Virus record (IMG/VR): IMGVR_UViG_3300046001_007123 | Length of the DNA: 64,000 nucleotides | Source of the DNA: a virus | Reading direction: 5' to 3' (one strand) | In this document: one piece after another, positions 1 to 64,000 of the stretch | How positions within the stretch are numbered: the stretch's first letter is position 1 | Layout of the letters: each line of letters opens with the position of its first letter | Translations under genes and position numbers: made by a program | The notes under the pieces: generated by a model | Database searches by the model: none | What the model saw: only the letters and a program-made list of their open reading frames with translations | Told to the model about the DNA's origin: nothing

Positions 1-180
1 GAAAGATTTGATGAATACTTAAATAAGTATCCTTCTTCAGTTCGTGATGTTATCAAAAAGAATGGAGAACAAGTTGATAAAAAACGTTTATGTTTATTGG
101 TGTCTTACCATAACCATAATAAAGCAAATAAACTTCTTTTCCGAGTTTTGGAGGAAAGGCTGGCTCAATGGTGGGATTAA
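1..180 (+). CDS. hypothetical protein, C-terminal fragment (5' end outside window)
   Basis: Frame 1 is open from base 1 to TAA at 178-180 (...LFRVLEERLAQWWD*). No recognisable motif. Confidence 0.3.
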   Translation, partial: ERFDEYLNKYPSSVRDVIKKNGEQVDKKRLCLLVSYHNHNKANKLLFRVLEERLAQWWD

Positions 181-270
181 AATTAGAACAAATTCCATTT
201 GATAGTAATTGAAAAAATGATTAAATTTGTATCTCACAAGTAATAACCAATAAATAAAATATGAAGTAGT

Positions 271-489
271 ATGTTTAATAAAATTAAATTAGGAGGGTGG
301 GGAGTCACCATACTAGTTATAATACATCTTTACGTTGTAAACTTATACACTGAGTTTATCTTAAGTAGGGAAGTATCGATCGAATTACAAATTGTGTCGA
401 CATTAGGAGTTTTGGTTAGCACATATTATATGTTTAAACTCATTTACAAATTTATTTATAACAATTTAAAAGAAAAAAAAGATGATTAG
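271..489 (+). CDS. small hydrophobic membrane protein
   Basis: 72-aa ORF with two hydrophobic segments (GVTILVIIHLYVV, VSTLGVLVSTYYMF). It overlaps the start of the SPFH gene, which is the position of an NfeD-like partner. Confidence 0.4.
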   Translation: MFNKIKLGGWGVTILVIIHLYVVNLYTEFILSREVSIELQIVSTLGVLVSTYYMFKLIYKFIYNNLKEKKDD

Positions 490-1435
490 TACATTAATTT
501 TTATTACAGGTTTAATTGCGGCAATCCTCATCGCATTAAAAACACGAGGAAGTATGTTTAAAGTTGAAACAGATCGATGGAATGATACCAGAGAGACATT
601 TCAAGCGAGTTGGTTAATCAAGCCTATTGGTGTTTTCGTTTTAGGTTTAATTTTATCGATGGTTCAACCATTTGCCCTTGAAAAAGTAGATAGTGGATAC
701 AAAGGTTTAAAAGTTAGTTTGGTAGGATCTCAACGTGGTGTTACAAATTACCAATACAAAACAGGGTGGGTAGTTTATAATACTTGGACAGAACAGATGT
801 TAGAGTTCCCAACGTTCCAACAACACATTGAGTATGATGACCAACAAGTAATCACAAAAGGTGGATTCCCTGCAACCATTAAACCAACATTTAACTACTC
901 TTTGAAAGAGGCAAATATTGGGGATATGTTCGTGAATTTACGATTGGATGTGAAACAAGTAGAGCAAGGATGGTTGAAAAACGCAATTATCGGAGCGGTG
1001 AATGACGTGGCAAACACTTGGGAGGTTGATAGTATCTTTGGACACAGACAAGCATTTGAAGCATCTATCGTCGCTGAATGTAACGTTCGATTATCTAAAT
1101 GGTTCAACGTATCACAATTACGTACAAACATCACACCACCTGAAGCATTACAAGAATCAATTATCGCTAAAACAAAGGCGATCCAACAAGCGGAAGCATC
1201 GGAACAACAAGCATTAACTGCGATTGCTGAAGGTAAACGTAAAGTTGCTGTAGCTAGAGCTGACTCTGCGGAATTAATCATTAACGCTTACGCCGCGGCA
1301 CAAGCAATTAAGATTAAACAAAATCAAATTACACCAATGTATATTGAGTATTTGAAAGCACAAGCTTGGGACGGGAAATTGCCAACAACAATGGCAGGTA
1401 ATAGTGGAATGTTTTTAAACTTAAATAAAAAATAA
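482..1435 (+). CDS. SPFH/band-7 (prohibitin/stomatin/HflC-like) membrane protein
   Basis: N-terminal TM helix (ISTLIFITGLIAAILIAL). Band-7-like core. C-terminal Ala/Gln/Glu-rich coiled coil (QQAEASEQQALTAIAEGKRKVAVARADSAELIINAYAAAQAIKIKQ), typical of the HflC/prohibitin family. Confidence 0.8.
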   Translation: MISTLIFITGLIAAILIALKTRGSMFKVETDRWNDTRETFQASWLIKPIGVFVLGLILSMVQPFALEKVDSGYKGLKVSLVGSQRGVTNYQYKTGWVVYNTWTEQMLEFPTFQQHIEYDDQQVITKGGFPATIKPTFNYSLKEANIGDMFVNLRLDVKQVEQGWLKNAIIGAVNDVANTWEVDSIFGHRQAFEASIVAECNVRLSKWFNVSQLRTNITPPEALQESIIAKTKAIQQAEASEQQALTAIAEGKRKVAVARADSAELIINAYAAAQAIKIKQNQITPMYIEYLKAQAWDGKLPTTMAGNSGMFLNLNKK

Positions 1436-1436
1436 T

Positions 1437-1658
1437 ATGCAAACATTAATTTTTAATACAACCTTAAAAACGGTTAAAGTACTAAGTAATTATAGACACA
1501 CAGGAGATGTTGTGGAATCTTTTGATAATGTCCCAACCGTTAAATGTTCTGAGTTAGGTTTTTACGAGGTAATGCAGAAAATGGATACAGAATCCTTAGG
1601 TGTAATCCCCGTGATGAGATTACCAATCTCAAATACAAATATGATTATTGTTAAATAA
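1437..1658 (+). CDS. hypothetical protein
   Basis: 73-aa ORF packed immediately after the SPFH gene and followed by a strong terminator. No motif recognised. Confidence 0.35.
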   Translation: MQTLIFNTTLKTVKVLSNYRHTGDVVESFDNVPTVKCSELGFYEVMQKMDTESLGVIPVMRLPISNTNMIIVK

Positions 1659-1665
1659 TTAAACC

Positions 1666-1696
1666 AACCCCACCCCAATAAGGTGGGGTTTTTTTA
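1666..1696 (+). terminator. rho-independent terminator (CCCCACC-loop-GGTGGGG, then T7)
   Basis: Perfect 7-bp GC stem with a 7-nt loop followed by TTTTTTT. The same motif type recurs at 2143, 57655, 57896 and 58552. Confidence 0.7.
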
Positions 1697-1751
1697 TATG
1701 TTAATTCTCATATAATGGAGAATATATGGTAGTTAACATATATTTATCATT

Positions 1752-2087
1752 ATGAAAAAGATTGTAAAACTTACAGAATCCGATTTAATTAGAATCGTAC
1801 AAAGAGTTATCCAAGAAGGTAAAACAGATAAAGGAGTTAAGGAAAAGGATGTTGACGTTAAACTCGATAGATTTCAAGAAACAATTAAAAACTTTATTAA
1901 ATCACACGATTGTAAAGTAAAACAAGTTGGTAACGATTTTGAAATTCATTGTGATGGAAAACACGTTGGACAAGTTATGTTCCGAAAAGATGGAATAACC
2001 GTTAAAAAGGTTGGTAGTAAATTTGGTAAAGAATTTAAATTTAATGAACTTGGTAAAGTAAAAAGTGAAATAAAAGGATTGATCTAA
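1752..2087 (+). CDS. member of the N-terminal-module family (variant 1: MKKIVKLTESDLIRIVQRVIQE)
   Basis: 111-aa ORF with its own TATATTTAT box abutting the ATG and its own terminator. The N-terminus matches at least 15 other genes in the window. Confidence 0.6.
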   Translation: MKKIVKLTESDLIRIVQRVIQEGKTDKGVKEKDVDVKLDRFQETIKNFIKSHDCKVKQVGNDFEIHCDGKHVGQVMFRKDGITVKKVGSKFGKEFKFNELGKVKSEIKGLI

Positions 2088-2137
2088 TGAAAATTATCAA
2101 ACTAACCGAATCTGATTTAACCAATATTATATAATAT
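2087..2137 (+). pseudogene. 16-aa remnant of a family-1 gene (MKIIKLTESDLTNII*)
   Basis: Starts on the ATG overlapping the stop of 1752..2087. It encodes only the conserved N-terminal module and then stops. The terminator follows immediately. Confidence 0.5.
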
Positions 2138-2142
2138 TAATA

Positions 2143-2170
2143 CCCACCCCAATAAGGTGGGTTTTTTATT
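2143..2170 (+). terminator. rho-independent terminator (ACCCACC-loop-GGTGGGT, then T6)
   Basis: GC stem-loop with a T-run. Same sequence type as 1666..1696. Confidence 0.7.
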
Positions 2171-2175
2171 TAAAA

Positions 2176-2730
2176 ATGTTTTATTATATTTGTGATATGA
2201 GTAAGATAGATTGGATTTTAGAACAACACAAAAGTACGAATCATCAATATGATACGTATCTTCCGTATGAATTTCACTTGAGAATGGTTTCAAATGTTGC
2301 ACAGGAATTTATTAATTTTGTGCCGGATAGAAATGATGGGGAAACTTCATTTAGAGGATCAGTACTTATTGCAACTTGGGGTCACGACCTAATTGAGGAC
2401 ACTCGTGTTTCATACAATGATGTGAAGAATCATTTGGGTCAAGATGCTGCCGACATCATTTACGCAGTTACCAACGAGAAAGGTAAGAACCGTAAAGAAC
2501 GAGCAAACGACAAATACTACGAAGGTATTAGAAATACGCCAGGTGCGGTGTTCGTTAAGTTGTGTGATCGTATTGCGAACGTACAATACTCAAAGATGAC
2601 AGGTAGTCGTATGTTTGAGATGTATAAGAAAGAAAGTGATAACTTCTTGACTAGCTTAGGTTTTGTTGAAGGGCAAGCACATCCCCTTGGTGAAATGTGT
2701 AATTATTTAGAAAACTTATTTAATGATTGA
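2176..2730 (+). CDS. HD-domain (p)ppGpp-hydrolase-like protein (small alarmone hydrolase, RelA/SpoT/Mesh1-type HD)
   Basis: H...HD..ED...D signature: FHLRMV, ATWGHDLIEDT, YAVTNEKG, VKLCDRIANVQY. These match the SpoT/Mesh1 hydrolase motifs AALLHDVIEDT and VKLADRLHNMRT. Confidence 0.7.
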   Translation: MFYYICDMSKIDWILEQHKSTNHQYDTYLPYEFHLRMVSNVAQEFINFVPDRNDGETSFRGSVLIATWGHDLIEDTRVSYNDVKNHLGQDAADIIYAVTNEKGKNRKERANDKYYEGIRNTPGAVFVKLCDRIANVQYSKMTGSRMFEMYKKESDNFLTSLGFVEGQAHPLGEMCNYLENLFND

Positions 2731-2951
2731 TTATGGAAAATAGAAGTAGACATTACGGAGACGTTGTAAAATGGATTGAAAAGGTAATTGATTCTTGTGA
2801 GACATATCAACAAACATTAGCAGCTAAAATGTTAATAGTTAATTTTGGTAAACAAATGTCTCGTAACAAAGTTGATACTAGATTAATGTGGGGTATAAGA
2901 TCTTCATTGGATCTTACATTAACTATTAAACGTGATAAATTGATAAATTGA
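2727..2951 (+). CDS. hypothetical protein
   Basis: 74-aa ORF with ATGA overlap with the upstream gene. Confidence 0.35.
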   Translation: MIMENRSRHYGDVVKWIEKVIDSCETYQQTLAAKMLIVNFGKQMSRNKVDTRLMWGIRSSLDLTLTIKRDKLIN

Positions 2952-2964
2952 TAAAACTTGCGGA

Positions 2965-3216
2965 ATGAATGGTAAACTAGTAAAATCACTTGGTGAATGG
3001 TTTGTTAAGTATGATAATGACGGACATATTGTACTTTACCCATTGTGCCCACAAACTTTAGTGTGGGCGAATAATCCATTGACCCAAAAGTTTATAAAAG
3101 AAGACATTGAGGTGGTTTTTTCTTTAATAGTTAAGGGTGAGTATTGTGAAACAAAAGAAATGTTGTTAAAAAACTATCAGGCAAAAATCACCTCCGTTGA
3201 TCACGAAACAATATAA
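2965..3216 (+). CDS. hypothetical protein
   Basis: 83-aa ORF in a same-strand array. Confidence 0.4.
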   Translation: MNGKLVKSLGEWFVKYDNDGHIVLYPLCPQTLVWANNPLTQKFIKEDIEVVFSLIVKGEYCETKEMLLKNYQAKITSVDHETI

Positions 3217-3219
3217 AGA

Positions 3220-3660
3220 ATGATTGATTTATCAAAATACAAGATTATAAAATACGCATACCCCTTTTCTTCAGATGAATTAGGAGTAATGATATGGGAT
3301 AAAATGAATGATCAAGAATCCAAATGGGCGATTCAGTTAACCTTGAAAGGTGTTAATGACACTGGTGGAACAGACACTGATTCTTGGGATTGTTTTTTTC
3401 TTGATGATAAGTTAAAAAATAAAATCGATGAGGTATTAGTTAAATACAATGTTCCGTTTGAGGTGGAAGATGAAACTCACTTACTTTTAGAAAATATTGA
3501 TTTATTACCTATTACGCTGATTGAAAAGTTAGATAAATATTTAGTTGAAAATTTAAGTATTGACGATGTGTTGGATAGAATATCGGAAGTTGGACTTCCT
3601 AACATAACAACCTTTGAGAGATACTTTTTAGATAAACACAAAGATGACGAACAAGATTGA
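3220..3660 (+). CDS. hypothetical acidic protein
   Basis: 146-aa ORF with an Asp/Glu-rich C-terminus. Confidence 0.4.
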   Translation: MIDLSKYKIIKYAYPFSSDELGVMIWDKMNDQESKWAIQLTLKGVNDTGGTDTDSWDCFFLDDKLKNKIDEVLVKYNVPFEVEDETHLLLENIDLLPITLIEKLDKYLVENLSIDDVLDRISEVGLPNITTFERYFLDKHKDDEQD

Positions 3661-4252
3661 TAATATAGAACAAATAAAAAAATTACTCAACTTCGAAAAT
3701 AAGGGTGACTTTTATATGCTTTACGTTCTTAAACGTAAGAAGGACCAACCTGAGGGGGAAAGAGATAATCACCAGTCAGTTAGAACAATTAAATCATATT
3801 GTATTGAGTCCATTGAACATTTGGATCGTAGATACGATGAGATTAAACAACTTTGTGAGATGTTTAAGGCTCGTGCTTATATCCACGTCCAAAAACAAAA
3901 TCATACGGACGTGTCATTGAATATGATGGTTGATCTTGCTAAAAGAATACAAGACGGTAATCATAAACAACAAGGTTTATTTGATTCTGTTGTGGGACAA
4001 GTTAAAACACAAGAGAAACGCTGGATTGTCGATATCGATACGACCGATTATCACGCTGTTACTGAAGTGACACAATTTATAACCAGCCTCAGACCTGAAG
4101 GTCCAAAGGTTGAAATGGTAATCCCAACTAAAAATGGATACCATTTAATAACTGCTAGATTTGATGTTAAAACCTTTTCTGAAAAATATCCGGAAATTAG
4201 TATTCAAAAAAAGAATCCGACACTACTTTATTTACCAAACGTTCTTTCGTGA
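3644..4252 (+). CDS. hypothetical protein
   Basis: 202-aa ORF. No motif recognised. Confidence 0.45.
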   Translation: MTNKIDNIEQIKKLLNFENKGDFYMLYVLKRKKDQPEGERDNHQSVRTIKSYCIESIEHLDRRYDEIKQLCEMFKARAYIHVQKQNHTDVSLNMMVDLAKRIQDGNHKQQGLFDSVVGQVKTQEKRWIVDIDTTDYHAVTEVTQFITSLRPEGPKVEMVIPTKNGYHLITARFDVKTFSEKYPEISIQKKNPTLLYLPNVLS

Positions 4253-4977
4253 TATTTATGGGTATGATAGGAATATACAAAATTACCAACCCAAAAAATA
4301 AAGTCTATATTGGACAAAGTGTTAATATTGAAGAAAGGTTTAAAAAATATATTAAATTAAATTGCCCATCTCAAACAAAATTACTGAATTCACTAAAAAA
4401 ATATGGTATTGATAGTCACAAATTTGAAATTATTGAAGAATGTTTGTTGGAAAACTTGAATGATCGAGAGAGGTATTGGCAAGATTACTATAACGTTTTA
4501 GAGGAAGGGTTGAATTTAATAAAAACCAAAACAGACACTAAAAGTGGTTATTTATCTGAAGAAACTAAAAATAAAATAAAAACATCCATGTTAGGTAAAA
4601 AAATACATAGTGATGAGTACAAGGAAAAGTTAAGACAAAGAATGTTAACAAACAACCCAAACAATATTGAGGGGGTTAGGGAAAAAATAATAAAGAATAA
4701 AACAGGAAAAAAACAACCTAAAATTTCTGAATCTAAAAAAGGTAAAAAACGTCCAGATATTTCTGGTGAAAAAAGTTTTTTTTACAAAAATAGACCCGCA
4801 AATGCTGGAACACCAAAAAAGGAAATTATACAAATTGACAAATTAACTAATGAGATTATCCAAATTTTTCCAAGTATAAGCGAGGCAATGAGAAAAACAA
4901 ATATAAAAGGAATTAAAGATTGCCTATCAAATAGACAAAAAACATCTGGAGGTTTTATTTGGAAATATCTAAATTAA
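4249..4977 (+). CDS. GIY-YIG homing endonuclease (I-TevI/Seg-like)
   Basis: GIYKITNPKNKVYIGQS...ERFKKY forms the GIY-YIG motif. Three NUMOD3-like basic repeats follow (TKNKIKTSMLGKK, REKIIKNKTGKKQ, SESKKGKKRPD). The C-terminal IQIFPSISEAMRKTNIKGIKDCLSNRQKTSGGFIWKY is an IENR1/NUMOD1-like HTH. Confidence 0.85.
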   Translation: MIFMGMIGIYKITNPKNKVYIGQSVNIEERFKKYIKLNCPSQTKLLNSLKKYGIDSHKFEIIEECLLENLNDRERYWQDYYNVLEEGLNLIKTKTDTKSGYLSEETKNKIKTSMLGKKIHSDEYKEKLRQRMLTNNPNNIEGVREKIIKNKTGKKQPKISESKKGKKRPDISGEKSFFYKNRPANAGTPKKEIIQIDKLTNEIIQIFPSISEAMRKTNIKGIKDCLSNRQKTSGGFIWKYLN

Positions 4978-4984
4978 TAATATA

Positions 4985-5350
4985 ATGAAAATCAACAGAC
5001 AAGAAGTTTATGATAAGTGTTCAGGTCATTGCGCTTATTGTGGAATTGAAATAACATTCAAACAGATGCAAGTGGATCACATAAAACCATTATATCGTAA
5101 TGATAAAGTTGAGACACTTGAGGCTTGGGGTGTTGAACGAGGAACAGATGAGATGGACAATTTAAATCCATCCTGTTCTCGTTGTAATAAATGGAAATCA
5201 ACATTCAGTTTAGAGATGTTTAGAACCATAGTCGAAAACTCTATCGATAGAATGGAGAGAGATACTCCTAATTTCAGATTAGCTCGTGATTACGGACTTA
5301 TTGAAGTCAAACAAAATCCTGTGGTTTTTTACTTTGAACGAAAGAATTAG
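4985..5350 (+). CDS. HNH homing endonuclease
   Basis: CSGHCAYCG ... DHIKP ... N ... CSRCNKWK: two Cys pairs flanking the His-Asn-His core. Confidence 0.8.
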   Translation: MKINRQEVYDKCSGHCAYCGIEITFKQMQVDHIKPLYRNDKVETLEAWGVERGTDEMDNLNPSCSRCNKWKSTFSLEMFRTIVENSIDRMERDTPNFRLARDYGLIEVKQNPVVFYFERKN

Positions 5351-5384
5351 AATAAATACCGGTTGTCTGATTTTAAATTTATTA

Positions 5385-5397
5385 ATATATTTGTATT
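5385..5397 (+). promoter_or_regulatory. TAnnTTTG-type box abutting the start codon (ATATATTTGTATT-ATGGAAAA)
   Basis: TATATTTG matches the Bacteroidota sigma-A -7 consensus and ends 5 nt before the ATG. A near-identical string occurs before ATG 49907 and before the minus-strand ATG at 49752. Confidence 0.4.
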
Positions 5398-5715
5398 ATG
5401 GAAAAAGTTATTATAGAAAAAGATGCGGTTCGCAAATGCGTAATCTTGGAAAAAGACGGTGAGTTTGTATTTCGTTCAGGGCCAGGAGAGTTCCACGAAG
5501 ATGTTGCAAATAGATTCAGAGGAATTGATCCAGAACTAAAGGAATGGAGAATTCGTGGTGGTGGTAGAGTTAGATGGTCTGATCTTGGTATTAGAGTTTA
5601 CGGTTATTCGGTTGACTACGGTCGTATGGATAAAGATGTTGTTGAACAACTGGTATCAGAGTTTGCAAATGAAAATGGTATTGAATTTATAAATGAAACA
5701 GGAGAGGGTTATTAA
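5398..5715 (+). CDS. hypothetical protein
   Basis: 105-aa ORF. Confidence 0.4.
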   Translation: MEKVIIEKDAVRKCVILEKDGEFVFRSGPGEFHEDVANRFRGIDPELKEWRIRGGGRVRWSDLGIRVYGYSVDYGRMDKDVVEQLVSEFANENGIEFINETGEGY

Positions 5716-5716
5716 A

Positions 5717-6004
5717 ATGAGAAAGTTAGTATTTTTAATGGGATTATTCCTATTGGTGTCTTGTGAAAGAGAAATTGAAGTAACCGTCGAAAAAACAACT
5801 GAGGTGGAAGATATTGGTGGTCTTGAGTTTGAATATACCGATATGGATGTGTACCACATTCAAGAAATTGATGGGTGTGAATACATTTTAGTTAATGGAA
5901 TGGATAATCGTGAACCGGCATTAACACACAAAGGGAATTGTAAATATTGTTTGGAACGAAACAAACAAAGGGTAATTGAGGTTAATGAAAAAGAAGAATA
6001 TTAA
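5717..6004 (+). CDS. putative lipoprotein
   Basis: Signal peptide with lipobox: MRKLVFLMGLFLLVSC. Confidence 0.5.
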   Translation: MRKLVFLMGLFLLVSCEREIEVTVEKTTEVEDIGGLEFEYTDMDVYHIQEIDGCEYILVNGMDNREPALTHKGNCKYCLERNKQRVIEVNEKEEY

Positions 6005-6005
6005 T

Positions 6006-6437
6006 ATGAAAAATTTATTATTTATTACCTTAATGGTATTTGGATTGTTTTCTTGTGATATGCCTGTCAAAAAAAGAGGTAGAACGGAAAATATCTATTT
6101 ACGACAATTAGTTAAAACGGATGAGGTAACGAAAGAGGGTTCCGCTAGTTATTTTTTAGTGATGGGATCGGCGTCTTATAGTGAGGAAGTTACCACTAAA
6201 ATTAAATTGATGGGTAAAGTGAATGGGTTCTATCGTCTTATTGAGTTTGATTTTAAAGATGCGAGAATTAAAATTGATAACACAATTAATAAACCATACC
6301 TTTATATAACTTATCGAGATTATTATAATCGTAGTACAAACCAATTACTTGGTAGTGAGTGGTATTTAGTTACCTCATTCGTTATTGTATGTCCTGAGAA
6401 ATATCTACCCGAAAAATTATTACCAATAAGTTTATGA
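6006..6437 (+). CDS. putative lipoprotein
   Basis: MKNLLFITLMVFGLFSC signal peptide plus lipobox. Confidence 0.5.
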   Translation: MKNLLFITLMVFGLFSCDMPVKKRGRTENIYLRQLVKTDEVTKEGSASYFLVMGSASYSEEVTTKIKLMGKVNGFYRLIEFDFKDARIKIDNTINKPYLYITYRDYYNRSTNQLLGSEWYLVTSFVIVCPEKYLPEKLLPISL

Positions 6438-6458
6438 AACCTATAGAAGAATATTAAA

Positions 6459-7721
6459 ATGATTAACCCAACAGGAAATAAATTAGAAAAAATTTTATTC
6501 GAGATCTTCGATAAATCTATCGAAAACGCCGATATATATAACCATAACAAAAGTTTATGGTTAATCTTTACCAATGATATGAAGTGGGTTGTTGAATACA
6601 CGGACACACAAACTCTGTGGTATAACTACCAATTCTTTAAGAATGAAATGGAACTTGTTGGTTTAGATTGTGTTACAAACAAAGACCTTATCCAAAAGTG
6701 GTTTGAAACAAGATTCCTTAAACCTAAGGTTGAAAAAACCATCCAGGATGGGGTAAAACACACCTTTTATCCAAATCGTGGTCAATGGGAAGGTGTTGAA
6801 GACACTATTCAAAATTGGGTGAAACACACCCATTTTTCTTTAAACCTATTAGACCCATCGTATCGTGTTGAAGACGCCATTAAAAATGGGGTGAAGAACA
6901 CCGGAAGAAATTATCACTATACGAGAACAGTTGAAGATACCATTCAAAATGGGGTGAAACACACCCATTTTTCTTTCAAAAAGGTCAACACAATAATTGA
7001 AGACACTATTCAAAATGGGGTGAAACACACCATACAACACGATCAAGATGTCCTTTTGTTGGTTGAAGATACCATTCAAAATGGTGTGAAACAAACTAAA
7101 GGTACTCTACGACATCCGGCATTCGTTGAAGATGCGGTTCAAAATGGAGTTATACATACGCAAGAAATTGATTGGAACCGTGATATCGGACTGGTTAAAG
7201 ACACCATTAAAAATGGGGTGAAAGACACCCAACGTGCTTTTGGTGAAAACAAATTACAAGTTGAAGACACCATTCAAAATGGGGTAAAGCACACATCATT
7301 AAAGCGTTTAGATCCATCGTATCGTGTTGAAGACGCCATTAAAAATGGTGTTAAAGAAGTGAAAGAAGTAAGTGAACTTAGTTTAGTAAGTGAAATATTT
7401 AAGGTTAATAGTAAAAGGGTAATTCAAAATGGGGTGAAGGAGACCACAACCAACAGATACCATCGTCGTAAGGAAGTTGAAGATACCATTGAAAATGGGG
7501 TGAAAAAAACTTCAGATAGACCTTTGGGGATAGAACTTGAGTGCATTAACGACATTATCCAAAATGGAGTGAAGTCCGTCTGTTTTGCTTATAATTGTGG
7601 CGATAATAGTGTTGAGGATATTATTGAAAATGGGGTGAAGTACGTTGATTTTGCTTTTGATCTTGGTTATTATGGTGATACTACGGTTGAGGATATTATT
7701 GAAAATGGTGAAAAAATATAG
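6459..7721 (+). CDS. tandem-repeat protein A (about 15 copies of [VI]EDTIQNGVK[HDE]T with 3-8-aa linkers)
   Basis: 90-aa N-terminal domain followed by imperfect tandem repeats. The DNA period is 48-57 nt. Confidence 0.6.
   Translation: MINPTGNKLEKILFEIFDKSIENADIYNHNKSLWLIFTNDMKWVVEYTDTQTLWYNYQFFKNEMELVGLDCVTNKDLIQKWFETRFLKPKVEKTIQDGVKHTFYPNRGQWEGVEDTIQNWVKHTHFSLNLLDPSYRVEDAIKNGVKNTGRNYHYTRTVEDTIQNGVKHTHFSFKKVNTIIEDTIQNGVKHTIQHDQDVLLLVEDTIQNGVKQTKGTLRHPAFVEDAVQNGVIHTQEIDWNRDIGLVKDTIKNGVKDTQRAFGENKLQVEDTIQNGVKHTSLKRLDPSYRVEDAIKNGVKEVKEVSELSLVSEIFKVNSKRVIQNGVKETTTNRYHRRKEVEDTIENGVKKTSDRPLGIELECINDIIQNGVKSVCFAYNCGDNSVEDIIENGVKYVDFAFDLGYYGDTTVEDIIENGEKI
6720..7718 (+). repeat. in-frame tandem coding repeats (unit about GTTGAAGATACCATTCAAAATGGGGTGAAACACACC)
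   Basis: The repeat unit is directly visible in the DNA. Third positions vary between copies. Confidence 0.7.
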
Positions 7722-7724
7722 AAG

Positions 7725-15731: not shown

Positions 15732-17642
15732 ATGAAATTAATTAAGGGGTTAATCCTTACAATGTTATTATCACTACCTTTTATAGGGTTATCACAAGTA
15801 CCTTCAGCACCATCTAATGGTTTGTGGGGTATCATTGCGTCTCAATATCAGATTGGGACTTCAGCACAAGGGTCAACAACCGCCAAAATTACACTACAAA
15901 ATACAACCCTAACAAAATTCGCTGGGGTTCAGCTTAGAGTATTTTATGATAAGGTAGCATTTACAAATGCAACGGTATCTTTGATAGGATCAACAACAAA
16001 CTTAGATCTTCAATATGTGACTAACACTGCGAATGGTTACATTACAATGACATTAAGTTACACTGGTCCAAGTTCTACGTACACTATACCAAACGGTGAA
16101 AAATTCTTAATCACATTTACTCACGCTCCAGCATCAACATTTAATAACTTATCAACAATAAGTAACTTAACTTGGACAGGAGTTCAAACGTTTACACCAT
16201 ACGCCGCAAAACAAGATGGTATGGATACAACTTTGAGTGTTCATAACTATGGTGGTGTGTTTACACCTGTAAACTTTGATTACCACGGAACATTTACAAA
16301 CGTAACTGGTACAGGAGCTAAAACATTAACTTTAGCGTTAGAGAAAAAACCATCAGGTGGATCAACTTGGACACAACATTCTGTTTATGTTACGGATAAT
16401 AACGGAGACTTTAATATTTCGGTTCCATTGGATACGACATATTGGGACGTTCGTTTAGCTGTTAAAGGAGATACTATGGGTGTTGGTAATGTTGTATCAA
16501 CAACAGATGCTCAATTAATAAACCAATGGGTTTTGGGTAACGGAACAATGACAGGGTTTGATTACTATACTGCAGATGTTAACGGATCTAACAACACAAC
16601 AATCTCAGACGTTTGGGGTGTGTTTGGTAGAGTTTCAGGAAGATTTACATCTTGGCCTAACAATACAAAAGATGTTAAATTCTTTACGTCAACGGAATAT
16701 ACGACAATTAATGGTTCGTCAACTAACTACACCTCATCAATTGCTGGTGTAACTAACTTTACATTTGATATCCTACCGGGTCAACCTGATTCAGTTGTTT
16801 ATTATGTGATGGTACCGGGTGATGCAAATGGGACAGGATATAATATGGCTCGTATAACCCCTATTGAGGTAGTGGTTGGTCCAATACCTGGTTTAGAAAA
16901 TCAAATATACAATGTTATTGACACTAAAGTGGAATACGATTTCCCAACACAATCTATTGAAATAAATGTTCCTAATATCTCAGTTCAGGCTGGTAACTTA
17001 GTTGAACTTCCTGTGAGTGTTATAACAAATGGAATTGAATTAAGTTCATTACAATTTGGTTTGAAATACAATGACACCTTATTACAATTTAAAGGTATTA
17101 CATCATCAGCCGAGGCAATGAAATGGATTTCATACGTTAACCCTAACGACAACGAGATTGAATGGGGAGGGTTTGATCCTACAAATAATGACAACACATT
17201 AAAAGATGGTAATCAAGTTGTTATAATACAATTCTTGGCGTTACAACCACAGAACTTATGGGATGCAAGTCCTTTGTACACTAATAGAAAATTTGCTGGA
17301 ACTACATACTCAAGTGATTTGTCTTTAACACCAACTAACGGAATCCTTCAGGTATTAAAAATGGAAGGTGGAAACATCTTGAACGATAACAATATGGAAG
17401 TATATCCTAATCCATATCAAGACGAAGTTACAATCACATTCAAAGTTGAGGAGACAACAAACGCAACACTATCGGTATATGATTTAGTTGGTAGAAAGTT
17501 AGTTACAATATTAGACACACAAATACCTGATGGGATTTATAACTACACTAAAAACTTAGGTGAGTTAGAACCAGGGGTTTACATAGTTAAACTTAGTGTT
17601 GAGAACGGAGTTCCATCATTCGAAAGAATAATTAAACAATAA
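15732..17642 (+). CDS. secreted protein with type IX secretion system C-terminal sorting domain
   Basis: Signal peptide MKLIKGLILTMLLSLPFIGLSQ. Thr/Asn-rich beta-rich body. The last 85 aa (VYPNPYQDEVTITF...LSVYDLVGRKL...GVYIVKLSVENG) match the Por/T9SS CTD. Confidence 0.75.
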   Translation: MKLIKGLILTMLLSLPFIGLSQVPSAPSNGLWGIIASQYQIGTSAQGSTTAKITLQNTTLTKFAGVQLRVFYDKVAFTNATVSLIGSTTNLDLQYVTNTANGYITMTLSYTGPSSTYTIPNGEKFLITFTHAPASTFNNLSTISNLTWTGVQTFTPYAAKQDGMDTTLSVHNYGGVFTPVNFDYHGTFTNVTGTGAKTLTLALEKKPSGGSTWTQHSVYVTDNNGDFNISVPLDTTYWDVRLAVKGDTMGVGNVVSTTDAQLINQWVLGNGTMTGFDYYTADVNGSNNTTISDVWGVFGRVSGRFTSWPNNTKDVKFFTSTEYTTINGSSTNYTSSIAGVTNFTFDILPGQPDSVVYYVMVPGDANGTGYNMARITPIEVVVGPIPGLENQIYNVIDTKVEYDFPTQSIEINVPNISVQAGNLVELPVSVITNGIELSSLQFGLKYNDTLLQFKGITSSAEAMKWISYVNPNDNEIEWGGFDPTNNDNTLKDGNQVVIIQFLALQPQNLWDASPLYTNRKFAGTTYSSDLSLTPTNGILQVLKMEGGNILNDNNMEVYPNPYQDEVTITFKVEETTNATLSVYDLVGRKLVTILDTQIPDGIYNYTKNLGELEPGVYIVKLSVENGVPSFERIIKQ

Positions 17643-17666
17643 ATAAACAAACAAATAAAAACAAAA

Positions 17667-17999
17667 ATGTCAGAAGAAGCGCAAGAGACCAATGACGGAA
17701 CTTGGTCAGGGTTGAAAAAAACAATCATCGGGACTTTAACTACCGTAATTGCTGGTGGTGGAGTATGGGTGAGTACATTATTATTCGGAGGTGGAGATGA
17801 ATCCGCTGAGGAAACTAAAACTGAACAAGTAGCACCGGCAAGTCAACCTGTTATTGTAAACGTTCAACAAAATCAAGAGAATAAACAAAAAGTTGAAAAT
17901 GGTGGAGGAACTCACGTAATTGAACGAGTAGTTGAAAAACCGTCAACAACACAAGCACAACCTGAAAAACCAAAAAAGGTTGAAGAAGAATCTTGGTAA
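17667..17999 (+). CDS. single-pass membrane protein
   Basis: TM segment IIGTLTTVIAGGGVWVSTLLFGG followed by a charged tail. The upstream leader AAACAAATAAAAACAAAAATG is duplicated before 18027. Confidence 0.45.
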   Translation: MSEEAQETNDGTWSGLKKTIIGTLTTVIAGGGVWVSTLLFGGGDESAEETKTEQVAPASQPVIVNVQQNQENKQKVENGGGTHVIERVVEKPSTTQAQPEKPKKVEEESW

Positions 18000-18026
18000 A
18001 TTAATAAACAAATAAATAAAACAAAA

Positions 18027-18311
18027 ATGGCAGAAAAGAAAACAAAAAAGAAATCATTCTTAGTAAGAATGTTTATGGATCAAAATGATATAAACGAAAA
18101 ATCAATAGTAGGATTTGGATCATTTTTAATGATGGTGGTGTGTCTTGGTGTGGATATTTGGACTGGTTTTCACGGACAAGAAATGCCAATTAACCAATTC
18201 ATCTATGACGGATTTTTGTGGATTACTTTAGGTTCTTTTGGTATTGCATCTGTTGATAAGTACTTATCGGGTAAAACTGCAACTAAAGAAGAAGAGGAAG
18301 AAATCGGATAA
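18027..18311 (+). CDS. two-TM small membrane protein (holin-like?)
   Basis: Two hydrophobic helices (IVGFGSFLMMVVCLGVDIW; GFLWITLGSFGIASV) and a charged C-terminus (EEEEEIG). Confidence 0.4.
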   Translation: MAEKKTKKKSFLVRMFMDQNDINEKSIVGFGSFLMMVVCLGVDIWTGFHGQEMPINQFIYDGFLWITLGSFGIASVDKYLSGKTATKEEEEEIG

Positions 18312-19054
18312 TGAAAAAAGTAGTATTCATACTATCAATATTTAGTTTATTCAGTTGTAAAACAACACAAGCTCAGCCCCCACAAACCAGTGGGGGTATT
18401 GGTTCTGTGAAAACTGAACAATATCAAGCTGAATTTGAGAAGAAGCAATCTATCAATGATGTGTCAGATTATACTGATACAATACAAGTTCCCATCCAAT
18501 TATTAAAGATTGGTATTAATGAGGAGTTGTATGAGTTATATCCTGAACTTAAAGACAAACGAGTTGGTTTAGGTGTAACAAACATTGTGATTGAGTATTT
18601 AGAGTATACGGGTAGATTTGTTTTTACCGAAGAAAAAGAAGACATCAAACAACGAATGATTGCTCAGGACAAAGCTTCTGATAAAGGAATTTCAGTTAAT
18701 AAGATTGATGTAAAAGGAAATGTAATCTTAGCAAAATACTTTGTATACATTGAGGTATATGACTTCAGTGTATCGGAGGATGAGGTTGTTAAAGTTAACG
18801 GACAACAGACAACAACACAAACAACACGATTAGGATTACAAATTAAATTCGTAGATGCTGAGACAAGTCAAGTGATCGTTGGATCAGGATTGGGTGAGGC
18901 AAGTACGGTAAAGACCTCAACAATATTGGGGGACATCTCAGATGATGTTAAATTTAACCAATCAACTATTGGTATAACAACAAAGAAGGCGTTAGAGACA
19001 GCATCTTCAAGAGTGGTGAGTCGACTTATCACAAAAGGAGTATTTAAAAATTGA
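18311..19054 (+). CDS. putative lipoprotein
   Basis: MKKVVFILSIFSLFSC lipobox. Confidence 0.5.
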   Translation: MKKVVFILSIFSLFSCKTTQAQPPQTSGGIGSVKTEQYQAEFEKKQSINDVSDYTDTIQVPIQLLKIGINEELYELYPELKDKRVGLGVTNIVIEYLEYTGRFVFTEEKEDIKQRMIAQDKASDKGISVNKIDVKGNVILAKYFVYIEVYDFSVSEDEVVKVNGQQTTTQTTRLGLQIKFVDAETSQVIVGSGLGEASTVKTSTILGDISDDVKFNQSTIGITTKKALETASSRVVSRLITKGVFKN

Positions 19055-20667
19055 AACTAAATGTATTCATATTATTGTTTTATTGCGTGTTTGGGTTCTT
19101 TAACCTGAATGCGCAATCTTACAATTATAGTTACTCTGATCCCTGTACGGGAAATCTTAAAACTATAGTCATACCGATAAATGGAAACGTAATAGTTTCA
19201 TACTACGGTGAAACGGGATCGTTTAGTCAAAACGATTTTACAAACGGGACATTTGAATCTTGGACTAATAACATATTTTCACAATATGGAACAAATAGTC
19301 CTTGCTCTGAAATAATAGGTTTGGGTACGGCAATTAACATAACCCAAGGAACAGCATTAAACGTAATCGGAATTCTTAATTCATTATCCACAATCTCAGA
19401 TTTAGCGGGGGGATCCACAAATTTAATAGGTGGGTCTGTAACTACTATTAATAATACAGGGAATGGAAATTCAAAGGGTAACGATAAGAAGGGGAATAAA
19501 TCCCAAAATGGAAGTGGAAATAATACTACAAATAATAATACCACAACCAATAATACTCAAAATCAAACGAATGGAACAGGTAACTCTACTCAAGGAGGTA
19601 CAACCACTTCTGGAACAAATGAAGGAGGTACAAACGGAGGAAATGGAACCACTAGTCAAAATGTTGGAACTCAAAATCCAACACAAGCAGGAGGAACTAC
19701 AACTCAAGGTGGATCAAATGAAACTGGAAATCAATCGACTAACCCGACTATAAATGGGGGAACTCAAACAACAGAACCAAATGGTGGTGGTCAAACAACT
19801 GAAACACCAATAAACAATCAAACAACAAGTGGAAATGGAAATAGTAGTAGTGAGCCTGGGAATGGGTCTAATGGTGGGGCAGGGAATAACGGGACTGGTT
19901 CGGGAAGTAATAAACCTGAGGAAAATAAAACTCCTGAAACAGGAAAAGAAGAAGGTGGACAAACAAATATAACAGGTGGTGCAACCACAACGGTAAAGGC
20001 AACCCCAACTAGTAAAGAAGGTGGTAAACCCACAATAGTCGCTAGTGGTGACTTTGTTGGGTTTAACTTTAGAGATTCTGAAGTGAATACAGGGTTAAAA
20101 GTAACAGGTGGGTATACTGCAATGAGATGGGATGGTAAAAGAAGTTCGGGGGTTTTAGGTGACTATACTTCAGCCCTTAGAGGTCCTAATATAACTGCGT
20201 TCTATGCTTTTATTAGACCTAAATCAATTGTGATTGGTTCTGGAACACTAACCATTGGGTTTGAAGGTAATAAGTCATTATACGGTACGGTAGCAATAGG
20301 ACAAATGTTTACGTTTAAGAAACCTAAATCTCTTAAACTTCTTTATATGGGGACGGTATCTTATGGAAATGTTTATAGAGAATCATTTTTGGGGACTGCA
20401 TTAATTGTTGGGGGGACTTACGATATGAGGATAGGTAAACGAATAGATGTTAAATTAATGAATTTATTTGTTTACGCTCCGTATGTTAGTTACTATAATG
20501 ATGTTGTATTGAAATCTCCTTATGTGATGTTACCAAGTATTGGTACAAATATTAAAATTACAAAGAAGTTCAAATTCAACATAAACGCAGGTGGTGCTTG
20601 GGATTTAAAAACAAGTGCTTTAAATTATACGGTAACGTGTGGAGCAAGAATGTTAGTAGGACAATAA
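19051..20667 (+). CDS. secreted N/G/T/S-rich low-complexity protein with beta-rich C-terminal domain
   Basis: Signal peptide. A 200-aa GNGT/NTT low-complexity tract. The C-terminal 200 aa have alternating hydrophobic residues. It could be an outer-membrane beta-barrel. Confidence 0.5.
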   Translation: MKLNVFILLFYCVFGFFNLNAQSYNYSYSDPCTGNLKTIVIPINGNVIVSYYGETGSFSQNDFTNGTFESWTNNIFSQYGTNSPCSEIIGLGTAINITQGTALNVIGILNSLSTISDLAGGSTNLIGGSVTTINNTGNGNSKGNDKKGNKSQNGSGNNTTNNNTTTNNTQNQTNGTGNSTQGGTTTSGTNEGGTNGGNGTTSQNVGTQNPTQAGGTTTQGGSNETGNQSTNPTINGGTQTTEPNGGGQTTETPINNQTTSGNGNSSSEPGNGSNGGAGNNGTGSGSNKPEENKTPETGKEEGGQTNITGGATTTVKATPTSKEGGKPTIVASGDFVGFNFRDSEVNTGLKVTGGYTAMRWDGKRSSGVLGDYTSALRGPNITAFYAFIRPKSIVIGSGTLTIGFEGNKSLYGTVAIGQMFTFKKPKSLKLLYMGTVSYGNVYRESFLGTALIVGGTYDMRIGKRIDVKLMNLFVYAPYVSYYNDVVLKSPYVMLPSIGTNIKITKKFKFNINAGGAWDLKTSALNYTVTCGARMLVGQ

Positions 20668-20675
20668 TAACAATA

Positions 20676-21644
20676 ATGTTATTTGTGATTCCGTTTATGG
20701 GGTTTACTCAAACCTTTACATATTCGGGATACATTTATAATGCGGATGGAACAGGCGCGGTTAATGTACCTGTTAAGTTGTATAAAAGAACAACACCGGT
20801 AATGAATGGATTTACCAATCAACAAAACTTTAATGGGCACTCATATTATAGATCAACAGGGTCAATGACTTGGACGGACGCAAGACAAGCCTGTATTAAT
20901 ATGGGGGGACATTTAGTTACCTCAACATCATTAGCCGAAAACAATTTCCTATTCAGCCTTTGGCCAAATGGGTGGATCGGATTAACCGATGAGGTCAATG
21001 AAGGTGTGTGGAGATGGGTTACGGGTGAACCTTATTCTTGGTCGTATTGGAATAGTGGAGAACCAAACAATGCCGGTAACGAGGACTACATTCAATTCGT
21101 CGGAGGAGGTAGATGGAATGATTTACCTAACACATCATTACCATATGTTTTGGAGTTTGAATATATTGTGACTTTTACCCCTTGGGTGTTACATCAAACG
21201 GTTTACACTAACTCATCGGGGTACTATAACTTTTCACAACCGACAAGTCCTGCGGTTGAGTGGTACATACAATATGATGCTCCAACACCGGTAACTACAC
21301 TACAAACTACGGATATGGTAGAAGTTTCTAAATTAATATTAGGTGTTACACCAATTAAAAGTATTCATTACCACAGATATGATGTGAACTATGATGGGAG
21401 AATAAACGTTGCCGATCAAAATTATATTAATCTTAGACGATATGGTTTATTAGGGGGTTGGATTAATATGAGTCCATCCAGATTATATACAACCGCACAA
21501 TACACAACATTAACGACAAATACATCAGATCTAAGATCAACAATACCTGGTGTGTCATCAATAACAATAAACTCACCTGTAAGTGGGGGATCACAAAACT
21601 ATTATCTGATCGCTCCTGGGTATAAAACAACCGTATCATATTAA
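20676..21644 (+). CDS. secreted C-type lectin-domain protein with dockerin-like Ca-binding repeat
   Basis: Signal peptide MLFVIPFMGFTQT. CTLD signature WIGLTDEVNEGVWRWVTGEPYSWSYWNSGEPNN...EDYIQF...WNDLPN. DVNYDGRINVADQNYINLRRYGL matches the dockerin consensus DxNxDGxVNxxD. Confidence 0.65.
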   Translation: MLFVIPFMGFTQTFTYSGYIYNADGTGAVNVPVKLYKRTTPVMNGFTNQQNFNGHSYYRSTGSMTWTDARQACINMGGHLVTSTSLAENNFLFSLWPNGWIGLTDEVNEGVWRWVTGEPYSWSYWNSGEPNNAGNEDYIQFVGGGRWNDLPNTSLPYVLEFEYIVTFTPWVLHQTVYTNSSGYYNFSQPTSPAVEWYIQYDAPTPVTTLQTTDMVEVSKLILGVTPIKSIHYHRYDVNYDGRINVADQNYINLRRYGLLGGWINMSPSRLYTTAQYTTLTTNTSDLRSTIPGVSSITINSPVSGGSQNYYLIAPGYKTTVSY

Positions 21645-21645
21645 A

Positions 21646-22239
21646 ATGAAAAATTTATTACTAACATTATTATTAACATTACCATTATTTGTTTTCAGTC
21701 AGAAAGCGTTAAGAGATTCCGTCTACATTAAAACAGATATGTTTGAGATTGTTTATTCTGAAAAATTACAACAACCAAAGTTCATTCGTTATACGGTACA
21801 ATGTCCCAATGGATCCGCACCAAGAAAAGGTATGGATTTCTATACTTGTGATTCGATACTGACATCTGACGATAAGGATTATGCGAACAACCCATATGAT
21901 AAAGGGCACTTAGCGCCCGCGGCAGATTTCAATTGTACTAAAGAATTACTATTCAAAACATTCACATACTTAAATTGTTCACTACAACAAGAGAACTTAA
22001 ATAGAACTACTTGGAGATTGTTAGAGGTTAGAGAAAGAGAATTGGCGAAGACAAATAAAAGTGTGATCGTTGAAATTCGTTGTGTTTATTCAACCAAATC
22101 AATTGTGTTACCAACAGGAGCTACGGTACCTGACGGATATTATAAGACAATTAAATACGGAAACAAAATCGAGAAATACTATTTCAAAAACGAGAAACCA
22201 TCAACAACCGACTTTACTAAATACCAAATTAAATTATGA
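21646..22239 (+). CDS. secreted DNA/RNA non-specific endonuclease (Serratia NucA/EndA family)
   Basis: Signal peptide followed by the DKGHLAPAADF active-site motif (DRGH-type). Confidence 0.75.
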   Translation: MKNLLLTLLLTLPLFVFSQKALRDSVYIKTDMFEIVYSEKLQQPKFIRYTVQCPNGSAPRKGMDFYTCDSILTSDDKDYANNPYDKGHLAPAADFNCTKELLFKTFTYLNCSLQQENLNRTTWRLLEVRERELAKTNKSVIVEIRCVYSTKSIVLPTGATVPDGYYKTIKYGNKIEKYYFKNEKPSTTDFTKYQIKL

Positions 22240-22691
22240 AAAATATAATCTTACTACTTGGTATGTTACTACTTGGTAACATCGCTAAAGCTCAACAATG
22301 TGTATTTGTTGATTCTGTATACTCGACTGCGAAATTAAGAGAACTTGGTAATAGAGATATTCGTTTTGGGGTTAAACAAATTGTTGAGGATGAGTTATCT
22401 GAAAAATATTGTTTATCAGAACAAGGGGATAAAATAGATGTTGAAATTTACTATTTTGGTTTACCTAAGACAACCATAAGAGTTGTTGGTGTTGAAAAAA
22501 CAAATACAATAACTCAAGTTGGAATTAAACTTCATTATAAAGGTAATTGTTACCAAGGGATGGGTGAGTCAGACACAGAGATTAGAGCAATTATTATTGA
22601 AGTTCAAGAGGGATCGATACCTTTTGAGAAGATGACATTGTCTTCAGCATTGAAGAAAGCAATACACGACGCAGCAATTAAATTACCGTGA
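22236..22691 (+). CDS. secreted hypothetical protein
   Basis: Signal peptide MKNIILLLGMLLLGNIAKAQQ. Confidence 0.45.
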   Translation: MKNIILLLGMLLLGNIAKAQQCVFVDSVYSTAKLRELGNRDIRFGVKQIVEDELSEKYCLSEQGDKIDVEIYYFGLPKTTIRVVGVEKTNTITQVGIKLHYKGNCYQGMGESDTEIRAIIIEVQEGSIPFEKMTLSSALKKAIHDAAIKLP

Positions 22692-23140
22692 GAATATGGA
22701 CACTCTTACTGGTTATGTTCACTTTCACACCAATATTTGGGCAAATAAAAATAACGGATGTTGGTGATGGATGGAAAGGGAAAGTCGAACAAGCGTTAGA
22801 TACAATACAAAAATACGATAAAGAAAAGTACTACCTTATTATGGAAACGTGTAAGGTAGTTGCTTTTTGGAATGGGGGATTCTCAACCACAGAATCAGAT
22901 AGTGTTATCACAATACCATCCAAAGAAATGAATAATGGTAATATCTATAACATTTCGGCAATCCTCGTTCACGAATCATTACATTTATACCTCCTAAAAA
23001 CTAACCTTAATTTGAACCCAAATGTGGAGGAAGTCATTGCGTACCAACACGAATTGGAGTTTTTAAAAAAAATACCTTACGTTGATAAATGGTTGATTGA
23101 AAACGCCAAAAACAAAATACAATTTTATACAAAACCATAG
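22688..23140 (+). CDS. secreted protein with HExxH motif (putative Zn-metallopeptidase)
   Basis: Signal peptide MRIWTLLLVMFTFTPIFGQ. ILVHESLHLY. Confidence 0.4.
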   Translation: MRIWTLLLVMFTFTPIFGQIKITDVGDGWKGKVEQALDTIQKYDKEKYYLIMETCKVVAFWNGGFSTTESDSVITIPSKEMNNGNIYNISAILVHESLHLYLLKTNLNLNPNVEEVIAYQHELEFLKKIPYVDKWLIENAKNKIQFYTKP

Positions 23141-23188
23141 TTGATTTGGTGGTGTTAATGTGGTATCATTAATAACAAACTATAGAAG

Positions 23189-23560
23189 ATGGAAAAACCC
23201 GACAACGTAGCAGATAATCCTGGACTATTACCATATGGTAGTAATGTTGGGGCGCCATCTATTAAACTGACCGACATCCAAAGTTGGAAAGAACCCAGAA
23301 TAATGGATCTTAATAAACAATTTATTGATAGATTTGAGGAATTAAAAAAAGAGTATCAGAAACTTGTTGATGAATACCAATGGAATGATTTGGTTTATCA
23401 ATCAAAATTTACTTTTGAACCAGTAATTGGGAAAATTTACCACCTTTATGTTGGTAACAACCAAAAAAATTTCCTATCTTTGATAGAACCAAATTTTTGG
23501 GATAAAGAACACATTGGATCTTTTAAGTATAATCACGACAATAAATGGATTAAAATATGA
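23189..23560 (+). CDS. hypothetical protein
   Basis: 123-aa ORF. Confidence 0.4.
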   Translation: MEKPDNVADNPGLLPYGSNVGAPSIKLTDIQSWKEPRIMDLNKQFIDRFEELKKEYQKLVDEYQWNDLVYQSKFTFEPVIGKIYHLYVGNNQKNFLSLIEPNFWDKEHIGSFKYNHDNKWIKI

Positions 23561-24249
23561 AATTAACAATTATATCGGATACTCACGGAAAACACAAACA
23601 CATTACAGGTGATTTACCTGGTGGTGATTTGTTGTTACACGCTGGTGATTTAAGTTCTATGGGTTACGAACACGAGATCCGTGAGTTTGCGTCTTGGTAT
23701 AATAAACTTGACGACTACGGACACAAAGTATTCATTGCTGGTAACCACGATTGGGGTTTCCAAAACAACGTAGAGAAAATCAAAGGTATTCTCACTGAAT
23801 ACAAACACATTGATTACGTACAAGACGAGTTAATTACAATACAAGATGGTGATGGACCTGAAGTTAAAATTTGGGGATCTCCTTGGCAACCTGAGTTCTA
23901 TAATTGGGCGTTTAACTTACCTAAAAATGGTGAAGAGTTGAAAGCGGTTTGGGATATGATTCCTGAAGGGATAGACATCTTAATTACTCACGGACCAGCT
24001 TGGGGATTCTTGGATGACGTTGAAGGTCGTCGAGGACAACACTTAGGTTGCGAATTACTTGCAGAACGAATCAAACAAATCAAACCGAAGATTCACATCT
24101 GTGGTCACATCCATAGTGGTCACGGACATTATTACGACGGACACACACACTACTTCAATGCGTCTGTGTTGGACGAACGATACCTTTATTCTCACTTGCC
24201 GTGGAATATTGATTGGAATCCAATAACAAATGAAATTAAATTTTTATAA
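23557..24249 (+). CDS. metallophosphoesterase (calcineurin-like, MJ0936/YfcE-like)
   Basis: ISDTHGKH, GDLSSMGY, GNHDWGF, ITHGPAW, CGHIHSGHGH: a complete MPP motif set. Confidence 0.75.
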   Translation: MKLTIISDTHGKHKHITGDLPGGDLLLHAGDLSSMGYEHEIREFASWYNKLDDYGHKVFIAGNHDWGFQNNVEKIKGILTEYKHIDYVQDELITIQDGDGPEVKIWGSPWQPEFYNWAFNLPKNGEELKAVWDMIPEGIDILITHGPAWGFLDDVEGRRGQHLGCELLAERIKQIKPKIHICGHIHSGHGHYYDGHTHYFNASVLDERYLYSHLPWNIDWNPITNEIKFL

Positions 24250-24746
24250 TGGAAAAGGCACATTTAGTTGAGAATAGAATTTTTATGGATAAAAGAGGAA
24301 CCTTTAGTCCGTTAGATCTTACTAAGTTAGATAAGAATTGGGTTCAAAGTAATGTAAGTGTCAACCCCCAGAAATTTACGTTAAGGGGGTTGCACTTTCA
24401 AAAGGACGAGTACGCTCAAGCCAAACTAATAAAAGTCATTGGTGGTAAGATATTGGACTTTGTGGTGGATCTTAGATGGGTATCTGAAGATTATAATAAA
24501 GTATTTTTCTTTGAGATGAACGAAGGTGATGAGATATATGTACCAAGATACTTCGCCCACGGATTTATCACTATAGAAGACAATACTATTGTTCAGTACT
24601 TAGTTGATAATGATTATAGTCCTGAGAACGAGGGGGTGAAAGTTTGGTCTGACTATCCTGAGATATATGGTAAAATAAAAGAAATTTACCCATCCTTTAA
24701 TGATGACCTTGTTTTGATTGCCGATAAAGATTTAATTAACAAATAG
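24249..24746 (+). CDS. dTDP-4-dehydrorhamnose 3,5-epimerase-like cupin (RmlC family)
   Basis: DKRGTFSPL...QSNVSVN..TLRGLHFQ...AQAKLIKVIGGKILDFVVDLR...YVPRYFAHGFITIEDNTIVQYLVDN.YSPENEGVKVWSD tracks the RmlC signature. Confidence 0.7.
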   Translation: MEKAHLVENRIFMDKRGTFSPLDLTKLDKNWVQSNVSVNPQKFTLRGLHFQKDEYAQAKLIKVIGGKILDFVVDLRWVSEDYNKVFFFEMNEGDEIYVPRYFAHGFITIEDNTIVQYLVDNDYSPENEGVKVWSDYPEIYGKIKEIYPSFNDDLVLIADKDLINK

Positions 24747-24776
24747 AAAGTCGATGATATTTATAATAAAAATATT

Positions 24777-25259
24777 ATGAGTGAATTTGATTTAAGTGAG
24801 CAGTTAAAGGTTGAATTGTTAAGAAGAAATCTTTTAGAACAAGAAGAAGATAAAACAGAGGACAAAGAAGAGGATTCAAAAGAATCTAACACTAATGAAG
24901 GTTTTTGTGAAATGATATGTCATTTATTGCAATCACAAACTCAAGTACACGTTTTTCATTTAGGAACAAAATCATATTCTGAACACAAGGCACTTCAAAA
25001 ATACTATGAAGGTATTGACGCATTAACTGACGGTTTGGTTGAATCTTACCAAGGAAAGTATGGTTTGATGACTAACTATAAATCATATAAGATGAGTGGT
25101 TATAAAAGCGGTAAACAAGTATTAAGTTACTTTACACAATTATTAAGTGTTATTGATAAAAATAGAAACGACGTTGAAGATAGTTATATCCAAAATCAAA
25201 TTGATACGGTACAAGAACTGATTTATTCAACAATGTATAAATTAAAGTTTTTATCTTAA
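24777..25259 (+). CDS. Dps-like ferritin-fold protein
   Basis: After an acidic N-tail, LLQSQTQVHVFHLGTKSYSEHKALQKYYEGIDALTDGLVESYQ matches the Dps ferroxidase-site pattern (HW..G..F..H..FeE.y.e.....D.iaER). Confidence 0.5.
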   Translation: MSEFDLSEQLKVELLRRNLLEQEEDKTEDKEEDSKESNTNEGFCEMICHLLQSQTQVHVFHLGTKSYSEHKALQKYYEGIDALTDGLVESYQGKYGLMTNYKSYKMSGYKSGKQVLSYFTQLLSVIDKNRNDVEDSYIQNQIDTVQELIYSTMYKLKFLS

Positions 25260-26005
25260 CGAACTGAAATAACAACCCAGATAGAATCTGGGTTTTTTTC
25301 ATCTATATCATATTCTTGAAAAGGATCGTTGTAAGGAACGTAAGAATCTAATATTTTAATTTGATTAATTGATGGTGGACTCTCTATTTCGTCACTTTCT
25401 TCACTACTTAATGAAGTCCCTAACTTTAAATTTCTTAATTCATCATTTAAAGTGTACGTTATTAGAAGTTTCTTTTCCCAAAACAAATCTTCACTCTCAA
25501 CCTCACCTGAACCTCCACATTCATCACAATTTTCTAACCCACTTCCAGAACAATTACCGCAAGTAACTCCCCCATCACCATTACATCCATAACAAGGATC
25601 ACCAGTTTCATCTTCACCCGATCCATCACAAAGATCACAAGTGGATTCACCATTAGTGTCACATTCATTGCAATCAAACGCTCCATTACCCTGACATTCG
25701 GGACACGTAAAATATCCACTACCCAATTCACTAAAGATCATACTTTCAATAATAGTAAATTGATTTAAAACATCGTTAACCGATTGATCAACATCACCCT
25801 CCAAATCATATAGATAAACCATAAATGATAATCTAATTTTATCTGTGTTTGTAACTCTTTGGGTTAAAATCTGTAGAAATTCATCATCAGTGATTTCTTT
25901 GTAAATTTTTGAAGGATTAAAAAGATAGTTTTCACCTTGATCGTCAATTATATGATTGTATATTTGTTTTGTAAAAATCTTGTATTTTTTTTGATCTAAA
26001 GCCAT
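25256..26005 (-). CDS. DnaJ-type zinc-finger (six CxxCxGxG repeats) protein
   Basis: CPECQGNG, CNECDTNG, CDLCDGSG, CYGCNGDG, CGNCSGSG, CDECGGSG in tandem. Acidic C-terminus. Its stop codon overlaps the stop of the convergent + gene. Confidence 0.6.
   Translation of the reverse strand: MALDQKKYKIFTKQIYNHIIDDQGENYLFNPSKIYKEITDDEFLQILTQRVTNTDKIRLSFMVYLYDLEGDVDQSVNDVLNQFTIIESMIFSELGSGYFTCPECQGNGAFDCNECDTNGESTCDLCDGSGEDETGDPCYGCNGDGGVTCGNCSGSGLENCDECGGSGEVESEDLFWEKKLLITYTLNDELRNLKLGTSLSSEESDEIESPPSINQIKILDSYVPYNDPFQEYDIDEKNPDSIWVVISVR
25275..25300 (+). terminator. rho-independent terminator (ACCCAGAT-loop-ATCTGGGT, then T7)
   Basis: Hairpin plus T-run just after the stop of 24777..25259. The hairpin lies inside the 3' coding end of the convergent minus gene. 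Confidence 0.65.
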
Positions 26006-26026
26006 CTTCCCTTTTAGTTATAAATA

Positions 26027-26323
26027 TTGTATAATTATAATATGGAAAAAAATCCACAAATAAATAAAGATTTGTTTTATCATTTGGCGAGACACCATAG
26101 TATAGTGTTCCCACCTGATGGGATTTATAATTCTGAATTACCAAGTTTATTTATAGAGGATGGTAGGACGTTTAAGATTGAAGGTAATAAGAAATATCTT
26201 AAACATAAACTACTTGAAGAGGTGGAATTTAGTAACCCTGAATTAATTAATGACGATAACATCGGATCAACAAATAAAACAATAAAACACTTTTTAGAAA
26301 GTGCATCAAAAATAAGAAAATAA
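26027..26323 (+). CDS. hypothetical protein
   Basis: 98-aa ORF. Confidence 0.4.
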   Translation: MYNYNMEKNPQINKDLFYHLARHHSIVFPPDGIYNSELPSLFIEDGRTFKIEGNKKYLKHKLLEEVEFSNPELINDDNIGSTNKTIKHFLESASKIRK

Positions 26324-26676
26324 TGGCACATCCAAACCTACATTCAAAAAGTTCAGCCAAAAAGTTTGGCGGAAAATGGGAAGATTATATACATCTACAC
26401 AATTGGTTAGATGAGAGTAAGGGTTGGTACGGACATTCCTTACATAGAGCCTTCAGACACCATTCAGAGGGGATATTTGAAATGGAACAAAAGTTTGGGT
26501 CTGAGTTTATAAATAGTGATGGGAAGATTGTTTACACAAGATATGTTGGGGAACAACACGTAAAAGAAGATTGTGACGGACACATTCCTTCGGCATCAGA
26601 GTGGATGAAAATATTAATATCAGGTGAGAGACCTACTTGGGTAACAAGAACTAAAAAGTTGGAGTTTGAAGATTAA
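26323..26676 (+). CDS. hypothetical His/Trp-rich protein
   Basis: 117-aa ORF. Confidence 0.4.
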   Translation: MAHPNLHSKSSAKKFGGKWEDYIHLHNWLDESKGWYGHSLHRAFRHHSEGIFEMEQKFGSEFINSDGKIVYTRYVGEQHVKEDCDGHIPSASEWMKILISGERPTWVTRTKKLEFED

Positions 26677-26700
26677 TGTATTTATAAATAAATAAGCAGA

Positions 26701-27438
26701 ATGGAATTAACTGAAATACAAAAAAAAGACCTACAAAAATATTCATTATTACTTAACTCATTAAATGAAGAAGATGGGATAAGTTGGAGTAGAAATTATT
26801 ACGACGGTGAATGGGAGGATGACTTAGGAGGACCATTTTATAATGGTAAGTATACTGATGAACCAAGTTTCATACCTAAATCAATAGAAGAATTATTCGA
26901 CAACATTGTGGAAGGATTTGACACTAGTAATTTTTATGATGAAATGTATGATAACGAAACTGGAACTTTGTATTTTGAGATTAATGCTCAAGATAGACAA
27001 GTTGTTGTGACATATGAGTATCCAGAACTAAATTCTGAGGAAACAAGTGTAACCAAAACTTTTGTTGATTTAGCTAATATACCTAACCCTTGGTATAGTC
27101 AAAATAACCCAAATAAACGTGAAAGGTTTTTAGATAAGGAATTCATTAATGAATTAAAAACTAAATATGGTAATGAAATTTTGTTAACATATGAAGGTAG
27201 TGGTGATGAAGGATGGATAAATGATTTTATGGAAACTGACAAAGGGGAAGTTAGAATGGATTCACTATTGGAAGATATATCTTACAACGTCATTGATTTG
27301 TTTCACGGTGGTTGGGAAAATAATGAAGGGTCTAATGGGTCGATACTAATTAATTTAGATGATGAAGATATTACAATTACACACAATAACAATTATGTTG
27401 AGGAAGTCCTAAAACATAATTTTACATTAAACTTCTAA
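26701..27438 (+). CDS. hypothetical acidic protein
   Basis: 245-aa ORF. Confidence 0.45.
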   Translation: MELTEIQKKDLQKYSLLLNSLNEEDGISWSRNYYDGEWEDDLGGPFYNGKYTDEPSFIPKSIEELFDNIVEGFDTSNFYDEMYDNETGTLYFEINAQDRQVVVTYEYPELNSEETSVTKTFVDLANIPNPWYSQNNPNKRERFLDKEFINELKTKYGNEILLTYEGSGDEGWINDFMETDKGEVRMDSLLEDISYNVIDLFHGGWENNEGSNGSILINLDDEDITITHNNNYVEEVLKHNFTLNF

Positions 27439-27455
27439 CTGAATATTTATCATTA

Positions 27456-28319
27456 ATGGAAAAGTTAATAAAAGAAGAGATATTAAGAATCTCAGAAGTG
27501 ATGAGGATCCAAACTCTAAACGAATCAGAGTATATGGAGTGTGGGAGATTTTCGGACAACAAACAAAAAATGTTGCTTTGCAAAAAAATCGCATCATTAA
27601 AAAGCTGGTTACATAAAGACGATGGACTTGGACTTAAAAGGATTATTAACAATAAAACCGAAGAACTTAAAACAGACGTTCCTGATTCCTTGAAACAACA
27701 ATTCATTAAGGGGGCGGAACTACTCCAATCATTAGGTAAGATAAGTGAGAAACAAAAAGAATACTTTATAAATAACAAAGTTAATTCAAGTAAGTTAGTT
27801 TACATAAATGGCGAATGGCAACCAATTAATAAGTTGAATACCAACTATTCGGATCTTTCTGAGTTGATTACGGATTTAATTTATAAAGGTGGTGAAAATG
27901 CTAAACCCACAATACAATCTATCATTAATAACCCAACCGAAGGATTAAAAAAAATCAAACCATACATTGGAAGATTGGTTGATAAGTATTTTGAAGATCC
28001 TAACGTACTATTGGATTATACTAAAAACATTCAAAGAGCAAGTGCGATCGGTGAGAGTGCTGAGAATAGAATTAAAGAAACCTTAGAGGATATGGGGTTT
28101 GAATCCGAATATAGTGGAGGTAATGGTGATCTAATTGATATGACTTTTGGTACCGATCTAATAATGACACACCCAACTCACGGAACAAAAACAATTCAGG
28201 TTAAAAATTCAGAAAGAGCTTGGGATAGAAAAGATGCTTACTCTTATGTTGATTGGGTTATTATTGCAAATCCTTTTACTATCTACGATAATAAAACTAA
28301 AAAACCTATTCAGATATGA
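27456..28319 (+). CDS. hypothetical protein (N-terminus MEKLIKEEILRISEV resembles family variant 2)
   Basis: 287-aa ORF. Confidence 0.45.
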   Translation: MEKLIKEEILRISEVMRIQTLNESEYMECGRFSDNKQKMLLCKKIASLKSWLHKDDGLGLKRIINNKTEELKTDVPDSLKQQFIKGAELLQSLGKISEKQKEYFINNKVNSSKLVYINGEWQPINKLNTNYSDLSELITDLIYKGGENAKPTIQSIINNPTEGLKKIKPYIGRLVDKYFEDPNVLLDYTKNIQRASAIGESAENRIKETLEDMGFESEYSGGNGDLIDMTFGTDLIMTHPTHGTKTIQVKNSERAWDRKDAYSYVDWVIIANPFTIYDNKTKKPIQI

Positions 28320-29047
28320 TGACACCAGGGCAAATGTGGGTTAAAAGAAGATATAAGGATCTTATAAGTGATGTTGAAGAGGCAACATCTCTCATAAATG
28401 TTGAGGATCATAAAGACTTCAAAGACTATGCTACTGAAGTATATGATTCGGCTTTAGATATCTATATGTCACATACTGACCACGAGTTAGATAATTTTTG
28501 GGACATATATAGTAGTATAATGGATTCAATGGAAGATATTTTTAATGATCAGTTGAAAGATTATTACGGTAATTCTGAAGAAACCCTAAATGAAAACTTT
28601 GATCAGATTCTTGATTTATACAAAAAAGTTAAGGAAGGCGAAAAGTTAAAACCATCCGAACAATCTATGATGAGGTCGTTTAAAAATTTTGTTGATAAAG
28701 GTGGTAACGCAGAAGAGTTTGTTTACGATCTTGATCAAGAGATGATGCCAGATGAAAGAGAGGGTGAAAGATTTAGATGGGAAAGACACGGAACTCCTTT
28801 AACTTATGAGTTTTCCGAAGAATATGAATCAGATGGGGAAATAAATTACTTCGGTGAGATAAAATATATGGGCGATGAATTCCTTGGGGTTATCTCAACA
28901 GACAAAAGAGGTTATCTAACCGATTATGACTTTTATAGTGTGTTCGATGAAGAAGTTAGATTACAGGATATTTTAAAAGAAAATGGACTCGAACCTGAAA
29001 TAACCAACTTCTTTCAAGAAGAGATAATCAATTCATTAAGAAAATGA
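28316..29047 (+). CDS. hypothetical acidic protein
   Basis: 243-aa ORF with ATGA junction. Confidence 0.45.
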   Translation: MMTPGQMWVKRRYKDLISDVEEATSLINVEDHKDFKDYATEVYDSALDIYMSHTDHELDNFWDIYSSIMDSMEDIFNDQLKDYYGNSEETLNENFDQILDLYKKVKEGEKLKPSEQSMMRSFKNFVDKGGNAEEFVYDLDQEMMPDEREGERFRWERHGTPLTYEFSEEYESDGEINYFGEIKYMGDEFLGVISTDKRGYLTDYDFYSVFDEEVRLQDILKENGLEPEITNFFQEEIINSLRK

Positions 29048-29595
29048 AAATAGTTATCACGGAATCTCAAATGAGAATGGTGATTGAGAGTTCAAACAAA
29101 CCCACTCGTAAATCCGAAATTCTTAAAAAAATGTGGGATAAACAAACTAAAGAGAAAGGTTACCCGACTTTTGATGAAGATATCTTAGGTTATTTCGGTA
29201 TAGATAGATGGACGGATATTAGGGACTATGGTGAGTTCTTCAATGATTACATTGGCGGAGAAGAAAAAACTATGGAAATAATTGATAACTTATCAATTAA
29301 TAACTTCTCAACAAAAGATTTTCCTGAAATGTTTGTTGGTGGGTATGACTTTGATTGGAGAATCACTAATGTTTACGTAAAAGATGATGTTTATAAAATA
29401 GAGTGTCAAGTATCAGAAGGGGGATCTGTTACCACTATGGATGGTAGACACTTATCTTTAGAAGATGCTTTGAATGATGATGAGGTTGGATTTGAGATAC
29501 AGGGTGAAGTAAGTGGAGTTATACAAGATTGTTTAAACTCATTAATATATCCGAGAACGGGAATAAAGGTTTTAGTGTATTACGTGGAGATATGA
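29044..29595 (+). CDS. family-1 member (MKIVITESQMRMVIESSNK)
   Basis: Conserved N-terminal module. ATGA junctions on both sides. Confidence 0.55.
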   Translation: MKIVITESQMRMVIESSNKPTRKSEILKKMWDKQTKEKGYPTFDEDILGYFGIDRWTDIRDYGEFFNDYIGGEEKTMEIIDNLSINNFSTKDFPEMFVGGYDFDWRITNVYVKDDVYKIECQVSEGGSVTTMDGRHLSLEDALNDDEVGFEIQGEVSGVIQDCLNSLIYPRTGIKVLVYYVEI

Positions 29596-29963
29596 AAATA
29601 ATAATTACAGAATCACAATTAAAAACTATAACATTTCAAAATACGGTTGATATGTCATTTGACGATATCAAAAAAAAATGTAATAAGATGAACGAACTTG
29701 GCGCCGATGCCCCTGAGATTATTAGTTTTGATGTTTGTGATCAAATAGAGTCAATTTCAAAAGTTGAAGTTGTAAATGTGTATAAAACAAACAATATGAT
29801 TGAAATATCGATTATTGTTTATTACGAAACTATTTTTCAATCGTTAGATGTTGGTGGATTCCTCTATGAGTTAGAATATCATTTGAGAGAATATTTAGGG
29901 AAAGGGAACTTTAAGTTAAAACTACTTAATTCAATAAATACAAGAGAGGACTTTAACTGGTGA
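29592..29963 (+). CDS. family-1 member (MKIIITESQLKTITFQ)
   Basis: Start moved to the ATG overlapping the upstream TGA, where the conserved module begins. Confidence 0.55.
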   Translation: MKIIITESQLKTITFQNTVDMSFDDIKKKCNKMNELGADAPEIISFDVCDQIESISKVEVVNVYKTNNMIEISIIVYYETIFQSLDVGGFLYELEYHLREYLGKGNFKLKLLNSINTREDFNW

Positions 29964-30295
29964 TGAAAATAATAATAAGTGAAAATCAAATGATGAGTTT
30001 AAGGTTCAGACGAAGAGGTGTGGAACTTGATAAAATAAGTGATATAATTGAGTATCAAACTGAAATACAAGATCCTTGTAATTTTGATGATGGTGAAGAA
30101 TATGCGGATTTTTGTATAAACCAAGGAATTAGTTTTTATTATTGTGATGAAAATTATTGTGATGAAGATGATGAGGATTACAGAGAACCTTCTGATGAAA
30201 TGATTGAGGTTAGAGAAGAAGTTGAAACATACCTAAATAATAAGTACTATAATTATTTAGTTAATTTATGGGAAGAAGATGGAAATTGTGATTAA
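29963..30295 (+). CDS. family-1 member (MKIIISENQMMSLRFRRR)
   Basis: TGATG junction. Conserved module. Confidence 0.5.
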   Translation: MKIIISENQMMSLRFRRRGVELDKISDIIEYQTEIQDPCNFDDGEEYADFCINQGISFYYCDENYCDEDDEDYREPSDEMIEVREEVETYLNNKYYNYLVNLWEEDGNCD

Positions 30296-30296
30296 T

Positions 30297-30599
30297 ATGA
30301 AAATAATACTAACAGAAAAGCAGGCGGATAGAATATTCAAAGACGAGATTGTTTGTGAGAAATGTGAACACTCTTGGAATAAAGAGGAGGGTGATAGACA
30401 TCCATACCTTTGCCACGATTGTGGTTGGGACCTGAAGGAACAAAAATATGACAAAGAAAATCTTTATAAGTTTTGGAAGAAGAAATTATCTAAAGATCCT
30501 ATTGAGGAAAAATGGTCTGAAAAATATAAAAAATCAATAAATTGTAAAAACCCAAAAGGTTTTAGTCAGAAGGCTCATTGTCAAGGGAGAAAAAAATAA
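30297..30599 (+). CDS. family-1 member with Cys4 zinc ribbon (MKIILTEKQADRIF...CEKCEH...CHDCGW)
   Basis: Conserved module plus CxxC...CxxC. Confidence 0.5.
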   Translation: MKIILTEKQADRIFKDEIVCEKCEHSWNKEEGDRHPYLCHDCGWDLKEQKYDKENLYKFWKKKLSKDPIEEKWSEKYKKSINCKNPKGFSQKAHCQGRKK

Positions 30600-30606
30600 G
30601 TCATTT

Positions 30607-31164
30607 ATGAATTTAATTACATTTATAATACCATCGATTAATAGACCCACAATAGACAATACAATCCAATCCTTACTTAATCAAACTAACCCAAATTGGA
30701 GTTGTTTTGTTCTTTACGACGGAGTTGTCGGGAAAGAATTTAATGACCCAAGAATACGAACATTCAACATAGAAAAGTTAGGAGTAAAGGGGGAAAGACA
30801 CGGAAATGCTGGGTTAGTTAGAAATGAAGGGATTAAAATGTGTGAAACAGAATGGATTGGATTCTTAGATGATGATGATACAATACACGAAGATTATGTT
30901 AAAACACTTGTAGAAAAATACTTACAATATGATTTTGTTGTTTGGAGAATGAAAACAACCGACGGTAAGATATTTCCCGAACTTTCAAGAAACAATCTTA
31001 TTAGAAACCGAGTTGGTATATCAATATCGTTTAAGACTACAATACCTAATATGTTATTCGACACTAATGACGATGGTGAAGATTTTGAGTTTGTCGATAA
31101 ATTACAAAATACCACGAACAATTTTATAATTGCACCTGAGATCTATTATAACATTAGACACTAA
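30607..31164 (+). CDS. glycosyltransferase family 2 (GT-A fold)
   Basis: IIPSINRPTIDNTIQSLLNQT...GFLDDDDTIHEDY (DxD motif). Confidence 0.7.
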   Translation: MNLITFIIPSINRPTIDNTIQSLLNQTNPNWSCFVLYDGVVGKEFNDPRIRTFNIEKLGVKGERHGNAGLVRNEGIKMCETEWIGFLDDDDTIHEDYVKTLVEKYLQYDFVVWRMKTTDGKIFPELSRNNLIRNRVGISISFKTTIPNMLFDTNDDGEDFEFVDKLQNTTNNFIIAPEIYYNIRH

Positions 31165-31214
31165 AAACAATTTATTAAAATTAATTTTTTCCTATAGTTA
31201 TAATAAAAAAAGAT

Positions 31215-31961
31215 ATGGGAATGCCTTTAATTGAACAAAACGCTGGTTATGCTTTAGGTAATTTTATAATGTTAACACCAGGGATAAAAAGGTTATCGGA
31301 AAAGGTAGGTCATAAAATAGATGTTTTTTTCACAATACCTTACGTTAAAGATTGTTTTATTGATTGTGATTTTATGAATCACGTAGGTAAATTACGAAGA
31401 GAACCAACGTTCTCCTCAAAAATGATTAATCTAAATGTTCCAGATTACGAATACACATTTGAATTAATGGTTGGTGAAAAATGGACTGACAAATACCACA
31501 CATATGTTGATCCCGCAATTGAAATACCAAAGAATAACGGAGATTATTTATTGTTATTAAATGGTTTGGGTGGGTTATCACTTAACGATAATGATCCGAA
31601 ACCAAAATGGTACGGAAAGAAGGAAGTACCTGAAGAGATATACGACCTAATAAAAGAAAATAGTAACTTACCAATTTATTTCACGGGATCGGAATCAGAT
31701 ATGAAACAAAATCCTTGGATGGAAAAGATATGTGATAGAATTGAAATTGGTGATATCCGAAAATCATTATCATTAGTGAGAGATGCTAAAAAGATTATTT
31801 CTAACGATACTGGATTAGCACATTGTGCTGGTGCAATGAATAAAGATCTCTTAATACTTTGGAAAGATACTCCATTTATAAAAAATCAAAACCCCGGTAA
31901 AAATACAAGATACTCCCAAAAAGAAAGTTGGATAAAAGATATTAATGAATACTTAAGTTAA
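31215..31961 (+). CDS. GT9-like glycosyltransferase (heptosyltransferase fold)
   Basis: ISNDTGLAHCAGAMNKDLLILW resembles the GT9 NDSGxMHLAAA motif. Confidence 0.5.
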   Translation: MGMPLIEQNAGYALGNFIMLTPGIKRLSEKVGHKIDVFFTIPYVKDCFIDCDFMNHVGKLRREPTFSSKMINLNVPDYEYTFELMVGEKWTDKYHTYVDPAIEIPKNNGDYLLLLNGLGGLSLNDNDPKPKWYGKKEVPEEIYDLIKENSNLPIYFTGSESDMKQNPWMEKICDRIEIGDIRKSLSLVRDAKKIISNDTGLAHCAGAMNKDLLILWKDTPFIKNQNPGKNTRYSQKESWIKDINEYLS

Positions 31962-32581
31962 TGCACATTATAACATTTTACGATAAAAAGATAAAACCAT
32001 TAGTTGTTGATTTACAACAAAAAGTTTTTAATAAATATGGTTTCACAATTAACCAAATTATGGTTGAGAATTGGACAACACACGGAGATGCGGTTGACAA
32101 TTATTTGAAAGACATATATGACCCTGAAGAGATAATTGTTTTATTTGACATTGATGCAATACCATTAAATAAAAAAATAATACCACTTGCAGTTGAATGG
32201 GCTAAAAATAACGTTGGATTATTTGGTAATGCTCAAGTGGCTTCTAAATTAAAACCACCACATAACAAATTTATTTTTGCGGCACCATCATTCTTAGTTT
32301 TTAGTATAAGAACATATAATGAGTTAGGGAGACCATCCTTCAATACGACTAACAGATCGGATTGTGCTGGAGAACTTTCTCACATTGCGACGGAAAATGA
32401 GATGTCAATTAATTTATTATTTCCTAATCACGCTGAAATACCAAATGTTAAACTTGATGAGAATCATAGTTTTGGGTATGGAACAACATATGGTAACAAT
32501 ACGTACCACGCATTTGAATCTAGGTTCGGTAAAAAAGATGTATTCTTTATTAATAAATGTAATTCAATATTAGGGGTATGA
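31961..32581 (+). CDS. hypothetical protein (possible glycosyltransferase accessory)
   Basis: 206-aa ORF inside the GT cluster. It contains a DxD-like LFDIDAIP. Confidence 0.4.
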   Translation: MHIITFYDKKIKPLVVDLQQKVFNKYGFTINQIMVENWTTHGDAVDNYLKDIYDPEEIIVLFDIDAIPLNKKIIPLAVEWAKNNVGLFGNAQVASKLKPPHNKFIFAAPSFLVFSIRTYNELGRPSFNTTNRSDCAGELSHIATENEMSINLLFPNHAEIPNVKLDENHSFGYGTTYGNNTYHAFESRFGKKDVFFINKCNSILGV

Positions 32582-33276
32582 TTATGGAATATGATTTTTG
32601 TGTTTTAATTACAACCTACAATAGATCGGAGATGCTTTATAAGTTATTGGACGATATTGATCGTAATAAAAAAGATTATAAAATATTAGTTGCGGTCTTT
32701 GATGATGGGTCGACTGAAAAAATAGATTTGTCAGGAAGAGATGTTATTAAAATAGGTATGTTTCCAAATATGGGTAAGAAGAAATATTACGTTACATACA
32801 ACGCAACCTTTAGTTTTGTTAAAAACGTAAATTCAAAGTATTTTATTTATTTACCTGACGATATTTCTTTAGTAGATAACTTTTTTGATGAAACCAAAAG
32901 ATTATACGAATCGATAGACTCGACTAAAAAAATATGTTTAAGTATATTAACTGACGATAGGGTTAATAAATCACATTGGGGTTATAAAAACCCAAAAGAT
33001 TTAGGTGAGGTTTTGCGGACACAATGGAATGACCTATGTTTCATATGTGAGAAGAATTTCTTTGAATTACTTGATTATAGGGTTAATGCGATTAGCGAAA
33101 AAAGATGGATTAATGATCCGCTAATAAGTTCTGGTGTTGGTCATCAAATCACCCAAAGACTTAATAGTAGTGGTAAATTTTTGTATCACGTAAAAAAATC
33201 ATTAGTGTATCACGGAGTTCACGAATCCAAAATGAATAAAAACGAAAGAAAAAAGAATAATTTAATCACAATATGA
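32578..33276 (+). CDS. glycosyltransferase family 2
   Basis: FCVLITTYNRSEMLYKLLDDI...VFDDGS. Confidence 0.65.
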   Translation: MIMEYDFCVLITTYNRSEMLYKLLDDIDRNKKDYKILVAVFDDGSTEKIDLSGRDVIKIGMFPNMGKKKYYVTYNATFSFVKNVNSKYFIYLPDDISLVDNFFDETKRLYESIDSTKKICLSILTDDRVNKSHWGYKNPKDLGEVLRTQWNDLCFICEKNFFELLDYRVNAISEKRWINDPLISSGVGHQITQRLNSSGKFLYHVKKSLVYHGVHESKMNKNERKKNNLITI

Positions 33277-34175
33277 GTGAAAAAAGAATAGTTAGTGTTG
33301 CGTCTTACAAAAGAATAGATAGTTTGGTTAAAACAATCGATTCAATTTATGATCAGTGTGATGAGATTAATATATTTTTAAATGATCACGAAGGGGAAAT
33401 TCCCCCTCAATTTTTAGATGAAAAAATAAACTTATATTTTTCCGATAATAGGTATGGGGACGCACTAAAGTTTGCAAAATTAATTGATTCGGACGGTTAT
33501 TACCTTACAATAGATGACGACTTAATTTACCCACCAAACTACGTTGACCATATGATCACAAGGTGTAAAGAGTTTTCAAATAAGAGGGTTATAACCCTAC
33601 ACGGAAGAAAGTTTTCTAAAGAACCAATAAAATCATTTTATAGTTCTTACATTGAATTTTATCATTGTCTTAGACATCAAAAAAGAGACGCGTTTATACA
33701 TTTTGGAGGCACTGGTGTTATGTGTTTTCATACAAGTTTAATGAAAATACCAATCACATATTTTGAACATCCAAATATGGCAGACGTATGGGTTGGTAAG
33801 TATTGTATTGAAAATAATATTGAAGTATTATCAATTGCTCACGAGAAAGATTTCTTGACATACCAACCACAAACAACAACGATATTTGATACTCATTCTA
33901 ACTCAGATACAATACAAACAAAAATAGTAAATGATTTGTTTAACCCAAGTAAGGAGGTAAACGTGGTAATAGAAACACCACCTATTCATACTAAAATAGA
34001 AAAAACTATAGAAAAGAGCCAAAAAACTTTAAATTATGAAATGGTAAACAAAATATTTGGGAACCAACACCACTCCACGCCCAAATCGATTAAACCCGTC
34101 CAAACCCAACAAACAAGACCTTCAGGTAATGTCCATATGTTAAGTAAAATAATGGGTAAAAAAAGAGGTAGATGA
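33273..34175 (+). CDS. GT-A-like glycosyltransferase
   Basis: SVASYKRIDSLVKTIDSIYDQ... followed by TIDDDLIYP. Confidence 0.55.
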   Translation: MSEKRIVSVASYKRIDSLVKTIDSIYDQCDEINIFLNDHEGEIPPQFLDEKINLYFSDNRYGDALKFAKLIDSDGYYLTIDDDLIYPPNYVDHMITRCKEFSNKRVITLHGRKFSKEPIKSFYSSYIEFYHCLRHQKRDAFIHFGGTGVMCFHTSLMKIPITYFEHPNMADVWVGKYCIENNIEVLSIAHEKDFLTYQPQTTTIFDTHSNSDTIQTKIVNDLFNPSKEVNVVIETPPIHTKIEKTIEKSQKTLNYEMVNKIFGNQHHSTPKSIKPVQTQQTRPSGNVHMLSKIMGKKRGR

Positions 34176-35131
34176 GTTTAAGTGTAATTATACCTACATA
34201 TGATAATGTGGATTTTTTGGATGAACTATTCGACTCAATTAAAAAAAATCAAGCTAACTTCCCCTTTGAGGTTTTAGTAGGTATTGATAATTGCGAAAAA
34301 ACAAAAGAATATATTAAAGATAAAACCTTCCCACCTAATTTCTTCTTTTTTTTCTTTTTGGAAAATGTTGGACCATATAAGATAAAAAATACTTTGTCTG
34401 AAATATCAAAATATGATAATTTATTTTTCTTTGATTCCGATGATGTTATGACGGAAAGTTGTTTATCTGAATTAAATAGTTTGACCTTAAAATATGAATG
34501 TGTCAAACCCAAATTTATAAACTTTAGAGATAATAATTTTGGTAGGGATTATAAAGACGAAAAGGGGCTTTACGGGGAAGGAGTATTCGCAATAAGAAAG
34601 AACTTATTTCTTGCAATGAATGGATTTGAGGGTTGGAGATGTGCTGCTGATTCGGATTTTATGGGTAGATTATATAGGATGAAAAGAAAAATTAATTTAA
34701 CAAGTAATATATTATTTCATAGACGACTACACCCAAAAAGTTTAACATTAAGTAATGAAACGGGGTATGCCTCCCAAATACGAGGTAAATATTTTAGAAT
34801 GTCAAAAAATAAAACTAATTTCGGTCCATTGACGATATTAGAGAAGGCTGACTACCAAATGTTGGATAATACTACGATTGAGTGGTCAGAATCAATTTCT
34901 GTGATAGAACAAAATGAAGTTGATCTGATAAAAGATCTAAAAGATAAGAAGCACCGATTATTAGAAACAATCTTCCAAAACCTACCAAAAGAAGTTAAAC
35001 CAAAAGAAGTTAAGGTGATTGATTATAATAGGGTGAATCAGAATAGTAATACCCAAACAACGAATACTTTAAATAATGCCCTGAAAAAGGCCAAATTAGA
35101 AAACCTCAAAAAAAATTATGGAAGAAGATAG
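34172..35131 (+). CDS. glycosyltransferase family 2 with internal poly-T tract
   Basis: LSVIIPTYDNVDFLDELFDSIKKNQ...FFDSDDVM. Codons 57-63 are FFFFFFL, encoded by TTCTTCTTTTTTTTCTTTTTG. Confidence 0.65.
   Translation: MSLSVIIPTYDNVDFLDELFDSIKKNQANFPFEVLVGIDNCEKTKEYIKDKTFPPNFFFFFFLENVGPYKIKNTLSEISKYDNLFFFDSDDVMTESCLSELNSLTLKYECVKPKFINFRDNNFGRDYKDEKGLYGEGVFAIRKNLFLAMNGFEGWRCAADSDFMGRLYRMKRKINLTSNILFHRRLHPKSLTLSNETGYASQIRGKYFRMSKNKTNFGPLTILEKADYQMLDNTTIEWSESISVIEQNEVDLIKDLKDKKHRLLETIFQNLPKEVKPKEVKVIDYNRVNQNSNTQTTNTLNNALKKAKLENLKKNYGRR
34340..34360 (+). repeat. T-rich homopolymeric tract (including T8) inside the GT2 CDS
   Basis: ttcttcttttttttctttttg. A possible slipped-strand site. Confidence 0.6.
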
Positions 35132-35162
35132 TTGATTTTAAAAAATTAACTATATTTGTTCT

Positions 35163-35522
35163 ATGGAACACAGCTTAAAAATAGGGAGAGCAATTAAATG
35201 TACGGATATTAAGTTTGTTAAAAAATTAATTAAGAAAAAAGGAATTGAATTCCAAGGAAGATTCCAAAGACCTAATGATTGTACCATCAAGGTAGTTAAT
35301 ATTCGAAAATATCAAAACTTATATTACTCTGATAAATGTGTTTACGAGGTGGACGTTACTGTTAAACTTAATGAATACTACTACACTTACTTTAATAGAA
35401 GAAATAACATCCACGCAAATAAACGAATTAGAAACTACCAAAATATAACGGATCTTTTAAATGAACTAGTTTATTTTAACATTAAGGATATACAAATTTC
35501 AAAAATTACTTTTGAACAGTAA
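35163..35522 (+). CDS. hypothetical basic protein
   Basis: 119-aa ORF. Confidence 0.4.
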   Translation: MEHSLKIGRAIKCTDIKFVKKLIKKKGIEFQGRFQRPNDCTIKVVNIRKYQNLYYSDKCVYEVDVTVKLNEYYYTYFNRRNNIHANKRIRNYQNITDLLNELVYFNIKDIQISKITFEQ

Positions 35523-35527
35523 TTGAT

Positions 35528-35540
35528 TATATTTATTAAT
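35528..35540 (+). promoter_or_regulatory. TATATTTATTAAT box abutting ATG
   Basis: The same 13-mer also sits immediately before ATG 48462 and, at a short distance, before ATG 45194. Near variants precede 53915, 44667 and 54787. Confidence 0.4.
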
Positions 35541-36452
35541 ATGAAATTATCAATAACTGAGCAACAATATAAGATCATACAATCTCGATTAAATTATAAT
35601 CAAGTACTTGAGGAGATGGTATTTAAACTTTCCATCCTTACTGAAGATGAAGAAAGACAACCCGATATGGAGTGGGATTTCACTGAAGTTAAAAATGAGT
35701 TAGACCTTTCAAAACTATGGGTTAAGACCAAAGAAGACGCAAAAGAATATCTATCCAACTTAAAAGAAAAGATTAAAAACCTACCAAGTGATTTAAAAAA
35801 AAGAATATTAAAATATGTTCTATATTCTTTCTTAGGGTTATTATCGTTAAACCAAATCAACAATTACTTAGAAACACCATTACAGAATGTTGTTAAAACA
35901 GAGAAGAAGATTTTTAAATCTATGGAGATCCCAAGGATTCGAAAATCTTCTGAAGGGATCTTTAACCATTTAAAAAGAGAGGAAGGGTCTGTTAGACATA
36001 AAGGCGAACCGATTTTAACAGCATACGACATTGGTGACGGAGCATATACAATAGGATATGGTCACGCAATATTTCCAGGTGAAGATGAGGGTTATGAATT
36101 CTTACCTAACTACAATGATATCGTACCAGGTCAAACTGCAATAACCAAAAAAAATGCTGAAACATTACTTAAAAATGATATCATTGAAGCTGAAGGTATC
36201 ATAAATAAAATTTTAGATGATTGGGAGAAAAAAGGTATTAAAACAAAAATAACGCAAGGTATGTATGATGCGATGGTGTCAATGGCATACAATATGGGTA
36301 GTGGAATTAGGAAAAGTGATTTCATACAAGCGGTTAAAAGAGGTGATTTAGAAGGAGCCAAAGAATTGATCCTTCAGACAAGTTCACATATGTTTGATAA
36401 ATTCCCTGGCCTTGAGGTGAGAAGGAATAATGAATATAATATGTTTGTATGA
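35541..36452 (+). CDS. GH24 (T4-type) lysozyme with family-1 N-terminal module and internal TM segment
   Basis: N-terminus MKLSITEQQYKIIQSRL (family-1 module). TM segment ILKYVLYSFLGLLSL. Lysozyme core YTIGYGH...ITKKNAETLLKNDI...MYDAMVSMAYNMG...GLEVRRNNEYNMF aligns with the T4 e lysozyme. Confidence 0.75.
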   Translation: MKLSITEQQYKIIQSRLNYNQVLEEMVFKLSILTEDEERQPDMEWDFTEVKNELDLSKLWVKTKEDAKEYLSNLKEKIKNLPSDLKKRILKYVLYSFLGLLSLNQINNYLETPLQNVVKTEKKIFKSMEIPRIRKSSEGIFNHLKREEGSVRHKGEPILTAYDIGDGAYTIGYGHAIFPGEDEGYEFLPNYNDIVPGQTAITKKNAETLLKNDIIEAEGIINKILDDWEKKGIKTKITQGMYDAMVSMAYNMGSGIRKSDFIQAVKRGDLEGAKELILQTSSHMFDKFPGLEVRRNNEYNMFV

Positions 36453-37087
36453 TGAACGATAAAAAAATATTAAGTTTATTAAAAAAGTTTGAAGGTGGCA
36501 CCATTGATGTTGATGGGATGATACTCACACCAGTAAAAGTGTCCGAAAAAAATGAATATGTTTATTTTAGGGCTCAAAATCCAAACGATGTGCCATATTT
36601 TAGACCAATATTATTTTATAAACTTGAAGGTGTGTTGGATGAATTTGGGGATTATATAAATCAAAAATTAAAACCTATGATTCATAACGAAGACATTGAT
36701 AATGGGTTATATTTGAGTGAAGAGGTAACCGAAAAAATACAAAATGTATTAAATAATATTTCCGTTATAACTTTTCATTATCCCGACAAATATAGTGAGG
36801 TTAAGATTTATGGGGTTTCTGAAGGATTTAACACTGATTGGGAATTTGATAATTACTCAATAAAAAATATATTTAAACCATTAAGAGCATCCGTTAACGG
36901 TAAAGAGGAAAATGTTGGTGAAGCTGTGGAAAAATATTACGATTTTTTAGAAGAGAAAGAAACGTATTGGGAGTCAGAGCGTTTGTACTCTAACATAGAC
37001 GATGTGATTAATGAATATCCACTTTTACAGGACTACTATAGTGATACCGCTACATATTACGCAACTAGGTTTAACTTAAAATCTTAA
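36449..37087 (+). CDS. hypothetical protein
   Basis: 212-aa ORF. Confidence 0.45.
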   Translation: MMNDKKILSLLKKFEGGTIDVDGMILTPVKVSEKNEYVYFRAQNPNDVPYFRPILFYKLEGVLDEFGDYINQKLKPMIHNEDIDNGLYLSEEVTEKIQNVLNNISVITFHYPDKYSEVKIYGVSEGFNTDWEFDNYSIKNIFKPLRASVNGKEENVGEAVEKYYDFLEEKETYWESERLYSNIDDVINEYPLLQDYYSDTATYYATRFNLKS

Positions 37088-37170
37088 CATAAATCAAGAC
37101 ATTTTTAATTTACAAGTCCCGATAAAAGGATTATGTTTTGGTAAGAAAATAAACCAAAATAAATATAAAA

Positions 37171-37722
37171 ATGAAACAATTAGTAATTGACCCATCTCAC
37201 TCTGACTTGGGATTTAAAATTAAACACTTGATGGTATCAAATGTTAAAGGAACATTAACTGATTATTCAGGTGGAATGAAATACACTATGGATGATATGT
37301 CAGATGCTGAGGTTAGATTTGAGGCTGAAGTTAAATCAATTTCTACTGGTAACACAGATAGAGATAAACACCTTAACAATGAAGATTTCTTCAACACGGA
37401 GAGGTTCCCTAAAATGTATTTTGAATCAACTTACGTTAATCTTGACAATGGAAAGATGAAAGGTGAAATGACAATCAAAGATACAACAAAAGAAATTGAG
37501 TTGGACATCGAATACAATGGTAAAAATACGGATCCTTGGGGTAACACAAAACACGGATTTGAAATTAGCGGAGTAATTAATCGTTCAGATTATGATCTTA
37601 CTTGGAACGCGACTCTTGACACAGGAGGAGTATTATTAAGTGATGAGGTGAAGTTAAACTTAGATGTTCAGATGTTAGAAATGGTAGAAAATTTAGAACC
37701 TCAATCTGAAACTGCGGAATAA
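37171..37722 (+). CDS. YceI-like (polyisoprenoid-binding) domain protein
   Basis: IDPSHSDLGFKIKHLMVSNVKGT...FEAEVKSISTGNTDRDKHLNNEDFFNTERFPKMYFEST matches the YceI family. Confidence 0.7.
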   Translation: MKQLVIDPSHSDLGFKIKHLMVSNVKGTLTDYSGGMKYTMDDMSDAEVRFEAEVKSISTGNTDRDKHLNNEDFFNTERFPKMYFESTYVNLDNGKMKGEMTIKDTTKEIELDIEYNGKNTDPWGNTKHGFEISGVINRSDYDLTWNATLDTGGVLLSDEVKLNLDVQMLEMVENLEPQSETAE

Positions 37723-37751
37723 TATAATTTTCGTACAACACAAAACTATAA

Positions 37752-37782
37752 AATCCCTACATAATTGTGGGGATTTTTCTTT
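37752..37782 (+). terminator. rho-independent terminator (AAATCCCTAC-loop-GTGGGGATTTTT)
   Basis: GC stem plus T-run. Belongs to the ATCC..GGGGAT terminator type. Confidence 0.65.
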
Positions 37783-37802
37783 TATTAAAGTATTTATATG
37801 TG

Positions 37803-39344
37803 ATGAAAAGTTTAATTAAAAAAGTATTACAGGAAGAGGTTAAAGGTATTTTAACTGAAAGTGGTATAAGAAACATACGTGAATTAGCAAAGAGATACCC
37901 AATGGCTAAAATTTACTTTCACCAAGATTTGGATGGAGTAACTACGGCTTTAGCGATGAAAAACTATTTGGAACAACACGGGATCAAAGTTGTTGATGCT
38001 GAGATAATCCAATATGGGGACAAAGAGTTTGCGATTAAGAAACAAGATGCTTCAGGTGATATAATGCCAGTACTTGTTGATTTTGCTCACGGAAAACCAA
38101 TGTTTGTTATTCATACAGATCACCACGATACTCAAGCGGGTGTTGAAAAAGGAACCTCAACAAACTTTAAACCATCAAGATCAAACGTTGAGACGATCTC
38201 TCAAACAATTTCACCAAAGGATATCTTCACCAAAGATGATATTGAGTTAATTTCAATGGTGGATTCGGCTGACTACGCAAAGAATGATATCACACCAGAA
38301 CAGGTAATGAATTATTTGTATAAGTTCGATAGAGAAAAATCAGTAGGTCAAAACAAAAAACTATTAGGTTTGATTACAAACAAACTTCTTTTAGCATTTA
38401 AAAACAAACCTAATTTCTTAAGAGATATTGTTATGAATGCTAAACCATCTTTAATGAGTATGTTATTAAACATTAAAGATCAGATGAAAACAAAAGGGTA
38501 TGCTAGTATTGAGAACTTAGAAAAAAACAAAGAAGATTATGTTAGGTCTCAGAAAATGAATCCAAACGTCGATCTTCAAGATAAAGTAATCGTTCAATAT
38601 GGTGGTGGTAATATGATGAGACCTGGATCATATGATCGATTTACTCCATTTAGAAATAATCCTGAAGCTGACTTCTTGGTAATTGCTTGGCCAATGGGAA
38701 TGGTTCAGGCATCTTGTAATCCATTTAAGAAAGAAAGAGCACTTAAAGGTGTTAACTTAGGTGAGGTTAAAGATGAGGTCTTAGGTAAATGGGAATCTCA
38801 ATTAAGAGAAAAAATGATTCCATTATCAACAATAAAGTGGGTATCTGAATCAGGAAAAGATTTCGGAGGAGAGTCAGTTGGATTTACATTCAAAGATTTT
38901 ATGGCACTTTATGGTGATAAATTCGATGGATCAAAAACAAGTGAAAAATCTTTAGAGGTTATCAAAAAAGCAATGGATACACCATTCAAGGAATTATCCG
39001 AAAAAGAAATGGACTTAATGGATTCTATACAAGTTAGCGCTTGGGATTTAATAAATGCTAATAGTGGTGGACACAAATGTATTACAAACATATCGGCATT
39101 GAATTACTTTGGTCGTGGAAAAAGACCACCAAAAGGAAAATATAGTTACGATGCAAATGCTGAAGATTCGGCATATGTTAAGTTTACGAAGATGATCCAA
39201 CGTGAGTTTGCAAGAGTTCTTAAAGAAAAGATTGCAAAAGCTGGTGACGAAAGATATGAACCTGAGTATGAGATTGATGTTAACGAATCGGTTAGAATTA
39301 CCAAATCAAAAATCAAATCAAAACCTTATAAAATCAACAGATAA
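37803..39344 (+). CDS. DHH/DHHA1 phosphoesterase with family-2 N-terminal module
   Basis: N-terminus MKSLIKKVLQEEVKGILTES. DHH motifs HQDLDGVTTALAM, VDFAHG, IHTDHHD. C-terminal GGH (DHHA1-like). Confidence 0.7.
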   Translation: MKSLIKKVLQEEVKGILTESGIRNIRELAKRYPMAKIYFHQDLDGVTTALAMKNYLEQHGIKVVDAEIIQYGDKEFAIKKQDASGDIMPVLVDFAHGKPMFVIHTDHHDTQAGVEKGTSTNFKPSRSNVETISQTISPKDIFTKDDIELISMVDSADYAKNDITPEQVMNYLYKFDREKSVGQNKKLLGLITNKLLLAFKNKPNFLRDIVMNAKPSLMSMLLNIKDQMKTKGYASIENLEKNKEDYVRSQKMNPNVDLQDKVIVQYGGGNMMRPGSYDRFTPFRNNPEADFLVIAWPMGMVQASCNPFKKERALKGVNLGEVKDEVLGKWESQLREKMIPLSTIKWVSESGKDFGGESVGFTFKDFMALYGDKFDGSKTSEKSLEVIKKAMDTPFKELSEKEMDLMDSIQVSAWDLINANSGGHKCITNISALNYFGRGKRPPKGKYSYDANAEDSAYVKFTKMIQREFARVLKEKIAKAGDERYEPEYEIDVNESVRITKSKIKSKPYKINR

Positions 39345-39348
39345 TAAA

Positions 39349-39648
39349 CTACGCAAGATTCTTTAGAACCATCTCCAAAGAGTAGATGGATTCTTTGTCT
39401 TGTTTAGTTTTATTTGTCTTAGATCTTAAGTAGTTCAAACTATCAATAATTTCTTCTCTCTTACTTTTTGATCTCAAAGGTGGGGTTACCAATGAGGGAG
39501 TTTTTCTTGTATTCGCCTTACTTAAATTATCAGATCCAAGAAACTCTCTAACAATCTCTAACGACTTATCAGGATTCCAAGTGAAGATGTTAACCAAAAC
39601 GTATGCGAATATCTTTTTCATATTATAAAGATACAAAATATTCAACAC
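39349..39648 (-). CDS. hypothetical protein (isolated minus-strand gene, signal-peptide-like N-terminus)
   Basis: 99-aa ORF. MKKIFAYVLVNIF... Confidence 0.4.
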   Translation of the reverse strand: MLNILYLYNMKKIFAYVLVNIFTWNPDKSLEIVREFLGSDNLSKANTRKTPSLVTPPLRSKSKREEIIDSLNYLRSKTNKTKQDKESIYSLEMVLKNLA

Positions 39649-39677
39649 ATAACTATCTTTAAGGATATTTATTTATA

Positions 39678-40319
39678 ATGAAACAACTCATCAGACATAT
39701 ATTAAAAGAAGAAGTTAATCGAAAATATTCTAAACCTACACCAAAGGTAGAACAACTTGTTTATAGATGGTTAAATGATTATTTTAATGGTGCTCAAATG
39801 TACCACAACAAATCGTGGGAATCAACACATAGTTTTGAATTTTGTAATCACGGAAAAGAAATATTACATATTACTTTATATTTTAATGTTGATTATAGTG
39901 TTTATGATGATAAAAGAAAAACCGAAGAAAGAGATCTTGAGCGAGGTTACCTAACAGTTCCAAAAAATGTATTTGAAGAGTTATCGTTAGATATTCCTGT
40001 AAGGGCAAGTTATTTAAAATACCTTTTTGAAGAATGGTTTGACGATACTTATTTAGGTGAAATTCAAAAGTTTATGGGTAGAAATGATATCTATATTGAT
40101 GAATTTGATGTTACTGGTAGAGACGCTGAAACTTGCGTACCACCAGTAACAAAACCTGAAGATGTGAGTGATGAGGATATGATACAATATATTCTTAAAA
40201 CCACACTTTTTAAAAAAGATGATATATTAAAATATGAAAATGAAGAACCAGGTTGGATTGAAAAAACTTATTTAGAAAAACTTCGCGGTGATGAAATGGA
40301 AAGATTAAGAGGACAATGA
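39678..40319 (+). CDS. family-2 member (MKQLIRHILKEEVNRK)
   Basis: First of five consecutive paralogs. Stop and start codons overlap. Confidence 0.55.
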   Translation: MKQLIRHILKEEVNRKYSKPTPKVEQLVYRWLNDYFNGAQMYHNKSWESTHSFEFCNHGKEILHITLYFNVDYSVYDDKRKTEERDLERGYLTVPKNVFEELSLDIPVRASYLKYLFEEWFDDTYLGEIQKFMGRNDIYIDEFDVTGRDAETCVPPVTKPEDVSDEDMIQYILKTTLFKKDDILKYENEEPGWIEKTYLEKLRGDEMERLRGQ

Positions 40320-40822
40320 GAGAACTAATAAGAAAAATATTAAATGAAAGTATAGTCAAGGATCAAGTTAAACAATTGATTGATGATGAAGGTCTTGCAG
40401 GTGCTATAGAATATATTGGTGGTGCCGATAATTTAATTAAGATCTTATATAATGGTGATATAATGAAATACTACGAAGAAACGGGATTCCGACCGATAAG
40501 ATTAACTATAGATCCCAATTTATATATTGATGATCTAATTGTTCAAAAGTTAAATTTACCATCAATTAGGTTTTCAGGTCAAGATATGAAAGATTTAGGT
40601 GAGTTTAGTTGGACAACTAATGGTCATACTTATAAGTTTAATGCTCAATTGATACCAAGGGATCTTTACTCAGGTCAAAAAATATGGAGAGTTGTTGGTC
40701 AATCAGGTGATTATGGATTTGGTTATTCATTTATTACTAAAAGAAATACATTAGGTAAAAGGGCAAGAACACAAATATACAACCAAATAATAGATAAATA
40801 CGATTTACAAGAGTACCTGTGA
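40316..40822 (+). CDS. family-2 member (MRELIRKILNESIVKD)
   Basis: ATGA junction. Confidence 0.55.
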   Translation: MRELIRKILNESIVKDQVKQLIDDEGLAGAIEYIGGADNLIKILYNGDIMKYYEETGFRPIRLTIDPNLYIDDLIVQKLNLPSIRFSGQDMKDLGEFSWTTNGHTYKFNAQLIPRDLYSGQKIWRVVGQSGDYGFGYSFITKRNTLGKRARTQIYNQIIDKYDLQEYL

Positions 40823-41664
40823 GAGAACTAATTAGACATATCTTAAAAGAACAATCGAATAAACTTAAGTTATTAAAAGTAATTCAAAATGAAGGTATTT
40901 TTAGTGCCGCTGAACTTGTCGGTGGACTAAATAACCTTAAAAGAGTATTCAAAGATAACAAGGCAATAATTGATAGAATTGAATCTCTTAAAGGTAAAGT
41001 CACCTTTGGTTATGATGGAATCGATTTCCCGTTCAACTTTGATATCATTGGAATGAAGGCAAACAAGTGGAATACTAATTTTTGGCCAATAGTTAATGTT
41101 ACTTATGACAATAGTGAATTAACTGAGGAGGAAGATAACTTGGTTAAACGTTTTATTATTGAAGGACAAGATAGTCCATATAATGTTTCTTTAGATAAAA
41201 ATTACGAAAAAATTAGGTTCAACACACCTAATTATATTACTATTAAGGAAATAAATGGTGAAAATGCTGATCAAATTGATTTCCCTATAGTACCATTTAC
41301 AGATCCATTTGATGAAATGTTACAATTAAGAAGTAAGTTATATAAAAAAACATCTCTTTACGAAAGTGTTGAGGACACACAGAAAAACGTAATCAATTTT
41401 CTTATGAGAAGATATGAAGTTGAGGATAAAGATTTGGGTTGGGGTGAAGATAATTTACCGATGAGGTTAGTTAAATTCGACGTTAACGGACAAACCTACG
41501 TTATCACAAGTTTCGACACAAAAAGAAAACAGATAAATGAGATACTTTATATGTTAATCGAAAATAATATAATCGAGAGACCGTTTGAAAACTTTAACGA
41601 AAACGATCCGTATAGACAAAAAATAGTTAGAACAATTAAAATGTTTTTGAATAAAGTAATGTAA
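40819..41664 (+). CDS. family-2 member (GTG start; MRELIRHILKEQSNK)
   Basis: GTGA junction with the upstream stop. Confidence 0.5.
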   Translation: MRELIRHILKEQSNKLKLLKVIQNEGIFSAAELVGGLNNLKRVFKDNKAIIDRIESLKGKVTFGYDGIDFPFNFDIIGMKANKWNTNFWPIVNVTYDNSELTEEEDNLVKRFIIEGQDSPYNVSLDKNYEKIRFNTPNYITIKEINGENADQIDFPIVPFTDPFDEMLQLRSKLYKKTSLYESVEDTQKNVINFLMRRYEVEDKDLGWGEDNLPMRLVKFDVNGQTYVITSFDTKRKQINEILYMLIENNIIERPFENFNENDPYRQKIVRTIKMFLNKVM

Positions 41665-42113
41665 TGAAAGAATTAATTAGACATATATTAAAAGAGGAGG
41701 TTAACAATAGTAAAAACATTACTAAAGGTATTAATCTTGCGGTTAAATTACTATCCAAAAAATATCCATTCATTGTTGGATGGAAATTGGCTAACGAATT
41801 AAATGATTATACATATACTATTTATGTGAACTTACTTGTAGATTTCCCAAAAGTTAAAGAATATTATGGACTTGAGACAAATAAAGTATATTTAAGATCT
41901 CCCGAATTTATTTATGACTCAGGACACGGAAAACCTTACCCTTTCTCTGCTTTGGATTATGATAAAGTATTTGATGACCCATTTTTTATTAATAAAGAGT
42001 TAGTGAATAATTTTTCTGACATATATAATGATTTACCTGATAGTTTAAAAATGGAACGTGGTGACGACAAATATAAAGATATAAATGTGGATAGTTATTT
42101 TTATGTCAAATGA
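41664..42113 (+). CDS. family-2 member (MKELIRHILKEEVNNSK)
   Basis: TAATG junction. Confidence 0.55.
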   Translation: MKELIRHILKEEVNNSKNITKGINLAVKLLSKKYPFIVGWKLANELNDYTYTIYVNLLVDFPKVKEYYGLETNKVYLRSPEFIYDSGHGKPYPFSALDYDKVFDDPFFINKELVNNFSDIYNDLPDSLKMERGDDKYKDINVDSYFYVK

Positions 42114-43756
42114 AAAAATTACTTAATAAAATAATACAGGATTTTATTTTACCTGAATACAAACACGTAATATGTGATATTGAGGTTAAAGATCCAAATG
42201 AAAGATTTGATACCTTGGGAGGAACTCCATTTAAATCACCAAGTGTTACTATAACATTTATTGGTGGTCGAGGAACAAAACTTTGGCCCGTTACTCAAGG
42301 GATTCAGAAAATGTATGATGACGTAATGGATGAGGTTTGGCATACCATATATGATTATACTGAAACTGCTGTCGACATCTATAGCAACACCACAAAAGAT
42401 TGTGGGAAAGAAAACATTTACCTTAAAGAACATATTAAAAAAGTTTTAAAAGAAGAAACACAAAAAATTAAAAAAAGAGCTCCATTGGAAAAGGCCGTTA
42501 CAACTTTTATTGAATCGTTGTTGGAAGATTATGATCTACCTGAAAATTTTAAAGGAGTCGCTGTTGATATTGTTGATGGTGGTAAAGAATGTCATATTAC
42601 AGGACTATTCGAGAATAGTTTTAATCAAAATGATTCTAATAAACTATTTTCAGTCTTCAATAAAATAAAGAAAGAAATACCAAATTATTTTGGAGACCAA
42701 TTTGATTACGTAACAACTGGTAACTCAACCATAAATAATTATAACGATCATCAGTGGTGGTATGATAAGAAAAAATCAATTAATGAATCAAAATTCTTTC
42801 GTAGAAGAATTGATATGGTCCTGATGGACAAAGAATTCTATGAGTATTTAAATATCGTTACCAGTCTTTCTTTAGAAAGGATTCTTAATAATGTTGAATT
42901 TAATTTTAATGATTTCAACGACGGAGTTATAACTCACCTTATAGATGCTTACTATATGGATTTATCCGATAATAGATCAAACAAAGTACCTTATGATGAA
43001 ATTTATGACTTCCTGTCAAAATATTATTACGATAAGATCAAAGATAGGTATGATAGTTTGTTTACCCAAAACATCAATGAACTTTTTAATCGAAAAGACA
43101 TTAGAAGAAGAACATCTGAATTTAACGAGGAGAACATCATACGATTGATTAAAAAGGAAATGAGTGAAACAGACCCGAACGATTATTCGGATGAGTATGA
43201 TTATGCTTCCGACATAATAAGTTGGGTTATTCCACATTTTTATCCATATAATGAATACGACCCAAAGTATGAGGACACATATGAGGAGATTGATGATTTT
43301 ATGAAGATGGAATACGGAGGAATGATATTTGATTACTTCAATGAAATTAATCCTGATATTAACGATTTAAATGAATCGGAAAACAAAAAGTATGGATTAC
43401 TTAGACCAATAGAAGAGAATGGTTTATTTCAGGTAATGCAAGACACAGGACTATCTCTTCAACAAATCATATCAAAGACAGGTGAACTACCAAGAGAAGT
43501 ATTAGAGAGATACATTAGGGACTTTATAAATGAGGAAGGATATCATCAGACAAAAGGAGATGTAACGATAGAATTTTCAATAGAATTAGATAAAGATAAA
43601 AGTGCCGATTCATTTTATTTGTCGGGAGATAAGGTTACGGTAGAAGTAAATGAGTATGGTAAGTATGGTATGCAAATAAATGGATTTATAGAAAGACTAT
43701 CAAACTTCACTGATAAAGAAATTTATATGGTAGTTAAAGGTATGATTAATTGGTGA
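42110..43756 (+). CDS. family-2-related large protein with an internal second copy of the module (LKEHIKKVLKEETQKIKK at about aa 105)
   Basis: 548 aa. The N-terminus MKKLLNKIIQDFILPEY plus the internal module suggest a fusion of two family members. Confidence 0.5.
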   Translation: MKKLLNKIIQDFILPEYKHVICDIEVKDPNERFDTLGGTPFKSPSVTITFIGGRGTKLWPVTQGIQKMYDDVMDEVWHTIYDYTETAVDIYSNTTKDCGKENIYLKEHIKKVLKEETQKIKKRAPLEKAVTTFIESLLEDYDLPENFKGVAVDIVDGGKECHITGLFENSFNQNDSNKLFSVFNKIKKEIPNYFGDQFDYVTTGNSTINNYNDHQWWYDKKKSINESKFFRRRIDMVLMDKEFYEYLNIVTSLSLERILNNVEFNFNDFNDGVITHLIDAYYMDLSDNRSNKVPYDEIYDFLSKYYYDKIKDRYDSLFTQNINELFNRKDIRRRTSEFNEENIIRLIKKEMSETDPNDYSDEYDYASDIISWVIPHFYPYNEYDPKYEDTYEEIDDFMKMEYGGMIFDYFNEINPDINDLNESENKKYGLLRPIEENGLFQVMQDTGLSLQQIISKTGELPREVLERYIRDFINEEGYHQTKGDVTIEFSIELDKDKSADSFYLSGDKVTVEVNEYGKYGMQINGFIERLSNFTDKEIYMVVKGMINW

Positions 43757-43879
43757 TAATATATTATTACATATTGATAGTGAAATGATGGGTAAAGTAT
43801 TTGAAAAGTTATTTAAAAAGAAAGTTAATATTGTAAGAGGATATGGTGAATTATAAATAATTTCTACTATATTTGCCAT

Positions 43880-44485
43880 ATGGAAGGATATATCTATTTG
43901 GGTGAATACTATGATGTTCTCGGAAGAGAACTCGACACAACCGACAAGAAGATCGGGAAAACAATCTCTTTAACTCAAAGAGAGTATCAACTTAACAGAA
44001 CAAAATCTCCAATAGGATATAAGATTATCTCTGCGTATATGGTAGACGATATGGATAAGGTGGAAAAACTATTACACGCCATCCTCGATAGTCGAAGATT
44101 GGTTGGGGAGTGGTTTAAAGATGATGAGGACACATTAACAGGTGAGTTCATCAACTTTATGAATATCTATGGGGCTACCACTATGGATATGAAACAACTC
44201 AAAGAAGAACAAATCTCATTAAGTGGTGATGAAAGATTAGTGAAGATCGCCGACTCATTTGGTAAAGATACGATGTTGATCCGAACATACAAAGGAATCG
44301 ACTACGACGTACTATTAGATTCAAAAGGAATATTACACTTCAACGGAGAAACCTTTGACACTCCAAATAAGTTCTACAATAGTGGTTTACTTAAGTTCTT
44401 AACTGGTAAACGAGGTAATAGTGGTACCAATCAGGTAACTCAATTTAAAGTTAAGGAAACGAAGGAATCACTAAGAGAATTATAA
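43880..44485 (+). CDS. T5orf172 (GIY-YIG-like) domain protein
   Basis: GYIYLGEYYD...KKIGKTISLTQREYQLNRTKSPIGYKII...VEKLLHAILDSRRLVGEWF follows the T5orf172 pattern (GxVYI..KIG.T....R...L....P.....E..LH..F...R..GEWF). Confidence 0.65.
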   Translation: MEGYIYLGEYYDVLGRELDTTDKKIGKTISLTQREYQLNRTKSPIGYKIISAYMVDDMDKVEKLLHAILDSRRLVGEWFKDDEDTLTGEFINFMNIYGATTMDMKQLKEEQISLSGDERLVKIADSFGKDTMLIRTYKGIDYDVLLDSKGILHFNGETFDTPNKFYNSGLLKFLTGKRGNSGTNQVTQFKVKETKESLREL

Positions 44486-44504
44486 TTTAATGAAAACAAT
44501 AATT

Positions 44505-44612
44505 AGTCAGGTGGCGGAATTGGTAACGTACATATAATGAGAGTTCTGCAGGCTCGCCCGAAAAGTAAGTTATATGGTGGTATAAATACAGGTTCGAATC
44601 CTGTCCTGACTA
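44505..44612 (+). ncRNA. tRNA-derived element A (tRNA-Leu-type acceptor/D arm and T arm/acceptor; 57-nt non-tRNA centre)
   Basis: 5' AGTCAGGTGGCGGAATTGGTAACG ... 3' ACAGGTTCGAATCCTGTCCTGACTA. The centre contains a 7-bp CATATAA/TTATATG stem and will not fold as an anticodon arm. Confidence 0.5.
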
Positions 44613-44614
44613 CA

Positions 44615-44650
44615 TAAAAATCCTTCACAATGGTGGGGGATTTTTATTTT
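44615..44650 (+). terminator. rho-independent terminator (ATCCTTCAC-loop-GTGGGGGAT, T-run)
   Basis: Follows element A directly. The next ATG is at 44667. Confidence 0.6.
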
Positions 44651-44666
44651 AGTATATTTATTAGAT

Positions 44667-45122
44667 ATGAATCTTAAGGAACAAATAAAGAAAGTATTAA
44701 GGGAAGAGACAAACATTAAACCTGCGTTAAGAAATCTAATTGATATGGCGGTTGATGGATTAGACGACTTATATTATGATTGGGCAGAATATGATTGTGG
44801 TATGGGAGTATGTTGTGACCCATATGCAATAGGATTTGTAAAACAAACAAGTGAGTATAACGATTACACCTTCAAGTTGGTTGATGGAGATAAATGGGAT
44901 GTGTATGGGGATTACCCTGAAGAATTTATTGATGACTTACCTGAAGTATGTTATGACACACCCGACCTTAGAAACCCAAACTTCAATACAATAATTTTAT
45001 ATGAAGAATTGGCTAGCGAAATTGAGGATTACTTCGGATCGGTTAAAAATTGGGAATCACCTCTATTGGATTTAATAAACGAAAAGTATCATAGTCACGC
45101 AACTAGAATATTATTCATATAA
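44667..45122 (+). CDS. family-2 member (MNLKEQIKKVLREETN)
   Basis: 151-aa ORF. TATATTTATTAGAT box abuts the ATG. Confidence 0.5.
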   Translation: MNLKEQIKKVLREETNIKPALRNLIDMAVDGLDDLYYDWAEYDCGMGVCCDPYAIGFVKQTSEYNDYTFKLVDGDKWDVYGDYPEEFIDDLPEVCYDTPDLRNPNFNTIILYEELASEIEDYFGSVKNWESPLLDLINEKYHSHATRILFI

Positions 45123-45193
45123 TTCACAATAAAAATCACAAAATAATAGATGTTTTCGTTATTCCATATATTTATTAATTAAAGTAGACAACT

Positions 45194-45805
45194 ATGGAAT
45201 TAAATAGATTTAAACAATTATTAGAATCAACAATGGGCGATGCCAAACCATTGATCTCAGAACAAGAAGAAATGGGTTATACGGTCAAAAATGACGCAAC
45301 TTTTGAAAATGCAACTAGTGAGGCTAAACCTGAGTTAAAGATTTTTAAAGGAACTAAGTTTGTTAAAAACGGTGATGTGTTAGTCGCTAACACTAAGTAT
45401 CAATTTGTTGATAGTAGAACTGGGGTTAAACTAGGTTATGGACCAAAAGATGCGTTAAAATTTGAGTACGCGGGTAAAGTTACTTACAACTGCGCCGAGG
45501 GTAAATTTACGGTAAACGCATCTAAAGATAAGTATTTCCAACAATACGGCGGTCTAACAAAAGCTTTAGCTCCATTATGTAAAACAAAGGTTGCGCCAAC
45601 GAACACCGAAACCAAATCAAACCATATATGTGACACAGATAAAACAAGTCAATTACAGACAGGTAGATCTTTCAAGTATTGTAAAAATGGTGAGGATTAT
45701 TATTTCATCGGAACTGCAGGTGAGTTCCAAACTAAATACCCTGAATGGACACAGGCGAAAGGTACAGGTTTAGAATCAATCAAGACAAAGATATTCTATA
45801 AGTAA
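45194..45805 (+). CDS. hypothetical Cys-containing protein. Its N-terminal stretch (FKQLLESTMGDAKPLISEQEE) recurs in the small ORF 57476..57649
   Basis: 203-aa ORF. The shared module is visible by eye. Confidence 0.45.
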   Translation: MELNRFKQLLESTMGDAKPLISEQEEMGYTVKNDATFENATSEAKPELKIFKGTKFVKNGDVLVANTKYQFVDSRTGVKLGYGPKDALKFEYAGKVTYNCAEGKFTVNASKDKYFQQYGGLTKALAPLCKTKVAPTNTETKSNHICDTDKTSQLQTGRSFKYCKNGEDYYFIGTAGEFQTKYPEWTQAKGTGLESIKTKIFYK

Positions 45806-45832
45806 AATAACATTACATAAAATAAATAATTT

Positions 45833-45868
45833 AATCCTCCACTTGTAAAGATGGGGGATTTTTTATAT
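45833..45868 (+). terminator. rho-independent terminator (AATCCTCCA-loop-TGGGGGATT, T6)
   Basis: GC stem with T/G wobble plus T-run. Confidence 0.65.
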
Positions 45869-45878
45869 ATTAGCGGTA

Positions 45879-46280
45879 ATGAAAGATCTGACGAAATATA
45901 TTGACTCATTAGTGGAGGGAAATGTGGATAACTATGAGATAAACTTCAAAGATGGGGCGTATGTTGTTACGATCATAATAGATATTTCAGATAAAACTTT
46001 CCCTGCATATCTTCTTGTGGATATGTTAGCTATGTCACGTAGAGATATAGTTAGAAGAATGTTAAGTGGTTATTTACCTAAAAATTTATTTGTTGTAGAT
46101 CACAAAGTGGTTGGTCAGGAGATAAATGTAAAATTAACCTATCCCGATGACATTAGAATAACAGGGTATGTTGATATGGACGACATTCAACCACTAAACA
46201 TCGGTGACTACATTAATATGAGAGTAGATCCTTGTAATATAAACGACATATCTACATTCGTAACATATGATCCATTATGA
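45879..46280 (+). CDS. hypothetical protein
   Basis: 133-aa ORF. Confidence 0.4.
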   Translation: MKDLTKYIDSLVEGNVDNYEINFKDGAYVVTIIIDISDKTFPAYLLVDMLAMSRRDIVRRMLSGYLPKNLFVVDHKVVGQEINVKLTYPDDIRITGYVDMDDIQPLNIGDYINMRVDPCNINDISTFVTYDPL

Positions 46281-46531
46281 ATAAGTTAGAGAACATAATG
46301 TTGAGATACTTTGAGTTAATAAACTCATTACCTTACGATGAGGTAAAGATGGCTACGAGTTTAATGGAACCAATGGGGATTGTGGTATTAACAATATACG
46401 TTAAAACGATGGATGAAAAATACCTGTATCAAAAAATGATAAATAGGAAAAGAGTAATTGATATATTAAATGGTGAGATGTCATATATGTTCCCATATGT
46501 ATTTTTAATGAAGTGTAAAGTAAAAATTTAA
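46277..46531 (+). CDS. hypothetical protein
   Basis: 84-aa ORF. Confidence 0.35.
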   Translation: MNKLENIMLRYFELINSLPYDEVKMATSLMEPMGIVVLTIYVKTMDEKYLYQKMINRKRVIDILNGEMSYMFPYVFLMKCKVKI

Positions 46532-46533
46532 AA

Positions 46534-46695
46534 ATGAAAAAGGAATTAAAAGAAGATCTAATAGCATTAACAATATTGGTGGTGATGTTTTCGGGGTTGG
46601 CAATGGGAGTGTTAGGTGGATCATTAACTAGTTCGTTAGGTGTTGCTTTATTTGTGGTGTCGATAATAGTGGCTTACTGGGTAACATTAGATTGA
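46534..46695 (+). CDS. 53-aa two-TM membrane peptide (not in ORF track)
   Basis: MKKELKEDLIALTILVVMFSGLAMGVLGGSLTSSLGVALFVVSIIVAYWVTLD*. ATG 3 nt after the upstream stop. Confidence 0.35.
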   Translation: MKKELKEDLIALTILVVMFSGLAMGVLGGSLTSSLGVALFVVSIIVAYWVTLD

Positions 46696-46765
46696 TGATT
46701 CCGATTGCATAACCTATAATTGGTTTTGGAAATAAAAAAATAATGTATTATATTTGAAAAATATT

Positions 46766-46910
46766 AGTCAGGTGGCGGAATGGTAGACGCTAACCAAGTA
46801 AATCCAAAAGACAGCCTTGCTACTGCAATAGGTGTAGGGGATATGGATTTAATAGTATAATGTGCAGAATGATTACTAACGATTTACAGGTTCGAATCCT
46901 GTCCTGACTA
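46766..46910 (+). ncRNA. tRNA-derived element B (95-nt centre)
   Basis: Same 25-nt 5' half and 26-nt 3' half as element A. The centre has AAATCC/GGATTT and TTGC/GCAA stems. Confidence 0.5.
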
Positions 46911-46932
46911 CAAAAAATTAAAACAAATAGAT

Positions 46933-47049
46933 ATGGACTTTGATGAAGAAAAAGAATGGGATAGACTGTGGATAAAACATAGAAATGCAATGATTCATAT
47001 GTTAATATGTGGTGTGATACTCGGTTGGTGTATTGGAATTTATTGTTAA
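46933..47049 (+). CDS. 38-aa hydrophobic peptide (not in ORF track)
   Basis: MDFDEEKEWDRLWIKHRNAMIHMLICGVILGWCIGIYC*. Lies between elements B and C. Confidence 0.3.
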   Translation: MDFDEEKEWDRLWIKHRNAMIHMLICGVILGWCIGIYC

Positions 47050-47058
47050 CTAACAAAT

Positions 47059-47095
47059 AGTCAGGTGGTGGAATTGGTAGACTCAGTCCTGACTA
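47059..47095 (+). ncRNA. tRNA-derived element C, collapsed to a 37-nt minihelix
   Basis: AGTCAGGTGGTGGAATTGGTAGAC-TCAG-TCCTGACTAC. The 5' half is joined almost directly to the acceptor 3' strand. Confidence 0.45.
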
Positions 47096-47110
47096 CAAAA
47101 AATTAAAGAT

Positions 47111-47344
47111 ATGGAACAAGAGGAAAAACAAAAATTGATCAATCTAATGTTTGAGATGGTTTTAGCGACAACTAATGACCCTGTTTTTTGTAAAAGACCT
47201 AGAGGTGAGAGAATGGCTTGGGTTGCAAATAATCTAAGAGATATTGGAATTGACACACACCCAATCGGGATGAGTTGGGGTGTAATGGTAAGTGAAGACT
47301 TTAGAGATACCGTTGAAGTCATCAAAGATAATTTAGATAATTAA
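47111..47344 (+). CDS. hypothetical protein
   Basis: 77-aa ORF between elements C and D. Confidence 0.4.
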   Translation: MEQEEKQKLINLMFEMVLATTNDPVFCKRPRGERMAWVANNLRDIGIDTHPIGMSWGVMVSEDFRDTVEVIKDNLDN

Positions 47345-47348
47345 TCAT

Positions 47349-47445
47349 AGTCAGGTGGCGGAATGGTAGACGCTGATATTTGAGACTACAAGAAACCTAG
47401 GAACGGAAGTGGCAGCTCATACAGGTTCGAATCCTGTCCTGACTA
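47349..47445 (+). ncRNA. tRNA-derived element D (47-nt centre)
   Basis: Conserved halves. The centre has a CCUAGG palindrome. Confidence 0.5.
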
Positions 47446-47514
47446 CGAAATCCTGAAAATACATACGTCCGTTTACGGCTATGGAAGTGGTTGACAGCTG
47501 GAAAGACAGCAAAT

Positions 47515-47636
47515 AGTCAGGTGGCGGAAGTGGTGTACGCAGTGGTGTGTTAAATGTGGGAATAGACATAATCCCTAACCCTGAAAGGGGCTAACTGCTT
47601 GTCTCTTAGCTACAGGTTCGATTCCTGTCCTGACTA
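47515..47636 (+). ncRNA. tRNA-derived element E (71-nt centre; T-loop variant TTCGATT)
   Basis: Conserved halves. The centre has a CCCU-GAAA-GGGG GNRA hairpin. Confidence 0.5.
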
Positions 47637-47654
47637 CAATTAAAAATAAATGTT

Positions 47655-47912
47655 ATGAATATTAAACAATTAAAAGAATCAATCTCAAATCTTCCTGATG
47701 AAATGGAAGTGGTTTTACAAAAAGATAGTGAAGGTAACGGGTATAGTCCACTTAAAGGTGTTGACTCAGATGCTGTTTATATTCCTTATAATACGTGGTC
47801 AGGAGATGTTTATTCAATGGGATGGACTTCAGATGAAGCTGATATGTCAGATAAACAATGGCAAGAAATAAAGTCAAAACCAAGAACTTTGATTTTATAT
47901 CCTGTCAATTAA
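47655..47912 (+). CDS. hypothetical protein
   Basis: 85-aa ORF between elements E and F. Confidence 0.4.
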   Translation: MNIKQLKESISNLPDEMEVVLQKDSEGNGYSPLKGVDSDAVYIPYNTWSGDVYSMGWTSDEADMSDKQWQEIKSKPRTLILYPVN

Positions 47913-47921
47913 CATTAACAT

Positions 47922-48022
47922 AGTCAGGTGGCGGAATTGGTAGACGTATCTCACTCAGGTGTAGATTTGGTGAAACATAAAATGTATCGAATACATTACA
48001 GGTTCGAATCCTGTCCTGACTA
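47922..48022 (+). ncRNA. tRNA-derived element F (50-nt centre with a CTCAGGT Leu-CAG-like loop and an AAUGUAU-CGA-AUACAUU hairpin)
   Basis: Nearest to a real type-II tRNA-Leu. The putative anticodon stem has only 3-4 bp and 15 extra nt. Confidence 0.5.
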
Positions 48023-48038
48023 CAAATAATAAAAACAT

Positions 48039-48422
48039 ATGAATGGATTAGAATTTAAAGACAAACTCAAGGAATATATTAATTCGGAGTATGAAAGATT
48101 ACAGGAACAAAGAAAGGATCCTAACCATAATAATTCATTAGAGTGGGCATACTTACAAAAATGTGAAGCTGAACAACTATTGTTACAATATATAGAAACA
48201 TTAAAGTACACCAAAAAGAGATGGTTTAGAAAACCTGAAACACTATATAAAGATGTTAAACTATGGGAGTTTGACCGTTTTTGGTCCAAGTATTCTGAAT
48301 CTTATCGTAACCATCCAGCAGACAGTGCCGAAGCCAACCTAAGAAGTTGGTACAGATATAAGGCACCATATTCTTACGGTAATAACATCATTCATAAAAT
48401 ATTAAAAGATTCCCTCATATAA
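48039..48422 (+). CDS. hypothetical protein
   Basis: 127-aa ORF. Confidence 0.4.
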   Translation: MNGLEFKDKLKEYINSEYERLQEQRKDPNHNNSLEWAYLQKCEAEQLLLQYIETLKYTKKRWFRKPETLYKDVKLWEFDRFWSKYSESYRNHPADSAEANLRSWYRYKAPYSYGNNIIHKILKDSLI

Positions 48423-48450
48423 CAATGGGGGGATTTTTTGTTTACGGGTA
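48411..48450 (+). terminator. rho-independent terminator (TCCCTC-loop-GGGGGGA, T6)
   Basis: Overlaps the 3' end of the 48039 gene. Confidence 0.6.
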
Positions 48451-48461
48451 TATTTATTAAT

Positions 48462-48824
48462 ATGAACCTACAAGAAAACATACAAAGAATTAGAGAAATG
48501 ATGGGAATGGATAATTCTCGTTTAACTTTTGACATACAAAAACTTGTGGATGATGAAATTATATTCGTTACAGAACCAGGTGATGGACAAGGAGGAATTG
48601 CAAAACCAAATTGGGAAGGGGATTGTAGTGTAATAACATTAGCCAACTTAACAGATGATGAAATAAAATTAAATCCGTGGAGATTAAAGGCAATAGAAAG
48701 ACCTTTTAGTGATTGCATACCATATGTCCAAGATAGACAAAATGAATGGAGTGAAGAAAAATACCAACAAGTTATTGATTCAATAAAAATGAAAGGTGAA
48801 GAAGTTGATAATTATATAATATGA
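48462..48824 (+). CDS. family-2 member (MNLQENIQRIREMMG)
   Basis: Start moved to the ATG directly after the TATATTTATTAAT box. Confidence 0.5.
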   Translation: MNLQENIQRIREMMGMDNSRLTFDIQKLVDDEIIFVTEPGDGQGGIAKPNWEGDCSVITLANLTDDEIKLNPWRLKAIERPFSDCIPYVQDRQNEWSEEKYQQVIDSIKMKGEEVDNYII

Positions 48825-49276
48825 ACCTACAGGAACACATAAGAAGAGTACTAAAGGAAGAGACGTTAAAGACCAAATTAATTCACAACATCAAGAATGA
48901 TGGTTGGTTTAATGTTTCGCCATATGTAGGTGGTGATGATAATCTTAAAAAAGTTACTGACATACATAACGCGTTAGGTTTTATGAAGTTGTTTTTAGAT
49001 CTAAAAGGAGTTGTAAGCGAACAAGAACCACTAATGAGGTTATATAAAAATGAGAATGGGGAAAACGTATTTGTTATAAGAACTATATGGAATGAAAATA
49101 CGATTTACGTTAATTATGATTTAATTTTTAGACCATTAAAGGTTTTTTTAGAAACGGATACAAATATGAAGACAAGAGATTTTTTAGACAAATGGTTTAA
49201 AAATAAGTACGGTATTATAGTTAATGATTGGGTAAATCATTTCTCAAAGGATGATTATATAGGGATGATTAATTAA
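48821..49276 (+). CDS. family-2 member (MNLQEHIRRVLKEETLK)
   Basis: ATGA junction. Confidence 0.5.
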   Translation: MNLQEHIRRVLKEETLKTKLIHNIKNDGWFNVSPYVGGDDNLKKVTDIHNALGFMKLFLDLKGVVSEQEPLMRLYKNENGENVFVIRTIWNENTIYVNYDLIFRPLKVFLETDTNMKTRDFLDKWFKNKYGIIVNDWVNHFSKDDYIGMIN

Positions 49277-49752
49277 TACTCATCGGAGATCAATCTCTCA
49301 TAGTTTCTAGCAACCCCAACCAAATCATAGTCATCCAAGCATCTCCAAGAGTTAACAAATAAGATACGATTATATCCGATCTCAGACACGTTCTCATAAT
49401 ATTCAAGAGATTCGTCATCAATAATAAGAAACTTCGTGTAACCCTCAGATTTACGTTTAATAACAAACCCAGCACGATCATCGGGATCACCAAAGGTAAG
49501 ACCATTCACAATGATACCTCTACTAATCAAGAAATCCTTAAACTCCTCACCATCATTAGATCCGTTCCAATAAGAGCGACCCCAAGTAGATACAATACAT
49601 ATATGAGCATCAAACATTGTGATGATACTATTAAGGACTTCAACAGATTTAGGGATGAAAGAATGTTTACCATCAGGATCACGGTCCTTTAGTTTAAGGT
49701 AACTAACAAGTACACCATCAATGTCAAGATATATAGTAAACGGTTTTTCCAT
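49273..49752 (-). CDS. HAD-superfamily phosphatase
   Basis: MEKPFTIYLDIDGVL (motif I DxDG), CIVSTW (motif II), K, IIDDE (motif IV). The upstream TTTGTACT-ATGGAAAAA copies the + strand leader. Confidence 0.65.
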   Translation of the reverse strand: MEKPFTIYLDIDGVLVSYLKLKDRDPDGKHSFIPKSVEVLNSIITMFDAHICIVSTWGRSYWNGSNDGEEFKDFLISRGIIVNGLTFGDPDDRAGFVIKRKSEGYTKFLIIDDESLEYYENVSEIGYNRILFVNSWRCLDDYDLVGVARNYERLISDEY

Positions 49753-49788
49753 AGTACAAAGATAATAATAATATATGTATGACACAAT

Positions 49789-49873
49789 AAGAGTATACGA
49801 TTAAACTATTCATTACATCCTCCCGTTCGTAAACTCACTACGGACTTCATTCATAATTTTATCCTATACTCTT
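49789..49873. repeat. 85-bp element with 9-bp terminal inverted repeats (AAGAGTATA...TATACTCTT), copy 1
   Basis: Internal CCGT-loop-ACGG hairpin. A second copy (about 80% identical) lies at 50886..50967. Confidence 0.6.
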
Positions 49874-49906
49874 TTGTAGAATGGGAATCTTTTATATATT
49901 TGTATT

Positions 49907-50089
49907 ATGGAAAATACAAAATCACTTTTAGATGAGGTTCTCGAACACTATGAGAACAACGATCAACCTACAGACGAAACTCCGTCGGAGGTTAAAGAAT
50001 CTTTCTGTAAATTACAGGAGTATTTAGTTGGGGATGGGGATATTCGACATCTGTATGATTACTACAATTTAGTTAATCAAGGTAAGTAA
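49907..50089 (+). CDS. hypothetical acidic protein
   Basis: 60-aa ORF with the ATATATTTGTATT-ATGGAAAA leader. Confidence 0.4.
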   Translation: MENTKSLLDEVLEHYENNDQPTDETPSEVKESFCKLQEYLVGDGDIRHLYDYYNLVNQGK

Positions 50090-50096
50090 AAAAACT

Positions 50097-50130
50097 TAGA
50101 TCCTCCATTGTGAAGTGGGGGATTTTTTGT
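50097..50130 (+). terminator. rho-independent terminator (GATCCTCCA-loop-TGGGGGATT, T6)
   Basis: ATCC..GGGGAT type. Confidence 0.65.
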
Positions 50131-50141
50131 ATATTTGTTTT

Positions 50142-50888
50142 ATGGACATTGAAAAAAAGATATCAATTAAGAATTTTATTAAAGACCTCACAGTCTCTGA
50201 AGTAGTTGATTTTTTTGGGTCTTTAAAAAACGTATCAAAAATTCTTGGATATGAATCAATTTTAAATCTTTATGGTGCGACTGATAACGGACATCCCGAT
50301 TATATTTTTTATGACGGAGTTAAACAAACAGTAACAAATGATTTTAATTTTGGTGATTGGACTAGTATAAATAAAATTATTTGGGACTCAGGTCAATGTT
50401 TCCACACAAACATTACTAACCTTTCCAATATGCAATCTACATCAGGTAATTTTGGTATTTACGATTTAGTTTTAACTAATTTCGGAGGTTTAGAAATTCA
50501 CAACGGGGATTTTATTGTGGGACACGATTCTACAATTATTATTTGGGACACTTTAAAAAATGTATTGGGCAATTTAGTAATCTATGAAACAGCTTGCGTG
50601 GAAAGTTTGGGAAATTTAAAGATAGTTGGTGGTAAGTTAGACATTAGAGGGGTAGTGCATGATTTAGGTGAGTTAGAATATGTCGGAGGAGATTTAATTG
50701 TAAAAAACAAGTTACTCAAATCTTTAGGTAATGTAAAACACATAAAAGGTAGACTTAGAATTAGAAATAGTGGGATATCAGATATTGGTTCTTTAGAGAA
50801 AGTTGATGGTGGAGTTTTAATAGATAAAAACACGCCAACTTCTTTAATTAATCAACTTAAAGAACGAAACATTAAGTACAAAAAGTAA
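50142..50888 (+). CDS. leucine-rich-repeat-like protein
   Basis: Repeating LGNLVIY / SLGNLKIVGGKLDIRG / LGELEYVGGDLIV / SLGNVKHIKGRLRIRN / IGSLEKVDGGVLI units. Confidence 0.5.
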   Translation: MDIEKKISIKNFIKDLTVSEVVDFFGSLKNVSKILGYESILNLYGATDNGHPDYIFYDGVKQTVTNDFNFGDWTSINKIIWDSGQCFHTNITNLSNMQSTSGNFGIYDLVLTNFGGLEIHNGDFIVGHDSTIIIWDTLKNVLGNLVIYETACVESLGNLKIVGGKLDIRGVVHDLGELEYVGGDLIVKNKLLKSLGNVKHIKGRLRIRNSGISDIGSLEKVDGGVLIDKNTPTSLINQLKERNIKYKK

Positions 50889-50967
50889 GAGTATACGATC
50901 AATTCATTCGGTTCATAGTCCTCCGTTATCACTACGGAATTCACCTCATAAATTTATCCTACACTCT
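50886..50967. repeat. 85-bp TIR-bounded element, copy 2 (AAGAGTATA...TACACTCTT)
   Basis: Starts on the stop codon of 50142..50888. The internal CCGT-loop-ACGG hairpin is conserved. Confidence 0.6.
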
Positions 50968-51247
50968 TACCGTTATTATAGGTCCATAAGGTAAAATATA
51001 ATTTACAAATTAATGTATATTTGTAAAAAGTATTTTCAGTTATTAATCCCCCCACTTATAAAAGACCCCCAATGAAAGACAGACATTATGGTATACAATT
51101 TTGTTATACGATGAGGTATTCATTGTGGTGTTCATTTTAAAGGAATGTTCAGTTACACTGAACATAAAGAATTAGTGAACAGATGAAGGAATATATGAAA
51201 GTATATTTTAGTATGTAGATGAAAGGGTTATTAAGTATATCATTCAG

Positions 51248-51264
51248 GTCAGGTTAAACCTGAC
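51248..51264. other. perfect 7-bp hairpin GTCAGGT-TAA-ACCTGAC (acceptor-stem sequence of the tRNA-derived elements with no insert)
   Basis: GGTCAGG...CCTGACTAT mirrors the AGTCAGG...CCTGACTAC ends of elements A to F. Confidence 0.4.
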
Positions 51265-51495
51265 TATAGTGATATAAAAGATACCCACTTATTACCACCA
51301 CTTTACTTGTATGTTTAGTATGTCTATTATTAGGGGGTCAGATGTTGAATGGATCCCTTACGGGTCGTTGAAGAATGATTATAATATGACATTATGTCCT
51401 ACTCTAACGTCCTAAAGGACTGTCCCCGCTCATTGTACTCTAACACTATATTTTTTGCTGGAATTTATATATAGTAAAAAAAATGGTCTTCTTGA

Positions 51496-51517
51496 CCCCT
51501 ACAGAGGGGATTTTTTA
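51496..51517 (+). terminator. orphan rho-independent terminator (CCCCT-ACAG-AGGGG, T6) in a non-coding region
   Basis: No ORF upstream, which suggests a small RNA 3' end. Confidence 0.45.
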
Positions 51518-51683
51518 TGGCTGGTCATACAACCAGCAAGGATTATGGTGGTAGAAAGTGGTAATGAAATGGGGAAGTAATAGATCAAAACCCCGTGAGG
51601 GGATTGTGTGGTGAAGCGAACGTGACTGACATTTTGACAAAATCAAGTTTTTTAACATATATTTATTAACAAAAGTCCCCCTT

Positions 51684-51965
51684 ATGATAGAATTAATCAA
51701 CAAGTTCTCAACAACACTAACCGATAATAACGGTACCATAATGGTTAATTATGAGAATGGTCCCCTAACAGGGTTCTGTGAGTATAGTATGATCGAAGTA
51801 AATAACCGATTTAAACAGAAGGCGTGGGTTCTTGTCAACACCGATATGGGTGATGTCATAGAGTTCATTCATTCCAACTCCCCTCTGTCAGGAGAGAAAC
51901 TACAAGATGTTAATAAGTTATTAAGAGATCATTCCCTTTCAAAGGTCAAGGAGATCAATCCTTAA
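51684..51965 (+). CDS. hypothetical protein
   Basis: 93-aa ORF with the TATATTTATTAAC box 20 nt upstream. Confidence 0.4.
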   Translation: MIELINKFSTTLTDNNGTIMVNYENGPLTGFCEYSMIEVNNRFKQKAWVLVNTDMGDVIEFIHSNSPLSGEKLQDVNKLLRDHSLSKVKEINP

Positions 51966-52173
51966 TAGGGGGTTCAAGAACATCATCCTCAAGTAAACCT
52001 TTCTCAAGGGGTTTAGTAGGTTCAAGATCTATATCAGAGATAATATGTTTACTGATCCACATCCCCAACTTAGTGTGGGGGCGTGTCTTAACTATATGAA
52101 TACTGATTAGTATTGGTAAGGATAGAATGGCGATCCCCAACATACACAGAAGGAAGTATAAGATATAAATCAT
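51955..52173 (-). CDS. small membrane protein
   Basis: 72 aa with an N-terminal TM helix YILYFLLCMLGIAILSLPILISI. Confidence 0.4.
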   Translation of the reverse strand: MIYILYFLLCMLGIAILSLPILISIHIVKTRPHTKLGMWISKHIISDIDLEPTKPLEKGLLEDDVLEPPIKD

Positions 52174-52355
52174 TCTTCGTCCTCTTCTTCAATAAGGTTT
52201 AGTTCAGTAGATGGTAGAACACAAGGGATGGTTCTAACGATCATAGATGAAACCCCCAATCCAAATAGGGATGACAATAGTACGATAAGTAAATTAGTTT
52301 TCATATATCTCCAAAAAGTTAATGGTCCAATCATACATTCTTCTAACAGGTCCAA
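52170..52355 (-). CDS. small membrane protein with acidic tail
   Basis: 61 aa (LLIVLLSSLFGLGVSSMIV), ending EEEDEE. ATGA overlap with 51955..52173. Confidence 0.4.
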   Translation of the reverse strand: MDLLEECMIGPLTFWRYMKTNLLIVLLSSLFGLGVSSMIVRTIPCVLPSTELNLIEEEDEE

Positions 52356-53120
52356 CCAATGAACAGTAGAGTCTGTACATAATGAGGGGTAATGTTAAAT
52401 AGAGAATAGTAATCATATGTAAATATAAGTATAATATTTTGATTGACAATATGTTTTTTATAATAGATGATTATATTTATAATAGATCATTCACCCCACG
52501 CAGGGTGTTAGTTGTTCAGTCACTTCGGTACGTAAAGGATAAGATGATCACAACAAACAAACAATAAGATCTGTAATCTCTTACAAACGTGGGGGAATTT
52601 TTTTATGCTTATATATATTATAAGGCAGGTTGGAGTCTACACTCCAAGGGGTGTTGTTCCCCCAGCCCGACATCTCTCTCACATTGTCCATACAAAGATA
52701 GGGAATATAATTGACACCACCAAAGGATCACTAAGTTATTTACTAAATAAAGTTATTAACAATATACCTACCTCCCCTGATCTTGGCATGGGGGTCCTCC
52801 TGTCATATAGACCCCTCCCCCCCTCCGTATCCCCCCCATATATGACATTTTGACACCCTATTAGGGGGGTCAATCCCGCGTGTAACGTATTCGTAAAAAA
52901 TTTTCTGGAAAAAAATTTGGGAAAAATGGAAACTATTTCCCCCATCTATTCTTGGATTTATCTATATGAATACACCACATAAATCCAATCATAATCCGTA
53001 AAGTAAAACTCTTCTAATCTGTAATGTCGACCCCCTCTTCAAATGGATCCCAAATACTGAAAAAAAATTTCTGGAAAAAATTGGGGAAAATGGGAGTATT
53101 TATAATTAAACAATAACATT

Positions 53121-53348
53121 ATGAAAAAAGTAATTAGATTAACTGAAAGGGATCTTGAGAATATCGTTAAACGAACAATCAATGAGTGGGACGAAAATAC
53201 TTTGTATAAGGACATCAAAGGAATAATCAGAAACTCCAATTCGGGACGAGAAGAAGTTATTAGTATTTTGAGAACCATTGCTGACGAAATGGAATCAGGT
53301 GGGAGAATGAGTGACAACATCAGAAAGAGATTTAGAGGTGAAATGTAA
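53121..53348 (+). CDS. family-1 member (MKKVIRLTERDLENIVKRTINEW)
   Basis: 75 aa with its own terminator. Confidence 0.55.
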   Translation: MKKVIRLTERDLENIVKRTINEWDENTLYKDIKGIIRNSNSGREEVISILRTIADEMESGGRMSDNIRKRFRGEM

Positions 53349-53374
53349 GTAACCCCTTTTGTAAATAAAAATTA

Positions 53375-53408
53375 AACCCCTTCAACCACGGAGGGGTTTT
53401 TTGTTTTC
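53375..53408 (+). terminator. rho-independent terminator (AAACCCCTTC-loop-GGAGGGGTTTTTT)
   Basis: GC stem plus T-run. Confidence 0.7.
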
Positions 53409-53426
53409 CATAGTATTTATTTATAT

Positions 53427-53903
53427 ATGAAAATCATTATCACAGAATCTCAATTAAATCTATTTCTTAATGAAGAATCATTAAAACAGAATCTACTATC
53501 TCAGATTGAGGAGAACGGGTGGGCTGAAACCGCCGAACTTGTTGGGTATAAAAACCTTTTAAACATTGTTGGTTATGATAAGTTGGTTGACTTATTGATT
53601 TCCTCTTTTAATGATTTAAATGTAATAACAAGGGGTCGTAATGTAATCTTACGTGATAACCACCTCCCATTAATGGAAACAACTAAAGATGTATTTGGGG
53701 ATAATTGGGTAATGGTATATAACGATCATATTATATTGAGACTCGAACTTAGATTGGGTTCCGACATTTTAGAAATTTATGAAAAAGTAAGAAGGGAATT
53801 CATTAGGGAACTAATAAATAGATTTCCTGAATTATCTGGACAAAAAGTTGAGGTCTTTAAAGACAGCGGACTTTATCAAAAATACGATTCATTTGAGTTA
53901 TAA
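53427..53903 (+). CDS. family-1 member (MKIIITESQLNLFLNEES)
   Basis: 158 aa. GTATTTATTTATAT-ATG leader. Confidence 0.55.
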   Translation: MKIIITESQLNLFLNEESLKQNLLSQIEENGWAETAELVGYKNLLNIVGYDKLVDLLISSFNDLNVITRGRNVILRDNHLPLMETTKDVFGDNWVMVYNDHIILRLELRLGSDILEIYEKVRREFIRELINRFPELSGQKVEVFKDSGLYQKYDSFEL

Positions 53904-53914
53904 TATTTATTAAT

Positions 53915-54295
53915 ATGGAACAATTAATTAAAAGGATTATTAGGGAGTCGGTTATGGGGAAGTTCGTTGAATCTCATATCCCCCAGCTTAACAACCTTAA
54001 AAGGAAATCTAATTATAGTTCTCGTTTGTATGGATCAAACGTTATCTATTACGATAAGGACAGTAAGGAATATTATTTTAGGGTTGCCGAACCAAGGGAC
54101 GTATATTATTGGGACGAAGTTGAGGATAAGTACATATTAAGGAATGTCGGGAAAACCTTATATATCCTTAAAGATCTTTATAATGAAATATCTGACTTCA
54201 TCCCTAACGATGATATGATATTAAAATGGTTTAACGAGAAGTATAAACAAGATGCCGAAAGGTTGCAAACACATTATATTCTAAAACAAGCATAA
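53915..54295 (+). CDS. family-2-like member (MEQLIKRIIRESVMG)
   Basis: 126 aa. ATATTTATTAAT-ATG leader. Confidence 0.5.
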   Translation: MEQLIKRIIRESVMGKFVESHIPQLNNLKRKSNYSSRLYGSNVIYYDKDSKEYYFRVAEPRDVYYWDEVEDKYILRNVGKTLYILKDLYNEISDFIPNDDMILKWFNEKYKQDAERLQTHYILKQA

Positions 54296-54302
54296 CTCAT
54301 CT

Positions 54303-54632
54303 ATGAAATTAATAATCACTGAAGATCAATATAATAAATTATCCCTACGTAGAAGATTGGGGGATATGTTAAATGTTGCGTCTGATTTAATCGATATGGG
54401 TGATGAATTTTATGGTAATCTTGATTTCTGTAAGTATTTCCCCACGTTTCAGAAATACATAAGTAATATAGTTGGGGACATTATAGAACTTTATGACCCT
54501 GATTATGGTATTGATGATATATCTGATTTTATTTATGAGGGTGTTGGTTACGAAACCTTCGTTAAGTTATTAATGGATGAACACGGGGCTAAGATTAGAA
54601 GTTTCTATAATAGAAAAACAAGAGATTGTTAA
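54303..54632 (+). CDS. family-1 member (MKLIITEDQYNKLSLRRR)
   Basis: 109 aa. Confidence 0.55.
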   Translation: MKLIITEDQYNKLSLRRRLGDMLNVASDLIDMGDEFYGNLDFCKYFPTFQKYISNIVGDIIELYDPDYGIDDISDFIYEGVGYETFVKLLMDEHGAKIRSFYNRKTRDC

Positions 54633-54698
54633 TAATTCTGCCTTTCTTATTGAATCCGGAAACGGATCCCGACTTCGTCGGAAAAAAATCGACCGACC

Positions 54699-54718
54699 GA
54701 ACCCTTCGGGTCTTTTTG
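54699..54718 (+). terminator. GC-rich hairpin (ACCC-TTC-GGGT) plus T-run. A second hairpin, CCGAC-TTC-GTCGG, lies at about 54669..54681
   Basis: Unusually GC-rich 80-nt spacer. The 64-aa ORF 54577..54771 that covers it is probably spurious. Confidence 0.5.
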
Positions 54719-54786
54719 TGATTATTAAGTTGTTTACTTTAGTAGTCCCTTCAGAAAAAGGTGGTTGTTAATATATTTATTATAAT

Positions 54787-55416
54787 ATGAAATACATTAT
54801 AACCGAATCTCAGTATCAGTCCATTAAGGAGTCTTTAGAAAAAAACAAAAAGTTTTTAATTAAAACTATGGGTGTTGATCTAACCGACAATATTCAGATG
54901 GTAAACTCACGATATGATGTCCCGACGGAATTTGATGAAGGTATTAGTCCTGATTTGGTTAGACGTATGTTAAACAATTGGGGACCTATGTATCTTTTTA
55001 ATCTGAATGGTAAGGATTATTTATATCAGGATCGTGGGGAGTACGAATGGTTTATTGATACGGAGGGTTTTGAGTTTGTTGATAATGAAATTATTGAGAA
55101 ACTTGGGGTTGATGTATTGGGTATGGATTTTTCTGATATAATTAAAGTATTTTATACTGAAGATCAATCCATAAACGAATCCACAGAAAAGGATTATACT
55201 TCCCTGATCGATAAGTTTATTTCCGAATATGATTTCCCTGATTATTTTAAGGGATATAACATTGGTAGAGATGACGACGCGTATAAGGTCACATTTGTTG
55301 TCGGTAAAGAACAAATGAAAAGATACCAAGAGGTCTTCAAGGTAATCGAACCATTATTTGACGATATAAATTCTTTCATTCCAATTAATGTGTGGCCAAA
55401 GGTTGAGTATAAGTAA
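54787..55416 (+). CDS. family-1 member (MKYIITESQYQSIKESLEK)
   Basis: 209 aa. ATATATTTATTATAAT-ATG leader. Confidence 0.55.
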   Translation: MKYIITESQYQSIKESLEKNKKFLIKTMGVDLTDNIQMVNSRYDVPTEFDEGISPDLVRRMLNNWGPMYLFNLNGKDYLYQDRGEYEWFIDTEGFEFVDNEIIEKLGVDVLGMDFSDIIKVFYTEDQSINESTEKDYTSLIDKFISEYDFPDYFKGYNIGRDDDAYKVTFVVGKEQMKRYQEVFKVIEPLFDDINSFIPINVWPKVEYK

Positions 55417-55435
55417 AATCTCAAATTGACCTTTC

Positions 55436-55458
55436 AGGTAAAGTGTCTACCTTTTTTA
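55436..55458 (+). terminator. rho-independent terminator (AGGTA-loop-TACCT, T6)
   Basis: Stem-loop plus T-run after the 54787 gene. Confidence 0.55.
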
Positions 55459-55534
55459 CTCTTTCTTTTTATTTATAAAGAAAAATCCCTATGAAAAAAA
55501 TAGTAAAATAAAAAAACTACATATATTTATATGT

Positions 55535-56191
55535 ATGAACAAAAGTTATAGTAAAATCAGACACATCCAAGAATCCAATAGGTTAATGGAAAACAGAACC
55601 TTAGGAAGAAAAGTTTTGCTTGAGTACGACATTGATGATGATAAAATGTCATCTGTTGATCAAGAATTAAATTCCGTTGCACCCGATGTTCAGGCATTAA
55701 ACCCTCAATTCGATTTTAGTAGTGTTGAAGCTGCTCAAAATAGCGTTGATAATAGTGAGATATGTCAAATCGGTGATGATGTTGAGGGATTTGTTTCAAG
55801 AAGATTTGGACAAAAGATTAAGGAGATGTTTCCTGACAAAGCTCAAGAGGTAATTAAAACAATGTCAGGTTACATTAGTAAGTTTATTGATTATTTATCA
55901 TCATTAAAGTTATCCGACCTTAAATCATTGGTTAAAAGTCTGAAGTCAAAAATAAAAGGTGATGAGGTTGTTTCTGAAGAAATAATTAAAGAGTTCTTTG
56001 GTACAAGTATGGCTCTTGTTACGATCGGATCATTTGCAATGCCAGCATTAGTTTTAACAATCGCGTCTTGGGTAATTGTAGGTTTGGTTACACTTTGGTT
56101 ATTAAAAGTCATTTTGTGCTCATTCAACATAAATATAACTACGAAAAATAAGTGTCGAGTTAAAAGTTTTTCTTGGGGTCAGTGTAATTAA
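55535..56191 (+). CDS. hypothetical protein with C-terminal double TM anchor
   Basis: 218 aa. MALVTIGSFAMPALVLTIASWVIVGLVTLWLLKVIL. Confidence 0.45.
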   Translation: MNKSYSKIRHIQESNRLMENRTLGRKVLLEYDIDDDKMSSVDQELNSVAPDVQALNPQFDFSSVEAAQNSVDNSEICQIGDDVEGFVSRRFGQKIKEMFPDKAQEVIKTMSGYISKFIDYLSSLKLSDLKSLVKSLKSKIKGDEVVSEEIIKEFFGTSMALVTIGSFAMPALVLTIASWVIVGLVTLWLLKVILCSFNINITTKNKCRVKSFSWGQCN

Positions 56192-56197
56192 GATATA

Positions 56198-56551
56198 ATG
56201 AAAAAAATAATAAAATTAACTGAGTCGGAATTAATTAACGTTGTTAAAATGGTAATTGAATCAAATGATGGTCCCACCATTCCAAAACACATTCAAAGGA
56301 GATACTCAGACATTAAAGATGCTGTTTATGATTATTTGCTTTTTTTTAATATGAATCAATTGGTTGGTAATTTTGATGATTTTAGATCAGAACTTGCTTG
56401 GGACGTAGCAAACGAAGTACTGACTAAGTCCAAAAACGACGGTGATTTAACAACGAGTAGAAATCAAATGATCCAATTCATTAAAAATCACTTTTACGAA
56501 GAACTAAAAGAATATTACGATCGGAATAATTATTGGTCCAGAAAAAAATAA
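56198..56551 (+). CDS. family-1 member (MKKIIKLTESELINVVKMVIESNDG)
   Basis: 117 aa. Confidence 0.55.
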   Translation: MKKIIKLTESELINVVKMVIESNDGPTIPKHIQRRYSDIKDAVYDYLLFFNMNQLVGNFDDFRSELAWDVANEVLTKSKNDGDLTTSRNQMIQFIKNHFYEELKEYYDRNNYWSRKK

Positions 56552-56553
56552 CA

Positions 56554-56592
56554 AAATCCTCCATCATAATTGATTGGGGGATTTTTTTTTAT
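56554..56592 (+). terminator. rho-independent terminator (AATCCTCCATCA-loop-TGATTGGGGGATT, T9)
   Basis: ATCC..GGGGAT type. Confidence 0.65.
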
Positions 56593-56604
56593 TATATTTT
56601 TTTT

Positions 56605-57105
56605 ATGGAACGAAGTAATGAACATAACTCCTATATGGCGTATAAACAACACAAAGAAGATAATGAATTAAGAGGACTCATTTACAATAAATATCTTAAG
56701 GTATTAGGTAGATTTATTGAGAATATGTATCCTAAATTAAAATTTGATATTTTTGTTTGTGAACGCAATAAAAAACAAAGAAAGTCGGACTGGTATGGAA
56801 TGGTATATATGAATTTAGTCATTTATGATGTAATCAGGCAACCAATATATAACCCAAGAACCTTTGACCCCAGTTATAGGTCGTTAAGTTACGATGGGTT
56901 TATATCGTCTTACGATTTTTATGACACAATAGATTCTTATATGTCAGAAATAAATAAACATCTTTTAATATCCTTTGAACCTCCAAGAGATGAAAATATG
57001 TCGACCACTATGATGATGTCTAATATGTTACAAATTCCTGACTTTGAATGTTGGGTGGAACATTGGAAAAAATCCTACGTCAAAGGCGATTTTCAAATAT
57101 ATTAA
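56605..57105 (+). CDS. hypothetical protein
   Basis: Start moved to MERSNEHNSY, directly after the terminator and T-run. The upstream part of track ORF 56533 is terminator sequence. Confidence 0.45.
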   Translation: MERSNEHNSYMAYKQHKEDNELRGLIYNKYLKVLGRFIENMYPKLKFDIFVCERNKKQRKSDWYGMVYMNLVIYDVIRQPIYNPRTFDPSYRSLSYDGFISSYDFYDTIDSYMSEINKHLLISFEPPRDENMSTTMMMSNMLQIPDFECWVEHWKKSYVKGDFQIY

Positions 57106-57125
57106 CTAAAATAAAAACAGAAACA

Positions 57126-57383
57126 ATGGCAAAAATTAATGTTTATCGTACTGAATCCTACGACACTTGGATTCTTAAAGAACCTGTGGAAATTGACACA
57201 GACAACTACCCTGAAATGGAGGGAATGACCGAAGAGGAAATGAAAGATTATATTCGTGATAATTATCACGATATGAAACCAGTCAATGGTGAGTGGTATG
57301 ATAGTCTGTCAGAAGAATTGGACAGTCAGGACATCCGTAGAGATAAGATCACAAACGAAGATCAAGACATTATGTTTGATTAA
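57126..57383 (+). CDS. hypothetical acidic protein
   Basis: Start moved to MAKINVYRTESYD. Confidence 0.4.
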   Translation: MAKINVYRTESYDTWILKEPVEIDTDNYPEMEGMTEEEMKDYIRDNYHDMKPVNGEWYDSLSEELDSQDIRRDKITNEDQDIMFD

Positions 57384-57387
57384 ATTT

Positions 57388-57414
57388 AAAACCCCCTTAA
57401 TTGGGGGTTTTTAT
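57388..57414 (+). terminator. rho-independent terminator (AAACCCCC-TTAAT-GGGGGTTTTT)
   Basis: Perfect 6-bp stem with T-run. Confidence 0.7.
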
Positions 57415-57475
57415 ATGGTAATTACCATATATTCACAATTATATGATGATTACCATATATTTATAGTAAAAAACT

Positions 57476-57649
57476 ATGAAACATTTATTGAACGATATGA
57501 GTTCTGAGGAGAAGAATAGTATCCGAGAACAACACGAAGGTGGAATTAAAGTAGACACTTCAAAATTTAAATCACTTTTGGAATCTAAATTAGGGGATTC
57601 AAAACCATTGGTTGATGAAGTTTCTGAAACAAAAAATAAAACTAAATAA
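57476..57649 (+). CDS. 57-aa protein made of two shared modules (not in ORF track)
   Basis: MKHLLNDMSSEEKNSIREQHEGG is related to the N-terminus of 59803 (ISESEKERILGMHKEAT). KFKSLLESKLGDSKPLVDEVSE is related to the N-terminus of 45194 (RFKQLLESTMGDAKPLISEQEE). It has its own terminator. Coordinates are good to about 1 nt. Confidence 0.45.
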   Translation: MKHLLNDMSSEEKNSIREQHEGGIKVDTSKFKSLLESKLGDSKPLVDEVSETKNKTK

Positions 57650-57654
57650 TGATT

Positions 57655-57680
57655 AACCCACCACAAGTGGGTTTTTTATT
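57655..57680 (+). terminator. rho-independent terminator (AACCCAC-CACAA-GTGGGTT, T6)
   Basis: CCCACC type. Confidence 0.65.
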
Positions 57681-57712
57681 TATTTGTGAATCTTTTAAAT
57701 TATTATTATAAT

Positions 57713-57892
57713 ATGACGAACGAACAAAAAGGGGTGGCTTACGGCAAGTTAATGGTTGAACACACCAAATTACAGAACAAAATGGCAGAAATACAAGGAT
57801 CATCTATCAATTTATCTAACGATCAATTGAAAGAGGTTGAGGAGATCAAAAGGAAAATGGTTTACATTTTTAATTTAGCGTCTCGTCTCTAA
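57713..57892 (+). CDS. hypothetical protein
   Basis: Start moved to the internal ATG (MTNEQKGVAYGKLMVEHTKLQNK...), because track ORF 57686 begins inside the preceding terminator. Confidence 0.4.
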   Translation: MTNEQKGVAYGKLMVEHTKLQNKMAEIQGSSINLSNDQLKEVEEIKRKMVYIFNLASRL

Positions 57893-57895
57893 TGA

Positions 57896-57928
57896 AACTA
57901 CCCACCTCATCGGTGGGTTTTTTGTTTT
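57896..57928 (+). terminator. rho-independent terminator (CTACCCACC-TCAT-CGGTGGGT, T6)
   Basis: Part of a 50-bp block that is repeated exactly at 58536..58585. Confidence 0.7.
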
Positions 57929-57946
57929 ATGTAGTATTTATATCAT

Positions 57947-58516
57947 ATGAAAATTGTTATTTCTGAATCCCAATATCATAGTCTTTTTAAAAGTCAAGAT
58001 GAAAAGAACTCAAACCTCATCTATAAGATGTGGAATGATGGTATGGACATTTATGAGATTTCAGAACTATTGGGTATGAAGGAAACCCAAGTGGTCGTCC
58101 TACTTAAAGATAAAGAAATCAATATTGATTGCGGATTTGCCGATTACTTACTTCCAATACTTTATAAGACAAATTTACTTAATACAAAATTTAACTTTAA
58201 CGGGGGTCAGATGAAAATTGAGTTAGAATGGTCGAATTTTGGTGGGTATCTAGAATTTGAATATGAGGACAAAGATTGTAGGTTAGTGGGAATGGCAACC
58301 CCTTATTGGAACGGTGATTGTACAACACCTGTTGATGGGAGTGAATTTGAAAATAAAATCACGGGTGATTACGTTGATAGTTACACAGAATTAGGTTTAC
58401 GTATTGACTCCCCCTCTAATTTTAAATCAATACAAGAACTTATGGATTTTCTAAACAACTATTTCCCAAAACAATTGATCATCCCAATAAGAACATTAAT
58501 AGACTACTATAAATAA
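57947..58516 (+). CDS. family-1 member (MKIVISESQYHSLFKSQDEK)
   Basis: 189 aa. Confidence 0.55.
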   Translation: MKIVISESQYHSLFKSQDEKNSNLIYKMWNDGMDIYEISELLGMKETQVVVLLKDKEINIDCGFADYLLPILYKTNLLNTKFNFNGGQMKIELEWSNFGGYLEFEYEDKDCRLVGMATPYWNGDCTTPVDGSEFENKITGDYVDSYTELGLRIDSPSNFKSIQELMDFLNNYFPKQLIIPIRTLIDYYK

Positions 58517-58535
58517 AAATACGTTTAATATATCA

Positions 58536-58585
58536 TCTCGTCTCTAATGAAACTACCCACCTCATCGGTGGGTTTTTTGTTTTAT
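58536..58585 (+). repeat. exact 50-bp duplicate of 57881..57930 (TCTCGTCTCTAATGAAACTACCCACCTCATCGGTGGGTTTTTTGTTTTAT), including the terminator
   Basis: Copy 1 covers the last 4 codons and stop of gene 57713..57892. Copy 2 is purely intergenic. Confidence 0.7.
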
Positions 58586-58598
58586 CGTATATTTATTA

Positions 58599-59021
58599 TT
58601 GATGGACAAACCGGAAGCGATATCAAAAGAAAAAATAAAAAAGATCAATAAGGTCATTAAAGATATGGTCTTTACTTATAAAGGACCTGTGTCAGAATAC
58701 AACAATGGAGAATTCCAATATCAGATTAGTATTTCGGGTCAAAAACATATGATTTCTGTTGGTGAGTATTATAATTATTTAATTATGGATGTTGTTATAA
58801 TTGACGGATCACCTATGACAACATTATTCATAAAATACTTACCTTATATCTTGGGTGATTATAAAACTTTAAATTATTTAAGTCGTGAAATTTCAGAAGA
58901 ATTACAATATTTTTTCGGAGTTGAGTACGTTAGAGTTGTTTATAGTGATGGGAAAATTAAGGTAAGCGAAGAATATCAACAGAAGATAGATAATACTGAA
59001 CCAGAACAATTTCATAAATAG
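58599..59021 (+). CDS. hypothetical protein
   Basis: 140-aa ORF. Confidence 0.4.
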   Translation: MMDKPEAISKEKIKKINKVIKDMVFTYKGPVSEYNNGEFQYQISISGQKHMISVGEYYNYLIMDVVIIDGSPMTTLFIKYLPYILGDYKTLNYLSREISEELQYFFGVEYVRVVYSDGKIKVSEEYQQKIDNTEPEQFHK

Positions 59022-59060
59022 TATTTAAAATGTCAATTACTCTGTCTATTATTGTTTTTA

Positions 59061-59372
59061 ATGAAAAAGGCAATCTCAAATTTATTTGATTTAGTTTATG
59101 GGACTATCAGTCCGTTGGAATCAAAAATATTTGGTAAAATATGTTTTATTTTCTATGATGAAGATACATTTAAACCCATAATTGTTTATTATCCATCCAC
59201 CAGAGATGTTAAAACGTTAAGAGATAAGGAAATGGACTTCTCAACATTTATCCCCCTTCATAGTCAAGATTTTAAGGAACAGTTTTCATATTGGATGGAA
59301 CAAAAATTTGGTAAGGAAATATTGTTCAAGGGTATTGACTTCATTGAATTTACTGAAGAACTACTTATGTGA
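59061..59372 (+). CDS. hypothetical protein
   Basis: Start at MKKAISNLFDL. Confidence 0.4.
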   Translation: MKKAISNLFDLVYGTISPLESKIFGKICFIFYDEDTFKPIIVYYPSTRDVKTLRDKEMDFSTFIPLHSQDFKEQFSYWMEQKFGKEILFKGIDFIEFTEELLM

Positions 59373-59383
59373 TATTTATTATT

Positions 59384-59725
59384 ATGAGTGTAAGAGACGA
59401 ACTATTAAAATTTAAAAATTCATCACCAAGGAATAAAAAACAATCTTTAAACGAGCAAAGTGTTTTTTCTAACTTACCGGGAGTACAACCTGATAAGATG
59501 AATTATCAGAGACCCATCCCCGACCCTGTTACAATACCGGATTGTTTTTCGGTTCTTATGAACCTAAAAGATAATATGGTTTCTTTTGATAAAAACTCAC
59601 TTAAAGACGAAGTTCAAAAAAGAATGAATGGGGTTGACATCATATTTGATCCTAACGCTCATTCTAATGATTTAGGAATTACCGTAATGAAGGATGGTAA
59701 ACCATTTTGTTTTGTTAGTAAGTAA
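59384..59725 (+). CDS. hypothetical protein
   Basis: Start at MSVRDELLKF. Confidence 0.4.
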   Translation: MSVRDELLKFKNSSPRNKKQSLNEQSVFSNLPGVQPDKMNYQRPIPDPVTIPDCFSVLMNLKDNMVSFDKNSLKDEVQKRMNGVDIIFDPNAHSNDLGITVMKDGKPFCFVSK

Positions 59726-59740
59726 AAAATATTTAAATTA

Positions 59741-59768
59741 AAACCTCATAGAATGGGGTTTTTTTATT
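59741..59768 (+). terminator. rho-independent terminator (CCTCAT-AGA-ATGGGG, T8)
   Basis: Stem with T/G wobble plus a long T-run. Confidence 0.6.
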
Positions 59769-59802
59769 TATTGAAATATTTATTAATGTATAAAAATTAC
59801 AT

Positions 59803-60636
59803 ATGAAAAAAAATCTATTTATAATAAGTGAATCCGAAAAAGAAAGAATCTTAGGGATGCACAAAGAAGCTACCAAAAGAAGTTATATTTCTGAACAAGC
59901 GGCACCGGCAGCACCTGCGGCAACTACACCGGCAGCACCTGCGGCAACTACACCGGCAGCACCTGCGGCAACTACACCGGCAGCACCTGCGGCAACTACA
60001 CCTGAGGCAACCGCACCAACTGGAGAAACAACATATAGTTCTTATAGTGATTACGATTACGACTATAAAAAAGAAGGAGATAAATACTTTTTCAAATTAA
60101 AGTTTGAACCTAAGAGTCCTAAAGCGTTGGCATACAAAAATGCTGGTAAATTTTTATCTTGGACCGAACCAACAGGAAAAGCATTAGAGGCAATAAAAAA
60201 ATTACCATTCTCAAGTGAGAAATTAGCAACCAAACCAGCAACGGCAGTTACTGGCCAACTTGCTGCTGACCAATCTAAGACATTGGCGGCATCAGGTGGT
60301 GGTGGTAGTGTACCAAAACTTGCTGACCCAATTGGTGATGCTAAAAAATTGATGCCTAAGATAGATACTTTAGACCCTGTAAAATCAAGTGAGGTTATTG
60401 CTTGGTCAAAATCACCTTCAGGTCAATACGTCCTTAATACACCGGCAGATCAAAGAGAGGCCGCGTTGGATAATTTAGATCGTAGAAAGGGTGATGCAAA
60501 AACGAGAGAACTTAAAAAAGAGATTAGACAAGCTTTAGGTATGTCAGCTGACACTTTAGTTGGTAAGGTAGCATCTTCAGTAAGAGGAGGCGTCCAAGGA
60601 CTTAAACAAGGGTTCCGACAACAAGTAACTAAATAA
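59803..60636 (+). CDS. protein with family-1-like N-terminus (MKKNLFIISESEKERIL) and a (TTPAAPAA)x4 linker
   Basis: 277 aa. The C-terminal half is Lys/Ala-rich. Confidence 0.5.
   Translation: MKKNLFIISESEKERILGMHKEATKRSYISEQAAPAAPAATTPAAPAATTPAAPAATTPAAPAATTPEATAPTGETTYSSYSDYDYDYKKEGDKYFFKLKFEPKSPKALAYKNAGKFLSWTEPTGKALEAIKKLPFSSEKLATKPATAVTGQLAADQSKTLAASGGGGSVPKLADPIGDAKKLMPKIDTLDPVKSSEVIAWSKSPSGQYVLNTPADQREAALDNLDRRKGDAKTRELKKEIRQALGMSADTLVGKVASSVRGGVQGLKQGFRQQVTK
59905..60000 (+). repeat. 4 x 24-nt perfect tandem repeat (CCGGCAGCACCTGCGGCAACTACA) encoding PAAPAATT
   Basis: Four identical copies with no synonymous drift. The duplication is recent or the tract is length-variable. Confidence 0.8.
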
Positions 60637-60656
60637 ATAATTAATTAAATAAAAAT

Positions 60657-61220
60657 ATGAAAAAAATTAGATTAACCGAGACAGAATTTAGATCACTTAT
60701 AAAAAGAATTGTGGTTGAAGCTCAAAATGAAATGTATAATGATGAAATTGAAGAGGGTATGTTCGGAGGTTTTGGGGATAAACTTGACGATGCTGTAAAA
60801 GGTGTTGCTGATTTCTTTAAGAATGAAGTGTTATCTGATTTATCCGATGAGGACAAAATGAATTTAAAAAGAAGAATATCTAACGTTAACATTGAAAGAG
60901 AAATGGAAAAGGTTGACAATGGTGAAGAAGATATGTTAGAAGAAGGAATTATCACTGAGGGTATTGGTGATCGATTAAGAAGTTTCTTTGAGAGATTAGG
61001 TATTGGTAGTGGTCTTGGTATTTCCGCTTCTGGACTTTTAGGTCTTGTATCAAACGGAGCTGGATGGTCTGAAAGTGAAATATTAACAAATGTTCACGAT
61101 ATTATGCAGAACGCAGGGATTGGTAATTACGGTGGACCTGTTTCACTTTTGGTAATTATCGCAGGAATTGCCTTGGCGTTAAAATCAACATCAATGAGAC
61201 ATAATAGAATGGGTAAGTAA
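60657..61220 (+). CDS. family-1 member with Gly-rich C-terminal TM anchor (MKKIRLTETEFRSLIKRIVVEAQNE)
   Basis: 187 aa. GPVSLLVIIAGIALAL near the C-terminus. Confidence 0.55.
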   Translation: MKKIRLTETEFRSLIKRIVVEAQNEMYNDEIEEGMFGGFGDKLDDAVKGVADFFKNEVLSDLSDEDKMNLKRRISNVNIEREMEKVDNGEEDMLEEGIITEGIGDRLRSFFERLGIGSGLGISASGLLGLVSNGAGWSESEILTNVHDIMQNAGIGNYGGPVSLLVIIAGIALALKSTSMRHNRMGK

Positions 61221-61237
61221 TAATTACTCACATAATA

Positions 61238-61268
61238 AAAAACCCCATAGTAATATGGGGTTTTTTTG
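61238..61268. terminator. bidirectional rho-independent terminator (A6-CCCCATA-loop-TATGGGG-T7)
   Basis: Lies between the convergent genes 60657..61220 (+) and 61272..61613 (-). Confidence 0.7.
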
Positions 61269-61271
61269 TGT

Positions 61272-61613
61272 CTAAACTTTTTTTCTTTCCTTGATAAATC
61301 TTTCTAAGATAAGAATGATCTCTTTAATTTCTTCCATTTCCTCATCGGTTACTAACTTTAATTTAAGTTTAACCCTAACAAATTTCCAAAATAAAAAGTA
61401 ATGAATTACGATTGCCAAAATTAATGTAGTCAAATTCTGATTAACAAAAAGAACGTACACAATAAAATATGGTGTTAAAGATAAGATAAAATCCACCTCT
61501 TCTTTACCGAAAAATCTCAAAAATTTATACGCAAAGATAGTTAACCTTAATTTTAAAAGTGATGAATTTTTGTATTCGTAAGCTTCTTTTTCGGACTTAG
61601 ACATTTCCTTCAT
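61272..61613 (-). CDS. three-TM small membrane protein
   Basis: 113 aa. LRLTIFAYKFLRFF / FILSLTPYFIVYVLFV / TLILAIVIHYFLFW. Confidence 0.45.
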   Translation of the reverse strand: MKEMSKSEKEAYEYKNSSLLKLRLTIFAYKFLRFFGKEEVDFILSLTPYFIVYVLFVNQNLTTLILAIVIHYFLFWKFVRVKLKLKLVTDEEMEEIKEIILILERFIKERKKV

Positions 61614-61669
61614 AATATCTTATTTTATAGTATTCCCACAAATATAGGAATATAAATTAAAATAAAAAA

Positions 61670-62095
61670 TTATCCCACAGAAATAACTTCTAAATCAAAA
61701 ATTAAATCCTTACCCGCTAATGGATGATTTGCGTCCAAAATAACTTTATCTTCAGTAACTTCTTTAACCACAACATTCATAGGACCTTGTGGTGTCATTG
61801 TTTGTAACATTTGACCTTCCGCAACTCCTTCAGGAACTTGAGTTTTATCTACTTCAGCAATTAATTGAGGATTAAACTCTCCGTACGCTTCGGTTGCCGG
61901 TATATTAATAGTTTTTTTCTCACCTTCTTCCATTCCAACAAGACCCTTTTCAAAACCAGGGATTAAAGATCCTTGTCCTAATGTTGCTGATAACGGTTCA
62001 CGACCTTCATTCAATGATGAATCAAACACACTACCATCTTCCAATTTACCCGTGTAATTAACAGTCACGGTACTGTTTACGTCAACTTTTTTCAT
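61670..62095 (-). CDS. FKBP-type peptidyl-prolyl cis-trans isomerase (SlyD/FkpB-like)
   Basis: VTVNYTGKLEDGSVFDSS...GQGSLIPGFEKGLVGMEEGEKKTINIPATEAYGE, then a flap region. Start taken at MKKVDV. Confidence 0.8.
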   Translation of the reverse strand: MKKVDVNSTVTVNYTGKLEDGSVFDSSLNEGREPLSATLGQGSLIPGFEKGLVGMEEGEKKTINIPATEAYGEFNPQLIAEVDKTQVPEGVAEGQMLQTMTPQGPMNVVVKEVTEDKVILDANHPLAGKDLIFDLEVISVG

Positions 62096-62159
62096 AAAAT
62101 ACAATTTCTATAAAAACTAACAAATAAAAACTATTATGTAAAACGATATTTATAATAAA

Positions 62160-62354
62160 ATGAAAAATTTTCTAAAATACCTTTATATTAATTTGATGAA
62201 CAAATATGGATCCTTTATGTGGTTTGGTATTCATATGGGTGTGACTCAAGTTACTTGGCATTGGTTAATGGAAATTGGTTTGTGCGTGTTGATTAATTCA
62301 ATGGTTTTACATACCCTTTACCTTGAATGGAAAGATTCGTTTAAAAAAAATTAA
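62160..62354 (+). CDS. small hydrophobic protein
   Basis: 64-aa ORF. Weak call. Confidence 0.3.
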   Translation: MKNFLKYLYINLMNKYGSFMWFGIHMGVTQVTWHWLMEIGLCVLINSMVLHTLYLEWKDSFKKN

Positions 62355-62389
62355 ACACAACCCCATTAACATAAATTCGTTTATATAGT

Positions 62390-64000
62390 ATGAGACATTT
62401 ATTACTTTTATTTTTATTCCCCCTTTTTGTTTATTCACAATATTGTCCTGACTTGGGTCCAGATCAATTTTTACCTTGTGGGGTAGGAACAACAACTCTA
62501 ACGGCTAATTTAAGTCAATGTGGGCCTGGAGGTCCTAACCCTAAACAAACTACGAATTATGGGGTGACTAACATTCCGTATGTTTCACAAACTAATACAG
62601 GGACTCAGTTATTTATGACTGATGATTCACAACAGGGTCCATTTAATATTGGGTTTAACTTTTGTTTTTTTGGAACAACATATACTCAATTTTATGTTGG
62701 GTCTAATGGGTGGATATCATTCGGTGGGGGACAACCAACAACGTTTACATCACAATCAATCCCAACGGGAAATGTGTTAGTCCCTAATAATTGTATTATG
62801 GGTCCTTGGCAAGATTGGCATCCAGGGATTGGTGGTCAGATAAGATATCAATTACAAGGCACTGCTCCTTGTAGGAAGTTAGTTATCAGTTGGATCGGTG
62901 TACCTATGTTCCAATGTAATAGTAATTTTGGAACATTCCATATTGTAATATATGAGACAACAAATATTATTGAAAATCATATCCAAGATAAACCTGATTG
63001 TTCTCAATGGCAGAATGGTACGTCAGTTCAAGGGATACATAACTCAACAGGTACGATTGGAATACCGGTTCCTGGTAGAAACTCAACCTCTTGGACTGCA
63101 AATAACGACGCATATCGATGGACGCCAAGTGGACCTACGGTAAATCCTGTTTTAACTTGGTTTAGAATAGGTAACCCTAACCCAATTGGGACTGGACCGA
63201 CAATAAATGTAACTCCTCCCGCAATAGGTGCTCAATATACGTGTCGATATGTCTATCCTATCTGTAATGCGGGGTGGTCAACTTGTAATTCAGTTGCAGG
63301 ACCAGGTCCTGACACCGTATTTGTTTTACCGGGTCTACCGAATCTACCTCAACCCACTATAACAACAACAAACCCAACGTGTTATCAGTATTGTGACGGA
63401 TCAATAAATGTTGTTCCTGTTGGTGGAAACGGAGTTCAAACAATTTCGTGGAATAACGGGATACCAAATAACTTTACTAACAACTTTTTATGTTCTGGTG
63501 TCTATAACTTTTTAATAACTGACTCTCAAGGTTGTACCGTAAGTGGGAATGTTACATTAGTGGATCCACCACAAATAATTGTAGACCCTATTGTTGGAAC
63601 AAGTATCCTATGTTATAACTCAACTACTAATCAGTTCACCACCTCGAGTCTAAACCCTAATTTAAATTACGTTTGGACGACAACAAATGGTAATATTACC
63701 TCAGGACAAGGGACTCCTCAAGTTAATTTAGACGTTACGGGTGTTAATGGGGGTAATTACCCTAATATGTTGTCGGTATACGCTGAAAATAACCTTGGAT
63801 GTTTAAGTCAAACTGAAAATTTCACTATTGATGTGTTAAACATACTCCCAATTATCGATCCTCTTGGTCCATATTGTGAATATGATGGGTGTGTTAACAT
63901 TAATACAACACCTACAGGTGGTATTTTATTCGGTAATAACGTTTGGGGAACACAATATTGTCCTGACAATGGATTTATTGGGTTAGATAATGTTACTTAC
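62390..64000 (+). CDS. secreted SprB-repeat / Ig-like adhesin-type protein, N-terminal 537 aa (continues beyond window); missed by the ORF track
   Basis: I translated it by hand. There is no stop from ATG 62390 to base 64000. Signal peptide MRHLLLLFLFPLFVYSQ. Repeated Cys-containing units such as CYQYCDGSINVVPVGGNGVQTISWNNG match the SprB repeat pattern (C.G..DG.I....GG..PY.Y.W). Confidence 0.65.
   Translation, partial: MRHLLLLFLFPLFVYSQYCPDLGPDQFLPCGVGTTTLTANLSQCGPGGPNPKQTTNYGVTNIPYVSQTNTGTQLFMTDDSQQGPFNIGFNFCFFGTTYTQFYVGSNGWISFGGGQPTTFTSQSIPTGNVLVPNNCIMGPWQDWHPGIGGQIRYQLQGTAPCRKLVISWIGVPMFQCNSNFGTFHIVIYETTNIIENHIQDKPDCSQWQNGTSVQGIHNSTGTIGIPVPGRNSTSWTANNDAYRWTPSGPTVNPVLTWFRIGNPNPIGTGPTINVTPPAIGAQYTCRYVYPICNAGWSTCNSVAGPGPDTVFVLPGLPNLPQPTITTTNPTCYQYCDGSINVVPVGGNGVQTISWNNGIPNNFTNNFLCSGVYNFLITDSQGCTVSGNVTLVDPPQIIVDPIVGTSILCYNSTTNQFTTSSLNPNLNYVWTTTNGNITSGQGTPQVNLDVTGVNGGNYPNMLSVYAENNLGCLSQTENFTIDVLNILPIIDPLGPYCEYDGCVNINTTPTGGILFGNNVWGTQYCPDNGFIGLDNVTY

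Follow-up and report, generated by a model that had tools for sequence, protein, structure and literature searches.

What does a phage maintain in 2 kb of DNA that is poor in genes? The question is posed by positions 50968–53120 of the window, the whole 64-kb stretch of viral DNA analysed here, and the features that the initial annotation had listed for this region are all present. The GC content is 0.35–0.36 in the region vs ~0.31 in the adjoining DNA; all three of the window's runs of at least six Cs lie inside it (at 51048, 52817 and 52831), which bears out the description of its C-tracts as exceptional, and nine of the window's 18 runs of at least five Cs sit between 51048 and 53031. ORFs of at least 70 aa are absent longest at 50889–51514 and 52174–52604, the window's two longest such stretches. 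Rather than decayed DNA, the region is a mosaic that combines promoters and hairpins with repeated boxes and a C-rich core; promoters and terminators are assigned throughout as consensus matches. Its exact task is possibly gene control, small RNAs or the start of replication, and the interpretation first offered for it, which weighed four alternatives and one null, is upheld in part.

The module is syntenic in more than 100 freshwater phage contigs of 1–296 kb. In these relatives the left half begins with hairpin A, then comes a spacer rich in hairpins, and block B and the 14-bp boxes lead up to a consensus promoter and ORF93. In the right half, membrane-protein genes convergent with ORF93 lie on the opposite strand; they are followed by a consensus promoter that points leftward, by block D and by a small gene with a TATATTTAT-type promoter in front. 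Block D itself runs from a C-rich tract through TGACATTTTGACA, a G-run and A-tracts to a stem-loop. Flanking genes differ between the phages that have the module. GenBank phages gave no similarity at the DNA level, two flanking proteins have no close relatives in IMG/VR, and eight of the ten ORFs tested had no PHROG match, an endolysin being the sole functional match. The window's large ORFs carry T9SS sorting domains, and two module-bearing contigs are binned in Bacteroidia/Bacteroidetes MAGs; the carriers are probably phages of Bacteroidota. The left half, with a second hairpin copy that lies outside the region, comprises the following elements.

49788–49873, plus strand: second copy of hairpin element A, followed by TTTT, a TATATATTTG box and an ATG at 49907.
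50886–50970, plus strand: hairpin element A, imperfect, ~85 nt, beginning at the stop codon of the upstream gene.
51003–51026, no strand: perfect palindrome TTACAAAT-N8-ATTTGTAA, overlapping a TATATTTG box (51016–51023).
51145–51165, no strand: perfect palindrome/hairpin ATGTTCAG-TTACA-CTGAACAT, amid four TGTTCA/TGAACA half-sites.
51236–51276, plus strand: imperfect 20-bp hairpin (inverted repeat I6) with the core GTCAGG-N-CCTGAC, resembling the acceptor stem of tRNA-like repeats.
51285–51298, minus strand: inverted copy of the 14-bp box, GTGG(T/G)ANAAAGTGG.
51302–51330, plus strand: conserved sigma-70-like promoter facing block B, (G)TTTAC-N17-TATTAT, with TTTAC and GTCTATTATTAGGGGGTC nearly invariant.
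51331–51495, plus strand: core of block B, without an ORF.
51409–51420, plus strand: short hairpin GTCC-TAAA-GGAC, replaced by ACAT-TAAA-ATGT in 9 of 27 sequences.
51496–51519, plus strand: terminator-like hairpin CCCCT-ACAG-AGGGG, then a T-run.
51548–51561, plus strand: direct copy of the 14-bp box, GTGGTAGAAAGTGG, with GTGG repeated 10 bp apart.
51627–51665, plus strand: ORF93 promoter, in which the 13-mer TGACATTTTGACA gives TTTG/TTGACA and TATATTTA follows 21 nt later.
51684–51965, plus strand: ORF93, a real acidic protein of 93 aa with 810 homologues.

Element A is 76–96% identical across seven non-redundant relatives. Its second copy is 77% identical to the first (blastn) and scores 88 bits with covariance model R1; the relative L010 has two copies as well. 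An integron attC-like site or a dispersed repeat was considered and set aside, since the covariance model gives only one or two copies per locus, all beside the module. The perfect palindrome at 51145–51165 is exactly where it had been annotated, and the other is real at 51003–51026, one base off the 51002–51025 first given. Overlapping perfect palindrome matches with 8-nt arms number four vs 0.63 expected, and a count of four or more came up in 1.7% of 300 randomised versions of the region, made with a first-order Markov model that keeps dinucleotide frequencies only approximately. Both palindromes fall in the region's least conserved part: in the multiple alignment, the TTACAAAT-N8-ATTTGTAA palindrome is kept only in the closest relative, L006/L007, the only one with which this stretch aligns well, and L008–L011 have unrelated sequence instead. 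The L006 counterpart of the 51145–51165 palindrome is ATGATCAG...CTGATCAC, with one compensated pair, and folding z-scores reach −3 to −5.4 over 51100–51299. What had been called a bare acceptor-stem hairpin is the element at 51236–51276. It has three co-varying pairs (GC/AU, GC/CG and UA/CG) over 35 loci, and at its ends, GTCAGG...CCTGACTA, it is similar to the tRNA-like repeats at 44.5–48 kb. Neither ARAGORN nor the Rfam tRNA model finds a tRNA or tRNA-like cloverleaf inside 50968–53120, and tRNA likeness within the region is limited to the ends of this hairpin.

The core of block B holds a variable number of 11–12-nt GGTCGTTGAAG-like repeats, the conserved stretch TCTAACGTCCTAAAGGACTGTCC and TTTTTCGCTGGAAAA, and it is not coding, because its indels are not multiples of three. 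Two pairs of the hairpin at 51409–51420 are compensated on both sides, and this is the sole helix (3 bp) that RNAalifold keeps in B. The terminator-like AGAGGGGATTTTTT is kept in most relatives, with an A-run in place of the lost T-run in the most distant ones. The 14-bp box has only two matches in 64 kb. The inverted copy is present, at variable distance, in 28 of 35 loci, and a direct copy is fixed at −79/−80 from the 13-mer in 30 of them; most loci have a second direct copy at −44 to −56, this genome has only one, and the one or two direct copies of the relatives are irregularly spaced at 23–35 bp. A long-range helix joining the inverted boxes was rejected, the variable fifth base showing no co-variation between the two copies, and because direct and inverted copies do not co-vary the box behaves as a DNA site and not as an RNA helix. 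The ORF93 promoter scores 11/12 against the sigma-70 consensus, also fits TTTG-N21-TAnnTTT(A), is the only TTGACA-N16-19-TAnnnT in 64 kb and is almost invariant over the 35 loci. ORF93 itself (9 K+R vs 12 D+E) has no Pfam, PHROG or fold match, and its searches gave no DNA-binding or initiator-like fold. To its right lie the elements below.

51955–52173, minus strand: gene for a small membrane protein of 72 aa with an N-terminal hydrophobic helix and an acidic tail, convergent with ORF93.
52170–52355, minus strand: gene for a second small membrane protein, 44 aa if begun at the ATG at 52304 (MKTNLL...).
52420–52449, minus strand: promoter-like site for this pair, TTGTCA-16-TATATT or TTG-N-TATATTTA.
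52455–52494, plus strand: two tandem 19-nt repeats (TATAATAGAT.ATT), repeat family D1.
52622–52647, plus strand: conserved block AAGGCAGGYTGGAGTCTAC, here the hairpin TTGGAGT-CTAC-ACTCCAA, preceded by a G-run, a T-run and a TATATATATT box.
52693–52724, minus strand: leftward promoter TTTG-N19-TATCTTTG, a perfect Bacteroidota-type consensus.
52812–52855, plus strand: core of block D, CCCCTCCCCCCCTCCGTATCCCCCCC-ATATA-TGACATTTTGACA, a C-rich tract and then the 13-mer.
52856–52930, plus strand: right half of block D, with a variable triplet, a G-run, TCAATCCC, GTATTCGTAAAAAA and TTTCTGG-A7-TTTGGG-A5, the first copy of an A-rich repeat.
52918–52944, no strand: stem-loop GGGAAAAAT...ATTTCCCCC, which closes block D.
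53060–53120, plus strand: second, partial copy of the A-rich repeat, then a TATTTAT box and the ATG at 53121.

The two membrane peptides had been described as convergent; both are encoded on the minus strand with a mutual overlap of 4 nt, and the pair converges on ORF93, not on each other. The 72-aa protein recurs in 10 other loci (seven without duplicate pairs) at 28–70% identity by tblastn, and an equivalent ORF is present in the relative L102. The real start of the second protein is probably the ATG at 52304; its L102 counterpart begins MKNLL.

Block D is 78–83% identical over ~105–130 nt where the identity of the ORF93 protein is 29–35%, and 84–95% identical in six loci fetched without using D; by these comparisons, the module appears better kept than the neighbouring proteins in related phages. 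The D core is found in every locus that extends far enough and has 0–6 changes in 44 nt in the ~10 loci fetched independently of the motif, which are the only fair measure of its conservation, 26 of the 44 positions being preset by the search pattern used for the 101 metagenome loci. The core shows no covariation, and its reading frame is not maintained in relatives. In the leftward promoter block, ACAAAGATA...CACCAAA is kept in the consensus of 73 D segments, relatives retain a G-run/C-run hairpin, in either order, at the closing stem-loop, and the minus strand of D carries G7...G7AG4. As annotated, the exact TGACATTTTGACA is present at 51627 and at 52843, and nowhere else in the 64 kb. An exact repeated 13-mer within 2.1 kb arises in ~9% of randomisations and is weak taken alone; the repeat is taken as real because it is conserved in relatives. 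At the distance where a −10 or −7 partner would be expected, the copy in D has TCAATCCC instead, so that its role in D is a guess; the copy is identical rather than complementary to the promoter 13-mer, which points to DNA recognition. The direct repeat reported at 52895 and 53060 is genuine, at 75% identity without gaps and more with one or two indels, and in most relatives a single A-rich copy in D directly adjoins a TATTTAT-type promoter.

Several other accounts of D were tried and discarded. A segment invertible between C7 and G6 was found in the inverted form in 0 of 133 loci. A conserved gene across D, corresponding to the 82-codon ORF at 52605–52853, is contradicted by an open frame of 13–47 codons in 72 of 82 relatives, more than half of which have an ATG-ORF of three codons only. 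For an origin of the D core in a host chromosome, 185,579 species genomes gave no match; the promoter 13-mer with its context matches only two short MAG contigs, which are pieces of the same phage module.

Is the conserved product an RNA? Rfam 15 gave no match at the gathering threshold in the region, and none for B or D even at E<5, the best permissive matches being terminator look-alikes outside the region (E 0.11–3). Neither D nor the B core has excess folding stability (z ~0), and a large folded RNA in B or D was rejected after RNAalifold, run on 11, 27, 35 and 73 sequences and on both strands, retained short hairpins only, with invariant pairs only in D. Covariation in B and D is limited to three short hairpins with compensatory pairs; element A is the exception, with compensatory changes in four of its 22 pairs. 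What is conserved in B and D is the primary sequence, not a protein or a folded RNA.

The reading that we favour, tentatively and from sequence comparison, is that the region constitutes a conserved, mostly non-coding module that controls transcription at the DNA level in a freshwater phage lineage and that includes ORF-less transcription units. Among the alternatives raised initially, a regulatory region or a cluster of small RNAs fits best, on account of the consensus promoters, the terminator hairpins, the ORF-less promoter-to-terminator units (B and D, bracketed by promoter-like and terminator-like signals) and the boxes that look like protein sites. The 13-mer and the 14-bp GTGG-N6-GTGG boxes are predicted to be recognised on DNA by proteins, candidates being a sigma subunit of RNA polymerase or a phage or host regulator, and one such factor would then couple the ORF93 promoter to block D, which would occupy the gap between the leftward and the rightward promoter. 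B would be transcribed as an ORF-less unit of ~190 nt, from 51302–51330 to the terminator at 51496–51519, and D as one of ~300 nt, from ~52620 to the stem-loop at 52918–52944; the conserved block at 52622–52647, lying after its G-run, T-run and TATATATATT box, may be the start of this rightward transcript. Both transcripts could be by-products of control or functional themselves, and the duplicated A-rich repeat may be the scar of an insertion of ~130 bp between D and its promoter.

The putative module also appears to adjoin a run of small genes, each with its own stem-loop-plus-promoter cassette. TATATTTAT is ~7-fold enriched upstream of start codons, with a peak at −11 to −13, and a CC..C/GGGGGATTTTTT hairpin (CC.CC-loop-GGGGGATTTTTT) combined with TATATTTAT and an ATG precedes about a dozen of the 104 plus-strand genes. 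The sites at 51496–51519, 52590–52619, 52918–52944 and 53097–53120 are such stem-loop-plus-promoter units or halves of them. The cassette at 53393–53452 and the gene start at 53097–53185 have up to nine matching places per related locus; B and D are single-copy. Some observations count against the control-module reading: repeated boxes, an AT-rich stretch and G/C clusters equally resemble a replication origin, the most distant relatives no longer have a T-run at the B terminator, and ORF93 is acidic and has no DNA-binding fold that would mark it as the proposed binding protein.

A replication origin is the first rival to weigh, and we regard it as doubtful. The binding sites of an initiator would be the 14-bp boxes, the 11-nt repeats and the TGAC boxes, with unwinding in the A-tracts to the right of D; in a variant, transcription of the C/G-rich core would leave an RNA–DNA hybrid or a minus-strand G-quadruplex (GGGGGGGATACGGAGGGGGGGAGGGG) that primes DNA synthesis. 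Three kinds of repeated box whose copy number varies among relatives, a conserved A-tract block beside a G/C-rich core, conservation at the level of DNA sequence without an RNA fold, minus-strand G-tracts that on their sequence fit a quadruplex-forming pattern, and promoters adjoining the site are all consistent with this reading. The iterons of the initial annotation, however, come down to one or two direct 14-bp copies at irregular spacing plus one inverted copy at variable distance, which lends an iteron origin weak support. Cumulative GC skew, a check proposed initially, rises monotonically through 50–54 kb with no inflection in the region, a weak test because almost all genes point one way. 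No recognisable initiator, helicase or primase gene lies beside the module in any locus, and ORF93 lacks an initiator-like fold.

That B-RNA and D-RNA are two trans-acting small RNAs, and as such the functional products of the region, seems to us unlikely. The unpaired C-rich tract of D-RNA would serve as a seed or decoy for G-rich sequences (e.g. the GGGGGAUUUU arms of phage terminators) or as a sponge for a C-binding host protein such as Rho; long unstructured C-rich stretches are the type of element found in seed regions and Rho-binding sites. The ORF-less, signal-bracketed layout of B and D, the compensatory changes in the three short hairpins, and the retention of the D-closing stem-loop in relatives, whatever its G-run/C-run order, argue for such RNAs. 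Against them stand the missing Rfam match, the ordinary folding stability and the want of covariation in D, a 13-mer in D that is identical and not complementary to that of the promoter, 14-bp boxes that act as DNA sites, and a terminator T-run that is absent in distant relatives.

More speculative still, and decidedly improbable, are two proposals for block D that we rate equally. In one, D is the lineage's transcription-primed replication start: the nearly invariant C/G-tract core would form an RNA–DNA hybrid or G-quadruplex, and the 13-mer would tie firing to the early ORF93 promoter, which would make D the phage equivalent of mitochondrial CSB II or T4 oriF. The D sequence (13-mer, G-run and A-tracts) is compatible with this, the 13-mer there being without a −10 or −7 box. 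In the other, the D transcript of ~300 nt would act as a C-rich RNA decoy, either titrating host Rho or opening those terminators of the phage itself that have GGGGG arms.

It is enticing to see in block D a packaging site or a physical genome end (cos, pac or a short terminal repeat), and contig ends do cluster there: 33 ends lie within 150 nt of D among 119 contigs, nine of 18 right ends coincide to within one base, 16–17 nt after TTGACA, seven left ends lie 0–10 nt before TCCCCCCC, L006 and L009 have scaffold gaps at this very place, and a G/C-rich core between repeated boxes and A-tracts resembles a cos layout. This reading, also put forward initially, nevertheless has very little chance of being right. 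Left-starting and right-ending contigs overlap by ~44 nt; on both strands the ends come 2–3 nt past a G-run in the direction of reading, where the C7...G6 inverted repeat has its borders; 86 of the 119 contigs read through, including contigs of 120–296 kb with D internal; none has D at both ends except one 1.3-kb recombinant; and no recognisable terminase gene lies nearby. Illumina sequence-specific errors follow inverted repeats and G-runs. Symmetric ends after G-runs are therefore as expected of such errors, with strain microdiversity adding to them, and the breaks look more like an artefact of sequencing or assembly than like genome ends.

A mobile or recently transferred element, either a MITE-like unit between the inverted 14-bp boxes or an ORF93 cassette, would make the similarity a matter of spread and not of constraint; we give this even less credence. 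The differing genes around a shared module would fit it, as would element A, at up to 96% identity and twice per genome, the ~250 bp enclosed by inverted 14-bp boxes, and L102, in which the left half of D is joined to the ORF93 promoter exactly at the 13-mer. But only one of 129 13-mer junctions is recombinant, each locus has one module with no target-site duplications and no transposase, and ORF93 diverges to 29% yet the order of the parts is fixed. Conservation is patchy, with near-invariant blocks between freely varying positions, and recent transfer would give uniform identity. That the region is decayed coding sequence, the null set up initially, or a gene hidden by an alternative genetic code is scarcely credible: orphan half-terminators and the 82-codon ORF across D in this genome speak for it, but reading TAG, TGA or TAA as sense opens no long frame, that ORF is broken in relatives, and the comparative data refute it, the non-coding blocks being conserved at the nucleotide level in divergent phages with different flanking genes, and more strongly than the neighbouring proteins.

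What is known of large uncultured freshwater phages is almost entirely their protein genes. The cis-acting non-coding module and ORF93 with its 810 homologues offer a landmark that is stable throughout a lineage whose contigs reach 296 kb; the module is better conserved than the surrounding proteins and unmatched by any described RNA family. If it is an early control region or an origin, it would provide a handle for timing infection in metatranscriptomes, for finding the factor that reads TGACATTTTGACA and for explaining the fragmentation of assemblies at this spot.

How, then, does the locus compare with known systems? With cos sites it shares a G/C-rich core in AT-rich DNA between repeated boxes and A-tracts, and assemblies that break at D; it differs in breaks that overlap by ~44 nt, in contigs that mostly read through and in having no terminase gene nearby. 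Iteron origins (lambda ori, P1 oriR and plasmid iterons) likewise have short boxes near an AT-rich stretch with a copy number that varies among relatives, whereas here one or two direct copies stand at irregular spacing, with one inverted ~250–350 bp away and no initiator gene. Iterons are three or more phased direct repeats of 17–22 bp, an array that the 14-bp box forms neither here nor in the relatives; of possible adjoining initiators, ORF93 is unmatched in Pfam, PHROG and fold searches and the neighbours are uncharacterised. T4 oriF/oriG, ColE1 and mitochondrial CSB II are transcription-primed starts at which G-tracts stabilise primer RNA–DNA hybrids. The locus resembles them in a promoter-like element beside a G/C-cluster and an easily unwound A/T stretch, and in the G7...G7AG4 on the minus strand of D, but here no skew change and no adjoining replication genes accompany these elements.

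A further parallel is provided by the PeSL (promoter-early stem-loop) regulatory cassettes of the hyperplastic regions of T4-type phages, in which a stem-loop terminator is fused to a promoter immediately 5' of a small ORF and many near-identical copies are dispersed through variable regions, recombination between which yields indels and mini-circles (Arbiol et al. 2010, PMC2839356; Comeau et al. 2014, PMC4122927). The differences are clear: B and D are single-copy, ORF-less units of 200–300 nt and PeSLs are multi-copy cassettes of 50 nt; the promoter box here is TATATTTAT, 11–13 nt before the ATG and without a −35; no T4-type proteins are detectable in this phage's window; and the C-rich core and 13-mer have no PeSL counterpart. 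Here too, stem-loop-plus-promoter units directly precede many small ORFs without known function, near-identical cassette copies appear to recur many times within and between related genomes, the gene content between copies varies from phage to phage, and one contig, L102, looks like the recombination product of two copies of a shared motif. An architecture so far associated with T4-type phages would thereby be extended to unrelated phages with Bacteroidota-style promoters.

The mostly non-coding region at 50968-53120 holds a module that is real and widespread, and for which a mechanism is here only proposed. All features that the initial annotation listed for this region were found in the sequence, among them two perfect palindromes (51003-51026 and 51145-51165), exactly two copies in the 64 kb of the 13-mer TGACATTTTGACA (51627 and 52843), and an A-rich direct repeat at 52895 and 53060. 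Palindrome matches with 8-nt arms number four in the region, overlapping one another, against 0.63 expected, and the C-tracts are indeed exceptional: all three of the window's C-runs of at least 6, and half its C5 runs, sit here. The region is also gene-poor as described, with 50889-51514 and 52174-52604 being the window's two longest stretches without a 70-codon ORF. The two membrane peptides thought to converge on each other are instead both encoded on the minus strand, co-oriented, and jointly converge on ORF93. The module and its associated sites are ordered as follows:

49788-49873: second copy of element A, in the divergent gap between a HAD_SAK_2-like gene (minus strand) and a 60-aa ORF at 49907
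50886-50970: element A, an imperfect hairpin of ~85 nt beginning at the upstream gene's stop codon
51000-51235: hairpin-rich spacer, holding both palindromes stressed in the initial annotation
51236-51276: 20-bp hairpin with three co-varying pairs in its core
51302-51330: start of block B, a conserved promoter-like (G)TTTAC-N17-TATTAT
51496-51519: end of block B, a terminator-like hairpin and T-run
51684-51965: ORF93, a real protein of acidic character (9 K+R versus 12 D+E)
52449-52420, minus strand: promoter-like site of the membrane-protein pair
52605-52640 and 52690-52940: block D

ORF93 has 810 homologues (70-95% identity among the matches listed), which served as the route to related contigs. 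A gene-free gap of ~800-900 bp lies upstream of ORF93 in all contigs so reached, with differing flanking genes, and these gaps are homologous between contigs by blastn and MAFFT. Identity in relatives reaches 96% for element A, is ~75% for block B (51215-51683), and is 75-85% for block D, whose 44-nt core (52812-52855) is nearly invariant. Pattern scans located D in 13 and B in 15 IMG/VR contigs (12.9-296 kb), as well as 101 metagenome stretches with D; the metagenome pattern fixed 26 core positions, with loci fetched via ORF93 or via B as the control. D was found in every such locus that extends far enough; six of these show 84-95% identity across about 102-118 nt, and the core has 0-4 changes in most loci, rising to about 6 in L027. 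Even in the most distant loci, where ORF93 protein identity is 29-35%, D retains 78-83% identity at the DNA level.

The promoter of ORF93 is built on the 13-mer (TTGACA-18-TATATT, scoring 11/12) and is the window's one match to the canonical sigma-70 pattern TTGACA-N16-19-TAnnnT, of which about 7 would be expected from shuffles. It is also readable as TTTG-N21-TATATTTA, which fits the -33/-7 consensus TTTG/TAnnTTTG described for Bacteroidota in the Bacteroides and Flavobacterium promoter literature. In 30 of 35 loci a 14-bp box, GTGG(T/G)ANAAAGTGG, stands upstream at a fixed -79/-80 from the 13-mer; most of them have a further box between -44 and -56, and 28 loci have an inverted box another 250-350 nt upstream. 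The whole window has only two such sites (GTGGTAGAAAGTGG), one direct (51548-51561, plus strand) and one inverted (51285-51298, minus strand). The variable fifth base shows no covariation between direct and inverted copies, which argues for predicted protein sites on the DNA rather than an RNA helix. ORF93 itself is predicted to fold into a four-stranded sheet with two helices (pLDDT 75.5), and searches by fold, Pfam and PHROG gave no informative match. Several relatives have counterparts of the small membrane proteins, alike in position and character; directly upstream of their promoter, at 52455-52494, lie two tandem 19-nt repeats (TTTTTATAATAGATGATTA and TATTTATAATAGATCATTC).

Block D is built of eleven parts, which place it between two promoters, one leftward and one rightward:

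Part 1 (52724-52693): leftward TTTG-N19-TATCTTTG, a perfect promoter consensus
Part 2: C-run/G-run hairpin
Part 3: box TG(G/A)CATATGAC
Part 4: tract CCCCTCCCCCCCTCCGTATCCCCCCC
Part 5: ATATA, then TGACATTTTGACA
Part 6: freely varying triplet (CCC, GGT or GGG) and A-rich loop
Part 7: GGGGG(N)TCAATCC
Part 8: eight variable bases
Part 9: GTATTCGTAAAAAATTTCTGGAAAAATTTTTGGGAAAAAT
Part 10: G-run/C-run stem-loop whose polarity flips among relatives
Part 11: in most relatives, GGGTATATTTATT immediately after the stem-loop, then the ATG that opens a small gene of the MKK(I/V)IRLTE type

In the alignment the window carries an extra ~130 bp between D and the rightward promoter, with the A-rich part partly duplicated (53060-53095), and the 36-bp direct repeat of the initial annotation would thus appear to be an insertion or duplication scar. 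The folding energy of D is ordinary, and every predicted pair is invariant across 73 unique sequences, such that covariation speaks neither for nor against a fold. An 82-codon ORF across D was rejected as a gene, its frame being open for only 13-47 codons in 72 of 82 relatives, as was stop-codon recoding, since no stop reassignment opens a long frame.

Conservation of the primary sequence, a 13-mer common to the consensus ORF93 promoter and to D, the fixed 14-bp boxes, and the pair of divergent promoters flanking D lead us to rank DNA recognition and transcription control first, if tentatively. A replication origin comes second and is doubtful: the repeated boxes, A-tract stretch and G/C clusters form an origin-like layout, and the minus-strand G7...G7AG4 recalls the G-tracts that stabilise the primer at transcription-primed origins; however, there are too few phased repeats, and neither a skew change nor an initiator was found. 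Ranked slightly lower, less likely than not but still a serious alternative, are functional small RNAs expressed from B and D, both of them ORF-less units running from a predicted promoter to a predicted terminator; their functional element would then most obviously be the C-rich tract. Within B, 11-12-nt GGTCGTTGAAG-like repeats vary in number, and the 4-bp hairpin of the motif TCTAACGTCCTAAAGGACTGTCC is replaced by ACAT/ATGT in 9 of 27 sequences.

A terminus or packaging site is improbable. Within 150 nt of D there are 33 contig ends (119 contigs): nine right ends fall 16-17 nt after TTGACA (one base or the next), just past GGGGG(N)TC, seven left ends fall 0-10 nt before TCCCCCCC, and two scaffolds have N-gaps at the breakpoint (window 52830-52872). 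Against a terminase cut, the ends are symmetric about the C7...G6 inverted repeat, each lying 2-3 nt past a G-run in the reading direction on both strands at the borders of this repeat, and right-ending and left-starting contigs overlap by ~44 nt. Most contigs, those of 120-296 kb included, continue through D. Sequence-specific errors after inverted repeats and G-runs are known from short-read data, and the breakpoints, as judged from contigs, are probably such an artefact to which strain microdiversity adds; a hotspot of this kind would account for the ~1-kb contigs on which most ORF93 homologues are found. A mobile element is rated lower again, and decay or recoding is very hard to sustain, given that the gaps are homologous in relatives and that D is conserved above the neighbouring ORF93, contrary to the null of decayed coding sequence.

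Element A has 22 predicted pairs, 4 with compensatory changes, and occurs in 1-2 copies per relative; a TAnnTTTG box lies downstream of both copies in the window, and a T-run also downstream of the second. The two copies bracket the genes at 49907-50888, and in the related locus L010 two copies bracket a different gene. Only the closest relative (L006/L007) aligns well to the spacer; a few other loci match it more weakly in pairwise comparison, and L008-L011 have unrelated sequence in its place. The spacer contains a 22-codon ORF (MKDRHYGIQFCYTMRYSLWCSF, 51073-51141) downstream of a TATATTTG box (51016) and a C-run, kept in L006, too close a relative to be informative on translation. At its ends the 51236-51276 hairpin is reminiscent of the acceptor stem shared by a family of tRNA-like repeats further left on the plus strand (44505-44612, 46766-46911, 47058-47097, 47349-47445, 47515-47636 and 47922-48022), which alternate with small ORFs. 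These repeats have acceptor, D and T arms in common (AGTCAGGTGGCGGAAT.GGTAGAC...ACAGGTTCGAATCCTGTCCTGACTA), with variable inserts of 38-75 nt replacing the anticodon arm and one copy reduced to about 40 nt; the Rfam tRNA model scores four at 35-44 bits, and ARAGORN calls none. They might act as processing punctuation or RNA scaffolds.

The source is taken to be an uncultured freshwater phage, with a host probably in the Bacteroidota. The window is AT-rich (GC about 0.31) with densely packed plus-strand genes. Several large ORFs bear type IX secretion sorting domains (Por_Secre_tail, with CHU_C in neighbouring DNA), lake metagenomes, that of Lake Mendota among them, contain near-identical contigs as long as 120 kb, GenBank phages gave no DNA-level match to the window, and among 10 ORFs tested against PHROGs, 8 had no family and an endolysin was the sole functional match. 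Two short lake contigs with the ORF93 promoter context (JBIPPH010000103.1 and RGCF01000294.1) are binned in Bacteroidia/Bacteroidetes MAGs, which lends weak backing to the host phylum.

Upstream of the window's start codons, TATATTTAT (or TAnnTTTG) is ~7-fold enriched, peaking 11-13 nt before the ATG; this common signal implies that leaders are very short or absent. About a dozen genes also carry a CC.CC...GGGGGATTTTTT hairpin upstream of this box. Related loci contain many copies of the cassette at 53393-53452 and of the conserved 5' ends seen in small genes. A large set of paralogous small proteins (48438-48824, 48821-49276, 53121-53348, 53427-53903, 53915-54295, 54303-54632 and 54787-55416), present also at many sites in L010, L020, L022 and L023, are alike only in an N-terminal motif, MK.II.ITES/E.Q/DL..., which is conserved as DNA, as are the stem-loop and TATATTTAT box preceding it. 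This conserved 5' end of the coding sequence thus looks like part of a recombining cassette. In one 1325-nt metagenome contig (L102, read on the minus strand), D's left half joins the ORF93 promoter precisely at TGACATTTTGACA; after it come ORF93, a pair of membrane-peptide ORFs, a small gene of the MRNIIKLTE type and, 1.19 kb downstream, a second D. This junction, 1 among 129 and on a single contig, may weakly suggest a rare mini-circle-type recombination between two 13-mer copies.

None of the described RNA families, phage records or protein families covers the module, and no described counterpart was found for its single-copy B and D blocks or for the C-rich/13-mer core; metatranscriptomes and viromes that already exist for lakes would allow a direct test of it. 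In hyperplastic regions of T4-type phages, promoter-early stem-loop (PeSL) cassettes recombine with one another, shuffling small ORFs and freeing mini-circles (PMC2839356, PMC4122927), and the window likewise places a stem-loop and promoter box before about a dozen of its genes. The region 50968-53120 lies at the edge of such a PeSL-like cassette region, and the 'orphan terminators' of the initial annotation are cassette pieces without ORFs. The cassette logic is one known in T4-type phages, and it is new for this lineage and for this promoter type.

Follow-up and report, generated by a model that had tools for sequence, protein, structure and literature searches.

The window analysed in this study, a stretch of 64,000 nucleotides from a large uncultivated freshwater phage, contains at least 21 genes, all on the plus strand, whose products carry at the N-terminus a module of one of three related kinds, and about one fifth of its genes is headed by a common short peptide. 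The modules are (i) v1a, MKIIITExQ, (ii) v1b, MKKIIRLTESDLTRIVKRVIxE, and (iii) v2, M+ELIRHILKEE; a sister variant, v3, follows the pattern hh[IL][ST]ExEKxRILxLH. The v1b module is composed of a v1a-like half and the v2 half: when the window was scanned together with 16 unrelated viral contigs, 21 of the 41 matches to the v2 core sat 15 residues into v1b leaders, which identifies v2 as the second half of v1b. The three variants are combinations of two half-modules, a feature missed in the preliminary description of this DNA. All gene starts listed there exist and most of the assignments stood, although the gene at 59803 is of the v3 rather than the v1 type, that at 48462 is only weakly v2-like, and the family is larger than had been claimed.

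A six-frame regex scan of the window with the v1 core gave 13 matches, 12 of them at ORF starts, and none on the minus strand. In the window and the 16 unrelated contigs together, the cores of v1b (54/55 matches) and v1a (41/43) were N-terminal; the leader is almost strictly confined to this position, although genuine internal copies do occur. It is usually 7–22 residues long (up to ~35), with a net charge of +3, and is built from a short basic/hydrophobic stretch and an amphipathic basic helix carrying one or two L/I-x-E sites. The 15 residues behind it abound in E, D, S and G, forming an acidic, flexible linker to mostly small bodies, most of which are acidic (median pI 4.95). All-versus-all BLASTP confined the similarity to residues 1–13 (v1a) or ~1–35 (v1b, v2); the bodies are otherwise unrelated, as had been proposed, apart from a few that have a second short module in common. 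The module had no match in Pfam or PHROG.

The first member is the v1b gene 1752..2087 (111 aa, MKKIVKLTESDLIRIVQRVIQE followed by GKTD), with its own [AG]TATTTAT box at 1740. A motif scan detected an orphan leader ORF of 15 aa behind it (2087..2134, MKIIKLTESDLTNII and a stop codon). In P0129, a database homolog of the former gene, the protein is fused to a second leader and body, and comparison with this intact two-leader arrangement marks the orphan ORF as what is left of another leader gene. Four v1a genes follow at 29044..29595 (183 aa, MKIVITESQ; coupled, in a unit headed by a box at 27443), 29592..29963 (123 aa, MKIIITESQ), 29963..30295 (110 aa, MKIIISENQ) and 30297..30599 (100 aa, MKIILTEKQ), all four identified by the motif scan (the last also by BLASTP) and the last three likewise lying in box-headed units. 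L220, a 241-kb syntenic relative, carries a single 100-aa gene in their place. Gene 35541..36452 (303 aa; own box at 35529) encodes a v1a leader, a propeptide-like region of ~35 residues and a GH24 lysozyme (Pfam Phage_lysozyme, 1.7e-18), and reads MKLSITE...KLSILTE followed by DE; among 688 homologs E7 is conserved in ≥90% and E35 is invariant.

The v2 genes comprise 37803..39344 (513 aa, MKSLIKKVLQEEVKGILTES; own box at 37790), which has a weak DHH phosphoesterase match, as does its ortholog L017:1082; 39678..40319 (213 aa, MKQLIRHILKEE; own box at 39665); 40316..40822 (168 aa, MRELIRKILNES; coupled via an ATGA overlap); the GTG-started 40819..41056 (78 aa, (M)RELIRHILKEQ; BLASTP and core scan); 41664..42113 (149 aa, MKELIRHILKEE; motif scan); 44667..45122 (151 aa, MNLKEQIKKVLREE; own box at 44654); and 48821..49276 (151 aa, MNLQEHIRRVLKEE; motif scan). 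The weak v2-like gene spans 48462..48824 (120 aa, MNLQENIQRIREMM; box at 48450). An internal v2-like copy, LKEHIKKVLKEE, was found by the motif scan and BLASTP near residue 105 of ORF 42110–43756 (~42422..42457).

A further array lies towards the end of the window, with v1b gene 53121..53348 (75 aa, MKKVIRLTERDLENIVKRTINE followed by WDEN; box at 53096), v1a gene 53427..53903 (158 aa, MKIIITESQ; box at 53413), v2 gene 53915..54295 (126 aa, MEQLIKRIIRES; box at 53903), v1a genes 54303..54632 (109 aa, MKLIITEDQ; without its own box) and 54787..55416 (209 aa, MKYIITESQ; box at 54773), v1b gene 56198..56551 (117 aa, MKKIIKLTESELINVVKMVIES; coupled to the box-headed gene 55535), v1a gene 57947..58516 (189 aa, MKIVISESQ; box at 57934), v3 gene 59803..60636 (277 aa, MKKNLFIISESEKERILGMH, with PAAPAATT repeats; box at 59776), whose module recurs in L005, L006, L011, L018 and L040, and v1b gene 60657..61220 (187 aa, MKKIRLTETEFRSLIKRIVVE followed by AQ; motif scan and BLASTP), which ends in a C-terminal hydrophobic segment. 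The structure prediction suggested for the leader was run with AlphaFold2 on two proteins, and in both models the leader is detached and of low confidence. In the product of gene 56198 the leader helix (residues 9–21) has a pLDDT of ~60, residues 21–23 fall below 50, and the body is a helical bundle (75–91); in the lysozyme protein the values are 31–47 for residues 1–61 and 85–96 for the lysozyme domain.

The late-type box, exemplified by 53413..53421, lies 4–19 nt 5' of the ATG, and the box scan located further copies on the plus strand at 55523, 57457, 58589 and 59372. An own box for each gene had been claimed; this holds for 10 of the 21 leader genes, whereas the other 11 are translationally coupled (ATGA or TAATG overlaps) behind a box-headed gene. 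All 21 lie in box-headed units, against 30 of 86 other genes (p = 1e-8). Many ATGs are only 4–6 nt 3' of the box, which leaves room for no more than a very short 5' UTR. A hairpin search on the same strand revealed an enrichment of terminator-like structures (15 found, 5.4 expected), including intrinsic-terminator hairpins between units, such as 57900..57918 and 58555–58573, upstream and downstream of gene 57947, and 53374–53399 behind gene 53121, as well as 57393–57407, 57655–57673 and 59740–59762; a terminator for every gene, as first described, is an overstatement.

Several of these features might indicate that the common element acts as nucleic acid, either by helping near-leaderless mRNAs to initiate translation or by providing a linker for the recombinational shuffling of gene cassettes: the box stands close to many start codons, gene content is hyperplastic between conserved genes, and orphan and fused leaders occur. 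This explanation is extremely improbable, and the codon analysis has already largely refuted it. Leu6 is encoded by TTA (24), CTT (20), CTA (4) and CTG (3), Arg17 by a mixture of CGA, AGA and CGT, and Ser9 by both TCN and AGT. Since synonymous codon usage at the invariant residues is close to background and leader DNA is only 62–73% identical (median longest exact run, 8 nt), selection acts on the peptide, in agreement with the preliminary description. Moreover, the leader is missing from some genes that carry this box.

Among 112 database proteins only L7, E9 and E22 are invariant, with I20 conserved in ≥90%. These three residues form two L/I-x-E sites, at the P3 and P1 positions, in line with the cleavage motif noted earlier, although such a short motif is estimated to occur by chance in ~20% of 22-residue peptides. 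E22 was present in 50 of 51 leaders aligned from a regex that did not require it, and conservation ends directly after this residue. The T4 prohead protease gp21 recognises L/I-X-E and cuts behind its Glu, and the capsid-targeting sequences of T4, 10–19 residues long, are propeptides at the N-terminus (PMC9026906); such a sequence is the sole part common to T-even internal proteins (PMC3012670). The leaders of the window read MKIIITE and KLTE, to be compared with the cleavage sites of T4 Alt, ITE-6 and LTE-619 (PMC5694885).

The leader could instead be an uncleaved docking helix that binds one conserved partner or surface outside the virion, be it a hub protein, a membrane or nucleic acid. The helix is indeed strongly amphipathic and basic, its sequence is very highly conserved across divergent phages, and the internal copies in single ORFs show that strict N-terminal placement is not obligatory. 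We nevertheless regard such a role as unlikely: it leaves unexplained the invariance of the exact L-x-E and of E22, the stop of conservation at Glu, and the fact that the leader occurs together with the late box and the S77 head module, and the motif is N-terminal in ~98% of cases.

This head module was found in related leader-bearing contigs. L016 encodes a Peptidase_S77 (84 bits) and Gp23 (2e-40), and leader genes adjoin the head module in L119, L121, L123, L127, L145, L182, L153 and L168–171, some of them lying inside or beside it. The box precedes the S77 protease gene in 46 of 47 related loci, the scaffold gene in 48 of 51 and the prohead-core gene in 50 of 53 (background, 2.7%). The preliminary description had proposed looking for a prohead protease and scaffold; both are present in related loci, but the 120-kb contig of the window and its flanks contained no head module, and the tie between the two exists at the lineage level only. 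In this lineage the capsid protein reads HLINE followed by ATSD, the core protein CLTES and the protease of phage immuto GLLTES, while the product of the gene 3' of the capsid gene starts with MNRLNQIIRKVIIE followed by ATGDSS in L168 and MSNNKLNE followed by ATVTSS in its L145 ortholog.

We consider it somewhat better than an even chance that the leader is a T4-style capsid-targeting propeptide. Leader genes would be transcribed together with the head genes, both from the TATTTAT late-type box, and the basic leader would dock the protein onto the hyper-acidic scaffold and core of the assembling prohead. The gp21-family (Peptidase_S77) protease would then cut after Glu, at ITE/LTE and/or VIxE, freeing the cargo inside the capsid, from which it would probably enter the next host along with the DNA; an anti-defence role of the cargoes is speculation. 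The support for capsid targeting is real but circumstantial, and the removable leader originally proposed is supported in part. Each sequence-level test that was run spoke in its favour: L/I-x-E at the invariant residues, the protease and capsid genes on leader-bearing contigs, the box in common with the head genes, the position of some leader genes in or beside the head module, and the detached leader of the predicted structures. Against it count the missing head module on the window's contig, the acidic bodies (T4 IPI–III are basic; PMC9026906), the absence of L/I-x-E depletion in the bodies, the internal leader copies, the hydrophobic segment of gene 60657 and the presence of the box 5' of some non-structural genes, e.g. 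that of a GIY-YIG endonuclease. In addition, at least 20 cargo species per 64 kb is, to our knowledge, far beyond any characterised phage.

The same prohead targeting and cleavage could serve accessory proteins of the prohead core or scaffold, which would act in head assembly, or be degraded and expelled like T4 gp67 and gp68, rather than being injected. LTES-like and v2-like motifs occur in the core protein and scaffold of the lineage, the bodies are acidic, as is the scaffold, and [LI]TE is enriched within them (14 versus 6.7 expected; 30 versus 8.8), which suggests multiple processing. The extreme diversity of the bodies, variable even between close relatives, is unlike an assembly function, and several are enzymes (lysozyme, DHH) with confidently folded domains, so that this explanation seems decidedly unlikely. 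Less probable still is a degradation or processing tag read by a phage ATP-dependent protease for the timed turnover of a protein class. The window does encode ClpP (13423–14148; Pfam, 1.7e-53), a related locus carries a Lon-like ATP-dependent protease (phrog_4871), and ClpX recognises N-terminal Met-basic-hydrophobic motifs. However, the clpP gene lies in a block without the box, at a distance from the leader genes, neither an adaptor nor an unfoldase was identified, and the Glu-centred invariance and the link to the head module would remain unexplained.

The leader resembles the capsid-targeting sequences of T4 IPI, IPII, IPIII and Alt, removed by gp21, in being a short N-terminal segment on unrelated, poorly conserved proteins, in ending in L/I-x-E, in its late, head-gene expression class and in the lineage's gp21-family protease and gp23-type capsid gene. 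In contrast to T4, it has two parts and a greater length (22 residues, two sites), is far more conserved across divergent phages and shows no evident homology to the T4 sequences; per 64 kb it heads at least 20 genes, and it marks more than 8,500 clusters, versus 4 in T4, and the putative cargo bodies are mostly acidic rather than basic. Dozens of head proteins of the jumbo phages phiKZ, 201phi2-1 and SPN3US, including ejection and inner-body proteins, also have propeptides cut after Glu, some with several sites, and in SPN3US the paralogs gp53 and gp54 have the same 15 N-terminal residues ahead of diverged bodies (PMC5694885). Those propeptides, however, do not form one conserved sequence family, are cut by an S80 protease at S/A/G-x-E (here S77, with L/I at P3) and belong to large proteins rather than domains of ~130 residues. 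In the hyperplastic regions of T4-type phages, promoter and stem-loop cassettes (PeSL) flank small accessory genes. The window shares with these regions arrays of small variable genes, units of terminator hairpin and promoter box, and gene content that varies between close relatives, but its box is of the late head-gene rather than the early type, and the common part is an encoded peptide instead of flanking DNA.

The window belongs to an Immutovirus-like lineage of T4-type jumbo phages, as indicated by one homolog of 69% identity in L160, gene content in common with Flavobacterium phage vB_FspM_immuto (C-type lectin, cohesin-domain, ThyA and phosphoesterase genes) and the same box. Among cultured phages the closest capsid protein (41% identity) is that of immuto, the next matches including Microcystis phage Mel-JY01 and Rhodothermus phage RM378. 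The head module of immuto is of the T4 type and includes an S77 protease, and the TATTTATAA box stands before its portal, core and sheath genes. Unlike the window, immuto has only 2–3 weakly leader-like genes, two of which begin MKKQILSEQF.RMQ.LAGIITES. The v1b consensus, compared by tblastn with all GenBank phages, found nothing, and the module is all but missing from 185,579 cellular genomes, being restricted to phage DNA. In public metagenomes it heads thousands of otherwise unrelated, unannotated proteins, 8,558 clusters at 50% identity in public data (v1b alone, more than 8,500). The lineage has expanded the leader device enormously, to ~20% of the genes in the window. Several of the larger cargoes contain cell-wall domains (GH24 lysozyme, SLT, PG_binding_1).

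The plus strand of the window is dense with small genes, and the related N-terminal peptide modules (here called leaders) that the preliminary description had reported for a set of them were found at the gene starts as described. Its grouping of the genes stood for most starts, except that 59803 (genes are named by their start coordinates) carries a sister variant, v3, and not variant 1, and that 48462 is only a weak member of v2. Variant v1a (MK[ILY][IVS]I[TS]E.Q) begins the genes at 29044, 29592, 29963, 30297, 35541, 53427, 54303, 54787 and 57947, while v1b (MKKI[IV][KR]LTE[SRT][DE][LF]..[IVL][IV]KR.I.E) begins those at 1752, 53121, 56198 and 60657 as well as a 15-aa orphan ORF at 2087. Variant v2 (M.ELI[KR][KH]IL[KN]E[ES]) is found at 37803, 39678, 40316, 40819 (with a GTG start), 41664, 44667, 48821 and 53915, with an internal copy at about 42422, and v3 (hh[IL][ST]E.EK.RIL.LH) has a weak second member at 57476; all of these lie on the plus strand. 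Two leaders can also be encoded by what is genuinely one ORF (database proteins P0129-P0161), and window 1752-2134 touches on such a pair, in which the second leader gene is reduced to the 15-aa orphan.

A six-frame scan of the window gave 13 v1 cores, of which 12 begin an ORF; the minus strand had none. When 16 unrelated viral contigs were added to the window, 54 of 55 v1b cores and 41 of 43 v1a cores were N-terminal. The v2 core was N-terminal in 18 cases and formed the second half of v1b in a further 21, so that v1b is made up of a v1a-like half with a v2 half behind it. The leaders are 7-22 residues long (about 35 in the lysozyme family), and in being a short peptide at the very start of the protein they resemble the capsid-targeting sequence (CTS) of T4, an N-terminal propeptide of 10-19 residues (PMC9026906, PMC3012670).

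Selection was proposed to act on the peptide rather than on a DNA repeat, which is borne out by codon usage at the invariant leader residues (close to the background) and by a DNA identity between leaders of only 62-73%. On these statistics a DNA repeat, a recombination linker and a translation element were rejected. The complete divergence claimed for the protein parts behind the leader (the bodies) was also confirmed, since in an all-against-all BLASTP comparison similarity was restricted to the first 10-40 residues; moreover, 112 members retrieved from databases have almost no Pfam domain in common. The internal proteins of T-even phages likewise share little beyond their CTS (PMC9026906, PMC3012670), and the leaders described here, too, head proteins with unrelated mature parts. 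Two other short motifs also recur: FKxLLESxxGDxKPL in two otherwise different window proteins (45194-45805 and 57476-57649), and G(W/L)xxAxELVGGxxNL behind the leader of 40316, 40819, 48821, 53427 and the database protein P0062.

The bodies have a median length of 132 aa and a median pI of 4.95 (68% are below pI 6), and E, D, S and G abound in the 15 residues behind v1b leaders. The bodies are thus small but mostly acidic, which sets them apart from T4 IPI-III, small basic proteins associated with DNA. Nearly all of the cargoes are "dark matter", the exceptions being cell-wall domains (GH24, SLT and PG_binding_1) and a weak DHH match; an anti-defence role for them is a conjecture. In the AlphaFold2 model of 56198 the leader forms a helix (residues 9-21, pLDDT about 60), separated by a hinge (pLDDT < 50) from a confident helical bundle, and in that of a leader-lysozyme protein residues 1-61 have a pLDDT of 31-47 and the GH24 domain one of 85-96. 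These models, together with the Pfam searches, which gave no match to the module in the window members or in the 112 database members, led us to discard the idea that it is the beginning of a known globular domain. The charge and amphipathicity of the leader, and the finding of a TM-like segment in only 1% of the bodies, likewise led to the rejection of a signal peptide or membrane anchor.

A profile of the 22-residue leader, which scores 60-68 bits against 5.8 billion proteins, was used to count the family across databases. Exhaustive searching of 1.84 billion cluster representatives gave 8,558 matches at E <= 1e-3 and 885 at E <= 1e-10, nearly all of them beginning at residue 1, and as many as 18 leader genes occur within 13 kb on individual IMG/VR contigs. 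In 185,579 genomes of cellular species the module is all but missing (10 weak matches, mostly in short MAG contigs), and GenBank phages gave no match by megablast of the region or by tblastn with a member or the v1b consensus. A full-length homolog search with 56198 retrieved close orthologs only, PHROGs had no match to the module in the window members, and no names are recorded for the members sourced from NCBI. The literature searched, including the Far-T4 paper, makes no mention of such a module. Whatever its mechanism, the module defines a very large virus-specific protein family without a Pfam or PHROG entry.

The T4 protease gp21 cuts after the Glu of L/I-X-E, and the capsid-targeting sequences, having docked the cargo on the prohead core, are then removed (PMC9026906, PMC3012670); T4 Alt is cleaved at ITE-6 and LTE-619 (PMC5694885). 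When the 112 database members are aligned, no leader column is invariant except L7, E9 and E22; I20 is conserved in at least 90%. L7 and E9 are P3 and P1 of LTE, I20 and E22 are P3 and P1 of I-x-E, and conservation ends directly after E22. An [ILV]-x-E motif occurs in all four variants, and in the leader-lysozyme family an invariant [IL]-x-E35 lies just ahead of the conserved body. In these columns a gp21-type motif coincides with the most conserved residues of the leader, as would be expected of a T4-like CTS. The depletion of L/I-x-E in the bodies that the protease model predicts was not seen; [LI]TE is in fact enriched there, perhaps owing to leader copies within the bodies or to additional sites of processing.

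Similar junctions (marked here by a slash) were found in products of head-module genes. The gene following the capsid gene starts with MNRLNQIIRKVIIE/ATGDSS in L168 and its counterpart in L145 with MSNNKLNE/ATVTSS, while the capsid protein of the head module contains ...HLINE/ATSD, a site that would correspond to the cut position of T4 gp23. The core protein starts with ...CLTES, and the protease of Flavobacterium phage immuto with ...GLLTES.

A head module was identified in the leader-bearing contig L016 by reading its ORFs and then testing them against Pfam (PDB sequence searches with two L016 ORFs had not located head genes). It comprises genes for a Gp23 capsid protein and a hyper-acidic scaffold as well as for a protease that matches Peptidase_S77 at 84 bits. 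In this lineage, contigs that bear leaders (L016 and L119-L182) encode a gp21-family protease with a T4-type core and scaffold, and proteases of this Peptidase_S77 type occur on more than 600 viral contigs, many of which have conserved leader genes beside the head module. Orthologous bodies near this module bear a v1b leader in some cases and a v2 leader in others. By tblastn, the protease, capsid, scaffold and core had no match in the window or in loci L001-L117. The flanks of the window on its source contig yielded no Peptidase_S77 protease; no head genes were found on the left, among genes for Pnk, RNA ligase, a GlnA-like protein, methyltransferase, thioredoxin and homing endonucleases, and none were evident by Pfam on the right. 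The window itself is tied to a T4-type head only at the level of the lineage, through one 69%-identical homolog in the protease-bearing contig L160, the shared promoter box described below and genes in common with immuto. The scaffold (L016:14137-15642, minus strand; L168:3934-5571) has an extreme acidic low-complexity region, MDSDEMDFEMDSDEEEMDFDMDSDEMD..., and, at about residues 34-48, an internal segment that resembles v2, STMSEEIRQLVKESLKE.

The statement that each gene has its own promoter box and terminator was too strong. Of the 21 strict leader genes, 10 have a box ([AG]TATTTAT) of their own at 4-19 nt upstream, and the remaining 11 follow a box-headed gene to which they are coupled in translation; there are more hairpin terminators (15) than the 5.4 expected. 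All 21 leader genes thus belong to box-headed units, compared with 30 of the 86 other window genes (Fisher p = 1e-8). The box also precedes genes outside the family. On related contigs it was found before the protease in 46 of 47 unique loci, the scaffold in 48 of 51 and the core gene in 50 of 53 (2.7% of random 50-nt windows contain it), and in immuto ahead of the portal, core and sheath genes, which identifies it as the late-type promoter box of the lineage. The leader genes would accordingly be read as made late, together with the head proteins, as is the CTS cargo of T4, although this reading is drawn from promoter sequence.

The mechanism put forward in the preliminary description, a T4-style capsid-targeting leader that is cut by the prohead protease at (L/I)-x-E and whose cargo is injected, is the best-supported explanation, and we hold it with moderate confidence. 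With its net charge of +3, the leader could plausibly dock by electrostatic attraction on the hyper-acidic scaffold. We regard targeting to the prohead without subsequent injection as improbable. The leader differs from the capsid-targeting system of T4 in being bipartite, in its far stronger conservation and massive expansion, and in belonging to an uncultivated freshwater jumbo-phage lineage.

A broader reading, which we put forward tentatively, is that globally abundant, uncultivated freshwater jumbo phages of the T4 type (Immutovirus-like, probably with Bacteroidota hosts) use one sequence-defined label of about 22 residues with which proteins in unprecedented variety are loaded into the capsid and co-injected; these would make up about one fifth of their genes and, in public data, over 8,500 distinct families of cargo. 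The size of this repertoire, for which we know of no precedent, and the acidity of the bodies weigh against the capsid-targeting mechanism. In T4, anti-restriction and host-takeover functions sit among the injected proteins (IPI*, Alt). If the broader reading is true, the leader profile would be a search key to the largest known catalogue of effectors that phages inject, some of them candidates for anti-defence or host-takeover roles. Should the label act as in T4, sequence alone would find thousands of proteins delivered before gene expression, which to our knowledge are otherwise found only via virion proteomics of cultured phages. Capsid targeting would then be an ancient, expandable feature of T4-type heads far outside the T-even phages, and the leader a portable, sequence-defined packaging tag for engineering Bacteroidota phages.

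The source contig (120.5 kb) derives from a lake metagenome and was found in many samples. Window 23.5-39 kb shows synteny with a contig of 241 kb, and there are relatives on contigs of up to 309 kb, which indicates a jumbo-phage lineage. The closest capsid proteins of cultured phages are those of immuto (41% identity), Microcystis phage Mel-JY01 and Rhodothermus phage RM378, and immuto and the window have gene content in common. Two immuto genes (NC_055915.1, 25061-25456 and 111675-112139; pieces L223-L226) both begin with MKKQILSEQF.RMQ.LAGIITES but differ in their bodies, and may represent a small-scale version of the leader device in a culturable phage.

The window encodes ThyA, an Acb3-like CBASS inhibitor (11803-12495; Pfam 1.6e-30), the protease ClpP (13423-14148), GIY-YIG and HNH endonucleases, glycosyltransferases, a lysozyme, and proteins with cohesin, lectin and T9SS-sorting domains. 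The flanks are phage-like, with Pnk, RNA ligase, methyltransferase and thioredoxin genes and an embedded TonB-dependent receptor gene. In the left flank (L037:249-5638), a Pnk-like ATPase (matching the PHROG ATPase/polynucleotide kinase), a phosphoesterase and an RNA ligase, accompanied by a cREC_REC domain protein, look like a tRNA-repair set. Host-like envelope genes in the phage DNA (L020:191-2752, L037:8433-9995, window 15732-17642 and L022:7478-9706) encode the TonB-dependent receptor (853 aa), Por_Secre_tail or CHU_C (T9SS-sorting) proteins, cohesin, a C-type lectin and an SprB-like region; they are unusual auxiliary genes and indicate a Bacteroidota host.

Two adjacent paralogs (6459-7721 and 7725-8918; 420 and 397 aa), both with the N-terminus M(I/K)NP(T/S)GNKLEK, had no convincing family match. 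Several stretches (window 49300-53100, 14716-15731, 19055-20121 and 62100-64000) contain only short or dubious ORFs, and Rfam at the gathering threshold gave no match in them. Four tRNA-like elements on the plus strand (44505-44612, 47349-47445, 47515-47636 and 47922-48022), none of which was called by ARAGORN, match the Rfam tRNA model at 35-44 bits; their acceptor, D and T arms are identical, and differing inserts of 38-64 nt replace the anticodon and variable region.
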